Part shown: positions 1 through 64,000 of the stretch, piece after piece
How positions within the stretch are numbered: position 1 is the stretch's first letter
How the letters are laid out: every line of letters begins with the position of its first letter
DNA from: Carboxydocellales bacterium
GTDB lineage: Bacteria > Bacillota > GCA-003054495 > Carboxydocellales > JAJZTU01
Assembly: GCA_049302075.1 (NCBI GenBank)
Contig: JBAQLS010000025.1
Location: 125,378 to 189,377 of the forward strand
Length of the DNA: 64,000 bases
Direction: 5' to 3'
Translations under genes and position numbers: made by a program
The notes under the pieces: generated by a model
Databases searched by the model: none
Told to the model about the DNA's origin: nothing
The model's input: the letters and a program-made list of their open reading frames with translations, nothing else

Positions 1-8827: not shown

Positions 8828-9727
8828 ATGGCTAAACGGAGTAAGTCAAAAACAGCTAAAATATTTAGTGTGAAAAACAAAGTATCTATTGAACCTGTGG
8901 ATGAAATCAAAGAAATTATGGAAGAAATCAACCGAAAGACACCTGCCTACCCTAAACTAAAAATTCAGACGGTAGATAAAATAACCACCCGGGAAACATC
9001 AGGATTAGCTGAAGTTGAGAATTCTTCATTAAAAAAGCATACCGTTGGGTTAGACAAAATGGAGGGTGCTTCCACCGAGCAAAGTACGGATTTACCAGCT
9101 AAAATAGAGTGTGATACAACTGAACAAGTTTCGACTGACCAAATTTCAATAGACTATGTGCAGATTGATCATGTTCCAATTGAACGTGAATCCGTTGATT
9201 TGGATTATAGTGAGCAGGAGAAGGCTGAACAGGATTCGGAGCACTGCGGGGGAGAGAAGTATTTGACTATAAAACAATTAGCCTCCATCCTTCAAGTAGA
9301 ATTAAGTACTATTCGTCACTGGGAGAAAGAATTTGCAGAATATCTAGGACAAGCAGTACTAAAGAATCAGCGCAAACTTTTTACTACTTGGCAGCTGGAG
9401 GTTTTTAGCAAAATCAAAGATTTACTCAAGACTGAGCAGTATACTATCGAAGGAGCGAAAAGACGCCTTGAGTTAGACAATATCCTTACTTATTCTTTAG
9501 GTGTGGAGCATAATTTTAAGACCACAGTGTTTATCATGTTATCGGCAATCATGCAGGAACTCCAGGCCTCCCGTCAGGAGAGCAGGGAACTGGCTAGACA
9601 AGTTGCCAAACTTCAGGTGGAAAAAAATCAAGTTGAAGAACAATTACAAGAAGAACAAAACAGGGGTTTGTTCGACTTTCTAAAAACAAAACTAAACAAG
9701 CGTGCTCCAGTGGGTAAAGAGGCTTAA
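8828..9727 (+). CDS. MerR-type HTH protein with an acidic N-terminal region and a C-terminal coiled coil
   Basis: YLTIKQLASILQVELSTIRHWEKEF resembles a MerR-family HTH. The C-terminal heptad-like segment is rich in Q, E, K and L. Confidence 0.55.
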   Translation: MAKRSKSKTAKIFSVKNKVSIEPVDEIKEIMEEINRKTPAYPKLKIQTVDKITTRETSGLAEVENSSLKKHTVGLDKMEGASTEQSTDLPAKIECDTTEQVSTDQISIDYVQIDHVPIERESVDLDYSEQEKAEQDSEHCGGEKYLTIKQLASILQVELSTIRHWEKEFAEYLGQAVLKNQRKLFTTWQLEVFSKIKDLLKTEQYTIEGAKRRLELDNILTYSLGVEHNFKTTVFIMLSAIMQELQASRQESRELARQVAKLQVEKNQVEEQLQEEQNRGLFDFLKTKLNKRAPVGKEA

Positions 9728-9774
9728 ATTCAGGCTGTTGAAAATTCACGACTTTATTAGGAGGTGACTGAACT

Positions 9775-10242
9775 TTGCCAGCATTGGACATTATTACCCT
9801 GATACCGGGTATATTCTTGCTTTGCTTAATGATTATAATTGCCATAATCGATTATCGACAGCAAATCATCCCCAACAAACTTATACTTGTGGGAACAATT
9901 ATGGGTACTGTTCTTAATCTAGCTGTGGGCAAACTTTCTCTTCTGGAGATGATTATTGGTCTAGCTAGTGGAGGGACAGTGTTGCTTGTTATCGCTGTTA
10001 TTTCCAAGGGGGGGATGGGCGGCGGTGATGTTAAGCTAGCCGCAATGCTGGGAATTTATTTAGGTTGGGAACATACATTACAAACTATTTTTTTGGCTTC
10101 TCTTTTAGCGGCTTTAACGGGTTTAGTTTTAATGCTGGCTGGCAAAGCAAACCGTACAACAGCTATACCCTTTGGGCCCTTTCTGGCCATCAGTACTTTT
10201 GGATTATTTCTAGGGCAGTCATTAATTAACAACTGGAATTAA
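9775..10242 (+). CDS. Prepilin peptidase (A24) family membrane protein
   Basis: It has the GGGDVKLAAMLG catalytic-Asp motif and a polytopic hydrophobic profile. Confidence 0.75.
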   Translation: MPALDIITLIPGIFLLCLMIIIAIIDYRQQIIPNKLILVGTIMGTVLNLAVGKLSLLEMIIGLASGGTVLLVIAVISKGGMGGGDVKLAAMLGIYLGWEHTLQTIFLASLLAALTGLVLMLAGKANRTTAIPFGPFLAISTFGLFLGQSLINNWN

Positions 10243-10325
10243 AACAGATATACCAGCATAATAATTGACAAAGGGATAGGTTTAAGTTCATAATTAAACT
10301 AGTTCAAATATCAAAAGCCTAATCG

Positions 10326-11534
10326 GTGTTGTTAACCCCGCCGGGCTTTTCTGTTTTTAGGAGTGATTTTAGCATGCTAAGGTATTTAACTGCCGGTGAA
10401 TCTCACGGTCCGGCCCTAACGGCTATTATAGATGGAGTTCCATCAGGAATGCTGCTAACCAAGGATTACATAGATAACCAATTGGTAAGACGTCAGGGTG
10501 GCTATGGTCGTGGTGGCAGGATGGCTATTGAAAAAGACCAAGTTGAGTTTCTTTCCGGAGTAAGGGGTGGCTTCACTCTAGGTGGTCCAATCACCTTACA
10601 GGTTCAAAATAAGGATTGGGCCAACTGGTCAGACACCATGTCTCCCCATCTGGGAGCAAAACTGGAAGATCGAGTGGTTACCAAGCCCAGGCCTGGTCAT
10701 GCCGACCTCTCGGGGGCGTTAAAATATAACCACCGAGACCTGCGCAACATCTTAGAGCGGGCTAGTGCCCGGGAAACTGCCGCCAGGGTGGCCGCTGGAA
10801 GTGTGGGGCGCAGACTACTGGAGGAGTTGGGTATTAAGGTTGTCGGTCATGTGGTGAACATTGCTGGGGTGGAGGCACAGACTCAGGGTGTTACACCGGA
10901 AGAAATTGGCCGCAGAGCAGCAGAATCACCAATTTATTGTGGGGATAAACAGGCTGAGGAGCAAATAATTTCCGCGATTGAACAAGCAAAAACAGCTGGT
11001 GATTCTTTGGGTGGAATATTTGAAGTTATAGTTACCGGTCTTCCAGTAGGTTTAGGCAGTCACGTCCAATGGGATCGACGCCTGGATGGCTTGCTGGCTC
11101 AGGCTGTGATGAGCATTCAGGCCATTAAGGGAGTGGAAATAGGGACGGGTTTTGGCCTGGCAGGGCTTCCTGGTTCTCAGGCCCATGACGAAATCTTTTA
11201 TGCCCCCCAAAATGGCTTTTGCCGCAAGACCAACCGAGCTGGGGGAGTAGAAGGCGGAATTACCAATAGTGAGCCTCTGATCATTAGGGGAGCTATGAAG
11301 CCTATCCCCACCCTTTATAAACCCCTGCGCAGCGTTGATTTAAACACCAAGCAGCCTTTTGAGGCCTCCATCGAAAGATCCGATGTTTGTGCTGTGCCGG
11401 CAGCTTGTGTGGTTGGCGAAGCAGTTGTGGCCTTTACCCTGGCCCAAGCGGTGTTGGACAAATTCGGGGGAGATAGTATGGAGGAATTACAGCGGAATCT
11501 GGCTGCGTACCAGACTGCCCTTAGGAAGGTGTAA
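10326..11534 (+). CDS. aroC: Chorismate synthase (likely start ATG 10374)
   Basis: [24 protein letters not shown].. is the canonical AroC N-terminus. AGGAG precedes ATG 10374. Confidence 0.95.
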
Positions 11535-11536
11535 TA

Positions 11537-12055
11537 ATGAAAAATATTGCGCTGATTGGCTTTATGGGTACAGGTAAAACCTCTGTGGGTAAAAAACTGG
11601 CCCAAGACCTAAGGTATAATTTTGTAGATACAGACCAAGAGGTTGAAAGAATTACCGGGTTGACGGTTGAACGGGTTTTTAAGAAACATGGGGAAAAGCG
11701 TTTTCGTTCTGAAGAAACTTTAGCCTTAAAAAGATTATTACAGCAAGAGGGACAGGTAATAGCTACTGGGGGAGGGATAGTCCTTAAACCGGAGAATGTC
11801 ACTCTATTAATAGAAAAAACTTATATTATAGCTTTAACTGCCAGACCGGAGGTAATTTACCAACGGGTGGAATTGCGAGGTAACCGACCTCTTTTAAAAG
11901 GAGGTGACCTGATGGAAAGAATTTTGCAGTTAATGGAGGAGCGGAAAGACACTTATAACTTCGCTCATTTAACAGTTGATGCCTCGGATAATTCCCCAAA
12001 CATGGTCGCCGACAAAATTATAAAAACTTTGCGGGAAATTAAAATAATTCATTAA
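11537..12055 (+). CDS. aroK: Shikimate kinase
   Basis: GFMGTGKTSVGK Walker A, ..DTD.. and ATGGG motifs. Confidence 0.9.
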   Translation: MKNIALIGFMGTGKTSVGKKLAQDLRYNFVDTDQEVERITGLTVERVFKKHGEKRFRSEETLALKRLLQQEGQVIATGGGIVLKPENVTLLIEKTYIIALTARPEVIYQRVELRGNRPLLKGGDLMERILQLMEERKDTYNFAHLTVDASDNSPNMVADKIIKTLREIKIIH

Positions 12056-12079
12056 GGTAGGATGGAAGGATGGTAATCG

Positions 12080-13186
12080 GTGCGGCACCTTGAACAAACA
12101 GAAAGAGTTAGAGTAGAGTTAGGTATAAACAGCTATGATATAGTTATTGGAGCCGGCATTCTGCCCTTGTTAGGTCAGGAATTAGCGGAATTGGCTAAAC
12201 TAACTGGCTTGGGAAAACAGGTATTGGTAATCTCTAACCCTACAGTAGAAGCTTTGTATGGGGAGCAAATTGTCACCAGTATCGCCGAAGCCGGGTTTCA
12301 AACTACACTGGCTCTCGTCCAGGACGGGGAGCAGTATAAGTCTATGGATTCGGCCATGGAGTTGTATAATCAAGCGCTTAGTATGGGTTTAGACCGTAAG
12401 TCGCTGATTGTTGCTTTGGGCGGGGGAGTGGTCGGCGACCTGGCGGGTTTTGTCGCTTCCACCTACATGCGTGGAATACCCTTTGTGCAGGTGCCAACCA
12501 CACTTTTGGCCCAGGTGGATAGTAGTGTTGGGGGGAAGGTGGCTGTAAACCACCCCAAAGGGAAAAACATCATCGGTTCCTTTTACCAACCCCGGTTGGT
12601 TTGGGCTGATGTGGAAGTTTTAAAAACTCTGCCCATGGAAGAGCTCAGAGCCGGACTGGCAGAAGTAATTAAGTACGGGATAATCTGGGATGAGGGCTTT
12701 TTTAATTATCTGGAGCAGAGCTTTGGGGAGATTTTGTCCCTAAACCAGCCGGACCTCCGGCGAATAGTCCAGAACTCATGTGCCATTAAAGCCAACATTG
12801 TTGCCCAGGACGAACGGGAGGGTGGGATTAGGGCTATTCTCAATCTTGGACATACTTTTGGTCATGCTTTAGAGGCTTTGACTCATTACCAGGTATACCG
12901 CCACGGGGAAGCTGTCGCTGTGGGTATGGTTATGGCTTGTAAAGTTTCCCGGGAACTAGGTCTGCTTACTGAGGAAGAGTTAAGCCGGGTGACCAGAGTT
13001 ATTGAGAGCTTTGGTCTGCCGGTAGAGGACCGCAAGGTTGGGGCAGGGGATATCCTGAACAGTATGTATCATGACAAAAAAGCAGAGGCTGGCCGAATTA
13101 AGTACATAATTCCCGAAACCATTGGGCAAGTTCGAATTAGCTCCGAAATTCCCGAGGAATTGATTTTAAGAATATTGTTGGCGTAA
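12080..13186 (+). CDS. aroB: 3-dehydroquinate synthase
   Basis: GGGVVGDLAGF.., the QVDSSVGGKV region and HTFGHALE metal-binding motifs. Confidence 0.9.
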   Translation: MRHLEQTERVRVELGINSYDIVIGAGILPLLGQELAELAKLTGLGKQVLVISNPTVEALYGEQIVTSIAEAGFQTTLALVQDGEQYKSMDSAMELYNQALSMGLDRKSLIVALGGGVVGDLAGFVASTYMRGIPFVQVPTTLLAQVDSSVGGKVAVNHPKGKNIIGSFYQPRLVWADVEVLKTLPMEELRAGLAEVIKYGIIWDEGFFNYLEQSFGEILSLNQPDLRRIVQNSCAIKANIVAQDEREGGIRAILNLGHTFGHALEALTHYQVYRHGEAVAVGMVMACKVSRELGLLTEEELSRVTRVIESFGLPVEDRKVGAGDILNSMYHDKKAEAGRIKYIIPETIGQVRISSEIPEELILRILLA

Positions 13187-13258
13187 AAGGAAACCCTAAA
13201 TCTGGGATGAATATACCCGGAAGCAGGGTTTTTCTGGTCGTTAATCGTACTATGATGT

Positions 13259-14671
13259 ATGGCAGCAAAGAGGGAGAGGTGTCGAATGTTAAATAAAGGC
13301 GACCTAGAGGAAGTACTAGCTCTGGCCCTAAAGCATGGCGGTGATTTTGCGGATATTTTTGTGGAGGAAAAACGAACCACCGGGGTAGGGTGTGAGGCGG
13401 ATAAAATTGAACGCATCAATACCGGTATTGATGTGGGGGCTGGTATTCGGGTTATTTCTGGGGAAACTACCGCCTATGGTTATACAAATGATTTAAGCCT
13501 GGAGGGTTTAATCGAAGCGGCCAAAGTGGTCAGCCATGTAGCCCAAGGGGCGGAGCGGGATGTAACGATTAAACTAACCCCGGTGAAATCCCCGGTTGAT
13601 TTTGAGATTAAACACCGCCCTGACATGATAAGTATGGATCAAAGAGTGGAGTTACTCCTAAACGCCAACAAATTAGTCCGTGACTACGATTCCAGGATAA
13701 AGCAGGTATCTGTTGGTTATGCAGATGTCATTCAAAAAGTGACTATTGCTAATAGTGATGGTGAGTATGTAGAGGATGAACGCATCCGGACTAGATTTAT
13801 GGTCAATGCGGTAGCTGCTGAGGGTAAAACAATTCAAACCGGTTACAGTGCGGCTGGCGGGGTGGCCGGCTTTGAACTGTTTGAGCAAAACAATCCTGTG
13901 GATGTGGCTGCAGACGCAGCCCGCCGTGCTATCCTGATGCTTAATGCCCAGCCGGCCCCAGCGGGTAAAATGGCGGTGGTAATGGCCGGAGAAGCAGGGG
14001 GGACCATGGTTCATGAAGCCTGCGGCCATGGCTTGGAGGCCGATCTGGTACAAAAAAGACTTTCCGTCTATGCCGGTAAAAAAGACCAACAGGTAGCCAA
14101 TTCCCAGGTAACAGTAATTGATGATGCCACTTTAAAAGGGAAATACGGATTTTACCGATTTGATGATGAAGGTACACCCGCCCAAGAATGTGTACTTATT
14201 AAGGACGGAATTTTAACCGACTATATGTATGATCGCCTTACAGCCCGGAAGGATGGACGGAAATCCAACGGTCATGGCCGCAGGGAGTCATATCAGCATA
14301 AGCCTGTTCCCAGGATGGGGAATACATATATTGCTCCAGGTCAAGAAGATCCGGAGAAAATTATTAAAGATGTCCAAAATGGATTGTTGGTTAAAAAAAT
14401 GGGTGGTGGGCAAGTTAACACTACCACGGGGGACTTTGTTTTTGATGTAGCCGAAGGCTATTTAATTAAAGACGGGCAAATTACCGTTCCGGTACGGGGA
14501 GCTACCCTTTCCGGCAATGGCCCGGAAGTGTTAAAGGTGGTATCCAGAATTGGCAAAGATCTGGGCTTTACTATTGGCACCTGTGGCAAAGACGGCCAGG
14601 GGGCCCCGGTATGTGATGCCCAGCCAACCCTTCTAATCCCCGAGCTGATTGTGGGGGGAACAGCAAAATAG
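13259..14671 (+). CDS. tldD: TldD-family metalloprotease (likely start ATG 13286)
   Basis: The HEACGHGLEAD motif and overall length fit TldD. No pmbA/tldE partner is adjacent. Confidence 0.9.
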   Translation: MAAKRERCRMLNKGDLEEVLALALKHGGDFADIFVEEKRTTGVGCEADKIERINTGIDVGAGIRVISGETTAYGYTNDLSLEGLIEAAKVVSHVAQGAERDVTIKLTPVKSPVDFEIKHRPDMISMDQRVELLLNANKLVRDYDSRIKQVSVGYADVIQKVTIANSDGEYVEDERIRTRFMVNAVAAEGKTIQTGYSAAGGVAGFELFEQNNPVDVAADAARRAILMLNAQPAPAGKMAVVMAGEAGGTMVHEACGHGLEADLVQKRLSVYAGKKDQQVANSQVTVIDDATLKGKYGFYRFDDEGTPAQECVLIKDGILTDYMYDRLTARKDGRKSNGHGRRESYQHKPVPRMGNTYIAPGQEDPEKIIKDVQNGLLVKKMGGGQVNTTTGDFVFDVAEGYLIKDGQITVPVRGATLSGNGPEVLKVVSRIGKDLGFTIGTCGKDGQGAPVCDAQPTLLIPELIVGGTAK

Positions 14672-14695
14672 TTCCATAAAGGAGAGAAGCGGCAA

Positions 14696-16180
14696 ATGTT
14701 GGACCGCAACCTAAAGGTACTTATAGCTGCAGCAGAGGTAGCACCTTTTGCTAAAACCGGTGGCCTGGCGGATGTAGCGGGCTCATTGCCAAAGGCGTTG
14801 GCGACAATGGGCAATGATGTAAGGGTAGTGATGCCTAAATATAGGCTGGTAGATGCAGAAAAGACCTGTCTGGATTTTCCTGTGGAAATTGGTACCAGGA
14901 GAGAAACCGGCATTATCCGGGAAGCAAAAATTGAAGCTCATCTGGGTGATATCCACAAGCAAATACCCGTCTATTTAATCGACAATTATCATTACTTTGA
15001 CCGGGAGGGCATTTATTGTCACCATGATGATGGGGAACGCTTTGCTTTTTTTTGCAAAGCGATTTTAGAAATGCTGCCAATAATCAACTTCCAGCCGGAT
15101 ATTATTCACCTCAATGATTGGCAAACAGGACCAGTTGCTTTAATGCTTAAAGAACAATATAGTGAGAATCCCTTCTACAAAAAGATAGCTACAGTATTTA
15201 CAGTACACAACCTGCAGTATCAGGGGCTCTTCCCCAAAGAGACGATGCAGCTGCTACATATCCCTGAGCACTACCTTGTCCCCGAAGGGGTGGAGTTTTT
15301 CGGGAGCTTTAACTTTATGAAAGCGGGCTTAATTTATGCGGATATTATTAATACTGTAAGCCGAACCTATGCTCAGGAAATCCAGACACCTCAATATGGG
15401 GAAGGTTTAGATGGGTTAATGCGGAAGCGGGCTAGGGAGCTTTTTGGCATAGTAAACGGGATCGACTATCACGAGTTCAATCCCCAAACGGACCCGAGAA
15501 TTTACCGGAACTATGATGGGGATAATTTTGCCGATAAAAAAGAAAACAAATATGCCCTGCAAAAGGAAATGGGGCTACCGGTTAAAGATGTGCCTGTTTT
15601 AGGATTGGTATCCAGATTAGTAGACCAGAAAGGCCTAGACCTGATTGCAGATATTGTTGATGAATTATTAAGCCAAGATATTCAGTTTATTTTGTTAGGC
15701 GAGGGTGAGGAGTGCTATCAAAGCTTTTTTGCACAGCTCCAGCAACAATATCCGGATAAGGTGGGAGTTCAGATTGGCTTTAACGGAATTTTAGCCCAGC
15801 GTATTTACGCCGGAGCGGATATCTTCCTGATGCCCTCCAAATTTGAACCTTGCGGCTTAGGACAGCTAATTAGTCTACGCTATGGCACTATCCCTATAGT
15901 CAGGGCTACGGGTGGGCTAGCGGACACTATCAGCGACTATAATCCCGGGCTTGGAGTGGGTAATGGTTTTGTTTTTACCGAGTATAAAAGTGCGACCTTA
16001 CTGGATACCATTAACCGGGCAATAGATTTGTACCAAAATAATCCGGAACAATGGCAAAAGCTGGTGGTAAACGCACTAAAGCAGGATTTCTCCTGGAACA
16101 AGTCGGCTGCTGAGTATTTGGAGCTGTATGACGCGGCATTGGGTAAAAAACAGCTTAGGTATAAAGCTGCAGGCTGTTAA
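14696..16180 (+). CDS. glgA: Glycogen synthase (ADP-glucose type)
   Basis: N-terminal AAEVAPFAKTGGLADV is typical of GlgA. The last codons (A-G-C) and the stop lie inside the repeat element. Confidence 0.9.
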   Translation: MLDRNLKVLIAAAEVAPFAKTGGLADVAGSLPKALATMGNDVRVVMPKYRLVDAEKTCLDFPVEIGTRRETGIIREAKIEAHLGDIHKQIPVYLIDNYHYFDREGIYCHHDDGERFAFFCKAILEMLPIINFQPDIIHLNDWQTGPVALMLKEQYSENPFYKKIATVFTVHNLQYQGLFPKETMQLLHIPEHYLVPEGVEFFGSFNFMKAGLIYADIINTVSRTYAQEIQTPQYGEGLDGLMRKRARELFGIVNGIDYHEFNPQTDPRIYRNYDGDNFADKKENKYALQKEMGLPVKDVPVLGLVSRLVDQKGLDLIADIVDELLSQDIQFILLGEGEECYQSFFAQLQQQYPDKVGVQIGFNGILAQRIYAGADIFLMPSKFEPCGLGQLISLRYGTIPIVRATGGLADTISDYNPGLGVGNGFVFTEYKSATLLDTINRAIDLYQNNPEQWQKLVVNALKQDFSWNKSAAEYLELYDAALGKKQLRYKAAGC

Positions 16181-16405
16181 AATTCCCCGTCTAGACATCC
16201 ATTCCACTAACGTGGCACCAACAGTATATGAAAATTAACACGTTAATTTTCAGGATAGCTTGTCGCCAGAATTACCAAGGTCATTACGGCTGTTAAAATT
16301 CAGGATAGCTTGTCGCCAGAATTGCCAAGACCCTCGACGTACAAAGAGTACGCCTGTGGCCTTGGCAATTCTGCTTCCGTGCTATACGGGTTTTTCAATC
16401 AGCCT
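16169..16405 (+). repeat. Composite or nested cluster of the intergenic repeat family: 5' end fragment, unrelated palindromic insert, partial copy, full copy
   Basis: GCAGGCTGTTAAAATTCCCCGTCTAG occurs at 16169. The perfect palindrome GAAAATTAAC-AC-GTTAATTTTC lies at 16229-16250. AGGATAGCTTGTCGCCAGAATT(A/G)CCAAG is duplicated, and a full copy ends ..ACGGGTTTTTCAATCAGCCT. Confidence 0.8.
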
Positions 16406-16483
16406 ACTAGGGTTTCTTTACGCCTTATCAAAGGGTATGATATAATTTAATGCTAGGAACGGTAGATTACTAGGGAGGACAAA

Positions 16484-19165
16484 ATGGAAATCATCGTCAG
16501 CCATAATAATACAGATTTTGATGGGCTTGCTTCCATGGTCGCTGCTAAAAAGCTTTACCCTGAAGCGGAATTAGTCTTTGCAGGTAAGCTGTGTCGCAAT
16601 GTAGAAGATTTTATGGGCCTACATAAGGATACTTTAACAGTGCATATGGCTAAGGATATTCCCCAGGAACGGGTAGATAAGCTGATTCTGGTAGACACTA
16701 AAACCCGCAGCCGGTTAGGACATTTACAAAAATTAGCAAGCCAAACCGGAATCACCGTACACATTTATGACCATCACCCCCGAACGGAACAAGATGTGGT
16801 AGGTACTCTGGAGGTAGTGGAGCCTCTAGGCGCTACCACCACCCTTTTGGTGGAGCTTATCCAGGAAGCGTGCTTAGCAATTAACTCCTTTGAAGCCACT
16901 ATTTTAGCCCTAGGGGTTTATGAGGATACCGGCTGTCTAACTTTCTCCACTTCCACTTCAAGGGATGCTGCAGCCATTGCCTTTCTTTTGGAGCATGGGG
17001 CAAATCTAAAAATAATTGCCGACTTTATCGGCCGCCCCCTGAGTGAGCCACAGAAGAATCTGCTCAATACCCTGATTCTGTCGGCGCAACATTTTCTCAT
17101 TCACGGGACCAAGGTGCTAGTAGCCAAGTCAACCGTGGACGAATATATTGGCGGCTTGGCCCTGCTTACTCATAAACTTGGGGAGATTGAGAGTGTAGAT
17201 GTAATAATAGCTGTAGTGGAAATGGAGGATCGGGTGCACATTGTGGCCCGGAGCCGAGTTGATCATGTAAGTGTATCCGATATTTTGGAGGCCTTTGGAG
17301 GCGGAGGGCACGACAAAGCTGCTTCAGCCACCATTAAGGACATTCATGTGGATGAAGTACAGCGTCGGCTATTACAGTTGCTTCAGGAAAGAATTAAACC
17401 GGAAATTGCCGCTGCCCAGTTAATGACCGCCCCGGTTAAAACTGTATTTCCGGAAACCAGCATCGATGAGGCGGGTAAAATCATGCTTCGTTACGGCCAC
17501 TCCGGCCTGCCGGTGGTTAATCCCAACCTGGACATTGTAGGGATTATCTCCCGTAGAGATGTGGATAAAGCCAAACACCACGGTCTGGGACATGCCCCCG
17601 TTAAAGGCTATATGTCTCGTCGGGTTGTCTCCGTTACACCGGATGTGCCACTGCCGGAAATCCAAAGATTGTTAATCGATAACCATATCGGGCGCCTTCC
17701 CGTAGTGGAAAATAGTCGGCTTTTAGGAATAGTATCTCGGACAGACGTCCTACGAACGCTGCATGGGGCAAGTTATCCCGAAACCTATCAGAAAATTTAT
17801 CTCCCCGATGGCGAGCGCCAGAAACAAGACGGTAAAGTGCTTACCGAGCTGATGTTAGAAAGACTGCCGGAAAAAATTCGGGATATCCTAGGCAAAATCT
17901 GTTACCTTTCCTTTCACAAAAACTATCAGGTCTACGTAGTAGGAGGTTTTGTTCGAGATCTACTGCTGAATGTAGAGAATTTTGATATCGATTTAGTGGT
18001 GGAGGGTGACGGTATCAGCTTTGCTAGATTGTTAGCAGAATTTTTCTGTGGCCGAGTTAAAATTCATGAAAAGTTTGGCACCGCGATTGTTGTGTTGCCA
18101 GATGGTTTTAAAATCGATGTAGCCACAGCCCGGACAGAATTTTATGAATACCCAGCTGCCCTGCCGATGGTAGAAAACTCCACCCTGAAGGAAGACCTTT
18201 ACCGCCGGGATTTTACCATTAATGCCATGGCCCTGGATTTAACCAAGGATAACTTTGGGGAATTGGTCGACCATTTCGGTGCCCGAAGGGATTTGGAGCG
18301 TCAGGTGGTGCGTATCCTGTATACCTTGAGCTTTGTAGAAGATCCCACTCGGATTTTCCGAGCAATCCGCTTTGAACAGCGCTATGATTTTACCATGGAA
18401 CCTCAAACTCTGGAACTGGCTAAAAAGGCTATAAAGGACAATTGGCTGCAAAAGCTGTCCTATGATCGAATTAGAGAGGAACTACGGCATATTTTCAATG
18501 AGCAGAATCCGATTAAGGCCATTAGCCGGATGCGTGAACTAGGCTTATGGAAGACTATCATGCCAGAGATTGCCTTTAATGATGAGATCAGGAGGGTTGT
18601 GGACAACCTGCCCCTAGCTAACAACTTAGTCGCTAAAGAGATAGTTAATTTCCGTGACCTGCATCCTTGGTTAACATATTTTACAGCCATGGTGCACCAA
18701 CTGGATAACTCTACTGTTGAGGAAATTTGCGAACGTTTTAAGTTAACTAATGATGACCAGCGGATTGTCAAAGATTCGGTACTTAGTTGGGAAGCTGCCT
18801 TAAAGATTTTAGATACCGAGGAGGAGGTTCTCTTAAGTACAGTTTCCCGAACCATTGGGGAACAATCGGAGGAAGCCTGTGCCTTTATTCTGGCCAAAGC
18901 CCAGAATCTAAGGGTCTGGGAACTAGTCCAAAAATACCTAAATCGGGTTAAGGTAAGTAAACTCGAGATTGATGGCAATGACTTAAAAAATATCGGCTGT
19001 CCTAAAGGACCTATTTACGGTCAAATCCTCCAAAGAGTTTGGGAAGCTAAACTGGACAACTTAGCCATGGGCAAGGAAGCTGAACTGCGTTTAGCCGGAA
19101 AGCTGTTAAAACAAGTACTGGAAGATGGACAAGAGTTGGTGGAAGGAGCAGGGGTAAATGTTTGA
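16484..19165 (+). CDS. Multidomain DHH/DHHA1 phosphoesterase - tandem CBS - poly(A) polymerase/CCA-adding-type nucleotidyltransferase
   Basis: An N-terminal HNNTDFDG..DHH region, two CBS-like segments (MTAPV..; YMSRRVVSV..), then GGFVRDLLL..DIDLVV.. and RDFTINA motifs of the PcnB/Cca head domain. Confidence 0.8.
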   Translation: MEIIVSHNNTDFDGLASMVAAKKLYPEAELVFAGKLCRNVEDFMGLHKDTLTVHMAKDIPQERVDKLILVDTKTRSRLGHLQKLASQTGITVHIYDHHPRTEQDVVGTLEVVEPLGATTTLLVELIQEACLAINSFEATILALGVYEDTGCLTFSTSTSRDAAAIAFLLEHGANLKIIADFIGRPLSEPQKNLLNTLILSAQHFLIHGTKVLVAKSTVDEYIGGLALLTHKLGEIESVDVIIAVVEMEDRVHIVARSRVDHVSVSDILEAFGGGGHDKAASATIKDIHVDEVQRRLLQLLQERIKPEIAAAQLMTAPVKTVFPETSIDEAGKIMLRYGHSGLPVVNPNLDIVGIISRRDVDKAKHHGLGHAPVKGYMSRRVVSVTPDVPLPEIQRLLIDNHIGRLPVVENSRLLGIVSRTDVLRTLHGASYPETYQKIYLPDGERQKQDGKVLTELMLERLPEKIRDILGKICYLSFHKNYQVYVVGGFVRDLLLNVENFDIDLVVEGDGISFARLLAEFFCGRVKIHEKFGTAIVVLPDGFKIDVATARTEFYEYPAALPMVENSTLKEDLYRRDFTINAMALDLTKDNFGELVDHFGARRDLERQVVRILYTLSFVEDPTRIFRAIRFEQRYDFTMEPQTLELAKKAIKDNWLQKLSYDRIREELRHIFNEQNPIKAISRMRELGLWKTIMPEIAFNDEIRRVVDNLPLANNLVAKEIVNFRDLHPWLTYFTAMVHQLDNSTVEEICERFKLTNDDQRIVKDSVLSWEAALKILDTEEEVLLSTVSRTIGEQSEEACAFILAKAQNLRVWELVQKYLNRVKVSKLEIDGNDLKNIGCPKGPIYGQILQRVWEAKLDNLAMGKEAELRLAGKLLKQVLEDGQELVEGAGVNV

Positions 19166-19769
19166 TATATATAATCTGGCAGCGATTATACCGGCTATGG
19201 TTATAGGTTTAACTCTACATGAGTATGCCCACGCCAAAGTAGCCGATATGTTAGGGGACAGTACTGCTAAAATGCTAGGCAGAGTGACCCTGGATCCCCT
19301 TAAGCATTTAGATCCCTTAGGGACAATATTATTATTTGTCGTAGGTTTTGGTTGGGCTAAACCAGTACCCATTACCCCCTCTAACATTCGAGGCAACCAG
19401 CGACTAGGCGAAATCTGGATTTCTTTAGCTGGTCCGGCTGCTAACTTAGTAATTGCTTTTGGGTCACTACTGATTTATAACTGGTTTGCCTCTGACCTAG
19501 GGACGATAGGACAGACAATCATAAGAAAAATGGTGCAGTTGAACATACTGCTGGCTGCCCTGAATTTACTCCCTATCCCGCCTTTGGACGGCTCTTCCTT
19601 GTTGGTAAACCTATGGAAACGCCCTCCAGGCTGGGTGAGTTTTCTGCAGAACAATGGGATGGTAGTTTTAATATTGTTAATGCTAAGCGGTGGTTTAGGC
19701 ATAATTCTTGGTCCTGTAATGAGTGTATTTTATACCATACTGAGCACCTTGGCCAATATAATCAGTTAG
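19158..19769 (+). CDS. Site-2 protease family (M50) membrane metalloprotease
   Basis: HEYAHA zinc motif and NLLPIPPLDG motif. Confidence 0.8.
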   Translation: MFDIYNLAAIIPAMVIGLTLHEYAHAKVADMLGDSTAKMLGRVTLDPLKHLDPLGTILLFVVGFGWAKPVPITPSNIRGNQRLGEIWISLAGPAANLVIAFGSLLIYNWFASDLGTIGQTIIRKMVQLNILLAALNLLPIPPLDGSSLLVNLWKRPPGWVSFLQNNGMVVLILLMLSGGLGIILGPVMSVFYTILSTLANIIS

Positions 19770-19800
19770 CAGAAATAAGTTATTACAAGGAGTTGACGAG

Positions 19801-20787
19801 ATGAGCAAAGGAACGATATTAAGTGGAATGCGTCCTACTGGCAGGCTGCATATTGGGCATTTAAGCGTACTAGACAACTGGGTAAAATTACAGTCAGAGT
19901 ATAACTGTTTTTTTATGGTGGCGGACTGGCATGCTTTAACCACTAATTTTGAAGATACAACTAATATTAAGCAGCACACCCGGGAAATGGTGATGGACTG
20001 GCTAAGTGCCGGTCTAGACCCGGGAAAAAGCGCTATTTTTGTCCAATCTCATATTCATCAGCATACCGAACTACATTTAATTTTTTCCATGCTAACCCCC
20101 ATCTCCTGGCTGGAGCGCTGTCCTACTTTCAAGGATCAGGTGCAGCAGTTAGGTGAACAAGGCAAAGACATTAATACCTATGGTTTTCTGGGTTATCCCT
20201 TGCTGCAGGCCGCGGACATTTTACTATACAAAGGCAACGCCGTTCCAGTCGGAGAAGACCAGTTACCCCACGTGGAAATGACCAGAGAAGTAGCCAGGCG
20301 CTTTAACTTCATGTACAACACCAGCCTGTTCCCAGAGCCCAAGGCTATTCTGGCCAAGGTATCCATGCTTCCCGGTACAGACGGTCGTAAAATGAGTAAA
20401 TCCTATAACAACGATATCGCCATCGGAGCCCCCAGCTCCGAGATTCAAGCCAAGGTACGCAGCATGATTACCGACCCTGCCCGAGTACGCAAAGATGACC
20501 CTGGCAACCCGGACGTCTGCATAGTCTACACCTACCAAAAAATTTACAACCCTACTGCAACCGAGGAAATTGCCGCCGAATGCCGCAAAGCCGGCATCGG
20601 CTGTGTAGCCTGCAAGAAAAAGCTAGCCGACCAGATGGATCTAGTCCTCACCCCCTACAGGGAGCGTCGTGAAGCACTAACCGCCAACCCCAAACAGGTA
20701 GACGAAATCCTCGCCGCCGGTGACCGCAAAGCAGCCGCCACCGCCGCCAAGACTATCGCAGAAGTACGCAATGTATTAGGTTTTTAA
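19801..20787 (+). CDS. trpS: Tryptophan--tRNA ligase
   Basis: GMRPTGRLHIGH (HIGH) and KMSKS motifs. Confidence 0.95.
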   Translation: MSKGTILSGMRPTGRLHIGHLSVLDNWVKLQSEYNCFFMVADWHALTTNFEDTTNIKQHTREMVMDWLSAGLDPGKSAIFVQSHIHQHTELHLIFSMLTPISWLERCPTFKDQVQQLGEQGKDINTYGFLGYPLLQAADILLYKGNAVPVGEDQLPHVEMTREVARRFNFMYNTSLFPEPKAILAKVSMLPGTDGRKMSKSYNNDIAIGAPSSEIQAKVRSMITDPARVRKDDPGNPDVCIVYTYQKIYNPTATEEIAAECRKAGIGCVACKKKLADQMDLVLTPYRERREALTANPKQVDEILAAGDRKAAATAAKTIAEVRNVLGF

Positions 20788-21070
20788 ACAGGCGACACAC
20801 CCAAGGTATGGCAAGATGTAGATTTTGTCCCAAATCAGTATTAGATTATCTCATGATTTGTCCAGAATGGGACAAGCAATAAAATCGGCGAAGAATTTGG
20901 CAGCAAAGACTGCCCATACACCAGAAACTTAGTCTAGTTACTTTTTCAGCACTTTACCGCATGCAGTTTTATTTAACGCAAGCAGTTAATCTCAAGCTTT
21001 TTACTGCATGCAGTTTATCTCAAACATTTAATATATGCACTTTATCGAAAAGGCTATTAAGCACAACCCA

Positions 21071-21290
21071 GGTCGGATACCTGTCCCGAGTTGGCGGGCT
21101 CCTGGTGGAGTACCGTAGCAGCTTTTAGCGCAGATGGCCAATAAAATTGACCTTTCCGACAGGACGTCGGAAACCTGGACACCTAGGCACGGATGCCGTA
21201 TTGTCCAGGTTGGTCAATTTTATTAGGCTATCCAGCTTAGAGCTGCACGGTATGGAACTAAGAGCCCCCAACCGGGACAGGTATTCGACC
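21071..21290 (+). other. 220-nt near-perfect hairpin (about 75 bp of paired arms plus a branched tip): candidate structured RNA or long-TIR element
   Basis: Arm 21071-21152 pairs with 21208-21290 (hand-folded). The mismatches include several G.T pairs that are wobble-compatible only on the + strand. The tip carries hairpins TTCCGAC-AGGAC-GTCGGAA and CCTGGACA..TGTCCAGG. Confidence 0.45.
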
Positions 21291-21357
21291 GGAGACTAAG
21301 ACATGCATAAAGCATGCACAAAAGCTTGCACAATCGGAAAGGGGAGGAGGAACTAAC

Positions 21358-22107
21358 TTGGCTTACCAAATTAAGCTAGACGAATTTGAAGGCCCCTTTG
21401 ACCTGCTCTTCCACCTGATTGACAAAAATGAAGTGGATATCTATGACATTCCCATTGCCAAGATAACTGACCAGTACCTGGAATATATTGCCCAACTCCA
21501 AATCTTGGACTTGGATGTAGCTAGCGAATTTTTAGTGATGGCGGCCAACCTTTTAGCCATTAAAGCTCGGACATTAATACCCAAGCTCCCCAAGGAAGAA
21601 TTAGAGGATGAACTAAGTCTAGATCCTAGGGATGAGTTGGTTGAACGCTTGTTAGAATATCGGAAGTTCAAACAAGTAGCCGAACTACTTAAGGAGCGGG
21701 AAAAAAACCAGGGCAAGGTTTTTACTAGATTTAACGAAGAAGAAATGTTTAGTTCCCTATTTAGTGTGGATAATCCTTTAGAGGGAATTAGCCTAAATGA
21801 CTTGATTACTGCGTTACAAGAGGTTTTAAATCGAGTTGAAGAAGATGTCCTTCCTCCCGAAATACCCCGAGAGGAATATAGCATTAGAGATAAAATGCGG
21901 GAAATTATTCGCCGATTGGTCTTTTACCCGAATGGAGTAGTTTTTAGCCAGTTGTTTGTTAAGCAGAAAATTAACCGGGTGGAAGTTGTAGTCACCTTTT
22001 TAGCCATCTTAGAGTTGATGAAAGTTAAAAAGGTGGCTATCCATCAATCCCGGGCTTTTGATGAAATTACCGTGTATGCACGCCGGGAGGAAGTGGCCGG
22101 TTCGTAA
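21358..22107 (+). CDS. scpA: Segregation and condensation protein A
   Basis: FEGPFDLLFHLI.. is the ScpA N-terminal signature. GGGGAGGAGG precedes the TTG start. Confidence 0.9.
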   Translation: MAYQIKLDEFEGPFDLLFHLIDKNEVDIYDIPIAKITDQYLEYIAQLQILDLDVASEFLVMAANLLAIKARTLIPKLPKEELEDELSLDPRDELVERLLEYRKFKQVAELLKEREKNQGKVFTRFNEEEMFSSLFSVDNPLEGISLNDLITALQEVLNRVEEDVLPPEIPREEYSIRDKMREIIRRLVFYPNGVVFSQLFVKQKINRVEVVVTFLAILELMKVKKVAIHQSRAFDEITVYARREEVAGS

Positions 22108-22172
22108 CCTGATACCTTTGAGAACGGGGGGGGATAACCATAGCTGTACTATTTCATGCTGAAACCAAGGCA

Positions 22173-22718
22173 GTGCTGGAATGTTTGCTTTTCGTAGCCA
22201 GTGAGCCTGTTTCTCTGGCCCGTCTGGCGGAAATTGCCGAAATCGATACTCGGGATGCTGCCGAACTGCTAAAGGAGCTACAGGAGGATTACCGCCTGGG
22301 CAAACGAGGGATTCAGATTACCGAAATTGCAAACGGATACCAGATGAACACTAAACCGGAAATGGCCTCCTATATAGAAAGGCTCTATCGGCCTCAGGCT
22401 AATTACGGACTGTCCAAAGCCGCTCTGGAAACTCTAGCCATCGTGGCTTATAAGCAGCCCATCACCAGGGGAGAAATGGAATTGATTCGGGGGGTTAAAG
22501 TGGACCGAGCAATTAACACCTTAGGTGAAAAAGACTTGGTCCAAGAGGTTGGGCGGAAGGAAGGGGCAGGACGTCCCGTCTTATTTGGTACAACAGATAA
22601 ATTCTTGCAGCACTTCGGGTTGAAAACTCTGGAGGAATTGCCCAGCCTGGAGGAGTTTATTGTCCAACATAGTGAGGATGAGCTGGAAGCAGCCGAAACT
22701 GTTCTGGATGAAGATTAA
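22173..22718 (+). CDS. scpB: Segregation and condensation protein B
   Basis: LLFVASEPVSL.., ..GYQM.TK.. and ..LSKAALETLAIVAYKQPITR motifs. Confidence 0.9.
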   Translation: MLECLLFVASEPVSLARLAEIAEIDTRDAAELLKELQEDYRLGKRGIQITEIANGYQMNTKPEMASYIERLYRPQANYGLSKAALETLAIVAYKQPITRGEMELIRGVKVDRAINTLGEKDLVQEVGRKEGAGRPVLFGTTDKFLQHFGLKTLEELPSLEEFIVQHSEDELEAAETVLDED

Positions 22719-22833
22719 ACTGGGCAGGGGAAATGGCATGCAGGAAATTATTACGAGTAGGAATAGCCTTAGCTACAGATGCACACACTAAGCTGCTGGA
22801 AAAAACAGGGGAGTCCCAAGGGGGGACAGCTTT

Positions 22834-23478
22834 TTGTGGTGGTTACTGGTTTTGGCGATATTGCTTATTTTGTGCGGTCTATTACTGATGATGCCGGTCA
22901 GGGTGAATTTCTTGTACCAACGCCACGACAGCGATGATTTATGCCAAATAAAAATCTCCTCTTTTGGAGGGTTAATTAAAGTAAACATCGCCATACCTAT
23001 TGTGGAGCAAAGGTTTAAGTGGCTATGGCCTTTTTTTCGTTTTGTTTTGCGTAGTCGAGCCTGGGGGGTTCAACTAAAGGAAGTAACCTACCTGAAACCA
23101 CCGGAATGGTCCTGGGACGGTATCCGGCTATGGCTGAATAAAATGCACAGCGTTTTGTCCGCAGTAAAACCCAGTATGAGCTATGTTCTATCTAAAGGGA
23201 AAATCCAACAAATTTCTTTACAGACCAAGCTGGGGACGGAAGATGCCGCCGCTACTGGCATACTGGCCGGTTTGGTTTGGGGACTAAATAGCACCTTTTT
23301 TGCCTGGTTAACTCACCGAGTGCGGAAAGTTGAAGCTAGCCCCACCATATCTGTAGTTCCCGTTTTTAACGCCCCAACCTTTGCTTTTGACATACATTGC
23401 ATATTTGAGGTGGGGGCGGGTCATATTATTATTGCTGGTGTTACTGCCATCAGGAATATGTGGCGGCAAAGGGGGTGA
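22834..23478 (+). CDS. YtfI-like (DUF2953-type) sporulation-associated membrane protein
   Basis: It has an N-terminal TM helix and sits immediately upstream of ytfJ, overlapping it, as in Bacillus. The family assignment is from memory only. Confidence 0.5.
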   Translation: MWWLLVLAILLILCGLLLMMPVRVNFLYQRHDSDDLCQIKISSFGGLIKVNIAIPIVEQRFKWLWPFFRFVLRSRAWGVQLKEVTYLKPPEWSWDGIRLWLNKMHSVLSAVKPSMSYVLSKGKIQQISLQTKLGTEDAAATGILAGLVWGLNSTFFAWLTHRVRKVEASPTISVVPVFNAPTFAFDIHCIFEVGAGHIIIAGVTAIRNMWRQRG

Positions 23479-23900
23479 AGTACATGAGTGACCATCCCAT
23501 AGAAGCGCTCATGAAGACAGCCATGGAAAGTATCAAGGAAATGGTGGATGTTAATACAATTGTCGGAGATGCAGTGGAAACCCCGGATGGTACTGTGATT
23601 ATACCCATAACCCGGGTTTCCTGTGGCTTTGCCGCCGGTGGCGGTGAGTTTGGAGCTGTAGGAAAGGATAATAATCAGAACAATGGTAAGACCCATCCCT
23701 TTGGAGGGGGTAGTGGAGCAGGGGTTTCTGTTCAGCCGGTGGGTTTTTTGGTGGTGTGCAACAACCAGGTCAGATTAATTCCGGTAGACGGAAATGCCGT
23801 GATCGACCGGATAATTGATGTGGCCCCTCAGTTTATTTCCCAAGTCCAAGATATGTTTAGCTCCAAGCCTAATAAAAGCGAATACCAAGCAGGCTGTTGA
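23460..23900 (+). CDS. ytfJ: GerW/YtfJ-family sporulation protein (likely start ATG 23484)
   Basis: HPIEALMKTAMESIKEMVDVNTIVGD..TPDGTVIIP..V..GFAAGGGEF is typical of YtfJ. The last codons (A-G-C) and the stop come from the repeat element. Confidence 0.85.
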   Translation: MAAKGVKYMSDHPIEALMKTAMESIKEMVDVNTIVGDAVETPDGTVIIPITRVSCGFAAGGGEFGAVGKDNNQNNGKTHPFGGGSGAGVSVQPVGFLVVCNNQVRLIPVDGNAVIDRIIDVAPQFISQVQDMFSSKPNKSEYQAGC

Positions 23901-24013
23901 AATTCCCCGCCTAGCGTTGTCACCAGAATTGCCAAGGTCCTCGATGTACGATCAGTACACCTGCGGCCTTGGCGATTCTGCTTCCTAGCCAGACGGGTTT
24001 TTCAACAGCCTGC
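23889..24013 (+). repeat. Full-length copy of the ~120-nt intergenic repeat (archetype)
   Basis: TIRs are GCAGGCTGTTGAAA / TTTCAACAGCCTGC. The internal stem is CAGAATTGCCAAGG / CCTTGGCGATTCTG and the apical hairpin is TGTAC-GATCA-GTACA. Confidence 0.9.
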
Positions 24014-24136
24014 CTGGGGTCTGAAATTCCCCGCCTAGCGTTGTCACCAGATGTTTCAAGGTACTCGATGTACAATAAGTACACCTGCGGCCTTGAAACA
24101 TCTGGCTTCGCGCTATACGGGTTTTTTAACAGCTTG
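24014..24136 (+). repeat. Second, tandem full-length copy with a different but self-complementary internal stem
   Basis: It has the same flanks and loop as 23889-24013, but the stem is CCAGATGTTTCAAGG / CCTTGAAACATCTGG, a perfect 15 bp. Confidence 0.9.
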
Positions 24137-24334
24137 CTATCTTGCATGTAAAATTCCCATCTAATTTTTCGCAAGATCTGCCGCCGGAAATTTATATAAG
24201 CAAACGTAAATATCTAAAACAAAGTAATTTGTTTTTCTAAAGCAGGAAAAACTCTATAGATGCTGAATTAAATACAAGCTATTTTTATACTTTTTATACT
24301 TTTTATACTTTGCACCCAAGACAGGAGGTCTTCT

Positions 24335-25576
24335 ATGTTTTTCCATACGACAGCAGGCTCTACAAGGGTTTTGGCATTAGCCCTGTCGCTACTGTTTATA
24401 TTTCAACCCTTTGGCTCAGCTCAAACCAACCCCAAAGCTAATAATAACCCCCAAGCTAATAACAACCCCAAATCCAGCACAAACTCCCAAACTAATAACC
24501 CCCAAGGTATAGTTGTCCTTCCTCCTCCACCCATCGTTGAAGCTGGTTCCGCGGTTTTAATGGAGGCGGCCTCAGGGCAGGTATTATTCAGCAAAAATCC
24601 CCACGAGCAAAAGCCTCAGGCCAGCACTACCAAGATTACTACCGCTATTGTCGCTCTGGAAAAGGGGAAACTAACTGATATAGTAAAAATAAGCAAGCAG
24701 GCTGCGGAAACCCTGGAAGCTGCTATTTGGTTAGCAGAGGGTGAAGAACTTACCCTAGAGCAACTAATGTATGCCTTGCTGTTGTTTTCCGCTAATGATG
24801 CCGCCTCAGCCATAGCTGAACATATTGAGGGTAGTGAAGAACAATTTGTGGCAATGATGAATGCTAAAGCCCAAGAAATTGGGGCTAAAGACAGTCATTA
24901 CGTCAATCCCCATGGTCTAGATCGACCCGAACATTATTCTTCAGCCTACGACTTAGCTATTTTAGCCAGGTATGGCTTAACCAAAGTGCCAGGCTTTGCC
25001 CAACTAGTGCGCACCCGGGAAAAGTCCATTCCTTGGGATGGTCACCCCTACCTGCGGGTGCTACGCAACCGGAATAAACTTTTGAAATCCTACCCCGGGG
25101 CTGACGGGGTGAAAACCGGCTTTACTAATAAAGCCGGGCGCTGCCTAGTTGCTTCTGCTACCCGTGGGAATATGCAATTAATTGCTGTGGTAATGGACTC
25201 TCCGAATATGTTTCGGGAAACAGCCGCTATGCTGGATTGGGGTTTTGCCAACTATACTAAGCAAGAATTGGTTATAAGGGATCGTACTATCCGACCGGTT
25301 CGGGTGATTAACGGCCTATCTGGATGGGTTAATGCCAAAGCCTCCCGAGAGGTTATCCTGGCCTTAACCCCAGAAGCTGCGGCTAAATTAAAAATGGAAA
25401 CCATCCTAGCGGAAAGTCTAGAGGCACCGGTAGTAAAGGATCAGAAGCTGGGGGTGATTTTAATCTCGCCACCAGGTCAACCTCAAATAACTGTTGCTTT
25501 GCTCAGTGCCAGCTCTATTGCTCGCAAAAGCAGGTGGCAATTATTTTGGGAATACCTCAAGAACTGGTTTAGCTAA
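24335..25576 (+). CDS. dacB: D-alanyl-D-alanine carboxypeptidase (S11), sporulation-type DacB, with an Asn/Pro-rich N-terminal linker
   Basis: ASTTKITTA (SxxK), SANDAA (SxN) and KTGFT (KTG) motifs. spmA and spmB follow, as in Bacillus. Confidence 0.85.
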   Translation: MFFHTTAGSTRVLALALSLLFIFQPFGSAQTNPKANNNPQANNNPKSSTNSQTNNPQGIVVLPPPPIVEAGSAVLMEAASGQVLFSKNPHEQKPQASTTKITTAIVALEKGKLTDIVKISKQAAETLEAAIWLAEGEELTLEQLMYALLLFSANDAASAIAEHIEGSEEQFVAMMNAKAQEIGAKDSHYVNPHGLDRPEHYSSAYDLAILARYGLTKVPGFAQLVRTREKSIPWDGHPYLRVLRNRNKLLKSYPGADGVKTGFTNKAGRCLVASATRGNMQLIAVVMDSPNMFRETAAMLDWGFANYTKQELVIRDRTIRPVRVINGLSGWVNAKASREVILALTPEAAAKLKMETILAESLEAPVVKDQKLGVILISPPGQPQITVALLSASSIARKSRWQLFWEYLKNWFS

Positions 25577-25723
25577 CCTATAGCCAACCTATAGCCACGT
25601 TACTTCCAGGTTGCGTGCTTTCCTTTCCCCGGGTCTACTCTCTACCTTTGGCTCATATACTTGAAATTGAAGTTAACATTTGTCCAACTTAAGCTTCAAG
25701 CATTGAGAAGGTAGGTAATCGCC

Positions 25724-26323
25724 GTGGTAAATACAATTTGGCTGGGCCTGATGGTCATTGGCATAGTAGTTGCCGCTTTGACGGGACGAATTGATGCTGT
25801 GACTATGGCTGCTTTTGACGGGGCCCAGTTAGCCGTGGAAGTGGCTCTGGGCTTAATCGGGGTAATGACTCTTTGGCTGGGGATTATGAAGCTAGCAGAG
25901 CAGGCTGGTCTTGTCCAGGCTTTAGCCAGACTACTCCGACCTCTGACTGGTTGGTTATTTCCTAGCATTCCTAGCAATCATCCTGTCCTGGGCACCATAA
26001 TCCTGAATATTAGTGCTAATATTCTAGGTTTAAGTAATGCCGCTACACCCATGGGTTTAGCAGCTATGCAAGAGCTGCAGAAGCTTAATCGAGGGTCTAA
26101 AGCAGAAGCCAGTGAGGCAATGTGTACCTTTTTGGCTTTAAATACCGCCTGCATAACCCTGGTACCCACCACTATAATTGGCATCAGAATAAATGCCGGT
26201 TCTGCCAACCCTACAGAAATTGTAGGTACTACCCTGTTTGCCACTACAGTAGGGATGACCATAGCTTTAGTTGTTGACCGAATTTTCCGGGTGTTATACC
26301 GTCGGAAAAACCCTTGGAGGTGA
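25724..26323 (+). CDS. spmA: Spore maturation protein A
   Basis: Nucleoside-recognition-type membrane protein in the conserved dacB-spmA-spmB order. Confidence 0.85.
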   Translation: MVNTIWLGLMVIGIVVAALTGRIDAVTMAAFDGAQLAVEVALGLIGVMTLWLGIMKLAEQAGLVQALARLLRPLTGWLFPSIPSNHPVLGTIILNISANILGLSNAATPMGLAAMQELQKLNRGSKAEASEAMCTFLALNTACITLVPTTIIGIRINAGSANPTEIVGTTLFATTVGMTIALVVDRIFRVLYRRKNPWR

Positions 26324-26329
26324 CACCTA

Positions 26330-26863
26330 ATGCTGGCAGAACCAATTAAAGAAATTTCCCGCTGGGTTGTACCGCTAATGCTCCTAGTAATTCCCTTAGT
26401 GGCTTTTCTGCGTAGGGTGCCTGTATACGAAGCCTTTGTAGAGGGAGCACAACAGGGTTTTACTACCGCGATAAAAATCATCCCGTTTTTGGTGGCTATG
26501 CTGGTAGCCATTAGTATTTTTAGGGCTTCGGGAGCTATGGAGGTTTTAGCTGCGCTGATGGCTCCCCTCGTTAAACCACTAGGAATTACCCCGGAGGTTT
26601 TGCCTCTGGCAATTATGCGGCCATTATCCGGCAGTGGAGCTTTAGGCCTAGCCACCGAATTGATTAAAGTTCATGGCCCGGACAGCTTAATTGGCCGCCT
26701 AGCTTCCACCATGCAGGGCAGTGCGGATACCACCTTTTATGTGCTGACTGTCTATTTTGGGGCGGTAGGTATTAAACAATATCGGTATGCCCCTGCTGTA
26801 GGGCTAATTGCCGACATCAGCGCATTTTTAGCTTCGGTGTGGATAGTAGGACGGGTTTTTTAG
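26330..26863 (+). CDS. spmB: Spore maturation protein B
   Basis: Membrane protein following spmA, in SpmB-like context and of SpmB-like length. Confidence 0.85.
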   Translation: MLAEPIKEISRWVVPLMLLVIPLVAFLRRVPVYEAFVEGAQQGFTTAIKIIPFLVAMLVAISIFRASGAMEVLAALMAPLVKPLGITPEVLPLAIMRPLSGSGALGLATELIKVHGPDSLIGRLASTMQGSADTTFYVLTVYFGAVGIKQYRYAPAVGLIADISAFLASVWIVGRVF

Positions 26864-26912
26864 CAGCACTTACTTTGGACATAATAGCTACATAGGATGG
26901 GAGGCAGTTAAA

Positions 26913-27638
26913 ATGGAGCGTTTGCAAAAATATTTGGCCCATGCCGGAGTGGCTTCGAGGAGGTATTGTGAAGAATTAATTCTCCAAGGCAAGGTTGCCG
27001 TTAACGGACAAGTAGTGCTGGAGTTAGGGACTAAAGTTAATCCCCTGGAGGATACCGTTACCGTTGACGGTAAACCAGTCAGCCCAAACCAGCAAAGCAT
27101 CTACATCCTGCTCTATAAACCAGGTGGCTATGTCTCCACCGTTAAGGATCCAGAGGGTCGAAAAACTGTAATCGACTTATTAAGTGGTCAAAAGCAACGG
27201 GTGTACCCGGTAGGCAGGCTGGACTATGATACTGAAGGGTTAATCCTGTTAACCAATGATGGGGAGTTAACTCATGCCTTAACCCACCCTAGCCGCCAAG
27301 TAGACAAGACTTACTTAGCCGTAGTCCAGGGTATTCCCTCTGCTAATGAATTAGAACAACTACGCCGGGGTATTCTGTTAACAGACGGGATAACCGCTCC
27401 TGCTCAAGTGAGTTTAATTAAATCGGCAGGCCTTAAAACCTGGTTAGAAATAACCATCCACGAAGGTCGTAACCGCCAAGTACGCAGGATGTTTGAACAA
27501 ATTGGCTATCCCGTATTATTTCTAAAGCGCATCCGGCTAGGCTTTTTAACATTGCAGGGATTAACCGTCGGAAAATATCGTTTACTGCGCCCCCAGGAAG
27601 TTGCCGAGCTCCGGAGCTTGGCGGGAATCAAAGTTTAA
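26913..27638 (+). CDS. rluB: RluB/RsuA-family pseudouridine synthase
   Basis: N-terminal S4 domain (RLQKYLAHAGVASRR) and the GRLDYDTEGLILLTNDG catalytic motif. Confidence 0.9.
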   Translation: MERLQKYLAHAGVASRRYCEELILQGKVAVNGQVVLELGTKVNPLEDTVTVDGKPVSPNQQSIYILLYKPGGYVSTVKDPEGRKTVIDLLSGQKQRVYPVGRLDYDTEGLILLTNDGELTHALTHPSRQVDKTYLAVVQGIPSANELEQLRRGILLTDGITAPAQVSLIKSAGLKTWLEITIHEGRNRQVRRMFEQIGYPVLFLKRIRLGFLTLQGLTVGKYRLLRPQEVAELRSLAGIKV

Positions 27639-27672
27639 CCCGAGCAAGTCGGTGAGGTTGCACAACGGGTAG

Positions 27673-28929
27673 GTGAGCTACATGGATAAGGAGTTAGCCC
27701 AAAACATCTTGGATAGTGTTAATTTAGGCCTGGTCTATACGGATCAACTAGGCTTGGTTACCTATTGCAACCCAGCTGCCGCCAAGCTGCTGAACATACC
27801 CCGGGGAAATTTGCTGGGTAAACACCTAGCAAACTATGTACTAACCCCACCTTTTAACACCCCGAAAATTCAAAGTATAGCAGAGCAGGCTATTCAGCAC
27901 CTTTCCACTCCAGTACACAACAACCGGGGTGAGTTGACGGGAGTAATTGTAGTGCTAAATAATATAACTGAACTCATCCACACCCAACAGCAATTAATCA
28001 ACTCCAGGGATGAGCTTAAAATACTCCACGAGGCAGCCCAATTAATGAATTCTAGCCTGGAATTAAAAAATATTCTCAACAAGCTATTGGAAATCATTAA
28101 GAGAGTGGTGGATTATTATTGTTGCCGCATTTACCTCTTTCAACAGCTAACTGGAGAATTAAGACTAGAGGCTGAATATGAGCAGCAACTGGACAGCTGC
28201 CAACAACCTTCTGAAGCTTTGTTAGCGCAAATATTTACCACTGGGATAACCATTTCCCAAGCAGGAGAACTGAGTAGTCTAACTATTCCCCTAATCAGAG
28301 GGCAGGAGAAGTTAGGGGTTATTTGTATCAGACTTGCTAATTCTGTAGAGGTACCGGAAAATGTCCAGCGCTTATTAATGAATCTAGCCGATTTAGCCTG
28401 TTTAGCCATTAAAAATGGCCAAAGATTTCAGCGTACCCATGAACTAGCAACCATTGACGGCTTAACTAAGTTATACAACCGTCAATATTTTGAGATGATT
28501 ATTAAACGGGAAATTAACCGTTCCCAACGCTTCCAGACCAACCTTAGCATGGTAATGGTTGATGTTAATGGTCTGAAGGAGATTAACGATAGACTAGGTC
28601 ATTCTGTAGGTGATGAAATATTAATCCAGACTGCTAGTATTCTGCAACAAGCAGTACGGAGCATAGACTATGTATTCCGGTACGGTGGAGACGAAATGGT
28701 AATTGTGTTGCTCGATGCGGATGAACAGACTACCGGTAGGGTAGTTCAGCGTATCAGAGAGAGAGAGACTAAGTGGAACCTGCAACGGGAGCAATCCCTG
28801 CCAACCTTGTCCCTAAGTATTGGTCTTGCCGTAACTACTGGTGATAAAACAGCGGAGGAATTATTAGATCTGGCCGATCAGCGGATGTATGAGGATAAGG
28901 AGCAGCATTACCGGGATACAGGCTGTTGA
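27673..28929 (+). CDS. PAS-GAF-GGDEF diguanylate cyclase-family protein (motif reads GGDEM)
   Basis: DGLTKLYNRQYF.. and ..RYGGDEMVIV.. The last two codons (G-C) and the stop lie in the repeat element. Confidence 0.85.
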   Translation: MSYMDKELAQNILDSVNLGLVYTDQLGLVTYCNPAAAKLLNIPRGNLLGKHLANYVLTPPFNTPKIQSIAEQAIQHLSTPVHNNRGELTGVIVVLNNITELIHTQQQLINSRDELKILHEAAQLMNSSLELKNILNKLLEIIKRVVDYYCCRIYLFQQLTGELRLEAEYEQQLDSCQQPSEALLAQIFTTGITISQAGELSSLTIPLIRGQEKLGVICIRLANSVEVPENVQRLLMNLADLACLAIKNGQRFQRTHELATIDGLTKLYNRQYFEMIIKREINRSQRFQTNLSMVMVDVNGLKEINDRLGHSVGDEILIQTASILQQAVRSIDYVFRYGGDEMVIVLLDADEQTTGRVVQRIRERETKWNLQREQSLPTLSLSIGLAVTTGDKTAEELLDLADQRMYEDKEQHYRDTGC

Positions 28930-29037
28930 AATTCCCCGTCTAGCTTTGTCAACATAACTGACAAGGAACTCAAGGTACAGCAGTACGTCTGCGGTTTTAT
29001 CATAGCGGGTTTTCGTGCTAAACGGTTTTTCTAACAC
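28919..29037 (+). repeat. Degenerate copy of the intergenic repeat
   Basis: The 5' end CAGGCTGTTGAAATTCCCCGTCTAGCTTTGTCA is intact. The internal stem and 3' TIR are decayed (..AACGGTTTTTCTAACACC). Confidence 0.7.
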
Positions 29038-29055
29038 CCTAAGTGACTATAAAAT

Positions 29056-29096
29056 AAGCTCTCTGAGAACGAGAAGTCGCTATCTGGGAGCTTTTT
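29056..29096 (+). terminator. Probable terminator of the GGDEF gene
   Basis: AAGCTCTC ... GGGAGCTT forms an 8-bp stem with one wobble and a 22-nt loop, followed by TTTT. Confidence 0.45.
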
Positions 29097-29324
29097 ACTA
29101 TATAAAACACGATATACCTGTAACGAAATAAATAAGATGTTCAGCTATTTCTCAGTGCTGCCCCGCCAATAATTATTGACCTTAATGTTGTGGTGAAGAA
29201 AAATATTCAAATTCCAAGGGGTAGAAGTTAGAAGTGTGTGTAAAAAGGCAATCAAAATTGATTTGCTGAGGAAATTATAGTGTATAATATAAATATAGTA
29301 AAAATGAATAGAGAGGTGCTTTAA

Positions 29325-30641
29325 GTGTTTATTAACGAGCTTTATCTTAAGAATTTCAGAGGATTTGATGAAAAAATCTTTAGATTTGATAAACGCTTTT
29401 CTGTGTTTGCTGGTGAAAATGGCAGTGGGAAAACTGCAGTATTGGAAGGATTATGCGTTGCATTAGGTGGTTGGTTATTCGGCTTTGATGGTCTTGAAGG
29501 GAAAGACAAAAGAAATATTTATAAAAATGATATAAGGAAGATTTCAGCAAAAGTATCTTCTGCAATATTGCCTCAAACTCCTGTACAGGTTAAATGTTTA
29601 ACAAAATATAGGGACAGAAATATTGAGTGGAGTAGAAGTGTAGATAAGGTAGGTGGACATACAACATACGGTGGATTGAGCGAGGTTAATAAAGTTACTA
29701 AAGAAATTAGCAACAAAATTTATAAAGCTGAAGATACAGAAATAATATTGCCTATTGTAGCTTATTATAGTGCTGCAAGGTTATGGTCTGAACCAATACA
29801 AAAAAGCAAAAACTATCAAAAGGAAACAATACGTATAAAGGGTTATTCAAGGGCATTAAGTTTCGGACAATCTATTGATAATGTTATGAAATACATTGAC
29901 ATATTAGCACATAGGGCAAACAAGAATCCAGATGACAGTGCTGAATTTGATGCAATAATGGAAGCCTTAAAAAAATGTTTGGATAATATAGTTTCAAATG
30001 TAAAAATTGATTACGATATAAAATCTGCGGAAATCGTAGTAATTCATAATGAAAACTTAAAACTTCATTATTCACAATTAAGCGATGGGTATCGTTGTAT
30101 GATAAGCTTAATTGCTGATATTGCATATAAAATGTCAATATTAAACCCACATCTCAAAGAATTTGCTATTGCCGAAACCACAGGTGTTGTCTTAATTGAT
30201 GAACTAGATTTACATCTGCATCCTAAGTGGCAGCGGGTAGTTGTAAACGATCTTAAAAAAATATTCCCGAAGGTGCAATTTATAGCTACAACACATTCGC
30301 CTTTCATAATTCAATCATTAGAAGATGGTGAACTTATCACATTAGATAGAAGTATAGATATCGAGTACTCTGGAGAAAGCATTGAAGACATTGCTGAAGA
30401 CGTTATGGGAATTGAAATCCCACAATATAGCAAACACAAGCAATCTATGTATGAAGCAGCATCTAAATATTTTGCTGCCCTGAACAATGTTACAACTAAA
30501 GTAGATGTGGAGGAATTAAAGGTAGAGTTGGATTTGTTATCTGCAAAATATGGTGACAACGTAGCTTATTATGCTTTTATTGAACAGAAATATTATGCAA
30601 AAAAAGCTGAGTTGGAGGAAAAAAATGAGACCTGTAGATAA
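29325..30641 (+). CDS. ptuA: Septu-like defense ATPase (PtuA-type ABC/SMC-like AAA ATPase)
   Basis: FRGF..FSVFAGENGSGKTAVLEGL (Walker A), VVLIDELDLHLHP (Walker B) and ATTHSP. The gene is AT-rich and its 3' end overlaps the HNH gene by 17 nt. Confidence 0.7.
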   Translation: MFINELYLKNFRGFDEKIFRFDKRFSVFAGENGSGKTAVLEGLCVALGGWLFGFDGLEGKDKRNIYKNDIRKISAKVSSAILPQTPVQVKCLTKYRDRNIEWSRSVDKVGGHTTYGGLSEVNKVTKEISNKIYKAEDTEIILPIVAYYSAARLWSEPIQKSKNYQKETIRIKGYSRALSFGQSIDNVMKYIDILAHRANKNPDDSAEFDAIMEALKKCLDNIVSNVKIDYDIKSAEIVVIHNENLKLHYSQLSDGYRCMISLIADIAYKMSILNPHLKEFAIAETTGVVLIDELDLHLHPKWQRVVVNDLKKIFPKVQFIATTHSPFIIQSLEDGELITLDRSIDIEYSGESIEDIAEDVMGIEIPQYSKHKQSMYEAASKYFAALNNVTTKVDVEELKVELDLLSAKYGDNVAYYAFIEQKYYAKKAELEEKNETCR

Positions 30642-31323
30642 AGGAGCGTCACCATACGACAGAATTAATCATTATACGGATGCCCAACCTTACTTAGAGA
30701 ATAGAATTGGGATTTACTGTTCTTATTGTGAGTTACCACTAAGACATACCCCTCATGTAGAACATAAGGAATCCAAAAATAGTGGCGGTGCATTGACTGA
30801 TTGGAAAAATCTACTATTTTCTTGTGTTTATTGTAATAGCAGAAAGTTAGAAAAAATAAAAGCTGGACAAGCAAATCTTTGTATTTGGCCTGATAACGAT
30901 AACACATTTATGGCATACAATTACGAAAATGGAATGCCAACTTTGAATGATTCCTACCTTTCACAACTAGGGCAGGCTACATATGATAAAGCCAAAAAAC
31001 TTTTTGATATAGTGATGCTAGATAATGTACCTTCAAACCCGAAAGATAAAGATAGACGTTGGAAAAATAGAGTGGAAGCGTACAGTATTGCAAAGGATCT
31101 ACTTAGTGATTGGATAGTTATGAAGGAAACAGAATATAAGGATAAAACCATTAAAAGTATTAAAAATAATGCTATTTATTCAGGCTTTTTCTCAGTTTGG
31201 ATGACGGTTTTTAAAGACGAGGTTGAAATTAAGAATAAACTAATTGATGTTTTTATTGGAGCAGCAAAAAATTGTTTCGATGCAAATGGTAATCCTATAA
31301 GAAGAAATGGTGGAATTATATAA
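30625..31323 (+). CDS. ptuB: Septu-like HNH endonuclease (PtuB / TIGR02646-type)
   Basis: CSYCE..HVEHK..NLLFSCVYCNSRK is an HNH/Zn-finger pattern. GGAGGA lies 5 nt before ATG 30625; the track start at 30571 is probably too early. Confidence 0.7.
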   Translation: MRPVDKGASPYDRINHYTDAQPYLENRIGIYCSYCELPLRHTPHVEHKESKNSGGALTDWKNLLFSCVYCNSRKLEKIKAGQANLCIWPDNDNTFMAYNYENGMPTLNDSYLSQLGQATYDKAKKLFDIVMLDNVPSNPKDKDRRWKNRVEAYSIAKDLLSDWIVMKETEYKDKTIKSIKNNAIYSGFFSVWMTVFKDEVEIKNKLIDVFIGAAKNCFDANGNPIRRNGGII

Positions 31324-31367
31324 TTTCTGAACATATTTAACAATCGGTTATAATATTTAATTACAAA

Positions 31368-31403
31368 GGGGGCTGCCTCAAATTTAAGAGGCGGCCTCCT
31401 TTT
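31368..31403 (+). terminator. Rho-independent terminator of the ptuAB pair
   Basis: GGGGGCTGCCTC-AAATTTAA-GAGGCGGCCTCC followed by TTTTC. Confidence 0.7.
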
Positions 31404-31519
31404 CTCTGGAGAAACAAAGAGATTGCAGGTGAGATATGAAATTGCTAATCGGAAGTTAATGAATTTTTTGCGTTAATGATTTAGAAGAAATTAGCAACTT
31501 CGACCCAGTTGATAGCATA

Positions 31520-32023
31520 TCAACCAAAAGGATGTAAAGGATGCTCAAGGGATCGACTCCACATTTCCACCCCAAAGGCCCCAAAGTTTACTAACCGGTT
31601 AGCAACTTCATTACTTTTCGAGCTATCTGTTTCCGTTAGCACCAGAGTACAGTTACTACCTACTTTATCCTGATAATAATTGGCTTGCTCCAAGTCAACT
31701 CCGTAATAAGCCAGAACCTGGCTTAAACTTTTATCCCCCTGAATCAACGCACCACCCACCGGACCGGCTGCAGCAGCATTACCCTACTGAGGGAGCTCAA
31801 GATTAGCGGTCTGAATCCAAAGTACGTCCAGGTCTTTAAGGGGGTGGTTATTTCCATAGGTAAGCTCATCGGCAAATTCCTCTTGAGTATTAAATTCTGC
31901 CCCTTGGTGATTTCTCTTGGTGACTAGAGAAAACTGACTGGAGCCCAGATGGGGACTGAGCTTTAGCACTGCCTCGATAGCTCCAGCTAAATTGTCGAAT
32001 AAACCCACCACTGTCCTATTCAT
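31520..32023 (-). pseudogene. YflT/general-stress-protein-17M-like gene interrupted by one in-frame TAG (31784-31786)
   Basis: The two track ORFs (31784-32062 and 31520-31759) are in the same frame. They are separated only by TAG plus GNAAAAGP, a Gly/Ala linker typical of this family. The N-terminal part MNRTVVGLFDN..AIEAV and the C-terminal part ..YGVDLEQANYYQDKV..LVL fit one protein. Confidence 0.55.
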
Positions 32024-32174
32024 ATTTTCTACATTCCCCCCAACCTTTATTATGCTTAGCATTTGCCGGGGGGCTGATTTTATTCGTGCAGCAAAAAATC
32101 CTTAAAACTATGGGGACAACAAGAATTTATACTCGGGCATGCATAAAATGTAGCCACATCCAGAATAAATAATT

Positions 32175-32465
32175 GTGAGCAAACTGCTCACCAAGAAAAT
32201 AAGACAATCGGAGGAGGAAAAATTCATGCCAACATGCAAGGTATGTGGAAACACCACTCATTTCGGGTGCTCACAGTGCCCTCCTGAAGCTCCGGAAGCC
32301 AATGGTCCCGCCTCTTCACTTATGGCCAACTTCGACCAGGAAGGTTATTTAGACTATTTTGAAAGCCTTGGTGCGGAAGAGGAAATTACCCAGCATGCCT
32401 GGGAAGATCCCCAGGGTTATTTCGACATGTGTATGGAATGTGGCTCCAATAATGTAGAGTGGTAA
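32175..32465 (+). CDS. Small Cys-rich (split zinc-ribbon) protein (likely start ATG 32226)
   Basis: CKVCGN..CSQC at the N-terminus and CMECGS at the C-terminus. GGAGGAGG precedes ATG 32226. Confidence 0.5.
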   Translation: MSKLLTKKIRQSEEEKFMPTCKVCGNTTHFGCSQCPPEAPEANGPASSLMANFDQEGYLDYFESLGAEEEITQHAWEDPQGYFDMCMECGSNNVEW

Positions 32466-32598
32466 AGTTTTTAATACTTAGGAAATTATGATTTCAGAAA
32501 AGCTGTGGAAAATTTCCTGAGTATGGGGTTCTTAAGGGGAGCATCCCCTTATGTTCAGTAGGAGGGTCACAGCGATAGCGACCTAGGGAACCTGGGTT

Positions 32599-32680
32599 CC
32601 CTGGGTACAAGAAAATTGACTTCCATATAAATAAATTCGACGCAGTCGATTTTCTTGTCCCAGGGTTGTTTTTAATTTTT
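32599..32680 (+). terminator. Long hairpin plus T-tract: terminator of the upstream small gene or attenuator of cobO
   Basis: CCTGGGTACAAGAAAAT / ATTTTCTTGTCCCAGG is about 16 bp with one bulge, followed by TTGTTTTTAATTTTT. Confidence 0.5.
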
Positions 32681-32759
32681 CCGAAAAAAAGCAGGTAAAC
32701 ACTGGGTATTTGCCGAATAGAAAACTCGTTGTAGCAATGAACCAAGGAGGCGGATAGGG

Positions 32760-33356
32760 GTGCAGAGACCAAGGCTTACCCAGGGTTTAATTCAAGTTTA
32801 TACCGGAAATAGCAAAGGAAAATCCACTGCGGCCTTTGGACTGGTTACCAGGGCCATCGGTCATGGATTTAAAGCTTATATCATCCAGTTCATGAAGGGT
32901 AGCCCCTATTATGGGGAAATAGCTACCTGGCAGCGGTTGTACCCACAAGTACAGTTTAGCCAATACGGACGGGTTTGTCCCCGCAGCACCTTGATTCGTC
33001 AGGGTGAGGCAACCTGTATTGGTTGTGGTCAGTGCTTTGTGTTAAAAGGACAAGCTACCGAAGCTGACCTCCAAGGGGGAGAACTGGCTCTAGCCAAAGC
33101 CAAAGCAATAATGCTAAGTGACGAATTTGATGTGTTGGTTTTGGATGAACTTAATAACGCCTTATATTTTGATCTTTTACAGATAGAAGCGGTTTTAGAA
33201 GTTTTACGTCTAAAACCACCACAAGTTGAGGTAGTGATTACCGGCCGTAATGCCCCACCGGAAATCATCGAAATCGCCGATTTAGTTACCGAGATGAAGG
33301 AGATTAAACATCCCTTCAACCAGGGTATTCCTAGCCGGCGTGGTATTGAGTATTAG
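32760..33356 (+). CDS. cobO: Cob(I)yrinic acid a,c-diamide adenosyltransferase (CobO/BtuR type)
   Basis: QVYTGNSKGKSTAAFG..IIQFMKG.. and ..LVLDELN.. motifs. Confidence 0.85.
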   Translation: MQRPRLTQGLIQVYTGNSKGKSTAAFGLVTRAIGHGFKAYIIQFMKGSPYYGEIATWQRLYPQVQFSQYGRVCPRSTLIRQGEATCIGCGQCFVLKGQATEADLQGGELALAKAKAIMLSDEFDVLVLDELNNALYFDLLQIEAVLEVLRLKPPQVEVVITGRNAPPEIIEIADLVTEMKEIKHPFNQGIPSRRGIEY

Positions 33357-33373
33357 GGAGGAGGACGGCTGGT

Positions 33374-33838
33374 ATGGTCAAAGTGCGAGTAGGGGAGGAT
33401 TTAGCCCATAGTGATATTCGGGTTAAGGTTAGGCTTGATTTTAAAGGCAGCAGCAAGCCCGGTCGCTTCATCTTCGGAGGTAAGCCTACCGAAAAGGTTG
33501 CCGAAGAGCTCCGGGAGCACCAGGCCGCCTTTCTGCGGAATGTACCCCTCCAAGGAGTGCGGATAGAAGACTTGGATTTAAGCATGGATGTTTACACTGT
33601 AGTGGACGAAGTGGAGAATCGAGAAGTAGCCTATGCTCCTATCAGTTTGGTGGTTAGGGCGGATTCCCTAGAGGATTTGCTAATGTTTGTAGCTAGGGAT
33701 GAATTTCGCAAAATCGAAATTTTAGAACCAACAGAAATAGTGATGAATAGGTTTGACGTGGAGCGATTGCTCTTTGGGATGAACCGGGAAATAGTGAAAT
33801 ATCGGGATAATCTAGAAAAGAAGCTGAACTCCAGATAA
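33374..33838 (+). CDS. Hypothetical protein
   Basis: GGGAGGAGG precedes the ATG. I recognise no family. Confidence 0.5.
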   Translation: MVKVRVGEDLAHSDIRVKVRLDFKGSSKPGRFIFGGKPTEKVAEELREHQAAFLRNVPLQGVRIEDLDLSMDVYTVVDEVENREVAYAPISLVVRADSLEDLLMFVARDEFRKIEILEPTEIVMNRFDVERLLFGMNREIVKYRDNLEKKLNSR

Positions 33839-33939
33839 TCTCGAACTTAAAGGCCGGGGTTTACTTCCCCGGCCACAGTTATTTTATAAAACCATTTTTA
33901 TCACAGATAGGTTGCTATGCAACCCTTATAGCAATTAGT

Positions 33940-34108
33940 CAAACGGTTTTTTTATACCCGAGTAAGCTGTTAAAAAACCCGTATAGCACGAAAAAAGCTA
34001 TTACAAAACCACAGGCGTACTCTTTGTACGTCGAGGATTTTGTAATAGCTTTTGACAAAGCTAGACGGGGAATTTTAACAGCCGTATAGGCGGGGAATTT
34101 TAACAGCC
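33940..34108 (-). repeat. Full-length repeat copy in reverse orientation, plus duplicated terminal 20-mer fragments
   Basis: AAGCTGTTAAAAAACCCGTATAGCACG...GCTAGACGGGGAATTTTAACAGCC. The internal stem is AAGCTATTACAAAA / TTTTGTAATAGCTT, and an extra GGCGGGGAATTTTAACAGCC lies at 34089-34108. Confidence 0.8.
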
Positions 34109-34118
34109 GTAAAGAGAG

Positions 34119-34508
34119 GTGATTGGTCTGAGCCAGACTAAAGATATTTTAACAGGATTAGCTGTCATCATGGTTTGCTTCTTACTAGGAGAAACTATTG
34201 CAAGGTATAGCGGCTTACCATTCCCCGGTAATCTACTAGGCTTTGTCATTTTACTGGCTGGACTAATTTCCGGCGTGGTAAAGCTGGCTTGGGTGGAGCG
34301 CACGGCTAATTTTTTTGTGCAAAACTTAACGCTGTTGTTAATTCCACTCCCAGTAGGATTAATGGTGGAATGGCAGCTTTTTTCCCAGGACTTGCTGGCG
34401 ATCACGGTCAGTATTGTTGTCAGCACTTTTATTGTCATGGGGATAACCGCCAAGCTAATGGAAGTTTTACAGGGGAGGGTGAGCAACCGTGCAAACAGGA
34501 GCAATTGA
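34119..34508 (+). CDS. lrgA: CidA/LrgA-family holin-like protein
   Basis: Small 4-TM protein overlapping an LrgB-family gene. Confidence 0.8.
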   Translation: MIGLSQTKDILTGLAVIMVCFLLGETIARYSGLPFPGNLLGFVILLAGLISGVVKLAWVERTANFFVQNLTLLLIPLPVGLMVEWQLFSQDLLAITVSIVVSTFIVMGITAKLMEVLQGRVSNRANRSN

Positions 34509-35184
34509 TCCCCAGATTTTCAGCATAACTTTAACTCTGGTTGGTTATTGGTTGGCCAGAGAACTGTATATTCGCCGAGCTTGGGCGTTATTTAACCCCC
34601 TGTTAGTAGCTCCAGTGCTGATAATAGCAGTTCTTTATTTCGGGGGGATGCCTTATGCCAGCTATCTGCCTGGGGCTAAGCTGATTACCTTTTTCCTGGG
34701 TCCAGCCACTGTAGCTTTAGCCGTCCCTATGTATAAGCAACTGCCCGCTGTAAAAAAACACCTGGGGGCTATTTTAGTGAGTATTGGGGTAGGCTCAGTA
34801 GTAGGAATTGTTGCCACTGTAGGGATTTCCCGGTTGCTAGGTGCTAGCTCCATTATTGCTATTTCCTTAGCAGCTAAATCCACTACATCACCCATTGCCG
34901 TAGGGATAACCCAAAACTTAGGTGGGAATACCGCCTTGGTTGTTATAGCGGTAGTCATCACCGGTATTCTGGGTGGGGTTGCCGGCCCGGAGTTTCTCAA
35001 GCTGCTAGGGGTGAAAGACGCTATTGCTATCGGACTGGGGATGGGCGCAGCCTCCCATGTGGGTGGAACATCTCGGGCGGTACAGCTAGGAGAATTAGAA
35101 GGTTCAATGAGCGGAGCTGCAATTGCCTTCATGGGTATTGGTACTGCTGTAGCAGCGCCTTGGTTACTTAGGTGGTTGCTCTAA
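34489..35184 (+). CDS. lrgB: LrgB/CidB-family membrane protein
   Basis: Polytopic membrane protein paired with lrgA, including an ..AKSTTSPIA.. segment. Confidence 0.8.
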   Translation: MQTGAIDPQIFSITLTLVGYWLARELYIRRAWALFNPLLVAPVLIIAVLYFGGMPYASYLPGAKLITFFLGPATVALAVPMYKQLPAVKKHLGAILVSIGVGSVVGIVATVGISRLLGASSIIAISLAAKSTTSPIAVGITQNLGGNTALVVIAVVITGILGGVAGPEFLKLLGVKDAIAIGLGMGAASHVGGTSRAVQLGELEGSMSGAAIAFMGIGTAVAAPWLLRWLL

Positions 35185-35209
35185 AGCATATAGTGAGGGA
35201 GGCCAAAAG

Positions 35210-36451
35210 ATGGATGCAGAGGTGATAGTCATTGGTGCCGGGGCTGCTGGAATGCTGGCTGCTGGCACGGCGGCTGCTTACGGAGCTCGGGTAGTGGTGT
35301 TGGAAAAGATGGAAGCCCCGGGTAAGAAAATATTAATTACTGGCAAAGGCCGCTGTAATATTACTAATTTTTGTGATCGGGAGGAACTGCTGCAAAACAT
35401 TCCGAATAATCCCAAGTTCCTCTATGGAGCGGTGCAAGCCTTTTCCATTCAGGAATGTATCGACTTTTTTAACCGCCTTGGTGTACCAACAAAAGTTGAA
35501 CGAGGCAACCGGGTATTTCCCCAGTCGGATCAAGCCGGAGATGTAGTTAATGCTTTATTACGCCACTTACGGGAGACCGGGGTTGTACTTCGCCTAAATG
35601 CGGCTGTCCAGGGGCTGCAAGTTATTCCCGGTGGCTTGGGAGTAAAATTAGCCACAGGAGAGTTGCTAAAGGCCGCTAAAGTGATTATCGCTACCGGAGG
35701 CCTCTCTGCTCCTGGGACAGGTTCAACGGGTGATGGGTATCGGTGGGCTGAGCAGCTTGGCCATTTAATCCAGCCGCTGCAACCCTCCATAGTACCTCTG
35801 GAAACCAGAGAAGACTGGGTTAAAGAAGCTCAAGGACTAACTTTAAAGAATATTGAGGCTGCCGTCACTGTCCAAGGTAAGGTGCTGGCTAAAGAATTTG
35901 GCGAATTACTATTTACCCACTGGGGTGTTTCCGGTCCGGTGGTTTTGACCTTAAGTAATTGGGCTGTTCCCGCCTTAGCTCAGGGCAAACCAGTGCAATT
36001 ACTAATTGACCTTAAACCCGCCCTGACCACTGAACAGTTAGACCAGCGCATTCAACGGGATTTCACCCAGAATATTCGTAAGCAATACAAAAATTCCCTT
36101 AGTGAACTGCTGCCAAAGTCGCTAATCGCTCCAATTATCCGGCTTTCCGGCATTCCCGAGGACAAATTTATTCACCAGATTACGCGGGAGGAACGGTTCA
36201 AGCTAGTAAATTTGCTCAAAGGGCTCTCTATAACAATCAGTAAGGCTAGACCAGTCCGGGAAGCGGTAATTACCGCCGGTGGAGTTAGTATTAAAGAGGT
36301 TAACCCGAAAACTATGGAGTCCAAGTTAGTTCCGGGCCTGTATTTTGCAGGTGAAATTTTGGATGTCCATGGGTTCACTGGAGGCTTTAACCTCCAAATT
36401 GCCTGGTCTACTGGCTTTGTAGCCGGCAAAGCTGCCGCTGGTGGGGCATAA
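35210..36451 (+). CDS. HI0933/BaiN-like NAD(P)/FAD-dependent oxidoreductase
   Basis: VIGAGAAGM dinucleotide fold and the GKGRCNITN family signature. Confidence 0.8.
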   Translation: MDAEVIVIGAGAAGMLAAGTAAAYGARVVVLEKMEAPGKKILITGKGRCNITNFCDREELLQNIPNNPKFLYGAVQAFSIQECIDFFNRLGVPTKVERGNRVFPQSDQAGDVVNALLRHLRETGVVLRLNAAVQGLQVIPGGLGVKLATGELLKAAKVIIATGGLSAPGTGSTGDGYRWAEQLGHLIQPLQPSIVPLETREDWVKEAQGLTLKNIEAAVTVQGKVLAKEFGELLFTHWGVSGPVVLTLSNWAVPALAQGKPVQLLIDLKPALTTEQLDQRIQRDFTQNIRKQYKNSLSELLPKSLIAPIIRLSGIPEDKFIHQITREERFKLVNLLKGLSITISKARPVREAVITAGGVSIKEVNPKTMESKLVPGLYFAGEILDVHGFTGGFNLQIAWSTGFVAGKAAAGGA

Positions 36452-36525
36452 ATGGTTATGGGTCGGTTAATGGGCATACTTGGCTTTAATCCCTCATAGG
36501 ATGAACAATACAAGGGGGGATTAAG

Positions 36526-37011
36526 TTGAGGTTCCGGGTAAAGCATAGGGAGGCGGAATACCTACTGGTTAATGTGTTATTACTGGGAGCTATGCTGCTA
36601 GTTATAGTTCAGTTGGCCCAAAGTCAGGATCCGCTGGAACGGGTGTATCAAGTTAGTAAACTTTTGGAGGATCAACAGAACTCTGTTTTTGCAGCCCAGA
36701 TAGACCACGAAGCAGCTGGCAATGCGGTTACAGGAGAGCTTAGCTTATGCTTGGAAAACTACTTTTCTATAGCCGGAATTAAAGTAATTATCAATGGGGT
36801 GGAAAAGGCTAATTTTCTAACCAAAGAACTTACTCTTCAGGTTAGTCCAGGAGACCAAATTGCCATAGACGGAAGTTCCTGCTCACAAGCAGTTAGAGTT
36901 GAGGTTAGCAATACCTCCCCTAGAATTATCAGCCCTAAGTTGGGGAGCATCATCCAATTACAGGGGGATGTAAAATATTTAAACCCAGTTCAGGTCAAGC
37001 TTGCCTATTAA
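36526..37011 (+). CDS. Hypothetical membrane-anchored protein
   Basis: One N-terminal TM helix. I recognise no family. Confidence 0.45.
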   Translation: MRFRVKHREAEYLLVNVLLLGAMLLVIVQLAQSQDPLERVYQVSKLLEDQQNSVFAAQIDHEAAGNAVTGELSLCLENYFSIAGIKVIINGVEKANFLTKELTLQVSPGDQIAIDGSSCSQAVRVEVSNTSPRIISPKLGSIIQLQGDVKYLNPVQVKLAY

Positions 37012-37029
37012 CCCAGCCTGGTTTATAAT
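37001..37029 (+). promoter_or_regulatory. Sigma-A-type promoter of the hutP-like-aroH operon
   Basis: TTGCCT, a 17-nt spacer, then TATAAT. Confidence 0.5.
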
Positions 37030-37037
37030 TATGGAGA

Positions 37038-37135
37038 TAGGTAAGACGGTAGAATGGTAGGATTTAAGGCCATAGCATCGATAGGTAAAGAGGCCAAAGT
37101 ATATCTACACTCCGTCCGGGAGTGTTTTGTTTTTT
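37038..37135 (+). promoter_or_regulatory. UAG-rich leader (5 UAG in 47 nt) followed by an intrinsic terminator: candidate protein-dependent attenuator
   Basis: TAG occurs at 37038, 37050, 37058, 37073 and 37082. The hairpin ACACTCC-GTCCG-GGAGTGT (37107-37125) is followed by TTTGTTTTTT, immediately before the RBS of the hutP-like gene. Confidence 0.5.
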
Positions 37136-37154
37136 AAACTGTGAGGTGAAAGGT

Positions 37155-37580
37155 ATGCATTCAGATAGCAAAAAAATAGCCGGAGTGGCTATCCGCATGG
37201 CCCTAAGTGAAGACAGAGAAGAAGAAAAGGCGCTTAAAGCTGCCTTTGCCAAAGAGGGGATTAAAACAGCGGCCGTGGATTATGGTGGTGAGTTCATCAG
37301 TTCTGTGAACAAGGTGGTAGAGCGGGCGGTTGTTGCTGCCAAGCGTGAAGGTGTAATCAAAGATACCCATTCCGATGAAGGAGCTGTTGCCGGAGCAACT
37401 AGAGAGGCTCTTTCCCAGATTATCAACAAAGCCATCGGGTTAAATATCGGTGGTAAAATCGGCATTGCCCACCGCCAAGATCACATTAGTGTTGCTGTTT
37501 TCTTTGGTATTGGGTTACTTCACTTGGATGAGGTAGCAATTGGTTTGGGGCATCGGGCGGTAAATAGTTGTATTAGTTAG
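37155..37580 (+). CDS. HutP-family RNA-binding protein paralog (track ORF starts at 37122)
   Basis: From memory, it aligns along its length with B. subtilis HutP (IGRLSV/IAGVAI; GVI..E/GVIKD; HALYHATMEAL/EGAVAGATREAL; the C-terminal G.G..H region). GAGGTGAAAGG precedes ATG 37155. Confidence 0.75.
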   Translation: MHSDSKKIAGVAIRMALSEDREEEKALKAAFAKEGIKTAAVDYGGEFISSVNKVVERAVVAAKREGVIKDTHSDEGAVAGATREALSQIINKAIGLNIGGKIGIAHRQDHISVAVFFGIGLLHLDEVAIGLGHRAVNSCIS

Positions 37581-37598
37581 TTTAGGAGGACAGCAGGG

Positions 37599-37973
37599 AT
37601 GAAGCAGCAAGCAGTAAGAGGCATTAGGGGAGCAATTAATATTACTGAAAACACTAAAGCAGCTATTACTACAGCTACAAGGGAGCTACTAGCGGAAACT
37701 CTAAAGCAAAACGAATTAGACCCGGCAGATATTGCCAGCATCTTTTTTACCGTTACTCCAGATATTAATGCCGAATTCCCGGCTGTAGCGGCCAGAGAGT
37801 TAGGCTTAACTTGGGTACCGTTACTATGTTGTACCGAAATCAATATACCCGGAAGTCTACCCTTAGTAATTCGTATCCTCATCCACGCTAACACCACCCG
37901 AAGTCAGCAGGAAATCAAGCATATTTACCTCGGGGAAGCAGTAAGGTTAAGACCGGATATTAACAAGGCTTAA
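37599..37973 (+). CDS. aroH: Monofunctional chorismate mutase, AroH class
   Basis: RGIRGAINI..FFTVTPDINAEFPAVAARELG..IRILIH..YLGEAVRLRPD closely parallels B. subtilis AroH. Confidence 0.9.
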   Translation: MKQQAVRGIRGAINITENTKAAITTATRELLAETLKQNELDPADIASIFFTVTPDINAEFPAVAARELGLTWVPLLCCTEINIPGSLPLVIRILIHANTTRSQQEIKHIYLGEAVRLRPDINKA

Positions 37974-38001
37974 TCTAATTAACCACAGAATTAACCCTAT
38001 A

Positions 38002-38123
38002 GCAGGCTGTTAAAAAACCCGTATAGCGCGGAAACAGCTTTAACAAGGCCGCAGGCGTACTATGTGTACGTTGAGGACCTTGTTAAAGCTGGTGACAAAG
38101 CTAGACGGGGATTTTTAACAGCC
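38002..38123 (-). repeat. Full-length repeat copy in reverse orientation
   Basis: GCAGGCTGTTAAAAAACCCGTATAGCGCG...GCTAGACGGGGATTTTTAACAGCC. The internal stem is CAGCTTTAACAAGG / CCTTGTTAAAGCTG, a perfect 14 bp. Confidence 0.85.
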
Positions 38124-38153
38124 TTGACAGCCTACTTTGTCCTGTGATAAAGT
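38124..38153 (+). promoter_or_regulatory. Probable trp operon promoter
   Basis: TTGACA (38124-38129), a 17-nt spacer, then the extended -10 TGATAAAGT. The -35 box starts at the nucleotide after the repeat ends. Confidence 0.45.
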
Positions 38154-38180
38154 ATATCTAAGTTTAAGCAACAATTTCAT

Positions 38181-38228
38181 AAGATAAGATGAGATGAGTT
38201 GAGTAAAGTTGAGAAGAGCTGAGATGAG
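38181..38228 (+). promoter_or_regulatory. TRAP (MtrB) binding site: 10 NAG triplets (7 GAG, 3 AAG) at an exact 5-nt period
   Basis: aag-at-aag-at-gag-at-gag-tt-gag-ta-aag-tt-gag-aa-gag-ct-gag-at-gag, read directly from the sequence. Confidence 0.75.
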
Positions 38229-38254
38229 GCATGGAAACCGAAAGTCGGTATAAT

Positions 38255-38283
38255 CCAGTGCTCATTTGGGTGCTGGTTTTTTT
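38255..38283 (+). terminator. trp leader attenuator terminator
   Basis: CCAGTGC-TCATTTGG-GTGCTGG (with G.U pairs) followed by TTTTTTT, about 40 nt before the trpE ATG. Confidence 0.6.
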
Positions 38284-38324
38284 GTGCTCATTTTTGCCTA
38301 TCAACTGGAAAGGGAGGAAAAAAT

Positions 38325-39917
38325 ATGCTGTTTCCCAGTTTTGACGAGTACGTAGAATTAAGTAAAGCCTATGATATTGTTCCTGTTTATCAGGAAGTGC
38401 TGGTAGATATGGAAACGCCGATTTCTATCTACAAAAAATTAGGCCACCATCAGCATAGTAACCAGTCGCAGAATAACCAGTCGCAGAATAACCAGTCGGA
38501 AAGTAACCTGTTGAATAACTGGCAGGATAGTCATCCACGGGATACTAATTCTCAGGATAGTACTCCTCAGGAGAGTTACCTATTAGAAAGTGTTGAGGGT
38601 GGGGAACACCTTGCTAGATATTCCTTTATCGGCTTGGAGCCTTTCCTAAGTTTCCGCTTTAAGGATGGGGCAGGTGTTATTAACCGGGAGGGCCGGGAAG
38701 AAAAAGTAACTGGCAAACCCCTGGCTATTCTAGAGCAACTAATGAGCGGATACAAGGCCCCACTACTGGAAAACCTGCCTAGGTTTTACGGAGGTGCAGT
38801 GGGTTATTTTGGCTATGATTTAACTCGCACCTGGGAGGAATTGCCAAGCTGTGCTAATGATGACCTTGGGCTTCCCGACTGCCATTTTGTTTTGACTAAC
38901 CTAGTTTTAATATTCGACCATGTTCAACATAAGTTGAAAATAGTATATAATTCTAGAGTGGGGCAGGATGCCGAGTTAAGCTACCAGCAGGCTCAAGAAC
39001 ACATTAACCGGATTTTGGTCCTGTTAGCCCAGCCTAACTCCGGCAACCACCACCAGGTAACGACTCAAGGTGCTGCTTACATTACCTCCAACCTGACCAA
39101 GGAGCAATTTATAACCATGGTGGAGCAAGCCAAGGATTACATCCGGGCTGGGGATATCTTTCAGGTGGTATTGTCCCAACGCTTTCAGGCTCCCCTAGCA
39201 GCAGATCCCTTTGATATCTACCGCTCCTTACGCCGAATAAATCCTGCTCCCTACCTCTATTACCTGGATTTGGGGGATACTCAATTAATTGGTTCCTCCC
39301 CGGAAATGTTAGTCCGGGTGGAAGATGGACGGGTGGAAACCAGACCCCTAGCCGGGACTAGGCCCCGGGGTAATAATACTCGGGAAGATCAGCAACTAGC
39401 GGCAGAACTATTAGCCGATGAGAAGGAAAAGGCAGAACATGTAATGCTGGTGGATTTAGGCCGTAATGATCTGGGTCGGGTTTGTAACTATAGTTCGGTG
39501 GAAGTAACTGAGTTTATGCAAGTTGAGCGCTATTCCCATGTGATGCATATGGTCACCCAAGTGGAAGGCCATTTGGGAGCAGGCCATAGCCAGTATGATG
39601 CTCTGGAAGCCTGTTTTCCGGCCGGTACAGTTTCCGGGGCTCCCAAGATCAGAGCAATGGAAATCATTGCTGAGTTAGAGCCTAATAACAGGGGCGCTTA
39701 TGCCGGAGCCATCGGCTACCTGAGTTTTACCGGTAATATGGACACCTGTATCACCATTAGAACCATAGTGGTAAGCAATGGACAGCTTTATGTTCAGGCG
39801 GGAGCCGGGATAGTGGCTGATTCTGTGCCCGAGTTAGAATATCAAGAGACGGTGAATAAAGCCATGGCCCTATTAAAAACACTACAAATGCAGCAAGAGA
39901 ATAAAGCCTTGGCTTAA
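38325..39917 (+). CDS. trpE: Anthranilate synthase component I, with a ~43-aa low-complexity N-terminal insertion
   Basis: It has LLESVEGGE and TRPLAGTRPRG (the Ala-type motif of TrpE), and is the first gene of trpEGDCFBA. Confidence 0.9.
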   Translation: MLFPSFDEYVELSKAYDIVPVYQEVLVDMETPISIYKKLGHHQHSNQSQNNQSQNNQSESNLLNNWQDSHPRDTNSQDSTPQESYLLESVEGGEHLARYSFIGLEPFLSFRFKDGAGVINREGREEKVTGKPLAILEQLMSGYKAPLLENLPRFYGGAVGYFGYDLTRTWEELPSCANDDLGLPDCHFVLTNLVLIFDHVQHKLKIVYNSRVGQDAELSYQQAQEHINRILVLLAQPNSGNHHQVTTQGAAYITSNLTKEQFITMVEQAKDYIRAGDIFQVVLSQRFQAPLAADPFDIYRSLRRINPAPYLYYLDLGDTQLIGSSPEMLVRVEDGRVETRPLAGTRPRGNNTREDQQLAAELLADEKEKAEHVMLVDLGRNDLGRVCNYSSVEVTEFMQVERYSHVMHMVTQVEGHLGAGHSQYDALEACFPAGTVSGAPKIRAMEIIAELEPNNRGAYAGAIGYLSFTGNMDTCITIRTIVVSNGQLYVQAGAGIVADSVPELEYQETVNKAMALLKTLQMQQENKALA

Positions 39918-39932
39918 CAGGAGGGTTTTACC

Positions 39933-40502
39933 GTGATTTTAATGATTGACAACTATGATTCCTTTACCTTTAACCTAGTACAGTACCTGGGGGAGTTAGG
40001 GGAAGAAATTAAAGTTTACCGCAATGATAAAATTACCTGTGCCGAAATAGACCAGCTAGGTCCACAGCATATTATCATATCCCCTGGACCCTGTACCCCT
40101 AATGAAGCAGGGATTTCTCTAGAGGTTATAGCTAAGTTTGCCGGTAAAATACCTATTCTGGGAGTTTGCTTGGGACACCAGTCCATTGCCCAAAGCTTCG
40201 GCGGAAAAGTTGTCCGGGCTGAGCGGCTGATGCATGGCAAGACCTCCCCGATATACCACGATGGCCAAACCATATTTCGGGGTTTACCTTCACCCTTTAC
40301 CGCCACCCGCTATCATTCCTTAATCGTAGAAAAGGAAAGCCTGCCCCCGTGTTTAGAAATCACTGCCCAAACGGCAGAAGGGGAAATTATGGCCCTGCGG
40401 CATAAGCATTTGCCAGTAGAAGGAGTCCAGTTCCACCCCGAATCTATTTTAACCGAGCATGGTAAAACAATGCTCAGTAATTTCTTAAAGCAAACAGTCT
40501 GA
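39933..40502 (+). CDS. trpG: Anthranilate synthase component II / glutamine amidotransferase (TrpG/PabA type)
   Basis: [15 protein letters not shown] and GVCLGHQ catalytic-Cys motifs. Confidence 0.9.
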
Positions 40503-40569
40503 TAAGATATCGTTCAGCTAGCTGAGAGGGCGATAAGTACGCCTGTGGAGAAGAGAAGGAGAGATTAGT

Positions 40570-41604
40570 ATGAGTAGACTTAAAGAGGCAATTTCCAAAA
40601 TCATTACCGGAAGTAACCTATCCATGGCTGAAGCAAGTGGGGCCATGCAGGAGATATTTAGTGGCCAGGCCACTGACAGCCAAATAGCTGCCTTTATTAC
40701 CGGACTTCGCATGAAGGGAGAGACTCCCGAGGAGATTGCCGGTTGTGCCTTTGCCATGCGAGAAAAAGCTACACCAATTCAGACCAAGCATGAGTTTTTT
40801 GTTGATACCTGTGGAACTGGTGGGGATGGTGCCCATACCTTTAATATTTCCACAACGGTAGCTTTGGTCTTGGCCGGGGCAGGTTTGCCGGTGGCCAAAC
40901 ATGGTAACCGTTCGGTGTCCAGCCGTAGCGGCAGTGCAGATGTCCTGGAGGCTTTAGGTGTTAATTTGAGTCTTAACCCAGAACAGGTAGGCTGCTGTCT
41001 GGATGAAATAGGGTTAGCATTTCTGTTTGCTCCCGCTTTACATGGGGCGATGAAATATGCGGCTGGGCCAAGGAAGGAACTGGGTATCCGTACTATTTTT
41101 AATATTCTGGGGCCGTTAACTAATCCAGCCCAAGCCCAGGCTCAGGTTGTTGGGGTATTTGACCCCTTGCTCACTGAGACTATGGCTCAGGTGTTGGCTA
41201 AATTAGGCACCCAACAGGCCTTTGTGGTCCATGGGGCGCAGGGCTTGGATGAAGTAGCCCTTTGCGGTCCGAGTAAAGTGTCTCGGATGACTGCTGGTGC
41301 AATAGATACTTTTTACCTTGATCCGGTGGAGTATGGTCTACATCGTGCCGATAACAAAGCTCTGGTCGGAGGATCAGCAAAGGAAAACGCCCAAATAACC
41401 ACCCAAGTACTCCAGGGTGTTCGGGGAGCCTGCCGGGATGTTGTGTTAGTTAATGCCGCTTTAGGCTTTATAGCTGGAAACAAAGCTGAGGAAATAGCTG
41501 AGGGTATCGAACTAGCGGCCAAGTGTATAGATTCCGGTGCTGCCTTTGCCAAACTCGAGCAACTAGTTGGTTTCACCCGGGCTATAAATAGTCCGATAGC
41601 CTAA
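40570..41604 (+). CDS. trpD: Anthranilate phosphoribosyltransferase
   Basis: DTCGTGGDG and KHGNRSVSS motifs. Confidence 0.9.
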   Translation: MSRLKEAISKIITGSNLSMAEASGAMQEIFSGQATDSQIAAFITGLRMKGETPEEIAGCAFAMREKATPIQTKHEFFVDTCGTGGDGAHTFNISTTVALVLAGAGLPVAKHGNRSVSSRSGSADVLEALGVNLSLNPEQVGCCLDEIGLAFLFAPALHGAMKYAAGPRKELGIRTIFNILGPLTNPAQAQAQVVGVFDPLLTETMAQVLAKLGTQQAFVVHGAQGLDEVALCGPSKVSRMTAGAIDTFYLDPVEYGLHRADNKALVGGSAKENAQITTQVLQGVRGACRDVVLVNAALGFIAGNKAEEIAEGIELAAKCIDSGAAFAKLEQLVGFTRAINSPIA

Positions 41605-41629
41605 ACAGACGGAGGGGAGTCAGACCAGC

Positions 41630-42439
41630 ATGGGTAATATTCTAGATCAAATTGTCGCCCATAAACGCACTGAAGTGGCGGCTGACCGTGAGGCTTTACC
41701 CTTAGCCATAATTCAAAGGGAAATTAGCAAACTTCCTCCTACCAGGTCTTTAAGCAAGGTGCTCCGGAAACCCGGGGAGGTTGCCCTGCTTGCGGAAATT
41801 AAAAAAGCCTCACCCTCCAAAGGGGTAATTAGGGCCGACTTTGATGCTGTGGAGATTGCCAAAATATATACTCAAGCAGGGGCAGCAGCGATATCCGTGC
41901 TCACTGACCATAAGTTTTTTCAAGGAAGCCCAGACTACTTGCGGCAGGTAAGGGAAGTAACTAACCTTCCTCTGTTACGGAAGGAATTTATTATCGACGC
42001 TTATCAAATCTACCAAGCTAGGCTGCTGGGCGCAGATGCTATTTTGCTAATTGCCGGACTTCTAGAAACCCCACAGCTAGTCCGGTTTCAAGAGCTAGCA
42101 GGGGAATTAGGTCTGGAATGCCTGGTGGAGGTTCATACCGAGGCGGAACTAGCTAAAGCCAGGGCAATTGGGGCTAAGTTAATCGGCATCAATAACCGTG
42201 ACCTGACAGTATTTAAAACGGATTTGCACACCACTATTCGGCTGAAAAGCCTAATTACTGATCCCGAGGTGATTGTAGTCAGCGAAAGTGGGATAAATAC
42301 AAGAGCAGATGTGCTGCTCCTAGCTCAGCACGGGGTAGATGCCATGCTGGTTGGGGAGGCCCTAATGCGTCAAGGGGATGTTGCTGCCCAGCTTGCTTAT
42401 TTACTCAAAGACCAGCCAGCAGCTAAGGTGGTGGGGTAG
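41630..42439 (+). CDS. trpC: Indole-3-glycerol phosphate synthase
   Basis: EIKKASPSKG, LRKEFIID and the INNRDL region. Confidence 0.9.
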   Translation: MGNILDQIVAHKRTEVAADREALPLAIIQREISKLPPTRSLSKVLRKPGEVALLAEIKKASPSKGVIRADFDAVEIAKIYTQAGAAAISVLTDHKFFQGSPDYLRQVREVTNLPLLRKEFIIDAYQIYQARLLGADAILLIAGLLETPQLVRFQELAGELGLECLVEVHTEAELAKARAIGAKLIGINNRDLTVFKTDLHTTIRLKSLITDPEVIVVSESGINTRADVLLLAQHGVDAMLVGEALMRQGDVAAQLAYLLKDQPAAKVVG

Positions 42440-43054
42440 GTGACCAGGGTAAAAATATGTGGGATTACCGACCTGACTATAGCGTTAGGTGCTGTGGCTG
42501 CAGGAGCGGATGCTATAGGTTTTGTCTTCGCCGAAAGTCGGCGGAGAATATCTCCGAATGCAGCTCAGTTAATAATTAAGAATTTACCTCCCTTTGTGAC
42601 CACTGTCGGTGTTTTTGTTGATGAAGCTCTGACCACCTTGAATGAGATTGCCAATTATTGTGGCTTAGATGTAGTCCAACTCCACGGCTCGGAGTCCCCT
42701 CAGTATTGTCAGCAGGTAAAACGGCCAGTGCTCAAGGCTATACGCATAGCCACAGCAGCAGACCTGGAACAAATGGCTGAGTATGAGGTTCGGGGTTTTT
42801 TGCTGGATACTTTTATCCCCGGCCAGCTCGGGGGTACCGGGCAGACCTTTCCCTGGCACTTGGCTAGGGCAGGGGATAAAAACCACCCCATAATTGTTGC
42901 CGGTGGGCTGACTCCGGATAATGTGCAACAAGCCCTAGCCCAAGCTGAACCCTTTGGGGTGGATGTGAGTAGTGGGGTGGAAACAGACGGAATTAAGGAT
43001 TTAGCTAAAATCCAAAAATTTATTAACCGGGTAAGGAGGTTTAGGGATGAATAA
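42440..43054 (+). CDS. trpF: Phosphoribosylanthranilate isomerase
   Basis: KICGIT.., ..VQLHG.. and GGL.P.NV motifs. Confidence 0.9.
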
Positions 43055-44255
43055 TTTACCAACTGCTATAGATAGCTTGCCAGATCAAAACGGACGCTTT
43101 GGACACTTTGGCGGCAGGTTTGTCCCTGAGACTTTGATGCCTGCTTTAATCGAAGTGGAACAAGCCTATAACCAAGCCAAAAATGACCCTGCCTTTCAGG
43201 CAGAGCTAGCTTATTACCTTCAGCAATATGTTGGCCGGGAGAATCCCCTGTATTATGCCGAGCGGTTAAGTACCCACTGTGGAGGAGCTAAGATTTATCT
43301 GAAGCGGGAAGACTTAAACCACACTGGTGCCCATAAAATCAATAACACCCTTGGCCAGGCCATGCTAGCTAAGCGGATGGGCAAAAAGAAGGTTATCGCC
43401 GAGACAGGAGCGGGTCAGCACGGAGTTGCCACAGCTACTGCCGCTGCCCTCTTTGGCATGGAATGTACGGTGTTCATGGGTACTGAGGATATTAGACGCC
43501 AAGAGCTTAATGTCTTTCGCATGAAACTACTGGGGGCCAAAGTAGAGCCCGTTACCACAGGAAGCTGTACTCTTAAAGATGCTTGTAATGAAGCTATGCG
43601 CCAGTGGGTTTCCAATGTAAATGATACCTTTTATATTTTCGGTACTGCGGCCGGACCTCACCCTTGGCCCTTGATGGTTAGGGATTTCCAGGCAGTTATT
43701 GGCCAAGAGACTAGGCGGCAAATGCTGGATCAGGAAGGCCGTCTCCCAGATGTAGTCTTAGCCTGTGTGGGCGGGGGAAGTAATTCCATCGGCATGTTTT
43801 ATCCCTTTCTAAATGACCCGGTTAAGCTAGTAGGGGTTGAGGCTGCCGGACTTGGTCTAGACACTAACAAGCACGCCGCTACTTTAACTAAAGGTTCCCG
43901 AGGAGTGCTGCACGGTTCAATGAGCTACTTGCTCCAGGATGGGGACGGTCAGGTGTTGGAGGCTCATTCCATCTCGGCAGGCTTGGACTACCCAGGTGTA
44001 GGCCCTGAACACTGTTACCTAAAGGAAAGTGGCCGGGTACAATACCAGGCGGTAACTGATGCCGAAGCTTTAGAGGCAGTTCAGGTTTTATGCCGCACCG
44101 AGGGCATAATTCCAGCTTTAGAAAGCGCCCATGCCATCGCTCAGGCTCTAAAGCTGGCACCTACAATGAATAATAACCAGCTCCTCGCAGTTTGTCTTTC
44201 CGGTAGAGGGGACAAGGATGTCCACACTTTAGCCCGGGAATTGGGGGTGGAGTAG
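43047..44255 (+). CDS. trpB: Tryptophan synthase beta chain
   Basis: [14 protein letters not shown] (PLP lysine) and GGGSNSIG motifs. Confidence 0.95.
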
Positions 44256-45101
44256 ATGAATAGTCAACACGGCAACCCAGCTGACCTAACAGGACGTCAA
44301 GGTGTGCAACTGCTGGAAAAAACCTTTAAGCAGCTCCGGGAACAAGGTGAAAAAGCGTTAATTGCCTATATTACCGCCGGAGACCCCAGTTTAGAGCAGA
44401 CAGAAAAAATCGTGCTTAGTATAGCCGAGGCGGGTGCTAATGTCATCGAATTAGGTATACCTTATTCTGACCCGGTGGCTGATGGACCGATAATCCAACA
44501 GGCCTCCCAACGAGCACTGCAGGCTGGAACCACTGTGGAAGGGATTCTAACTTTAGTTTCCAAGCTTCGTTCCCGGACGGCAGTTCCCCTGGTGCTGATG
44601 ACTTATATTAACCCCATCCTCCAATATGGAGTGGAACGCTTTATGCAAAAAGCTTATTCAGTAGGGGTAAATGCCTTGATAATTCCCGACTTGCCTGTGG
44701 AGGAGTGGGTGTTAATAGAGGACGCAGCCCAGCAGCACCAAATTGGGTTAATACCCTTACTAGCGCCCACTACACCAGCTGAGCGCATTCAAAAGATTTG
44801 TCCCCGGGCTAGGGGTTTTATCTACTGTGTTTCCCTCACTGGAGTAACGGGAATGCGCACAGAATTACCACCCCAGCTTAATGAATTTTTAGCTCGGGTT
44901 CGAGCAGCCACCAGCTTACCTATGGCAGTAGGTTTTGGAATATCTACTCCCCAGCAGGTGCTTCAGCTAAAGGACCACTGTGATGGAGTGGTGGTAGGTA
45001 GTGCCATCGTCAACCTGTTAGCTGAAGTTGGAGCAAAGCCGGATGGTTTAGCCCAAATCCGAAATTATATAGCATCCTTGCGCCAGGCTCTGGATAGTTA
45101 A
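44256..45101 (+). CDS. trpA: Tryptophan synthase alpha chain
   Basis: ELGIPYSDPVADGPIIQ motif; last gene of the operon. Confidence 0.9.
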   Translation: MNSQHGNPADLTGRQGVQLLEKTFKQLREQGEKALIAYITAGDPSLEQTEKIVLSIAEAGANVIELGIPYSDPVADGPIIQQASQRALQAGTTVEGILTLVSKLRSRTAVPLVLMTYINPILQYGVERFMQKAYSVGVNALIIPDLPVEEWVLIEDAAQQHQIGLIPLLAPTTPAERIQKICPRARGFIYCVSLTGVTGMRTELPPQLNEFLARVRAATSLPMAVGFGISTPQQVLQLKDHCDGVVVGSAIVNLLAEVGAKPDGLAQIRNYIASLRQALDS

Positions 45102-45330
45102 GGCAGGACTTGCACATAATTGCCAGCTACAATCCATTGTACCCTGTCGTAAGTTTAGAGGGAATTTACGCTCCCAGGAACCCCCGTTAAAGGTGGCAAT
45201 AGCTTCTATTACATCAACGAAGGAAAGTAGCGGCCCTGCCTGAAAACATTGACTGAGGCAACTACTCTTTATAAACACAATGAGCCTGCTATTCTCAGTA
45301 ATGCTTTTTCCACTTTAAATAATATTTTAT

Positions 45331-45366
45331 GGGTTGTCTCAAAAGGGGGACAGCCCTTTTGTTTTA
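45331..45366 (+). terminator. Rho-independent terminator downstream of the trp operon
   Basis: GGGTTGTC-(10 nt)-GACAGCCC forms an 8-bp stem followed by TTTTGTTTT. Confidence 0.55.
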
Positions 45367-45405
45367 GTTTGAAAAATTGATCCTGATGTTATGCTGACAT
45401 AAAAG

Positions 45406-45434
45406 TTGCTCAAGTAATTAAAATTTAGTATAAT
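45406..45434 (+). promoter_or_regulatory. Sigma-A-type promoter for the HTH-rnj-helD genes
   Basis: TTGCTC, a 17-nt spacer, then TATAAT. Confidence 0.5.
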
Positions 45435-45514
45435 CAATTTGGTTATAAAATAAATGAATATGATTAATTATTAATAAATATACTAAAAAAATTGAAAGAG
45501 AGTGGGATTCTCCA

Positions 45515-45739
45515 ATGTCCAAAAAACAGAAACCAATAGCACCTAAGCGCAAAGAAGACTATCCTGAAATTATGACTGTGACCCAGGTCGCAGAGTATTT
45601 TCAAATCAGTGATATGACAACATATAAATTAGTCCAGGAAGGGACTATACCGGCTTTTAAAATTGGCAGGCACTGGCGGGTAAAGCGAGATGACCTGGAC
45701 GTATTCATTGATAAATTACTAAAGGGTGAAAGAATTTGA
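45515..45739 (+). CDS. Excisionase-family (MerR-superfamily) helix-turn-helix DNA-binding protein
   Basis: MTVTQVAEYFQISDMTTYKLVQEGTIPAFKIGRHWRVKRDDL is the typical excisionase-type HTH. Its stop overlaps the rnj ORF start. Confidence 0.75.
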   Translation: MSKKQKPIAPKRKEDYPEIMTVTQVAEYFQISDMTTYKLVQEGTIPAFKIGRHWRVKRDDLDVFIDKLLKGERI

Positions 45740-47430
45740 ATTCAAAATACAGGAGTGATAAGTTGAAAAAGATTAACAGCGGTCTAAGCATTATTCCCCT
45801 CGGAGGCGTGGGGGAAATCGGAAAAAACATGATGGTTTTTGAGTATGGTGACGACATTATAGTTGTAGACGCGGGTGTTGCTTTCCCAGGTGAGGAATTG
45901 TATGGAATTGACCTGGTTATCCAGGATACAAGGTACTTGGTAGAAAACAAAGCACGGGTAAGGGGATTTTTTATCACCCACGGGCATGAGGACCATATAG
46001 GGGCGTTGCCTTATGTCCTAAAAGACTTTGATGTACCTGTATATGCGACCAGGCTTACTATCGGTTTAATTAGCAAGAAGCTTACGGAGCATGGCATGGA
46101 TAAAACTGCAAAGCTGATTGAAATCCATCCTGATGATGTAATCAGCGCAGGAGTCTTTAAGGTTGAATTCTTCAGGGTTAACCATAGTATTCCTGATGGC
46201 GTTGGTCTGGCAATTAATACCCCCGAAGGGCTGGTGGTGCATTCCGGAGACTTCAAGCTGGACCATACACCGATTGATGGCAGGGTGACCGAACTGCACA
46301 AATTAACCGGATACGGTGCCAGGGGAGTATTAGCGTTAATATGTGACAGCACCGGAGTGGAAAATGAAGACTATACACCTTCTGAAAAAGTGGTTGGAGA
46401 GGCCTTTGAGAAAGAGTTTGAGACGGGAAAAGGACGGATAATTGTAGCAACCTTCGCCTCGAATGTGCACAGAATTCAGCAGGTAGTTAATGCCGCAATG
46501 AAACATGACCGTAAAATTGCTGTGGTAGGCAGGAGTATGGTCAACGTAGTTGCGGCGGCAAGGGAATTAGGTTATTTATCTTGCCCGGATTCAATTATGA
46601 TTGATATTAATGATCTAAAAAAGCATGCCCCGGATCGCATTGTAATTATAATGACCGGCAGCCAGGGGGAACCGATGGCAGCCCTGACGCGCATTTCCGA
46701 AGGCAGCCACAGGCAGATAGTACTTCAACGGGGAGACACGGTAATTGTATCGGCATCACCTATCCCTGGCAATGCCAAGCATGTCTACCGGACAATTAAC
46801 AACCTCTTTAAGGGAGGAGCTCGCGTGGTATACAAGGATGTTACCTCTGTTCATGTCTCTGGACATGCTGCCAGGGAGGAAATTAAGACCCTGATCAATA
46901 TGGTTAAACCACAATTTGCGATACCCTTTCATGGGGAGTACAGGCACTTGATAAAGTTTAGAAGAACAGCTTCCGAACTAGGGATTCCTGAAGAAAATGT
47001 CATAATCAGCGCTATAGGAGACAGAAATGTTTTTCACCGGGGGAAATACAGCCTGCAGGGCAAAGTCCACGCCGGCAGCATAATGATTGACGGTCTGGGG
47101 GTAGGCGATGTAGGCAACATAGTTTTACGCGACAGAAAGCATTTGGCTGAAGACGGAGTCGTTGTTGCTGTGCTGACCATTGACAAGACTACAGGGGCTG
47201 TTTTATCAGGCCCGGACATATTGTCCCGCGGGTTTGTATATGTCCGCGATTCTGAGGAATTGCTGGCCAAAATGAAGCATGAACTGGACCGGACGGTACA
47301 AAGTTGTGCAGAAAAACATATCAGGGAATGGTCGACCATAAAAGAACAGATCCGGAAGACCTTAAGTAATGTTATGTATTCCGAAACAAGACGGAGGCCA
47401 CTCATTTTATCGGTAATTATGGAGGTTTAG
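45736..47430 (+). CDS. rnj: Ribonuclease J
   Basis: IIPLGGVGEIGKNM, the THGHEDHIGALPY metallo-beta-lactamase motif, beta-CASP and a C-terminal domain. Length fits RNase J. Confidence 0.9.
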   Translation: MNSKYRSDKLKKINSGLSIIPLGGVGEIGKNMMVFEYGDDIIVVDAGVAFPGEELYGIDLVIQDTRYLVENKARVRGFFITHGHEDHIGALPYVLKDFDVPVYATRLTIGLISKKLTEHGMDKTAKLIEIHPDDVISAGVFKVEFFRVNHSIPDGVGLAINTPEGLVVHSGDFKLDHTPIDGRVTELHKLTGYGARGVLALICDSTGVENEDYTPSEKVVGEAFEKEFETGKGRIIVATFASNVHRIQQVVNAAMKHDRKIAVVGRSMVNVVAAARELGYLSCPDSIMIDINDLKKHAPDRIVIIMTGSQGEPMAALTRISEGSHRQIVLQRGDTVIVSASPIPGNAKHVYRTINNLFKGGARVVYKDVTSVHVSGHAAREEIKTLINMVKPQFAIPFHGEYRHLIKFRRTASELGIPEENVIISAIGDRNVFHRGKYSLQGKVHAGSIMIDGLGVGDVGNIVLRDRKHLAEDGVVVAVLTIDKTTGAVLSGPDILSRGFVYVRDSEELLAKMKHELDRTVQSCAEKHIREWSTIKEQIRKTLSNVMYSETRRRPLILSVIMEV

Positions 47431-47438
47431 TTATAGAA

Positions 47439-49730
47439 ATGAACAACATACATCCTAAATTTCCATTGGAAGAACAAAGGCTTAAAAAAACAAAAAAAGT
47501 TATAGAGGAATACCTGGAAGTGATAAAAACAAGCGAAAAGAAGCAAGTGCAGGATATCAAGCAGGCATTTGTAGACCTTGATTTTCTTGACAGCAGTCAA
47601 AGCTATATCACTATCCTTACAAGTACCCAGATGTTAGAGTATGGCAGGGAAAACTATAAAAAACTTTCGGCAGGAAAAGAAAAACCTTATTTTGCGCGGG
47701 TTGATTTTAAAAATGAAGGAAGTCCGGATTATGGGAAATATTATATTGGTAAATTTTCCGTGCCCTCCGGAGTTGACAGAGAGCCCTTTGTTATTGACTG
47801 GCGCGCCCCGATTGCCAATATCTATTATGAAAGCAGACTGGGAGAAGCAACCTATGAAGCTCCCGAAGGCATTGTAAAAGGAGACCTGGGATTAAAAAGG
47901 CAATTTACAATCAACAATGGCATACTAGAGAACATTTTGGATATTGACCTGACTACAAATGATGAATTTCTCCAGGCTTCCCTGGATGCCGGAGTTGATA
48001 ACAAATTAAAGGATATTGCTGCCACTATTCAGGCTGAGCAGAACAGGATTATCAGGGCTGATATCAACCGCCCGCTTATTGTCCAGGGGGTAGCGGGCAG
48101 CGGGAAGACGACAATTGCTTTACACAGGATTGCTTACCTCATCTACACATATGAGGATGACTTTATTCCGGAAAACTTTTTGATTATTGCTCCAAACCGA
48201 CTCTTTATTAATTATATTTCCGAGGTATTGCCTGAGCTTGGGGTAGAAAGAGTAAAACAAACCACATTTACAGAAGTTATGCTTGAGGTTATTGAACTTG
48301 ATTGTACAATAACAAACCCCAATGATAAGCTTGTTTCTTTCATAAATACCCAGGACGGCAATGAAAACGATTCACCGGCACCTGTTAAATGGGCTTCTGC
48401 CTTTAAGGGGTCAATGATATTTAAAAAGATCATTGACAATTATCTGGACGATTTGGAACAAGCGTTTGTGCCAGATGAGGATCTTGCACTTGAAGAATAT
48501 ATCATAGTACCAAAAGATGAGATTAAAAGGTTGTTTATCCGGGAATACGGCTTTCTGGCTTTTTACCGGAGAGTTGATATGCTTAAAAAGGTATTGTCCA
48601 ACAAGCTGAAGTCGGCCAAAGAGAAAATATTAACAGAGATCGAGGAACCCTTCAACCGCAAAATAGATAATTTAAGGGGTATAGCTATGGAAGATCAAAA
48701 ACGGCGGGATCTAATAGCTTCACTTCTTGATGCCAGGGATGTAAGACTTATGGAAGTAAAGAACAGGTTAAAAAACTTAGTGGCACAATATATTGCGAAG
48801 TTTCCCAAAAGAAATCTGCTGCGTTATTATCAAGACATTGTAACAAATGAGGGCTTTATCCGGAAGCATATCACTGATGAAGCATATGAAAACAGTATTG
48901 GTTTTACCTGTGAGACATCCGAAAGGTTAATCAGCAAAAAACAGATAGAGTTTGAAGACCTGGCTCCTCTTGCCTATTTAAAATACAATCTTTACGGATT
49001 GAAGGAAAAGCCCAGTATTAAGCATTGTGTAATAGACGAAGCTCAGGATTTAAGCAGCTTCCAGATCTATGCCCTGCGTAAAATTTTAAATACTGACCTG
49101 TTTACTATTTTCGGAGATTTGGCTCAGGGAATCCACTCTTACAGGGGCACTAACAATTGGGCAGAGCTTATTAATGATGTCTTTTCTAACCGGGAGTGTA
49201 ATTTCCGAACTCTGGAACAAAGCTACCGCACAACTATAGAAATAATGGAGCTGGCCAATAAAATCCTTAAAAAATCCGAAAACCGGGATTTTATTTATGC
49301 CAAACCGGTAATCAGGCACGGTGATAAGCCCATAATTAAAAATTTCAGTAGTACAGACAATTTTGCAGAGGAAGCGGTCCGGGAGATTGAAACGTTAAAA
49401 TCCAGAGACTACAAATCTGTGGCCTTTATAGGTAAGACCCTAGATGAATGCAGAACAATTAAGAACCTTCTGGAACAGAGGGGGGGACTTAAGGTTGATA
49501 TCATTACCGGTGATGAAGACGTATGGGACGGTGAGGTTGTTGTCCTTCCCGCATACATTGCCAAAGGGCTTGAATTTGATGCCGTCTTTATTGTCAGTAT
49601 AAATGAAGGTTTCTCCTTTGATGAACTGGACATCAAGCTGTTATATATAGCTGTCACGAGAGCCCGCCATAAACTTTATATTTTTCAGACTAATAATTCA
49701 GTTCGGCGGCGTTCAAATACATACGGCTAG
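47439..49730 (+). CDS. helD: HelD-like UvrD-family helicase (helicase IV / RNA polymerase recycling factor type)
   Basis: N-terminal YFARVDF..YYIGK..IDWRAPIANIYY is characteristic of HelD. It also has GVAGSGKTT Walker A and VIDEAQD. Its GC content is lower than that of its neighbours. Confidence 0.8.
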   Translation: MNNIHPKFPLEEQRLKKTKKVIEEYLEVIKTSEKKQVQDIKQAFVDLDFLDSSQSYITILTSTQMLEYGRENYKKLSAGKEKPYFARVDFKNEGSPDYGKYYIGKFSVPSGVDREPFVIDWRAPIANIYYESRLGEATYEAPEGIVKGDLGLKRQFTINNGILENILDIDLTTNDEFLQASLDAGVDNKLKDIAATIQAEQNRIIRADINRPLIVQGVAGSGKTTIALHRIAYLIYTYEDDFIPENFLIIAPNRLFINYISEVLPELGVERVKQTTFTEVMLEVIELDCTITNPNDKLVSFINTQDGNENDSPAPVKWASAFKGSMIFKKIIDNYLDDLEQAFVPDEDLALEEYIIVPKDEIKRLFIREYGFLAFYRRVDMLKKVLSNKLKSAKEKILTEIEEPFNRKIDNLRGIAMEDQKRRDLIASLLDARDVRLMEVKNRLKNLVAQYIAKFPKRNLLRYYQDIVTNEGFIRKHITDEAYENSIGFTCETSERLISKKQIEFEDLAPLAYLKYNLYGLKEKPSIKHCVIDEAQDLSSFQIYALRKILNTDLFTIFGDLAQGIHSYRGTNNWAELINDVFSNRECNFRTLEQSYRTTIEIMELANKILKKSENRDFIYAKPVIRHGDKPIIKNFSSTDNFAEEAVREIETLKSRDYKSVAFIGKTLDECRTIKNLLEQRGGLKVDIITGDEDVWDGEVVVLPAYIAKGLEFDAVFIVSINEGFSFDELDIKLLYIAVTRARHKLYIFQTNNSVRRRSNTYG

Positions 49731-49756
49731 AGGATGGAAAATATTCCATCCTTTTT
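49731..49756 (+). terminator. Rho-independent terminator
   Basis: AGGATGGAA-AATA-TTCCATCCT followed by TTTT. Confidence 0.8.
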
Positions 49757-49907
49757 GTTGACAAAACAAGCTTTGCTAAGTTACTATAATTATAATATTA
49801 GGATATTGTAATATTAGCAAATTGACGAGCGTTATCTGCAGTTCATCAACAAGACCAGGCCAAGGAAGCATAGTTTATTATGTACATAATTTACAGGGGG
49901 GATTACC

Positions 49908-50855
49908 GTGCTGCAATGGTTTGCTGATTGGTTAGTATACACTTTGCTAGGTTTAGCAAAAGGTACCCGCTTGTCCGGGGCAATTAACTTTTTTATTTAT
50001 GATACAATAAAAATATTACTGCTGTTGGCAGTAATTATTTATGCCGTTTCTATTATCCGCAGCTTCTTTCCTCCTGAAAAAACCAAGAAATTATTGAGTC
50101 ATCGACGACAGTTCTATGGCAATATATCCGCAGCCCTCTTGGGAGTAGTAACTCCTTTTTGCTCCTGTTCCGCGGTTCCAGTATTCATCGGCTTTGTGGA
50201 AGCAGGGGTACCTTTGGGAGTGACCTTCTCCTTCTTAATATCCTCTCCTATGGTTAATGAAGTCGCGGTAATCCTACTCCTGGGTATGTTTGGCTGGAAA
50301 ATTGCCGGGATTTACGTAATTTCAGGTTTGATAGTGGCCATAGCAGGCGGTATGCTCATAGGCAGTTTACAACTGGAAAACCAGGTCGAGGAATATGTTT
50401 ATCAGATTAAGCTAACTGACCTGGAGCTGCCAAAGCTGACCTGGAAGGATCGTTCCGATTATGCTTTGGGGTATGTAAAGGATATCCTAAAAAAGGTTTG
50501 GCCTTATATTGTAGTTGCCATTGCCATCGGGGGTGCCATCCATGGTTATGCCCCGGAAAATTTCCTGGTCCAGTACGCAGGTAGGGATAATATTCTGGCG
50601 GTTCCTGTTGCTGTACTGATCGGGGTTCCGTTGTATTCTAACGCCGCCGGCGTGATACCCATTGTCCATGCTTTAATGGAGAAAGGTATGGCCGTGGGTA
50701 CAGTTCTGGCCTTTATGATGGCAGTTACCGCCCTTAGCTTGCCGGAAATGATTATTTTACGCCAGGTCCTGAAACCAAAGTTAATTGGGATTTTTGTCTC
50801 GATTATGGCTGTTACAATTATCTTTACCGGTTATTTATTTAATGCAATCTTATAA
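49908..50855 (+). CDS. COG0701/ArsP-type permease
   Basis: Polytopic membrane protein with the TPFCSCSAVP motif typical of this permease family. Confidence 0.75.
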   Translation: MLQWFADWLVYTLLGLAKGTRLSGAINFFIYDTIKILLLLAVIIYAVSIIRSFFPPEKTKKLLSHRRQFYGNISAALLGVVTPFCSCSAVPVFIGFVEAGVPLGVTFSFLISSPMVNEVAVILLLGMFGWKIAGIYVISGLIVAIAGGMLIGSLQLENQVEEYVYQIKLTDLELPKLTWKDRSDYALGYVKDILKKVWPYIVVAIAIGGAIHGYAPENFLVQYAGRDNILAVPVAVLIGVPLYSNAAGVIPIVHALMEKGMAVGTVLAFMMAVTALSLPEMIILRQVLKPKLIGIFVSIMAVTIIFTGYLFNAIL

Positions 50856-50873
50856 AATATTAGGAGGTAGGTT

Positions 50874-51206
50874 TTGATGGAGGAAAGATTGTTCCAGATG
50901 AAGGCAGATTTCTTAAAGGCTTTGGCTCATCCAACCAGGATCAGGATATTAGAGCACCTTAGGGCAGAAGAACGTTGTGTGTGTAGGTTTATCGAAGACC
51001 TGGACATGGAGCAGTCTAATGTTTCTCAACATTTAGCGGTCTTAAAGAAGCAGGAGATTGTATCCTCAAGAAAAGAGGGAACGAATGTTATTTATAAAGT
51101 TGACCACCCTGAAGTATATGCGATATTGGATATGATCAACGAGGTTCTATACACCCAGGTTAACAGCACTATGAAGCTGCTAAAAACTCAAAAAATATTA
51201 AAGTAA
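50874..51206 (+). CDS. ArsR/SmtB-family transcriptional regulator
   Basis: LAHPTRIRILEHL..ERCVCRF..SQHLAVLK winged-helix pattern. Confidence 0.8.
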   Translation: MMEERLFQMKADFLKALAHPTRIRILEHLRAEERCVCRFIEDLDMEQSNVSQHLAVLKKQEIVSSRKEGTNVIYKVDHPEVYAILDMINEVLYTQVNSTMKLLKTQKILK

Positions 51207-51221
51207 GGGGGGTGAAGGTAG

Positions 51222-51476
51222 ATGAACATTAAAGTTTTAGGGCCAGGTTGCGTTAACTGTACTAATCTGCAAAAATTGGTACAAGAAGTAGTTGGAGAAT
51301 TAGGGGTGGAAGCTTCTGTAGAAAAAATTACCGACTTTAAGGAAATTGCCAAGTACGGTATCATGTCCACACCCGGATTAGTCATCAATGAGGTTGTCAA
51401 GTGGTCAGGTAGTGTTCCTAACAAGGCCAAGGTCAATGAATTAATTACCACGGAGTTGGCCAAGGAAGGTTCTTAA
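51222..51476 (+). CDS. Thioredoxin-fold redox-active disulfide protein 2 family
   Basis: MNIKVLGPGCVNCTNL.. with CxxC. It sits in the usual permease/ArsR neighbourhood. Confidence 0.8.
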   Translation: MNIKVLGPGCVNCTNLQKLVQEVVGELGVEASVEKITDFKEIAKYGIMSTPGLVINEVVKWSGSVPNKAKVNELITTELAKEGS

Positions 51477-52919
51477 GGTTCTTAAGGGGTGTCTCACAAT
51501 AAAATACATTAAACCCATGACAAAGAATACGCCAATAAGTCGGTAAGGTATTCTTCCGGTCATAAGCCCCCTTATTCCGGCCTGCATTGCTGCTCCCTGA
51601 GAGTCTTTTTCAAGTTCTGTTTCTGCCGCTGTAATAAACAGTTTATTAAACCAGCTGCGCCTATTCAGTTGGGTATTAATCCGGAAAAGCAGCATGCCGA
51701 TTTGATTGTCCCATTTAAATTCCTGCAAAGGTTGATGATAAAACCGGGCAAACGCCTCTTTGCTAGCTCCGTGGTGACAAATAGCTTCAGCAGCCAGATG
51801 GGCATGCAAAAAACTTGCATAAACCCCATCCTTAAGAACCCTCCCGTATCCGGTTAAATCACCTAACATAACCCAACCGTCTCCATAGAAGTTTTGGGCA
51901 AATCCAATAAAAAGCTTGGCAGGGCAAATAGTCCGGCAGCGCAAATGCTTAGATGGTTGGGGAAGATCCAAGTATTTTTTTACTTGCGGATGGTCGAAGA
52001 CAACGTCCAATTCCTCAGCAGTCAGCTTTTTGCCTAACATAGTAAGGGTAAGCCAATTTTTACCCTTGGGAATAAAGGCTATAACAGCATCCTCAACTAA
52101 ACCGTCAATAACTAAAATGCGATTAGCGATAAGGTTATGTTTTGCCGTAGAGGTATCAACCTCTGTAACACTGCCTTCCATCAAAGGTGGAGGTATATAT
52201 CCAGTTAGAGCCTGGAAATTCTGCAGCATCGGTTTACCCAGGGAACGAAAGCCGGTAGCTAAAACCAATACATGAGCATCCAGTTCTTCATAACTGCCAT
52301 CATTTTTTTTAAGACTTAAAACAACTTTCCATTTAGGCTCATTATCAGGATATTGCTTACCTGGTTCAGTCAGTGGTATTATCTGTCGTACCAGGGTGGG
52401 TTCAATAATGTTGAAACAAGGTTCCATATCTTCGATTCCTTCTAAAATTCTCGATTTCAGGGAATCGTCAAAACCAGTTATCCCGAAACGACTAGTTCTT
52501 AGAGTGGTCAGCATGGGGATATTTAGGTTGACTTGGGTATTGCCTTCCTTATTTATAAAAATACACTCAGAAACATTATTTAAGATTACGTCATGGGGAG
52601 TATGCAGATCAAACAGATTTATCATAGTTTCCCGGGCCAGATCGGTTATCAGTCCGCCACAATAATTACATCCTGAACTATTTACCAAATATACTTTTGG
52701 GTGTTGGCCTGTTTTTCTACATAGGGTAAGTATTTTACGGGCAAAAGCGCTGCCGGACAGTCCGCCGCCCACGATGACAATAACTGCATTCTTGTTTAAA
52801 CCGGTTATGGAAGTCTCCGGATAAATATCATCCTGCGGCTCTATGTTTTGCTTGGGTGCAGGTTTGTTAAAAGTTTTTTCCAGATATTTAATAAAACTGT
52901 TAAGTAGCAAATACAGCAC
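51441..52919 (-). CDS. FAD/NAD(P)-binding oxidoreductase of unknown specificity with a C-terminal hydrophobic tail
   Basis: VIVGGGLSGSAFA dinucleotide-binding motif and a CNYCGG motif. The start codon is uncertain. The 3' end overlaps the convergent thioredoxin-like gene by 36 nt. Confidence 0.55.
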   Translation of the reverse strand: MLYLLLNSFIKYLEKTFNKPAPKQNIEPQDDIYPETSITGLNKNAVIVIVGGGLSGSAFARKILTLCRKTGQHPKVYLVNSSGCNYCGGLITDLARETMINLFDLHTPHDVILNNVSECIFINKEGNTQVNLNIPMLTTLRTSRFGITGFDDSLKSRILEGIEDMEPCFNIIEPTLVRQIIPLTEPGKQYPDNEPKWKVVLSLKKNDGSYEELDAHVLVLATGFRSLGKPMLQNFQALTGYIPPPLMEGSVTEVDTSTAKHNLIANRILVIDGLVEDAVIAFIPKGKNWLTLTMLGKKLTAEELDVVFDHPQVKKYLDLPQPSKHLRCRTICPAKLFIGFAQNFYGDGWVMLGDLTGYGRVLKDGVYASFLHAHLAAEAICHHGASKEAFARFYHQPLQEFKWDNQIGMLLFRINTQLNRRSWFNKLFITAAETELEKDSQGAAMQAGIRGLMTGRIPYRLIGVFFVMGLMYFIVRHPLRTLRTFLGQLRGN

Positions 52920-53050
52920 CCTTTCTTAACCCTAATAATGTGCTATTTGAATTATATCATGTATATCGTTAGTGGACTATTGCGTTCTCTGAATTATCAT
53001 GTTAAACTCATTTTGTAAAGATTTAGTTGCATTTATTTTTTTACATTACA

Positions 53051-53076
53051 TATTTATATATTTAAATATATAAATA
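53051..53076. promoter_or_regulatory. Perfect 26-bp AT palindrome: candidate ArsR operator in a divergent promoter region
   Basis: TATTTATATATTTAAATATATAAATA equals its own reverse complement (checked by hand). It lies 77 nt upstream of the arsR ATG. Confidence 0.5.
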
Positions 53077-53152
53077 ATAGGCAAGCATATTAATGGGCTG
53101 TTATCCAAACATGTTCGAATTGCAGTTTTATTTGAAGAAGGGATGAGCTTAA

Positions 53153-53542
53153 ATGAGGAAACTGGCTGAGTTTTTTAAAGCGCTCGGTGACGAAAACAGA
53201 TTAAAAATAATCCGGATGCTATCGGAGAAAGAGCTGTGTGTTTGCGAAATTATTGACAGGTTAGAACTATCTCAACCGGCAATTTCTCACCATTTGAAGA
53301 TTCTACGACAGGCGGGCTTGGTTAAAGATACTAAAGAGGGCAAATGGGTGTATTATGCTCTGAATAAAACAGCCTTTATCAATAATGGTGATAAGCTGAA
53401 GCGAATTCTGGCTGAACTACTTGGCGAAAACACTCACTCCCAACAATTTAATCAGCCTAAAAGCCGTACGGATTGTAGTCTTTGTGAAAAACTGGAGGCC
53501 AAACAAGCAGCAATTAGTAAAGAGTTAGGGGGGGTTAAGTAG
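53153..53542 (+). CDS. arsR: ArsR-family arsenical resistance repressor
   Basis: ELCVCEI metal-binding motif and SHHLKILRQAGLV. An ACR3 gene follows. Confidence 0.85.
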   Translation: MRKLAEFFKALGDENRLKIIRMLSEKELCVCEIIDRLELSQPAISHHLKILRQAGLVKDTKEGKWVYYALNKTAFINNGDKLKRILAELLGENTHSQQFNQPKSRTDCSLCEKLEAKQAAISKELGGVK

Positions 53543-53612
53543 TTGTAGCAAATGGAGGTAAAGTCTAATGGAGTTTAGATAAAGTTCACTTAAAAGATGG
53601 GAGGCGACCTTT

Positions 53613-54686
53613 GTGAATCAAACAGCGGTACCAGCTAAATTATCCTTTTTAGATCGTTTTTTAACCTTGTGGATTTTTCTGGCAATGGCCATAGGTGTGG
53701 GTGGAGGATACCTTTATCCGGGAGTGGCTGCCTGGTTAGATAAGTTTTCCATAGGAACAACATCCATCCCCATTGCAGTTGGTTTGATAGTAATGATGTA
53801 TCCACCCCTGGCTAAAGTAAAATATGAAGAATTGGGTAAAGTCTTTAAGAACGGGAAAGTAGTACTGCTGTCCTTAGTCCAGAACTGGATTATCGGACCT
53901 GTGCTGATGTTTGCTCTGGCGGTATTATTATTAGCGGATAAGCCTGAGTATATGGTTGGCTTAATCCTAATCGGTTTGGCTCGTTGCATCGCCATGGTTA
54001 TCGTCTGGAACACCCTGGCTAAAGGAGACTCTGAATACGCCGCTGCATTGGTAGCTTTAAATTCAATTTTCCAGTTGGTGCTTTATTCCGTCTATGCCTA
54101 TGTGTTTATCACTGTGCTTCCCAAATGGCTAGGCTTAAAAGGTATGGAAATTAATGTATCCATGGCTGATGTAGCACTTAGTGTAGCCATTTATTTAGGT
54201 ATACCCTTTCTAGCAGGATTCCTAACCAGATACATCCTCATTCCTGCCAAGGGCAAGGAGTGGTATGAAGATAAATTTCTACCCCAAATTAGTCCCCTGA
54301 CTCTGATTTTTCTTTTGTTCACCATTATGGTGATGTTCTCGCTTAAGGGCAGCTATATCGTTAAACTCCCCATGGATGTAGTAAGGGTTGCTATTCCACT
54401 GCTTATCTACTTTGTAGTAATGTTCCTGGTGTCTTTCTTCATGAGCTGGCGTTTTGGGGTTAATTACCAGCAGTCCACCACTCTTTCTTTCACCGCAGCC
54501 AGTAACAACTTTGAATTAGCTATTGCTGTGGCTGTGGCGATTTTCGGCATTAATTCCAACCAAGCCTTTGCTGCAGTTATTGGTCCGCTGATTGAAGTTC
54601 CGGTTATGATTGGCTTAGTAAATGTGGCTTTAATGTTTTCCCGCAAGTATTTTACCGCCACGGGCAGCTCGACGGCTAAACAATAG
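53613..54686 (+). CDS. acr3: ACR3-family arsenite efflux transporter
   Basis: [13 protein letters not shown].. N-terminus, the MYPPLAKV and RCIAMV regions, and 10-TM length typical of ACR3. Confidence 0.9.
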
Positions 54687-54760
54687 GCTTAAGTTCCTTA
54701 AGGACTAAAACAAACTACTGATAATTAAGTTTCAATAATTGATTTTAGGAGAGAAATGCC

Positions 54761-55477
54761 TTGAAAATAGCTATTATTTCTGATCTTCATTCTAATTTGG
54801 AAGCTTTACGCAGTGTTTTGCAGGATATCGACGGGCAAAATGTCCAGCAAATTTACTGTACCGGGGATTTAGTCGGCTATGCTCCCTTTCCCAACGAAGT
54901 AATTGATTTGATTCGGGGAAAAAGAATACCTACTGTACTGGGTAATTACGATGACGGCGTAGGAAATATGCGTTTTATCTGTGGTTGTGATTATAAAGAT
55001 GAACAAGCCCAGGTCCTTGGGGAACAATCAATCAACTGGACCAAAGAGCATACTACAGAGCAAAACAAGGAGTTCCTCCGGAATTTACCCCTTGAAATCA
55101 GATTTAATATAGGTAGTAAGAGAGTTCTGTTAGTACACGGAAGTCCCAACCGATTGAATGAGTATCTTTTTGAACAAGAGGTAGTAGAAAAGATAGCCGA
55201 AATGACTGAACAAGCCAATACAGATATACTTGTCTGTGGCCATACCCATATCCCATATCATGTTATGTTGCAGAACAAGCATGTCATCAATGCAGGTAGT
55301 GTAGGAAAACCAAAACATGGTGGTCCTCAGGCCACCTATGTTATTTTATCTAATTTTGCCGACGTAAAAGTGGAAATCAGGAAAGTGGAGTATAATTTCG
55401 AAGCTACTGCCTTAGCCATCGAGGAATCGGATTTGCCAAATGATTTTGCAAAGCTTATCCGCCTGGGAACTGGTTAG
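54761..55477 (+). CDS. Metallophosphoesterase (YfcE-like)
   Basis: ISDLHSN, GDLVGY and GHTH motifs. Confidence 0.8.
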   Translation: MKIAIISDLHSNLEALRSVLQDIDGQNVQQIYCTGDLVGYAPFPNEVIDLIRGKRIPTVLGNYDDGVGNMRFICGCDYKDEQAQVLGEQSINWTKEHTTEQNKEFLRNLPLEIRFNIGSKRVLLVHGSPNRLNEYLFEQEVVEKIAEMTEQANTDILVCGHTHIPYHVMLQNKHVINAGSVGKPKHGGPQATYVILSNFADVKVEIRKVEYNFEATALAIEESDLPNDFAKLIRLGTG

Positions 55478-55481
55478 CATT

Positions 55482-55512
55482 TTTCGTGCTATACGGGTTT
55501 TTTAACAGCCTG
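55482..55512 (+). repeat. 3'-terminal fragment of the intergenic repeat
   Basis: TTCGTGCTATACGGGTTTTTTAACAGCCTGC begins 5 nt after the stop codon at 55475-55477. Confidence 0.6.
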
Positions 55513-55580
55513 CTTTTGCGACAATAAAAACAACCTAAAATGTGCATATACCCACTTACAAGTACTCCGCCGGTATAGGG

Positions 55581-57104
55581 TCAATTATTTTTTCGGCATA
55601 ACTCAATAGCTGTCCTTAAGGCTCTTCCTTTGTGGAGAGTCTCTTCATATTCCAGCTGGGGGTCAGAGTCAGCCACAATGCCGCCACCTACCTGAAAGTA
55701 AGCCCAACCGTCTTTAATCACCAAGGTGCGAATGACAATATTTAAGTCAGCATCGCCACTAAAAGCAATGTATCCCATGGAACCGGTATAAATACCCCGT
55801 TTGACCGGCTCCAACTCTTCGATAATTTCCATTGCCCGAATTTTTGGGGCCCCGGTGATTGAACCACCAGGGAAACTAGCTTGAAGGACATCAATGATGC
55901 TTTTGTCCGCAGGTAGTTGGCCTTCAACAGTAGAGACCAGGTGAAATACAGTTGGGTATTCCTCCAGTCTAATTAACTCAGGCACGTATACTGTCCCGGT
56001 AGTACACACTCGGCCCAGATCGTTGCGCATTAAGTCAATAATCATCACCAACTCAGCTCGGTCCTTGCTGCTATTGAGCAGTTCCTCCCGGTTAGCCTGG
56101 TCGGCAGCTGGGTTCTGCCCTCTGGGCCGGGTGCCTTTAATGGGTCGGGTTTCCACTCGAGAATCTTTGACTAGCAGATAACGTTCCGGGGAAGCGCTGG
56201 CAATCACCACCTCCGGGTAGTTTAGATAACCGGCAAAAGGAGCGGGATTAATAGTACGCAGCACCTTATACAATTCAAAGGGCTCAGTAGGGAGGGGAGC
56301 GTCAAAACGCTGAGTCAGGTTGACCTGAAAAATATCCCCGGCTGCAATATAATCTTTGGCTGCCTGAACCCCTTGACAGTATTCGATCGGAGTAAAATGC
56401 GTCTTGAGAAAGCCATCTAAGTCGGCACTGGCATCGGGTAGCTGGGCCGCTTTGCCTGTGGCAAGTTCTAACGGTTGTTCCGCTAATTGTTGTTTTAGTG
56501 GATGCTCCAAGGACTGGTCTTTTTTATCCAGCAGCTTAGCTGCTGCTATCATTCGCAGTTCAGCATATTCCTTCCGTCGGGCAGTGTCAGCTTCCGGCAG
56601 ACCAGTGGAGGAAATTAGCCATTGTTTTTCTTCGTGGTCATAAATGAGCACAGTATCATAAAACCCCTGAATACAATCGGCTATTTCTAAATCATCTTTG
56701 GCCAGGGAAGGCAGTACTTCTAAATGTGTACCCAGATCATAGGCAAAATAGCCCACACAACCTCCTAAAAAGGGAGGGAGTCCGGTCAGCCTGGGGATGG
56801 AGTATCTTCCCAGTAAAGCCTTCAGCGTTTGCCAGGGGTCACCGTTAAAATATTCTCTGCCATCCTTTTTATTAAGCATAATCTGGTTACCTTTACTCTC
56901 CATAGTTATGAATGGGTCAAAACCTATAAAAGAGTATTTTCCCAGACCTTGGGGATTCATCCCGCTATCTAGAAAAAAACTGTAAGGAAGGTTTTTTAGT
57001 TGCTGATACACTTCCACCGGCAAAATTTTAGAGCTGAATTTCCGCACTAAGGGCTGGGCCATTATGACAGTCTGATTATTTACGGTAAGGGTTTGGCTAG
57101 ACAT
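55581..57104 (-). CDS. pabB: Aminodeoxychorismate synthase component I
   Basis: A chorismate-binding enzyme with TRPIKGTRPRG. PabB has a Lys at this position where TrpE has Ala. GGAGG precedes the ATG. Confidence 0.8.
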   Translation of the reverse strand: MSSQTLTVNNQTVIMAQPLVRKFSSKILPVEVYQQLKNLPYSFFLDSGMNPQGLGKYSFIGFDPFITMESKGNQIMLNKKDGREYFNGDPWQTLKALLGRYSIPRLTGLPPFLGGCVGYFAYDLGTHLEVLPSLAKDDLEIADCIQGFYDTVLIYDHEEKQWLISSTGLPEADTARRKEYAELRMIAAAKLLDKKDQSLEHPLKQQLAEQPLELATGKAAQLPDASADLDGFLKTHFTPIEYCQGVQAAKDYIAAGDIFQVNLTQRFDAPLPTEPFELYKVLRTINPAPFAGYLNYPEVVIASASPERYLLVKDSRVETRPIKGTRPRGQNPAADQANREELLNSSKDRAELVMIIDLMRNDLGRVCTTGTVYVPELIRLEEYPTVFHLVSTVEGQLPADKSIIDVLQASFPGGSITGAPKIRAMEIIEELEPVKRGIYTGSMGYIAFSGDADLNIVIRTLVIKDGWAYFQVGGGIVADSDPQLEYEETLHKGRALRTAIELCRKNN

Positions 57105-57133
57105 GGTTCCTCCTTAAAGTGTTCGCTAGACAT

Positions 57134-57160
57134 AAAAAATACCAGCACAAAGTACTGGTA
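57134..57160 (-). terminator. pabB leader attenuator terminator
   Basis: On the minus strand, UACCAGUAC-UUU-GUGCUGGUA (9 bp including one wobble) is followed by UUUUUUA, about 30 nt before the pabB ATG. Confidence 0.6.
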
Positions 57161-57222
57161 CTCACACCGCTATCTCCGAGTCGTCTCAACTCAACTAATC
57201 TATCCTCATCTCAGCTCTGCTC
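57161..57222 (-). promoter_or_regulatory. Second TRAP-type site: 8 (G/U)AG triplets at an exact 5-nt period plus 3 more irregularly spaced
   Basis: The minus strand reads GAG-ca-GAG-ct-GAG-at-GAG-ga-TAG-at-TAG-tt-GAG-tt-GAG ... GAG-a-TAG ... GAG. It shares the 14-mer GAGCTGAGATGAGG with the trpE leader. Confidence 0.7.
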
Positions 57223-57263
57223 AAAATTAAATTGTCTGCGTAAGCTAATGTATTAGCAGTTTT

Positions 57264-57292
57264 AATTTAGCATGGCTGAAAACCCTTGTCAA
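57264..57292 (-). promoter_or_regulatory. Probable pabB promoter
   Basis: The minus strand reads TTGACA, a 17-nt spacer, then TAAATT. Confidence 0.5.
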
Positions 57293-57352
57293 TATGTATT
57301 CCTGCCCAAACACAAAAGAAAAATAAACTTGCGTCCGAGGGTGACCCTGTGG

Positions 57353-57480
57353 TAGCATAATGGTTGTAGGATGGTTGGTTAAAGTAGAATTAGTACAAAA
57401 AAGTAGAACAGTAGAACAGTAGGATGGATAGCATGGTTATGAGTTTGACCAGGGCACTTCCATTTTGGAGTGCTTTTTTT
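57353..57480 (+). promoter_or_regulatory. UAG-rich leader (8 UAG + 1 GAG in ~90 nt) followed by an intrinsic terminator, upstream of aroF-tyrA-aroA
   Basis: TAG occurs at 57353, 57367, 57385, 57391, 57404, 57412, 57420 and 57429, including TAGAACAGTAGAACAGTAGGATGGATAG. The hairpin GCACTTCC-ATTTT-GGAGTGC (57454-57473) is followed by TTTTTTT. Confidence 0.5.
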
Positions 57481-57572
57481 GATACTTAGGAAATATGCTT
57501 GGAATAATAGGTATACTAATGTAAACTACCAACCCTACAAAAATAATTCGAATTTATTTTAAGGAGGATAAC

Positions 57573-58589
57573 ATGATAGTAGTAATGAATCACGGGGCCA
57601 AGGAAGAAGAAGTTAAAAAAGTAATTGATAAATTAACTAATGCGGGTTTTCAAATTCATCTATCCGAAGGTGTGGAAAGAACTATCATTGGGGCGATTGG
57701 CGATAAAACCCGACTTTCCCAACTAGCCATTGAGGCTATGAACGGGGTGGATAAATTGGTACCTATTCTCCAGCAATTTAAGCTGGTTGGACGAGAGTTT
57801 AAATCCCAGAATACCATAGTGAAAGTTGGAAATATTGCTATTGGCGGTGAACAGTTACATATCATGGCTGGACCCTGTGCCGTGGAAAGCAGGGAGCAAC
57901 TAATCGAGACAGCTCACGAAGTAAAAGAGGCTGGCGCAACTATGCTCAGAGGCGGCGCCTATAAACCTAGAACCTCCCCCTATGTTTTCCAAGGGTTAGA
58001 GGAAGAGGGGCTGAAAATTCTAGCCGAGGCTAGGGAGCAGACCGGTCTTCCCATTGTTACCGAGGTAGTAGATCCGAGAACTGTGGAACTAGTTGCTAAT
58101 TATGCCGATATGCTCCAAATCGGTGCTCGCAATATGCAGAACTTTTTCTTATTGAAAGAAGTAGCTAAGGCCAATAAACCAGTGCTATTAAAGCGGGGCC
58201 CTTCTGCTACTATTGAAGAATGGCTAATGGCTGCCGAATACATCATGGCGGGAGGTAATTACGATGTAGTGCTCTGTGAGCGCGGTATCCGCACCTATGA
58301 AACTTACACCCGTAATACCCTAGACTTAAACGCGGTTCCCGCTGTCAAACACCTCTCCCACCTGCCAGTAATAGTTGACCCCAGTCATGGTACCGGAAAG
58401 TGGAAAATGGTAGCTCCCATGGCCAGAGCATCTATAGCTGCCGGAGCAGACGGTTTAATGGTGGAAGTTCATTACAACCCAGCTGAGGCTTTGTGCGATG
58501 GTTCTCAATCCCTTACTCCCGAGAATTTCCGAGTTTTAATGCAGGAAATTCGGCAAATAGCTCCGGTGATGGGTCGGAAACTGGTCTAG
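57573..58589 (+). CDS. aroF: 3-deoxy-7-phosphoheptulonate (DAHP) synthase, class I-beta, with an N-terminal ferredoxin-like regulatory domain
   Basis: The core is KDO8PS-like (..GPCAVES.., GAYKPRTSPY, KRG.., DPSHG). An extra ~70-aa N-terminal domain (MIVVMNHGAKEEEV..) is present. Confidence 0.9.
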   Translation: MIVVMNHGAKEEEVKKVIDKLTNAGFQIHLSEGVERTIIGAIGDKTRLSQLAIEAMNGVDKLVPILQQFKLVGREFKSQNTIVKVGNIAIGGEQLHIMAGPCAVESREQLIETAHEVKEAGATMLRGGAYKPRTSPYVFQGLEEEGLKILAEAREQTGLPIVTEVVDPRTVELVANYADMLQIGARNMQNFFLLKEVAKANKPVLLKRGPSATIEEWLMAAEYIMAGGNYDVVLCERGIRTYETYTRNTLDLNAVPAVKHLSHLPVIVDPSHGTGKWKMVAPMARASIAAGADGLMVEVHYNPAEALCDGSQSLTPENFRVLMQEIRQIAPVMGRKLV

Positions 58590-58608
58590 GTGGGAAAGGA
58601 AGAAAACT

Positions 58609-59718
58609 ATGTCCCAGATTTTTAAGCGGATCTGTATAATCGGGGTTGGACTAATTGGCGGCTCCCTTGGTATGGCTGTTATCCAGCGTGGTTTAGCCGG
58701 TGAGGTGGTTGGTGTGGTTAGGAACCAGGAGAATTTGGAACTTGCTCTGGCCACTGCAGCTATCCACCGAGGTACTCCTGACCCAATAGCAGGAGTGGAA
58801 GGTGCGGACTTGGTAGTTTTGGCTACGCCAGTAGGCGCTTATGCTCCTATCTTAAAGCTAATCAAGCCCTACCTGTCCCCGGATGCTGTGATCACCGATG
58901 TAGGCAGCACTAAGGAAAAGGTAGTCCGGGAGGCTGAAGAAATTTTAGGTGATCAGTCTGCTTTTATTGGCGGGCACCCTATGGCCGGGTCGGAGCAGGC
59001 CGGGGTTAAGGGTGCCGACCCTTACCTTTTTGAAAATGCCGTTTATTTGTTAACTCCAACCGTACTAACCAGCCAGTCTGCCTTACATAAAATAGCTAAC
59101 CTGTGCTCTGCCCTAGGGGCTAAGGTTATGACTTTTACTCCAGAGGAACATGATCAGATGGTTGCTGCCGTAAGCCACTTACCCCATTTAATTGCCGCAA
59201 CCTTGGTTAACACTGTCAGTAAACTACAGCAGGAATTTCCTCAAACCCTTCAATTGGCAGCAGGTGGATTTAAGGATACTACCAGGGTAGCCATGGGGAA
59301 TCCCACTATGTGGCGGGATATCTTGCTTTCTAACCAAGCCCATGTGTTAGGCTTAATTACTAAATTTCAGCAAACCCTAACCCTGCTAGAGGAGGATATT
59401 CGGGAGGCTGCTAGTGCCGACCTGGTTGGTAAACTAGAAAGCGCTCAGGAGCTTCGCCAGAAGTTGCCTAAAAAACTTAAAGGATACTGGCCGGAATTAT
59501 ACGAAATAGTAGTTACCGTACCCGACAAACCAGGGATGATTGCCCAGATAGCAGCTATCCTAGCAGAGGAACAAATTAATATTGCCGATATAGAAATCCT
59601 GCGGGTGCGGGAAGGGGAAGGCGGGACAATTCGCCTTGGCTTTACCCTCCCAGGTAATGATGAAGCCGCAATAAGGATTTTGCGTTCCAAAGGAATTATT
59701 GCCAAACCGAGGCATTAG
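58609..59718 (+). CDS. tyrA: Prephenate dehydrogenase with a C-terminal ACT domain
   Basis: IIGVGLIGGSLG Rossmann motif, GGHPMAGSE, and a C-terminal ACT-like segment (VTVPDKPGMIAQI..). Confidence 0.9.
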   Translation: MSQIFKRICIIGVGLIGGSLGMAVIQRGLAGEVVGVVRNQENLELALATAAIHRGTPDPIAGVEGADLVVLATPVGAYAPILKLIKPYLSPDAVITDVGSTKEKVVREAEEILGDQSAFIGGHPMAGSEQAGVKGADPYLFENAVYLLTPTVLTSQSALHKIANLCSALGAKVMTFTPEEHDQMVAAVSHLPHLIAATLVNTVSKLQQEFPQTLQLAAGGFKDTTRVAMGNPTMWRDILLSNQAHVLGLITKFQQTLTLLEEDIREAASADLVGKLESAQELRQKLPKKLKGYWPELYEIVVTVPDKPGMIAQIAAILAEEQINIADIEILRVREGEGGTIRLGFTLPGNDEAAIRILRSKGIIAKPRH

Positions 59719-59752
59719 GCCAACCTAATCAGGGCTTTCAAGGAGAAACAAT

Positions 59753-61036
59753 ATGTTGCGTATAACCAAAGCACCTAGGCTGCAGGGAACTATCACTGTG
59801 CCGGGGGACAAGTCCATCTCCCACCGGGCTATAATGTTAGGCTCTCTAGCCAAAGGTAGAACAGAAATCCATAATTTCCTCACCGGTGAGGATTGTTTAA
59901 GCACTGCCAAGTGTTTTCAGGCCATGGGCATTACCATGGAGGGACTGGGTTCCACTACCGTCACCATCCATGGTCAGGGCCTAAGCGGTCTATCTGAACC
60001 CATTGATGTTCTAGATGTGGGCAACTCTGGGACCACTATGCGTTTAATGATGGGGATTTTAGCCGGCCAGCCCTTTTTTAGTGCAGTTACTGGAGATAGT
60101 ACCATCCGCCGCCGGCCCATGGGTCGAGTTACGAAACCCTTAGGTGAAATGGGAGCCAAAATATGGGGTAGAGAGGGTGGAACCCTTGCTCCACTTGCAG
60201 TCCAGGGAACAGCCTTAAGCCCAATTCACTATAAATCCACTGTGGCCAGTGCACAGGTCAAATCTGCGGTTATTTTAGCCGGATTGTATTGTGACGGCGA
60301 AACTGGTATCACGGAACCCATTAAGTCCAGAGATCATACCGAACGGATGCTGCGTTACTTTGGTGGTCAAATCCAAGAAGCCGGTAACCAGGTCACTGTG
60401 ACCGGCCGGCCAGAGTTGAAGGGCAGGAAGGTAATTGTACCCGGGGATATTTCCTCTGCCGCCTTCTTTTTAGTAGCGGCTAGCATTGTGCCTAATAGTG
60501 AGCTGTTGTTGCAAAATGTAGGAATTAATCCCACCCGGGATGGTATACTTGAGGTTTTAGCAGGAATGGGTGCTAATTTCCAACTCCTTAACCAACGAGA
60601 AGAATCCGGGGAACCGGTTAGCGATATTCTAGTCAAAAGCAGCCCTTTGCGGGGGATTACCATCGGCGGCGACATCATACCCCGGTTAATTGACGAAATT
60701 CCCGTACTGGCTGTGGCTGCTGCTTTAGCCGAAGGGGAAACCATCATCAAAGATGCTCAGGAACTAAAGGTCAAAGAAACTAACCGTATTACCGCTATAG
60801 TCAATGAACTAACCAAATTCGGTGTTGAAGTTGAAGAACTGCCGGATGGGCTGCGCATTCGAGGAGGTAAACCCCTTCAGGGGGCTCATTGTGAAAGCTA
60901 TCATGACCACCGTATGGCCATGTCCATGGCAGTTGCCGGTATGTTGGCCGAGGGAGAAACAATTATTACCAACCCGGAATGTGTAAATATTTCCTTTCCC
61001 GGCTTTGCCCAACTGTTACATAGCCTGACTGGTTAG
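59753..61036 (+). CDS. aroA: 3-phosphoshikimate 1-carboxyvinyltransferase (EPSP synthase)
   Basis: PGDKSISHRA, LDVGNSGTTMRL and RPMGRV motifs. Confidence 0.95.
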   Translation: MLRITKAPRLQGTITVPGDKSISHRAIMLGSLAKGRTEIHNFLTGEDCLSTAKCFQAMGITMEGLGSTTVTIHGQGLSGLSEPIDVLDVGNSGTTMRLMMGILAGQPFFSAVTGDSTIRRRPMGRVTKPLGEMGAKIWGREGGTLAPLAVQGTALSPIHYKSTVASAQVKSAVILAGLYCDGETGITEPIKSRDHTERMLRYFGGQIQEAGNQVTVTGRPELKGRKVIVPGDISSAAFFLVAASIVPNSELLLQNVGINPTRDGILEVLAGMGANFQLLNQREESGEPVSDILVKSSPLRGITIGGDIIPRLIDEIPVLAVAAALAEGETIIKDAQELKVKETNRITAIVNELTKFGVEVEELPDGLRIRGGKPLQGAHCESYHDHRMAMSMAVAGMLAEGETIITNPECVNISFPGFAQLLHSLTG

Positions 61037-61094
61037 GTTAGCACAAATTATTAGATTATTTTGCTCAGCGGGTTGAAACAATATAAAGGAGGAA

Positions 61095-61673
61095 TTGACT
61101 GTGAAAAAAGGTTTAATTGTACTGGTAGTTATCTTAGGCGTAATTTTTCTGATAGGTTCATCCCTTGCGGGAATCTATAATGGCTTAGTCACCGATTCGG
61201 AAAATATCAAAGGTCAGTGGAGCCAGGTAGAAAACCAGCTCCAACGTAGAGCAGATTTAATCGGTAACTTAGTGGAAACGGTTAAAGGCTATGCTTCCCA
61301 TGAAAAAGAAATAATCGGCCAAATTGCTGATTCCCGTGCCAAGCTTGCTGGGGCCAAAACTCCCGCTGCCGCAGCCAGTGCTGAAGCGAATTTTGGCAAT
61401 GCCCTTTCCAGATTGCTTGTAGTAGTGGAAAACTATCCTAACCTTAAGGCGGATGCTAACTTCCGGAGCTTAATGGATGAACTTTCCGGAACGGAAAACC
61501 GGATTGCGGTGGCTCGCAAAGACTATAATGGAGCTGTCCAAACTTACAATACCAAAATTCGCACCTTACCTACCTCGATGATTGCTGGAATGTTTGGGTT
61601 CGGAGCGCAGGAATATTTCAAAGCAGAGGAAGGGACTAAAACTGCTCCCAAAGTGGATTTTGGCACCAAGTAA
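61095..61673 (+). CDS. lemA: LemA-family protein
   Basis: N-terminal TM helix, YN.L.., and ..NYP.LKA...F..L motifs. Confidence 0.85.
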   Translation: MTVKKGLIVLVVILGVIFLIGSSLAGIYNGLVTDSENIKGQWSQVENQLQRRADLIGNLVETVKGYASHEKEIIGQIADSRAKLAGAKTPAAAASAEANFGNALSRLLVVVENYPNLKADANFRSLMDELSGTENRIAVARKDYNGAVQTYNTKIRTLPTSMIAGMFGFGAQEYFKAEEGTKTAPKVDFGTK

Positions 61674-61679
61674 GAGTTA

Positions 61680-61705
61680 GCTAGACGGGGAATTTCAACA
61701 GCCTG
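61680..61705 (-). repeat. Terminal fragment of the intergenic repeat in reverse orientation
   Basis: GCTAGACGGGGAATTTCAACAGCCTG begins 7 nt after the lemA stop. Confidence 0.6.
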
Positions 61706-61733
61706 TAAAATCCCGGCAAAGGGGAGTGTTTAC

Positions 61734-62531
61734 ATGAAAAGAATTACCGCATGCATGCTCCTGATAGTAATGGTATTTGGCTTAATCTATTCCACCTTCG
61801 CTTGGGCGGCTGACCCTTATCCGCCAAAGCCGGAGGGTAATATTTATGTTAACGATTTCGCCCAAATGCTCAGTCCTCAAACAGTTCAGGCTATTCAAGC
61901 CTTAGGAGCCCAACTGGAGCAACAGACTACCGCCCAAGTTGCGGTGGTTACCGTACCCAATCTGGCAGGTCAACCGGTGGAAGACTACGCAGTTGGACTT
62001 TTTCGCAAGTGGGGTATTGGCCAGAAGCAAAAAAACAATGGTGTACTCCTCCTGGTTTCGAAAGAAGAGCGTAAGGTCAGAATCGAAGTGGGCTACGGTT
62101 TAGAGGGTGCCCTACCCGACGCTAAGACCGGACGTATTCTGGATGAAGAGGTTGTACCCTTTTTCCGGCAAGGGGATTATGACAACGGTGTTTACCGGGG
62201 GTATGGGGTTTTGGCGGCCAATGTAGCGCAGGAATATCAGGTGCAGCTGACTGAGCCGCAGGCTAAGCCCATCCCGGAAAAACCCCAGGTAACGAAAAAC
62301 ACTAGGAGCAGGGTTCCTTCTCCTTTAGAACGCTGGTTGCCGTATATTTTAATAGCCATGTTCATTTTAGACCTGATTTTTAATCGGGCTAGAATCACCC
62401 GCACTGTCCTGGAAATGCTCTTTTTGTTTGGACTCTTTCGGGGAGGAAGTGGTGGTGGCGGGGGTGGCTTTGGTGGTGGCGGTTTTGGCGGAGGTTCCTC
62501 CGGTGGAGGGGGAAGCAGCCGAGACTGGTAA
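61734..62531 (+). CDS. TPM-domain (YgcG-like) protein with a TM helix and a Gly-rich tail
   Basis: The signal peptide, ..VND.A..L.., the VAVVTV region and a C-terminal GGSGGGGGGFGGGGFGGG tail fit the family. This is the usual partner of lemA. Confidence 0.8.
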   Translation: MKRITACMLLIVMVFGLIYSTFAWAADPYPPKPEGNIYVNDFAQMLSPQTVQAIQALGAQLEQQTTAQVAVVTVPNLAGQPVEDYAVGLFRKWGIGQKQKNNGVLLLVSKEERKVRIEVGYGLEGALPDAKTGRILDEEVVPFFRQGDYDNGVYRGYGVLAANVAQEYQVQLTEPQAKPIPEKPQVTKNTRSRVPSPLERWLPYILIAMFILDLIFNRARITRTVLEMLFLFGLFRGGSGGGGGGFGGGGFGGGSSGGGGSSRDW

Positions 62532-62550
62532 TTGGATAAGGGCTGTTAAA

Positions 62551-62590
62551 AAATCCCGCCTCACACGGTAAAGTGGGGCGGGATTTCTTG
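62551..62590 (+). terminator. Rho-independent terminator
   Basis: AAATCCCGCC ... GGCGGGATTT forms a 10-bp stem followed by CTT. The 5' flank GGCTGTTAAAAAATCCCGCC resembles the repeat terminus. Confidence 0.55.
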
Positions 62591-62735
62591 GCGTATAGGA
62601 AAGTATAAATTTCAGGCACTACTCAACTAATGCATTGTAGTTCCGCATAAGTGCAGCTAAGGCTTCCGCCTGCGCTGGCGCTTGGCGCAAGCCAAGCTTT
62701 CTTTAAAGTTAAGTCGACGTAGTTGATTTACTGGC

Positions 62736-63491
62736 TTACTTTAGTAAACGCAAATAATCCTTTTGAGTTTCTTTTACCCGTTCAGCTATAAAATGAATAA
62801 ACTCCCTGTCATCTTTATGTGCTCTCTCCAAAAAGCTAATATATTCCCTTCGTAAAACAGGTGGAATAATGGCAATTGCATATCCATTCTGCAACAAGAT
62901 TAAATTCATCAATAGTCTAGCCACTCTGCCATTTCCATCAACAAAGGGATGAATAAAAACAAACTCTTTATGCACAAGTCCGGCCAATTCCACCGGATGA
63001 TAATCTTGCCTTGTACTATTTATTCTTTCTACAAATTCTTCCATAAGACCTGGGACTTTTTCGGGATTTGGGACACTATATTCAGAGCCACTGATAAAAA
63101 CCTTTTTCTTTCTATATCTACCAGCCTCTTTATCGTATATTAACCGATAAAAGAGCTTATGAAGTTTTTTGATGATTGTTTCGTCAAATCTTTTACTCTT
63201 TGCTATGGAGTATATATAATCAAAGGCTGCACTGTGACCCAAAGCTTCAAAATAGTCCCTGATCGGCTTTCCTGCTATAGTAATCCCGTCTTCGAGGATG
63301 ATTTTAGTTTCCGTCTCAGTTAATGAGTTACCTTCTAAAGCGTTACTTGAATATGTTAATCCAATTCTATAGTAAGCTTTTAATTGTTTTACTATATCAT
63401 TGGAAAGAGGTTTATAACTGTTCACTTCTTTTTGTAATAAATCAATTTCCCTAAAAATACTTATCACAAAAACACCCCTCTTGCCTTCCAA
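62736..63491 (-). CDS. Fic-family protein (AMPylase-type) with an N-terminal inhibitory-helix motif (likely start GTG 63467)
   Basis: HPFVDGNGRVARLLMN is the Fic motif. SNALEG matches the (S/T)xxxE(G/N) autoinhibition motif. The region is AT-rich. Confidence 0.85.
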   Translation of the reverse strand: MEGKRGVFVISIFREIDLLQKEVNSYKPLSNDIVKQLKAYYRIGLTYSSNALEGNSLTETETKIILEDGITIAGKPIRDYFEALGHSAAFDYIYSIAKSKRFDETIIKKLHKLFYRLIYDKEAGRYRKKKVFISGSEYSVPNPEKVPGLMEEFVERINSTRQDYHPVELAGLVHKEFVFIHPFVDGNGRVARLLMNLILLQNGYAIAIIPPVLRREYISFLERAHKDDREFIHFIAERVKETQKDYLRLLK

Positions 63492-63677
63492 TAACTTCCT
63501 GATTTCACTATTATACTATAATTTAGATTCCCAGACAAACCTCTAGGTTTTTAATTTAACAGCCTGAATTTTTCACATACCCCCCTACTGATTTATCCAT
63601 ATAAAGAGGAAATACTAGTTAACACGGAGAAAAAATTAGCTAGAGAGAAAATATTATTTAATGTCGGGGAGGGAAAC

Positions 63678-64000
63678 ATGAAAAAATATAGTATTGCCAT
63701 TGATGGACCTGCTGGGGCAGGTAAAAGCACTATTGCCAAGTTTTTAGCCGGCGAGTTAGGCTATGTCTATGTGGATACAGGTGCTATGTACCGGGCAGTA
63801 ACCCTTAAGGCGTTGGAGAATAACGTCGATTTAAACAATGGGGAGGCTTTAACTAGTTTGGTGCAGAACACCAAGGTTTACTTGGATTTAGATTCCACAG
63901 GAAGTCAACGGGTGTTTTTGGATGGTCAGCAAGTTACTCAGCAAATTCGCACTACCATAGTTACCCGGAATGTTTCCCAGGTTTCGGCAGTTCCGGGAGT
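63678..64000 (+). CDS. cmk: Cytidylate kinase, 3'-truncated by the window edge
   Basis: Hand translation gives [42 protein letters not shown]... GGGGAGGG precedes the ATG. It is not in the ORF track because no stop lies in the window. Confidence 0.9.

Follow-up and report, generated by a model that had tools for sequence, protein, structure and literature searches.

Hairpin repeats with a pairing-only stem in a spore-forming Firmicute: a probable non-autonomous mobile element with a tip found in many phyla

The window (the whole stretch of DNA analysed, 64 kb) belongs to a spore-forming Firmicute. A ~125-nt non-coding repeat is scattered among its housekeeping genes, with six full copies and nine or more partial ones, all lying between genes or at the 3' ends of genes. 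Full copies occur in both orientations, and the sole ORF across the copies is spurious. The copies and remnants are as follows.

4205-4294, plus strand: pair of fragments lacking their 5' part, one a 3' half (4205-4262) and the other a 3' end (4263-4294)
16168-16281, plus strand: debris adjoining the next copy, a solo 5' end (16168-16196) and a slipped duplicate of the 5' arm
16286-16408, plus strand: full copy separating glgA from the CBS-DHH-CCA/poly(A) polymerase gene, with TAC on each side
23889-24013, plus strand: full copy A, with a perfect 14-bp terminal inverted repeat (TIR); its apical module is at 23940-23966
24014-24138, plus strand: full copy B, head-to-tail with copy A
28919-29040, plus strand: degenerate copy adjoining a low-GC Septu island
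33962-34108, minus strand: full copy (33962-34084) and a duplicate of its end, with TAC on each side
38001-38124, minus strand: full copy in the spacer from aroH (chorismate mutase) to the trpE leader
55483-55514, plus strand: 3'-end fragment directly after the metallophosphoesterase stop codon
61680-61706, minus strand: solo 5' end of 26 nt between the LemA and TPM genes, broken at a CTAGC motif
62546-62600, plus strand: possible remnant, a GGCTGTTAAAAAATCCCGCCT end joined to a short terminator-like hairpin, seen by eye without a model match
63546-63567, plus strand: possible 3'-end remnant, GGTTTTTAATTTAACAGCCTG, seen by eye without a model match

The full and degenerate copies were found where the original prediction had placed them, with slightly adjusted ends (23889, 24014, 16286, 33962, 38001 and 28919). 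Its fragments at 4207, 55482 and 61680 were recovered with nhmmer or a covariance model as 4205-4262, 55483-55514 and 61680-61706. Two further fragments, proposed as possible at 62541 and 63552, correspond to short end-like matches at ~62546 and ~63546 that neither model detected. Four pieces were additional: 4263-4294, 16168-16196, 16242-16281 and 34085-34108. The piece at 16242-16281 is the slipped 5'-arm duplicate, 40 nt long with a 50-nt period, and that at 34085-34108 is a tandem duplication of the terminal ~24 nt of copy 33962. Nested, tandem, slipped and truncated arrangements all occur. Variable tails and duplications also brought a SINE-like retro-element to mind; this reading was unsupported because 5'- and 3'-truncated fragments are about equally numerous.

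Two copies have altered the ends of genes. The left end of copy A provides the TGA stop codon of a ytfJ-like gene (23460-23900), and copy 28919 takes the place of the last ~20 codons of a GGDEF gene and provides its stop codon, so that the 3' ends of two genes are overwritten. At its right end, copy B carries a -35-like TTAACA pointing to dacB. Copy 33962 lies downstream of an ordinary terminator (33852-33874).

Each full copy forms one long hairpin, in which the sequence of the inner stem varies between copies and the pairing is kept. The conserved blocks are the terminal stem GGCTGTTRAAA, the internal loops CGYCTAGCKTTGTC / GCTATACGGG and the apical module TC-CTCRAYGTAC-N5-GTACRCCTGYGG. The TIR GGCTGTTRAAA / TTTYAACAGCC was observed in five of the six full copies. 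A 14-bp TIR had been assigned to all copies; it is perfect in copy 23889, but the others differ from it at one to three positions, and the left TIR of copy 24014 is lost, with CTGGGGTCT standing instead of CAGGCTGTT.

Folding energies were compared with those of shuffled sequences. The five good copies gave z = -4.5 to -9.8 when folded as RNA and z = -7.5 to -11.1 when folded as single-stranded DNA, with both strands folding equally well. The degenerate copy 28919 (z = -1.8) had no clear gain over its shuffles.

Covariation was analyzed with an alignment of 16 copies from 6 genomes, comprising 40 pairs. Pairing was seen in 92% of cells, compared with 80.0 ± 0.9% for shuffles and 29-40% for the slid controls. 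Double changes were observed at 19 of the 40 pairs (89 cells), whereas shuffles gave ~30 cells and slid controls 4-24. The central stems quoted in the original prediction as variable and compensated were thus correct, and their covariation was well above both controls. Their description as perfectly self-complementary was too strong: copy 23889 has one T.G, copy 16286 has small bulges and copy 28919 has decayed. Nearly all stem changes were from one Watson-Crick pair to another, with few one-sided intermediates.

The TIR covaries as well. Between subfamilies, the pair at columns 11/125 of alignment A2 is T-A in members with GGCTG/CAGCC ends and C-G in those with GGCCG/CGGCC ends; within the window, the R/Y position switches by eye between TTGAAA/TTTCAA and TTAAAA/TTTTAA. 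For the apical hairpin, the proposed covariation held in other loci, with compensated tip variants in L071, L063 and L099 and an independent TGTAC/GTACA case in L079. In the window itself TGTAC/GTACA counts as one event because it sits in two tandem copies.

The compensated variation is genuine, not random, and distinct from passive decay. It implies, as had been proposed, that either folding is under constraint or pairing is restored during copying. The constraint appears to act on DNA and not on a strand-specific RNA, with three observations pointing that way. Orientation behind co-directional genes is mixed (4 versus 2 in the window, 16 versus 12 in all loci). Among non-Watson-Crick cells, 7 were G.T and 19 A.C, a mild excess favouring the bottom strand among copies that are not independent. 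The third is the equal folding of the two single DNA strands. The variable stem had no apparent guide or target role, as its similarity to its own flanks (5.8 nt) was close to that with the flanks of other copies (5.5 nt). A CRISPR reading was ruled out by anatomy and context.

Related genomes differ in which copies they carry. The closest relative found (L111; 87% amino acid identity) is syntenic to 16410-28830 of the window. No repeat copy was detected in 14.5 kb of it, orthologous spacers included, at a DNA identity between the relatives of only ~76%. Its ytfJ-dacB spacer has an ordinary terminator instead of the repeat, and its GGDEF gene is ~20 codons longer than the window gene. In L112, a second genome that bears the element, no copy was detected over the 305 nt available upstream of the CCA orthologue. 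Presence or absence of the repeat thus differs between these genomes and the window.

Target sites were less uniform. TAC/TAC flanks two of seven window copies. Other Firmicute copies are followed, after a variable 3' tail, by direct repeats of 6-22 bp, a pattern not accounted for by any one known transposition chemistry. Four of six Nannocystaceae copies are surrounded by matched 3-bp duplications. One copy is inserted inside a host terminator loop (L108), and the repeat has a one-sided flank preference together with its 3' tail.

The repeats are shorter than 300 bp, non-coding and multi-copy, with TIRs and insertion polymorphism between related genomes, all features expected of MITEs. The original prediction had set the family apart from simple decay of a MITE. 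Passive decay is indeed excluded, but the contrast with a MITE fails, given the presence/absence differences, the nested and truncated copies, the TIRs and the target duplications in sister lineages.

A mobilising enzyme was sought in the window and beyond. The Pfam scan of all 58 main window ORFs detected no transposase, as had been stated, and no integrase. For 289 neighbouring ORFs in other genomes, the 25 Pfam families met most often included no mobility family, and all-against-all ORF clustering together with Pfam annotation of these neighbours, used to find an associated protein, returned housekeeping genes only. The original prediction had suggested looking for an autonomous IS with the same TIRs or a RAYT/Y1 gene. 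The window and 1.16 Mb of loci yielded neither a cognate IS nor such a gene; the HUH-Y1 search, made with approximate probes and a motif scan, was a weak test. Between the tip halves, where an autonomous version might carry a gene, only TD-2-type inserts were found.

The loop recorded as a conserved feature of the family is indeed conserved, and it is part of a motif common to many phyla that had been missed. In about ten phyla, lineage-specific hairpin repeats carry a nearly invariant 27-nt tip at their apex, CTCRAYGTAC-N5-GTACRCCTGYGG. The tip and the internal loops are common to Firmicutes, Spirochaetes, Myxococcota, Desulfobacterota, Acidobacteriota, Planctomycetota, Nitrospirota, Binatota, Gammaproteobacteria and Margulisbacteria. 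By its sequence, the window family is a member of a wider superfamily sharing this tip. An ATCT/ATCT loop (tandem G.A on the opposite strand) and TGCGTTG / GCCTTG loops are conserved too, and unpaired internal-loop nucleotides are kept across phyla. So are several asymmetries, present in every copy: TTGTCAC opposite CTTCCG, a TC/TC loop and the asymmetric tip itself.

Boundaries vary by lineage and the inner module is constant. The window, Treponema and Oscillospiraceae have a short form that lacks outer arms and is delimited by a basal stem of its own, and sister-lineage elements have long TIRs ending in CTAG. High-GC relatives are without a U-tract and carry CTGA, CCGA or TTGA (YYGA) beside the ATCT loop, of which CTGA and CCGA fit CnGA. 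In Treponema loci the Rfam motif TD-2 stands in place of the small apical hairpin, within the common scaffold: ATCTGCGTTGTCGC ... stem ... CTCAACGTA[TD-2]GCCTGCGG ... stem ... GCTCCTAGCATCT. Varying boundaries around a constant module could mean that the module is carried along and serves a function of its own, instead of acting as a recognition site. Conservation of the tip exceeds that of the TIRs, which ordinary MITE biology does not explain. We know of no report of cross-phylum conservation of an internal motif as a MITE feature.

Searches for the family in existing records were negative. Rfam 15 gave no match to the window copies at the gathering score or at E<=10, and none to the high-GC members. 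Plasmid and phage BLAST with three different family members returned no match, and no description of the family was found in the literature on the motif string, MITEs, IS630 and CTAG elements. Matches to the full-element pattern came from one fragmentary MAG only, and one metagenome scan yielded one locus. On these searches the family appears new, as claimed, but the kind of phenomenon is not, as compensated hairpin spacers between conserved ends have been reported in REPINs (PMC3116915) and compensatory base changes in bcr1 of the Bacillus cereus group (PMC3184786). Many superfamily matches lie at contig ends. The repeats thus break metagenome assemblies, and a repeat model would be practically useful.

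Taken together, the repeats are probably a small, non-autonomous, MITE/REPIN-like hairpin mobile element mobilised in trans by an enzyme encoded elsewhere. Among possible mechanisms, selection for forming the hairpin while the element is mobilised has the best support, and we infer that the pairing constraint acts at that step and on DNA. The element would consist of conserved blocks separated by a helix that needs only to pair. The mobilising machinery would read the blocks on a folded single strand or a cruciform, and only active-source lineages that retain the hairpin would keep yielding copies. Free helix positions would then drift with Watson-Crick compensation along the source lineages, because only lineages keeping the hairpin go on copying. 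Each insertion would be a snapshot of one source lineage and would afterwards decay, as copy 28919 and the fragments may have done.

A more specific proposal is that the inner hairpin is the true unit, a REP/REPIN-like substrate of an HUH-Y1 enzyme (RAYT-like or class 3 TnpA-Y1), and that the outer TIR/CTAG arms of high-GC phyla are a secondary vehicle. We consider this possible, if doubtful. The short form, with its own basal stem and no outer arms, is consistent with it, as are the asymmetry of the element (3' tail and one-sided flank preference), the copy within the terminator loop of L108 and the GTAG-like motifs (CGCAGTAGAT) on the bottom strand of high-GC members. C(T/C)GA also lies immediately 5' of the ATCT loop, and atypical hairpins whose 5' foot is CnGA have been reported beside class 3 Y1 genes in Planctomycetes, Acidobacteria and Proteobacteria, one genome having ~600 copies (PMC6006769). 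Yet the weak probes detected no Y1 gene in the window or the 1.16 Mb of loci, the window family lacks a conserved GTAG tag, and Firmicutes are outside the reported class 3 range. The 3-bp duplications of Nannocystaceae point instead to staggered-cut (DDE-type) insertion there.

A broader proposal, which we put forward tentatively, is that the ~110-125-nt inner hairpin is an ancient, horizontally spread functional nucleic-acid module, either a docking platform for an ssDNA enzyme or an active structured RNA/DNA, carried by different vehicles in different phyla. Docking would possibly serve one conserved single-strand DNA-processing enzyme, for which class 3 HUH-Y1 is a candidate. The vehicle would be bare in Firmicutes and spirochaetes and a CTAG-bounded or 3-bp-duplicating MITE elsewhere, and the tip could take extra modules such as TD-2. 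If true, the module would represent a pan-bacterial class of structured mobile element, so far seen piecemeal.

The covariation could instead reflect folding selection on a host-kept structured RNA (a 3'-UTR stabiliser, RNase target, bidirectional intrinsic terminator or sRNA), which is rather unlikely. Copies do lie directly downstream of genes, L111 has ordinary terminators in the corresponding spacers, and the conserved unpaired nucleotides would suit an RNA. The related TD-1 (RF03155) and TD-2 (RF03162), described as confined to Treponema denticola and without known function, were classed as probable RNAs by their discoverers (Weinberg 2007). Firmicute copies also combine an A-tract, a hairpin and a T-tract on both strands, where AAAAATCCCCG ... 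CGGGTTTTTT flank the hairpin. An RNA role fits poorly, however, with the unbiased orientation relative to flanking genes, with G.U not exceeding A.C (among non-independent copies) and with the missing element in the close relative L111. The high-GC relatives lack the U-tract, copy 33962 sits behind a pre-existing terminator, and two coding regions were truncated by copies. For the mobile element favoured here, the A-tract, hairpin and T-tract on both strands make a secondary host use as a bidirectional terminator plausible in the window Firmicute.

Pairing might also be restored mechanically, without selection, by arm-to-arm template switching at quasi-palindromes or by repair of hairpins or cruciforms. 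Such a process would account for the scarcity of one-sided intermediates, and slippage products adjoin copies. In Desulfocucumis, L105 and L106 have GAACC where L108 has GGTTC in the same arm, a local inversion of the type made by template switching. A general correction should, however, erase the asymmetries that persist in all copies and phyla, and old copies such as 28919 decayed uncorrected. We regard this explanation as improbable.

Integron attC sites, or part of a cassette array, can practically be dismissed: the ~125-nt size, imperfect dyad symmetry and place just after ORFs recall chromosomal integrons, but the order of the GTTRRRY-like / RYYYAAC-like ends is reversed, the tip is conserved and the base variable where attC has the opposite, copies occur in both orientations, the intervening genes form housekeeping operons (aro, trp, scpAB, trpS) and the window has no integrase.

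At the level of the window, the repeats are ordinary genome furniture, MITE/REPIN-like elements that reshape gene ends and may be a source of terminators or promoter boxes. They also provide a clear case from nature of a selfish element evolving under structural constraint, with a small, readable alignment that separates sequence-constrained blocks from a pairing-only block. The tip and loops in about ten phyla are hard to account for by TIR-based transposition alone and point to a conserved partner. TD-1 and TD-2, orphan Rfam motifs since 2007, are placed in context as modules at the tip of a mobile hairpin scaffold.

Several known systems resemble the family in part. The attC sites of chromosomal integrons are of similar size, with imperfect dyad symmetry and a position just after ORFs. 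They share with the repeats a single-strand-folded imperfect palindrome whose structure is, in part of the stem, more conserved than its sequence; the conservation pattern, the mixed orientations, the missing integrase and the housekeeping genes between copies set the repeats apart. With TD-1/TD-2, only the surrounding scaffold is common (Treponema TD-2 loci), and window copies match neither Rfam model (gathering score or E<=10). Class 3 TnpA-Y1 hairpins (Quentin et al. 2018), by their published description, occur in overlapping phyla at high copy number and are weak or atypical hairpins with a CnGA foot, whereas the Firmicute family is without the CnGA-ATCT motif in that form and no Y1 gene was found by weak probes in 1.16 Mb of loci.

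REPINs differ in having a discrete REP unit and a conserved GTAG tag. In the window family, neither arm holds a short self-palindrome, and the terminal tetranucleotide varies (GCAG, GTAG, GTAA, TTAG, GGAG). Here the tip and not the ends is most conserved, no RAYT was found (window and 1.16 Mb of loci, weak probes), and the tip is common to several phyla whereas REPIN families are lineage-specific. Both are nevertheless dense (about one per 5-10 kb), ~70-130-nt intergenic hairpin repeats, with conserved ends, a pairing-only spacer with frequent compensatory changes, tandem clusters, non-autonomy and an asymmetric tail. For classical MITEs, no sequence similarity was detected, no fixed target duplication was seen in the window and no parent IS sharing the TIR was detected in the window or the 1.16 Mb of loci. 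The likeness to Correia/NEMIS, ERIC, RUP, Nezha and especially bcr1 lies in a length of 100-170 nt, TIRs, the lack of coding capacity, insertion beside or into gene 3' ends, long hairpin folds and ends able to provide promoter-like boxes, and with bcr1 it extends to the compensatory base changes.

Reading of positions 23700-24350 revealed two units of about 125 nt, arranged head-to-tail directly 3' of a ytfJ-like sporulation gene. A whole-window repeat search recovered further copies of the same family, with 69-84% identity to the reference copies. Profile search, covariance-model search and direct reading added the pieces in the last four lines.

23889 and 24014: two full copies, head-to-tail
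16291-16406: full copy (copy 16286)
33961-34083: copy, inverted
38001-38123: copy, inverted
28919: weaker copy
4205, 4263 and 55483: shorter pieces
16168 and 61680: solo ends
16242: 50-nt slipped duplicate
34085: duplicated terminus
near 62546 and 63546: two doubtful end-like remnants

A possible repeat remnant lies in the region upstream of a gene for a Fic/DOC-family protein (62736-63491, minus strand), which matches the PADLOC candidate defence families PDC-S04 and SoFic.

Six-way alignment of the window copies gave 78% mean column identity, with never-changing blocks flanking one block that differed in nearly every copy. All five good copies folded into a single long hairpin (z = -4.5 to -9.8 as RNA; z = -7.5 to -11.1 as single-stranded DNA of either strand), and the decayed copy 28919 folded poorly (z = -1.8). 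The repeat search and the alignment agreed with the copy coordinates of the original prediction. The compensated stems that it quoted were right in sequence but not perfectly paired in all copies, since 23889 has one T.G and 16286 has small bulges. The 14-bp terminal inverted repeat (TIR) described as shared was perfect in copy 23889 only, and copy 24014 has no left TIR.

Genome pattern search found the full element outside the window in one fragmentary MAG only (uncultured Eubacteriales; loci L001 and L002). A looser pattern retrieved a sister subfamily in Desulfocucumis, Thermincola, another Bacillota MAG and one metagenome contig. Sixteen copies from six genomes were aligned (alignment A2), and covariation was counted over 40 RNAalifold-predicted pairs.

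Covariation in alignment A2, observed and in two controls
Cells paired: observed 92%; shuffles 80.0 +/- 0.9% (0/500 reach observed); slid partners 29-40%
Pairs changed on both sides: observed 19; shuffles 12.7; slid partners 4-11
Cells changed on both sides: observed 89; shuffles about 30; slid partners 4-24

The inner helix held 17 covarying pairs, the basal helix one and the 5-bp apical stem one. Stem changes were nearly all from Watson-Crick to Watson-Crick, and the non-Watson-Crick cells of A2 comprised fewer G.T (7) than A.C (19) when two invariant T.G columns were left out. Because the counts exceeded both the shuffled and the slid controls, the compensated stem variation is real and a chance effect is excluded. 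The prediction was sound on this variation and in its central inference that compensation reflects a constraint on folding or copying. In Desulfocucumis, the 5' arm reads GAACC in L105 and L106 and GGTTC in L108 (A2 columns 41-45). This difference is a 5-nt local inversion that breaks pairing and has the look of a template-switch product.

Pfam scans of all 58 main ORFs indicated that the window is an ordinary chromosomal stretch (aro and trp biosynthesis, glgA, CBS-DHH-CCA/poly(A) polymerase, scpAB, trpS, RNase J, dacB and others). No transposase or integrase was found among these ORFs, confirming that the window lacks a transposase, as predicted. Aromatic amino-acid genes were unusually abundant (7443-14671, 37599-45101 and 57573-61036), comprising aroE, aroC, aroK, aroB, aroH, trpEGDCFBA, DAHP synthase, tyrA and aroA. 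A second trpE-like gene was located at 55581-57104 (minus strand), and a HutP-family regulator just upstream of aroH. Positions 22-1779 encode a 585-aa protein of RCC1 repeats (WD40-like RLD fold), uncommon in Firmicutes. Three sizeable ORFs had no Pfam match: 36526-37011 (plus strand), 33374-33838 (plus strand) and 51441-52919 (minus strand), the last encoding 492 aa within a lower-GC stretch (about 41%).

The copies occupy spacers of co-directional genes, four in plus and two in minus orientation. The ytfJ stop codon comes from the TIR of copy 23889, and that of a GGDEF gene from copy 28919. The closest relative found was a Bacillota MAG (L111), with 87% identity in an 893-aa neighbour protein and about 76% in DNA. 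It was syntenic with window positions 16410-28830 and had no element copies there. Its ytfJ-dacB spacer contains a plain terminator hairpin, whereas that of the window contains two elements; its GGDEF gene is about 20 codons longer and is followed by a terminator. In the family-carrying Eubacteriales MAG, no copy was detected in the 305 nt covered upstream of the orthologous CCA gene. Absence from relatives' spacers, together with nested, tandem, slipped and truncated copies, indicated that the element is mobile and non-autonomous. Because the GGGT-rich flank beside copy 16286 is host sequence in the alignment with L111, a similar 3'-flank motif at several other copies suggests a candidate one-sided target preference.

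A Septu anti-phage system (29325-31323; PtuA ATPase, E 3e-133; PtuB HNH nuclease, E 5e-69) lies directly downstream of copy 28919 in a low-GC island (37% vs about 46%). In Thermincola, a cluster of tRNA genes has two copies in its short spacers (L058 1530-2380), antisense to the tRNAs and 1-5 nt away from the ends of their genes.

The apex of the hairpin is a near-invariant 27-nt module, the tip. The tip query alone (CTCRAYGTAC-N5-GTACRCCTGYGG) was run on species-representative genomes, where at least 102 stretches matched; by our own arithmetic, chance would give about one match per 1.2e12 positions. The tip was the apex of a long hairpin repeat in all matches listed except two from Streptomyces and one viral (from a separate viral-contig scan), which look like coding sequence. 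Among the matches listed, the tip-bearing repeats were lineage-specific, multi-copy and frequently at contig ends, and their hosts were Oscillospiraceae and Clostridium; Treponema and other Spirochaetes; Myxococcota, Desulfobacterota, Thermoanaerobaculia and Phycisphaeraceae; and Nitrospirota, Binatota, Gammaproteobacteria and Margulisbacteria.

For 77 distinct sequences with 53 different flanking 8-mers, 6.75 of the nine positions on each side of the tip paired with their own partner, versus 4.73 +/- 0.14 with partners exchanged. A covariance model built from Firmicute copies only (R1) aligned end-to-end with many superfamily elements (E 1e-13 to 3e-4); therefore, the similarity reaches beyond the tip. 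Superfamily members share an ATCT loop on both arms, which is a TC/TC mismatch in the top strand and a tandem G.A in its complement. Loops resembling TGCGTTG (5' arm) and GCCTTG (3' arm) are also shared; their counterparts in the window are CGTCTAGCTTTGTC and GCTATACGGG. Covariation was seen at the fifth pair of the apical stem (GTAC/GTAC, GTAT/ATAC, GTAG/CTAC).

Within-genome copy alignments indicated that the repeated unit in high-GC phyla is about 200-230 nt and includes further, outer arms, with CTAG at the end of each TIR. The Nannocystaceae unit had matched 3-bp flanking repeats in 4 of 6 copies (TTA, ATA, TGA, TGA). In the ISfinder classification, IS5-family elements typically have CTAG and 3-bp TNA targets, and IS630 typically targets a TA within CTAG. 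The CTAG ends and 3-bp repeats may offer a lead to an IS5 or IS630 type. The terminal stem of the window element corresponds to the middle stem of the longer high-GC elements, and thus the same inner module is bounded differently by lineage.

In 18 loci scanned with Rfam, the element matched no family, but TD-1 and TD-2 RNAs were flagged next to it in Treponema. Both RNAs were described from T. denticola only, with function unknown (Weinberg et al. 2007). They occupied the hairpin scaffold at three places.

L060 2880-3060, minus strand: TD-2 bracketed by CTCAACGTA and GCCTGCGG, with the complementary stems and the ATCTGCGTTGTCGC / GCTCCTAGCATCT loops of the element scaffold on either side
L062 6575-6720, plus strand: second TD-2 within the scaffold
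L055 3000-5060: TD-1/TD-2 in the scaffold

The cases in L060 and L062 indicated that TD-2 replaces the small apical hairpin, and over the three places both TD motifs take the position of that hairpin.

The ORFs neighbouring all loci were housekeeping genes. No transposase or recombinase was present in the 25 commonest Pfam families of 289 neighbouring ORFs, a list that does not hold all single-ORF families. ORF clustering across loci found no shared neighbour gene, no copy had a gene between the tip halves, and crude probes detected no HUH-Y1 transposase in 1.16 Mb of loci. TAC was found on both sides of two window copies, and other Firmicute copies had direct repeats of 6, 7, 8 or 22 bp after a lineage-specific 3' tail (6-66 nt). 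A host terminator hairpin encloses one Desulfocucumis copy in its loop (L108 2450-2640). In L001 (3025-3240), a copy with a 34-nt tail was flanked by a 22-nt direct repeat that is a complete terminator hairpin. These flank repeats, tails and terminator-loop insertion match no single chemistry. For the rare class 3 of HUH-Y1, found in Planctomycetes, Acidobacteria and Proteobacteria, a study of HUH-Y1 diversity reports genes bordered by atypical hairpins that have a CnGA foot and number about 600 in one genome (PMC6006769). In a possible parallel, high-GC members here have CTGA, CCGA or TTGA just 5' of the ATCT loop; they also carry GTAG-like motifs on the bottom strand. We regard an HUH-type single-strand mechanism as possible but rather doubtful.

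Counted over all loci flanked by two co-directional genes, the tip-bearing strand was sense in 16 and antisense in 12. A.C (227) exceeded G.T (129) in the superfamily, and as ssDNA, three copies had a bottom strand that was more stable by 3-4.5 kcal/mol. Because the copies are not independent, these data indicated only that a top-strand RNA signature is absent. The variable stem was unrelated to flanking DNA, which argues against a guide or target function. Firmicute copies have an A-tract, hairpin and T-tract on both strands and stand where the relative has terminators, so they may plausibly serve as bidirectional terminators. The outward ends of two copies supply sigma-70-like -35 hexamers (TTAACA and TTGACA), consensus matches only. 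With flanking -10-like boxes, they would make 10/12 sigma-70 matches before dacB (24126-24154) and the trpE leader (38124-38153). That the element serves the host as an RNA is unlikely, and mechanical arm-to-arm correction as the means of restoring pairing is more improbable still. The best explanation is probably that selection acts on hairpin formation as the element propagates.

In the accessible literature, no description was found of a tip that stays near-invariant across phyla while arms and boundaries change and tip modules are exchangeable. The window finding alone is of moderate interest, which would be higher if the tip turned out to be where a specific enzyme takes hold, or to be itself an active nucleic acid. 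The compensated-hairpin phenomenon was already known. REPINs combine conserved ends with a pairing-only spacer in which compensatory changes are frequent; they also form tandem clusters and have an asymmetric tail (Bertels and Rainey; PMC3116915). The window family shows the same pattern, and compensatory changes were reported for the MITE bcr1 (PMC3184786). The window element is not an attC site. Unlike REPs, the family has neither a short palindromic unit nor a GTAG tag; it has the features of MITEs except for a target duplication of fixed length and an identified parent IS. The window repeats form a new family, of a kind of element already known, within a broad superfamily that has an unusual conserved core.

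Follow-up and report, generated by a model that had tools for sequence, protein, structure and literature searches.

The DNA analysed here is a 64-kb stretch of the genome of a Carboxydocellales bacterium, taken over its whole length (the window). On its forward strand, a HutP-family gene is followed by aroH and, further downstream, by the trp operon and a second set of aromatic genes, aroF–tyrA–aroA. The aroH gene begins 18 nt downstream of the hutP-like gene with no terminator in between, and the two genes are predicted to be co-transcribed.

37155–37580, + strand: 141-residue protein with a predicted HutP fold, proposed RNA-binding regulator (PF09021, E = 2e-50)
37599–37973, + strand: aroH, monofunctional chorismate mutase (PF07736; TIGR01796 equivalog)
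from 38325, + strand: trpEGDCFBA, downstream of the hutP-like gene and aroH
57573–61036, + strand: aroF (DAHP synthase), tyrA (prephenate dehydrogenase plus ACT) and aroA (EPSP synthase), identified by Pfam

All sequence elements named in the initial annotation of this DNA are present where it had placed them. It had described a HutP-family gene with no hut genes nearby, and none is found among the annotated ORFs of the window. Relatives of the protein across Clostridia are 71–93% identical (80 related loci), and surveying them for the suggested pairing with aroH found it kept, with aroH lying immediately 3′ of the hutP-like gene in 71 of the 80 loci; the pair is followed by trpE onwards in 24 loci and by aroF–(pheA)–tyrA–aroA in 37.

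Family, predicted fold and ligand-site residues of the HutP-like protein

The 141-residue protein matches the PF09021 profile over its full length (170.7 bits against a cut-off of 25; positions 1–128 of 128), and B. subtilis HutP scores 111.3 bits against the same profile. We compared an AF2 model of the monomer (pLDDT 85.5, pTM 0.83) with the PDB using Foldseek: the best 11 matches are all HutP chains (probability 1.00, TM 0.65–0.76), the next non-HutP fold reaches a TM of at most 0.45, and the model predicts a HutP fold. Sequence identity to Bacillus HutP is only ~20–25%, and the NCBIfam HutP equivalog NF002838, against which B. subtilis HutP scores 253 bits (cut-off 155), gives no match to the 141-residue protein even at E ≤ 1. 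A 16-sequence profile search of the PDB reached HutP only at E = 0.026 and a pairwise PDB search with the protein did not find it; recognizing the kinship to HutP needed hhalign and fold comparison.

HutP residues His73, His77 and His138 reportedly form its Mg2+ and L-histidine site, as Kumarevel et al. are said to have described in 2005. In both hhalign and MAFFT alignments, His73 and His77 align with Gly76 and Gly80 of the 141-residue protein, and His138 with Ala135. Gly76 and Gly80 are invariant in our alignments A1–A3; among representatives at 50% identity, Gly76 is replaced by Ala in P0246 and P0257, and P0263, P0290 and P0340 differ too, the replacements being conservative. Given Gly, Gly and Ala at the HutP histidine positions, the effector is likely to differ from that of HutP. 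The initial designation of the gene as a HutP paralog is borne out as regards family and predicted fold, but not as regards closeness, given the missing NF002838 match and the glycines at the histidine positions; judged by its sequence, the protein belongs to a deeply divergent HutP subfamily. Searches with two Clostridial queries returned ~6,350 and ~4,780 sequence clusters (two sets that probably overlap), as against 768 for Bacillus-type HutP.

Tandem repeats upstream of intrinsic terminators

The RNA signal is an 8-nt unit, YAG-NAYGG, present in three tandem copies with an intrinsic terminator downstream. Conserved as GG-YAG-NAYGG-YAG-NAYGG-YAG-GG plus terminator, it stands upstream of aroF and also precedes hutP in a subset of the loci. 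We built a PWM from 37 instances, all from other genomes (31 bits of information), and list its matches in the window together with the neighbouring features.

12054–12082, + strand: possible third site over the aroB SD and GTG start, UAGGAUGG-AAGGAUGG-UAAUCG-GUG (third-best PWM match)
37001–37029, + strand: sigma-70-type promoter TTGCCT-17-TATAAT (consensus scan, 10/12 matches)
37038–37066, + strand: predicted protein-binding site of the hutP leader (top PWM match in the window, 24.0 bits)
37042–37049, 37050–37057 and 37058–37065, + strand: tandem 8-nt units UAAGACGG, UAGAAUGG and UAGGAUUU of the hutP leader
37067–37106, + strand: spacer with a local hairpin, GGCC 37068–37071/GGCC 37092–37095 (folding)
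37107–37135, + strand: intrinsic terminator ACACUCC-GUCCG-GGAGUGU plus U-run, stem-loop 37107–37125 (terminator scan)
38181–38228, + strand: trpE leader with a TRAP-type pattern of (G/U)AG triplets
57163–57230, − strand: leader of an anthranilate-synthase-like gene with a TRAP-type pattern of (G/U)AG triplets
57353–57393, + strand: upstream unit cluster of the aroF leader, GGUAGCAUAAUGG, UAGGAUGG (57367–57374), UAG 57385 and UAG 57391 (from the sequence)
57400–57436, + strand: predicted main binding site of the aroF leader, UAGAACAG, UAGAACAG, UAGGAUGG, (A)UAGCAUGG (second-best PWM match, 21.1 bits)
57451–57483, + strand: intrinsic terminator GGGCACTTCC-ATTTT-GGAGTGCTT, stem-loop 57451–57476 (terminator scan)

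In the hutP leader, the promoter hexamers TTGCCT (37001–37006) and TATAAT (37024–37029) are separated by 17 nt, and a ttgc..-17-tataat arrangement occurs at a similar place in the hutP leaders of relatives. Five TAG triplets follow at 37038, 37050, 37058, 37073 and 37082, spanning 47 nt; the window-wide TAG frequency of 0.0164 per nt predicts ~0.8, in agreement with the earlier estimate of fewer than one by chance. Densities of at least five TAG per 50 nt occur just four times on the + strand of the window, two being the hutP and aroF leaders and the remaining two lying inside genes, and TAG density on its own is only modestly unusual. The decisive statistic is, rather, the PWM built from other genomes: the maximum score per 64 kb, both strands, averaged 6.5 over 100 simulations (sd 3.9, highest 18.0), and the top three matches in the window reach 24.0 bits at 37038, 21.1 bits at 57400 and 14.7 bits at the aroB SD.

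Only some of the five UAGs belong to the conserved signal. The core takes in UAG 37050, UAG 37058 and UAA 37042 and is kept as AAGACGG-UAG(A/G)AUGG-UAGG in the closest relative (L001), in which UAGs 37038, 37073 and 37082 are not conserved and the spacer at 37067–37106, home to the latter two, is absent or different. Where UAG triplets with short spacers had been proposed as the recognition unit, we find instead the information-rich 8-nt YAG-NAYGG, three times over. The CACUCC…GGAGUG stem recurs in most motif instances of other genomes, and an SD precedes the hutP-like ATG at 37155. Folded without protein, the hutP leader of the window adopts the terminator by default, its antiterminator being weak. 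Repeats like this core are present in L005–L010, L020, L030, L045, L053, L067 and L069, and the leaders of many hutP-like genes lack repeats; the autoregulation suggested at the outset is predicted, from this distribution, for a subset of lineages only.

Upstream of aroF–tyrA–aroA, where a second leader with a terminator had been reported, eight TAG lie between 57353 and 57431, and the 21.1-bit match has orthologous sites upstream of aroF in 25 loci. The upstream cluster may overlap the promoter. The 5′ arm and loop of the aroF terminator can pair with the last repeat instead (UAGGAUGGA/UCCAUUUUG), thereby forming an antiterminator; in folding calculations, the free leader has the antiterminator form as its minimum free energy structure (−26.8), and blocking the repeats yields the terminator. 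Attenuation could be bypassed from a promoter-like match at 57479–57508, which lies 3′ of the aroF terminator.

Across 1.19 Mb of related loci, the 31 matches at PWM ≥ 13 bits are all sense-strand: 25 precede aroF, 6 precede hutP and none lies elsewhere. Each cluster holds three NAG with a period of 8 and a conserved NAYGG spacer and is positioned upstream of the terminator; a second cluster, made of extra upstream YAGNAYGG units, is seen in 17 of 38 leaders (0.6 per 114 nt against a background of 0.039). We also scanned 185,579 species genomes for exactly three units plus a terminator. Within Bacillota, the motif lies upstream of aroF/aroH/pheA/tyrA/aroA operons and also precedes ABC_sub_bind-type ABC transporters, DctPQM (TRAP-T) transporters and a Liv-type binding protein. 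It is directly adjoined by a divergent hutP-like gene (53–56% identical) in L082, L093, L096, L109, L118, L131 and L194, and L232, which was fetched through its protein alone, carries a 25.5-bit site and terminator between the hutP-like gene and an ABC transporter. As the initial proposal had implied, orthologous aroF and hutP leaders keep the repeats, which also recur beside hutP-like genes elsewhere, in four gene contexts altogether that include transporter operons lacking aroH; no motif lies near the C. tetani homolog. Long TAGGACGG octamer arrays from Gemmatimonadota, Bacteroidales and actinomycetes, also returned by the pattern scan, were set aside as an unrelated simple repeat.

The aroB site directly follows the stop codon of aroK (both genes identified by Pfam). 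Its score of 14.7 bits is inside the null range (maximum 18). Of the relatives, the closest (L203, 14.6 bits) shares the site while more distant ones do not, and because it is conserved in that relative alone we grade it as possible. Two-unit sites lie over the aroH SD in 6 of 70 loci and over the aroF SD in 3 of 33 (~0.003 expected per 48 nt); since they overlap the SD, binding there could only repress. The aroH SD of the window, UAGGAGGACAGCAGG, scores 2.9 bits with the PWM and is not claimed as a site. As predicted from these matches, the regulon also takes in transporters and, in some lineages, SD-overlapping sites.

The trp genes carry a distinct signal. The trpE leaders of the window and of 22 relatives contain ~10–11 (G/U)AG triplets with 2–3-nt spacers and a different conserved terminator, in keeping with the TRAP-type control of trp that had been envisaged in parallel; the hutP and aroF leaders, with 3–5 units and 5-nt spacers, do not fit the TRAP pattern of 9–11 triplets spaced by 2–3 nt. 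No mtrB was detected in the 64-kb window by tblastn, and the matches listed in a genome scan for mtrB, which used an approximate query 99% identical to a Geobacillus protein, are all from Bacilli.

Rfam 15 gives no match at the gathering score anywhere in the 64-kb window, and at E ≤ 1 it returns only spurious sub-threshold matches outside the repeats. Our literature search found no relevant paper joining HutP with chorismate mutase, aromatic amino acids, aroF or Clostridia, and a 2025 review of RNA-binding antiterminators lists HutP as hut-linked only. A HutP-like aromatic attenuation switch is probable and so far undescribed in the literature searched and in Rfam.

Proposed mechanism and alternative readings

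We consider it fairly probable that the HutP-fold protein is a ligand-activated repressor of aromatic supply that acts on the leader repeats; from the comparisons above we infer the identity of the binder, its oligomeric state, its effector and the repression. The protein, probably hexameric and single-stranded-RNA-binding, would be specialised for aromatic amino-acid supply. Loaded with its effector, most likely Phe and/or Tyr or another aromatic end product, it would bind the three tandem YAG-NAYGG units on the nascent leader RNA, and in many leaders its other face may bind the second, upstream cluster. In leaders of the aroF type, the last unit ends in a G-rich tail that would act as the 5′ strand of the antiterminator, paired with the 5′ arm of the terminator (CACUCC); by sequestering this strand, the protein would allow the terminator to form and halt transcription before aroF–(pheA)–tyrA–aroA. 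In the Carboxydocellales bacterium, transcription would also stop before hutP–aroH, amounting to negative autoregulation, and in those lineages with units over the SD of aroH, aroF or aroB, binding would block translation. Tryptophan-specific genes would be left to the separate TRAP-type signal. Sequence comparison supports the recruitment of a HutP-type protein to the aromatic pathway through NAG-repeat leaders, beside TRAP-type control of trp, as the initial annotation had suggested.

One argument for the proposed direction of control is that the third repeat pairs more strongly with the 5′ arm of its cognate terminator than with non-cognate ones (−8.68 versus −7.77 kcal/mol, permutation p = 0.001), a statistic that overstates independence because the sequences are related. 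Because the aroF-type antiterminator helix GGGGG/CUCCC hardly varies within its group, only the between-class comparison is informative; the TRAP-T leaders show a matched change, GGCAGGGUAA pairing with UUACCGGCC. The ABC-transporter leaders of L082, L118 and L131 have no convincing antiterminator (cognate −4.9 versus a row mean of −7.4), so the direction of control may differ between leaders. Overall, the logic is probably a TRAP-like repression, the reverse of HutP antitermination.

Alternatively, the bound protein could prevent termination and be a positive regulator, either with an apo form active when aromatics are scarce or in response to a precursor such as chorismate or prephenate. Antitermination is what HutP itself brings about (PMC2425495; PMC12591593). 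Neither the window's hutP leader nor the ABC-transporter leaders have a strong antiterminator, and their default fold is the terminator; induction of uptake by substrate is also plausible in amino-acid-fermenting Clostridia. We nevertheless regard this logic as rather unlikely since (i) the repeats lie upstream of the terminator and not inside it, unlike HutP sites, (ii) the predicted antiterminator strand of the aroF and TRAP-T leaders shares bases with their last unit and (iii) the SD sites at aroH, aroF and aroB can only repress, which would be incoherent with activation at the leaders.

Very unlikely, in our judgement, is that the repeats form a cis-acting element which works as a metabolite riboswitch or is recognized by another protein or by TRAP, the HutP-like protein having a different task, such as that of a ligand-binding partner to chorismate mutase. 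The tight hutP–aroH pairing would also fit a protein–protein role, and TRAP, for which the window holds TRAP-type leaders, also reads (G/U)AG triplets. Yet tandem NAG units without a conserved fold are a hallmark of HutP/TRAP-type protein sites, not of riboswitches, and even at E ≤ 1 Rfam returns no match to the repeats. TRAP needs many triplets with 2–3-nt spacers, a requirement at odds with three units set 5 nt apart; the TRAP-type leaders of the window look quite different from the hutP and aroF leaders, and the motif adjoins hutP-like genes in four contexts, some of them transporter operons without aroH. As for a chance UAG-rich stretch with ordinary terminators upstream of hutP–aroH and aroF, five TAG in 47 nt are not extreme alone and two further clusters lie inside genes on the + strand of the window, but this reading has virtually no probability left and is already refuted by a PWM from other genomes that picks both leaders above all 100 simulated windows and by strand- and position-specific conservation of the site across dozens of genomes.

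Significance and relation to known attenuation systems

To our knowledge, only a handful of protein families control bacterial operons through nascent leader RNA, namely TRAP, PyrR, HutP, BglG/SacY, ANTAR and a few others. Each of them has served as a model case of RNA and small-molecule recognition by proteins. A repressor as preferred here would endow the HutP scaffold with a new effector specificity and reverse its regulatory output, and would supply the regulator that is missing for the common aromatic pathway and the Phe/Tyr branch in a large part of Clostridia (acetogens, sulfate reducers, syntrophs and Clostridium sensu stricto), in which aroF control is, as far as we know, explained neither by T-boxes nor by known repressors. 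It would also give one supraoperon two ring-protein attenuators, TRAP and HutP-like, as a natural pair acting in parallel, call for correction of thousands of ‘hut operon positive regulator’ annotations, offer functional hints for the PF04392-type ABC and DctPQM transporters that carry the signal, and supply a compact, portable protein/RNA switch, possibly useful for engineering Moorella and Clostridium production strains. We lean only slightly towards a broader proposal: that a second widespread TRAP-like attenuation system is built on the HutP fold, in which a Phe/Tyr- or general aromatic-sensing ring protein would read 3 + 3 units and shut the common pathway, the Phe/Tyr branch and uptake across Clostridia, with TRAP handling tryptophan, and that most PF09021 members are this regulator.

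Attenuation of aromatic biosynthesis and transport operons in Firmicutes is usually exerted by T-box leaders, which are large structured RNAs that read tRNA; unlike these, the hutP and aroF leaders match no T-box or other Rfam family. The proposed regulator would resemble PyrR in being ligand-activated, in favouring the terminator in several leaders of one pathway and in being encoded by the first gene of its own operon, but PyrR belongs to an unrelated family and reads a structured stem-loop (the anti-antiterminator) rather than single-stranded tandem repeats.

With TRAP, it would share the principle of an amino-acid-activated ring protein that occupies tandem NAG repeats, (G/U)AG triplets in the case of TRAP, and by blocking an antiterminator lets the terminator form, while also covering the SDs of other genes. 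The metabolic area is common to both, and a TRAP-type signal is found at trpE in the 64-kb window. The two differ in fold and family, which are unrelated, in their sites (9–11 triplets with 2–3-nt spacers for TRAP, 3 (+3) 8-nt units here) and in their regulons, ours comprising the common pathway, the Phe/Tyr branch and transporters, not trp.

The closest relative remains B. subtilis HutP (PDB 1VEA, 1WMQ, 3BOY), with which the protein shares a Pfam family and a predicted fold, an RNA target (here a predicted one) of NAG triplets in threes, often in two clusters and adjoining an intrinsic terminator, and a position as first gene of an operon, here one that is putatively controlled. Unlike hutP, the gene is linked to aro genes and transporters and not to hut genes; its repeats have a period of 8 and a conserved NAYGG spacer, whereas those of HutP have a period of 7 and free spacers (~4 nt, sequence-independent); its sites lie upstream of the terminator instead of within or flanking the terminator stem; and binding probably leads to termination rather than read-through. 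Each of the two faces of the HutP hexamer binds three NAG (PMC2425495; PMC12591593), an arrangement mirrored by the three NAG per site and the second cluster in 17 of the 38 leaders.

Organization of the hutP–aroH locus

The hutP–aroH operon of the window comprises a promoter, a UAG-rich leader ending in an intrinsic terminator, the gene for a 141-residue HutP-like protein and aroH, encoding chorismate mutase, with the trp operon downstream. All of these elements were found as first described, as was a second leader upstream of aroF-tyrA-aroA. The genes aroE, aroC, aroK and aroB are likewise encoded in the window, and no hut gene occurs among its annotated ORFs, in agreement with the initial annotation. 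The hutP–aroH intergenic gap spans 18 bases without a terminator, and the inverted repeat beyond aroH, whose sole Rfam match is a spurious miRNA, probably marks the end of the transcript.

Features of the hutP–aroH, trp and aroF regions (coordinates; strand; description)
37001–37029; +; sigma-70-type promoter TTGCCT-17-TATAAT of the hutP–aroH operon
37038, 37050, 37058, 37073, 37082; +; TAG triplets in the sequence of the 125-nt hutP–aroH leader
37107–37125; +; intrinsic terminator ACACUCC-GUCCG-GGAGUGU, then a U-run, 5′ of the SD of the HutP-like ORF
37155–37580; +; HutP-like ORF, 141 codons, preceded by an SD; full-length Pfam HutP (PF09021) match, E = 2e-50
37599–37973; +; aroH (PF07736; TIGR01796 equivalog)
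38004–38124; near-perfect long inverted repeat ctgttaaaaaacccgt...acggggatttttaacag between aroH and the trp promoter
38124–38153; +; trp promoter TTGACA-18-TAAAGT, a new promoter with its own leader, 5′ of trpE
38181–38283; +; TRAP-type leader of trpE: about 10–11 (G/U/A)AG triplets with 2–3 nt spacers, then a terminator
38325–45101; +; trpEGDCFBA, with its own promoter and leader upstream
55581–57104; −; second anthranilate-synthase-I/PabB-like gene, divergently transcribed
57137–57230; −; TRAP-type leader of the anthranilate-synthase-I/PabB-like gene: about 10–11 triplets, 2–3 nt spacers, terminator
57451–57476; +; terminator GGGCACUUCC-AUUUU-GGAGUGCUU of the aroF leader, which contains eight TAG
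57479–57508; promoter-like TTGATA-18-AATAAT with upstream TG, between the aroF leader terminator and the aroF start
57573–61036; +; aroF-tyrA-aroA

If the match at 57479–57508 is a functional promoter, aroF would be expressed independently of attenuation.

A 161-residue ORF (36526–37011), matched by neither Pfam nor NCBIfam, ends within the hutP promoter. In about 20 related loci, weak homologs (25–48% identity), usually preceded by an HI0933-like flavoprotein gene and lrgAB, occupy the same place 5′ of hutP. At 29325–31323, an AAA_15/AAA_21 ATPase gene overlaps an HNH-endonuclease gene; set among housekeeping genes, the two resemble an inserted small module of defence or toxin type. The gene for a class-I (Trp/Tyr-type) tRNA synthetase (328 aa, 19801–20787), probably trpS, directly follows an M50-peptidase-like ORF 17 kb 5′ of the trp operon and has no obvious leader.

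Scanning one genome per species yielded at least 80 loci with proteins 71–93% identical to the window protein, carried by Peptococcaceae/Desulfotomaculia, Thermincola, Moorella/Neomoorella, Pelotomaculum, Syntrophomonadaceae, Desulfosporosinus relatives and many MAGs. The association of hutP-like genes with aroH and aroF extends to these relatives: aroH is the next gene in 71 of the 80 listed loci, and beyond it lie trpE and following genes in 24 and aroF-tyrA-aroA in 37.

A tandem 8-nt signal and its distribution

By chance, 47 nt would contain about 0.8 TAG, and at least five TAG per 50 nt occur at only four places on the + strand of the window, two of which are the hutP and aroF leaders. 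TAG density by itself is suggestive, not decisive; the comparative signal decides. Aligned aroF leaders of related loci share the motif G-UAG-NAYGG-UAG-NAYGG-YAG-GG, that is, three tandem 8-nt units (YAG-NAYGG), with a terminator 15–45 nt further 3′ whose stem is usually CACUCC...GGAGUG, and the motif recurs in a subset of hutP leaders. A weight matrix built from 37 instances, all outside the window (31 bits of information), has its best window match in the hutP–aroH leader (37038, 24.0 bits), its second in the aroF leader (57400, 21.1 bits) and its third overlapping the aroB SD and GTG start, immediately after the aroK stop codon (12054, 14.7 bits). In 100 simulations, the chance maximum per window averaged 6.5 bits and reached at most 18, a value above the score of the aroB site, which is conserved in the closest relative only. 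In the 80 related loci (1.19 Mb, both strands), the matrix gives 31 matches of at least 13 bits, every one on the sense strand: 25 within 400 nt 5′ of aroF, 6 upstream of hutP and none elsewhere; about ten of the 31 belonged to the training set, and the sequences behind the motif and pairing statistics are related to one another.

The five-UAG cluster first noted in the hutP leader is conserved in part: UAG 37050 and UAG 37058, together with a UAA at 37042, belong to the conserved core; the other three UAG show no conservation, even with the closest relative. Rfam 15 contains no match to either leader. In six Pelotomaculum/Desulfotomaculaceae loci (L012, L013, L022, L034, L061, L075), the hutP leader, taken as the 200 nt upstream of the gene, retains a promoter and a conserved terminator, AACACUCC...GGAGUGU-AUUUU, with at most one UAGGAU unit.

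An exact-pattern scan for the repeats over 185,579 species genomes identified, in Bacillota, sites of exactly three units plus a terminator in front of (i) aroF-(pheA)-tyrA-aroA or aroH-aroF/tyrA operons, (ii) ABC transporters of the PF04392/BPD_transp_2 type, labelled 'putative tryptophan/tyrosine transport system' in KEGG, (iii) DctPQM TRAP-T transporters and (iv) a Liv-type binding protein. In five loci (L082, L093 from Clostridium amylolyticum, L118, L131 and L194), a hutP-like gene 53–56% identical to that of the window lies directly 5′ of the motif and an ABC transporter, and the order is hutP-motif-aroH in L096 (Thermaerobacter) and L109. A further locus, L232, fetched purely via its Clostridium hutP-like protein, carries a 25.5-bit site between that gene and a PF04392/BPD_transp_2-type transporter, with additional units upstream and a terminator. 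At transporter and aro loci alike, the gene for the protein thus accompanies the RNA signal, in no fewer than four distinct gene arrangements.

Outside Bacillota, a Fusobacteriales MAG (L148, GC 25%) also carries a three-unit site, 5′ of a gene for DAHP synthase. Long TAGGACGG arrays returned by the pattern scan from Gemmatimonadota, Bacteroidales and actinomycetes were set aside as an unrelated simple repeat. Such arrays, with variants TAAGACGG, TAGGACTG and CAGGACGG, occur in L081, L083, L089, L094, L097, L108, L121, L160, L179 and many other loci from Gemmatimonadota, Bacteroidales, Balneolales and Streptomyces/Dactylosporangium, often accompanied by a second, inverted array close by; their octamer equals the unit of the Clostridial site, by coincidence or not. 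In C. tetani (L201, 5001–9742), the hutP-like gene lies 5′ of a TM1266-like gene and the [FeFe]-hydrogenase maturase genes hydE/hydG/hydF, followed by an ECF S-component gene, and the 380-nt gap near it holds no 8-nt-repeat site. HydG consumes tyrosine, and this neighbourhood would fit an aromatic-sensing regulator.

Predicted fold of the HutP-like protein and residues aligned with HutP ligand positions

The original assignment as a HutP paralog holds for the Pfam family and the predicted fold, but the NCBI HutP equivalog model, which scores B. subtilis HutP at 253 bits, does not match the window protein. A phmmer search against all PDB sequences returned no HutP, a 16-sequence profile reached HutP only at E = 0.026, and hhalign aligned the two proteins over 112 columns with 25% identity (E = 2.9e-4); by these comparisons, the protein is far from Bacillus HutP in sequence. 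The 11 best PDB matches of its AlphaFold2 model (pLDDT 85.5) are all HutP chains (TM 0.65–0.76), with nothing else close, and the modeled protein has the HutP fold. The Pfam HutP model fits the Clostridial type better than its namesake (170.7 and 159.7 bits versus 111.3 for B. subtilis HutP). Word-indexed searches with two Clostridial queries retrieved 6,350 and 4,780 sequence clusters, sets that may overlap, and B. subtilis HutP retrieved 768, all from Bacillales.

Both hhalign and MAFFT align HutP His73 and His77 with Gly76 and Gly80, and His138 with Ala135. The two glycines are invariant in our alignments of HutP-like proteins (A1–A3), with conservative changes in a few representatives at 50% identity. 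Since the three histidines are reported to hold the Mg2+/L-histidine ligand (Kumarevel et al. 2005), the effector of the HutP-like protein likely differs from that of HutP.

Predicted mode of control and relation to known systems

The suggestion that this system operates in parallel with TRAP, the MtrB-type trp attenuation protein, agrees with the RNA features. The window trpE leader (38181–38228) and 22 orthologous leaders (Moorella, Thermincola, Pelotomaculum and others), which share its triplet design and a conserved terminator, CCGGUGCUCAUUUGAGCACCGG, follow the established TRAP pattern, with about 10–11 (G/U)AG triplets and 2–3 nt spacers; the 3 × 8-nt sites do not fit it. However, mtrB is absent from the 64-kb window, and the matches listed in a genome scan for it are from Bacilli.

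We consider repression on binding of the HutP-like protein probable because (i) two-unit sites overlap the aroH SD in 6 of 70 cases and the aroF SD in 3 of 33 (Moorella group, L009, L045 and L069 lineages), against a background of about 0.003 per 48 nt overall, and protein bound there, or at the window aroB SD, could only block translation; (ii) in many leaders, the terminator 5′ arm pairs with the G-rich end of the last unit once the 3′ arm is removed, more stably in cognate (−8.68 kcal/mol) than in non-cognate combinations (−7.77 kcal/mol; permutation p = 0.001, among related sequences), and both strands are changed in matched fashion in TRAP-T leaders; and (iii) the window aroF leader, when free, is predicted to fold as an antiterminator of this kind, UAGGAUGGA with UCCAUUUUG (−26.8 kcal/mol), its terminator appearing in folding once the repeats are unavailable. 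Binding to the repeats would remove the antiterminator, so that the terminator forms and expression is repressed. The sign of regulation could instead differ between leaders, or be the opposite, since the pairing analysis revealed no convincing antiterminator in ABC-transporter leaders. In the window hutP leader, the terminator is already the default fold. We favour repression on binding.

The signal-bearing genes, covering the common pathway, chorismate mutase, pheA, tyrA and uptake systems, constitute the predicted regulon. Its content and the separate TRAP-type control of trp point to Phe and/or Tyr, or a shared aromatic metabolite, as the putative effector. Autoregulation, as initially proposed, is consistent with the repeats in the hutP leaders of the window and a subset of relatives, but because the leaders of many hutP-like genes contain no repeats, it is predicted to be lineage-specific.

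Within the searched library, HutP is not connected in any paper with aromatic amino acids, chorismate mutase, aroF or regulation in Clostridia. A 2025 review covering RNA-binding antiterminators presents HutP solely as a regulator of hut in Bacilli, and the Clostridial proteins carry no database names other than 'HutP family protein' or 'hut operon positive regulator', given by homology alone. On these grounds the pathway, the probable effector and the recognition unit are new, and the sign of control probably so; the HutP scaffold and its general way of reading RNA are already known. The HutP hexamer binds three NAG per face (PMC2425495; PMC12591593), and each site predicted here likewise contains three NAG; a second cluster, which 17 of 38 leaders carry 20–120 nt upstream (0.6 units per 114 nt, against 0.039 in the background), would match the two-face binding of the hexamer. 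The proposed regulatory logic, in contrast, would be that of TRAP and not that of HutP.
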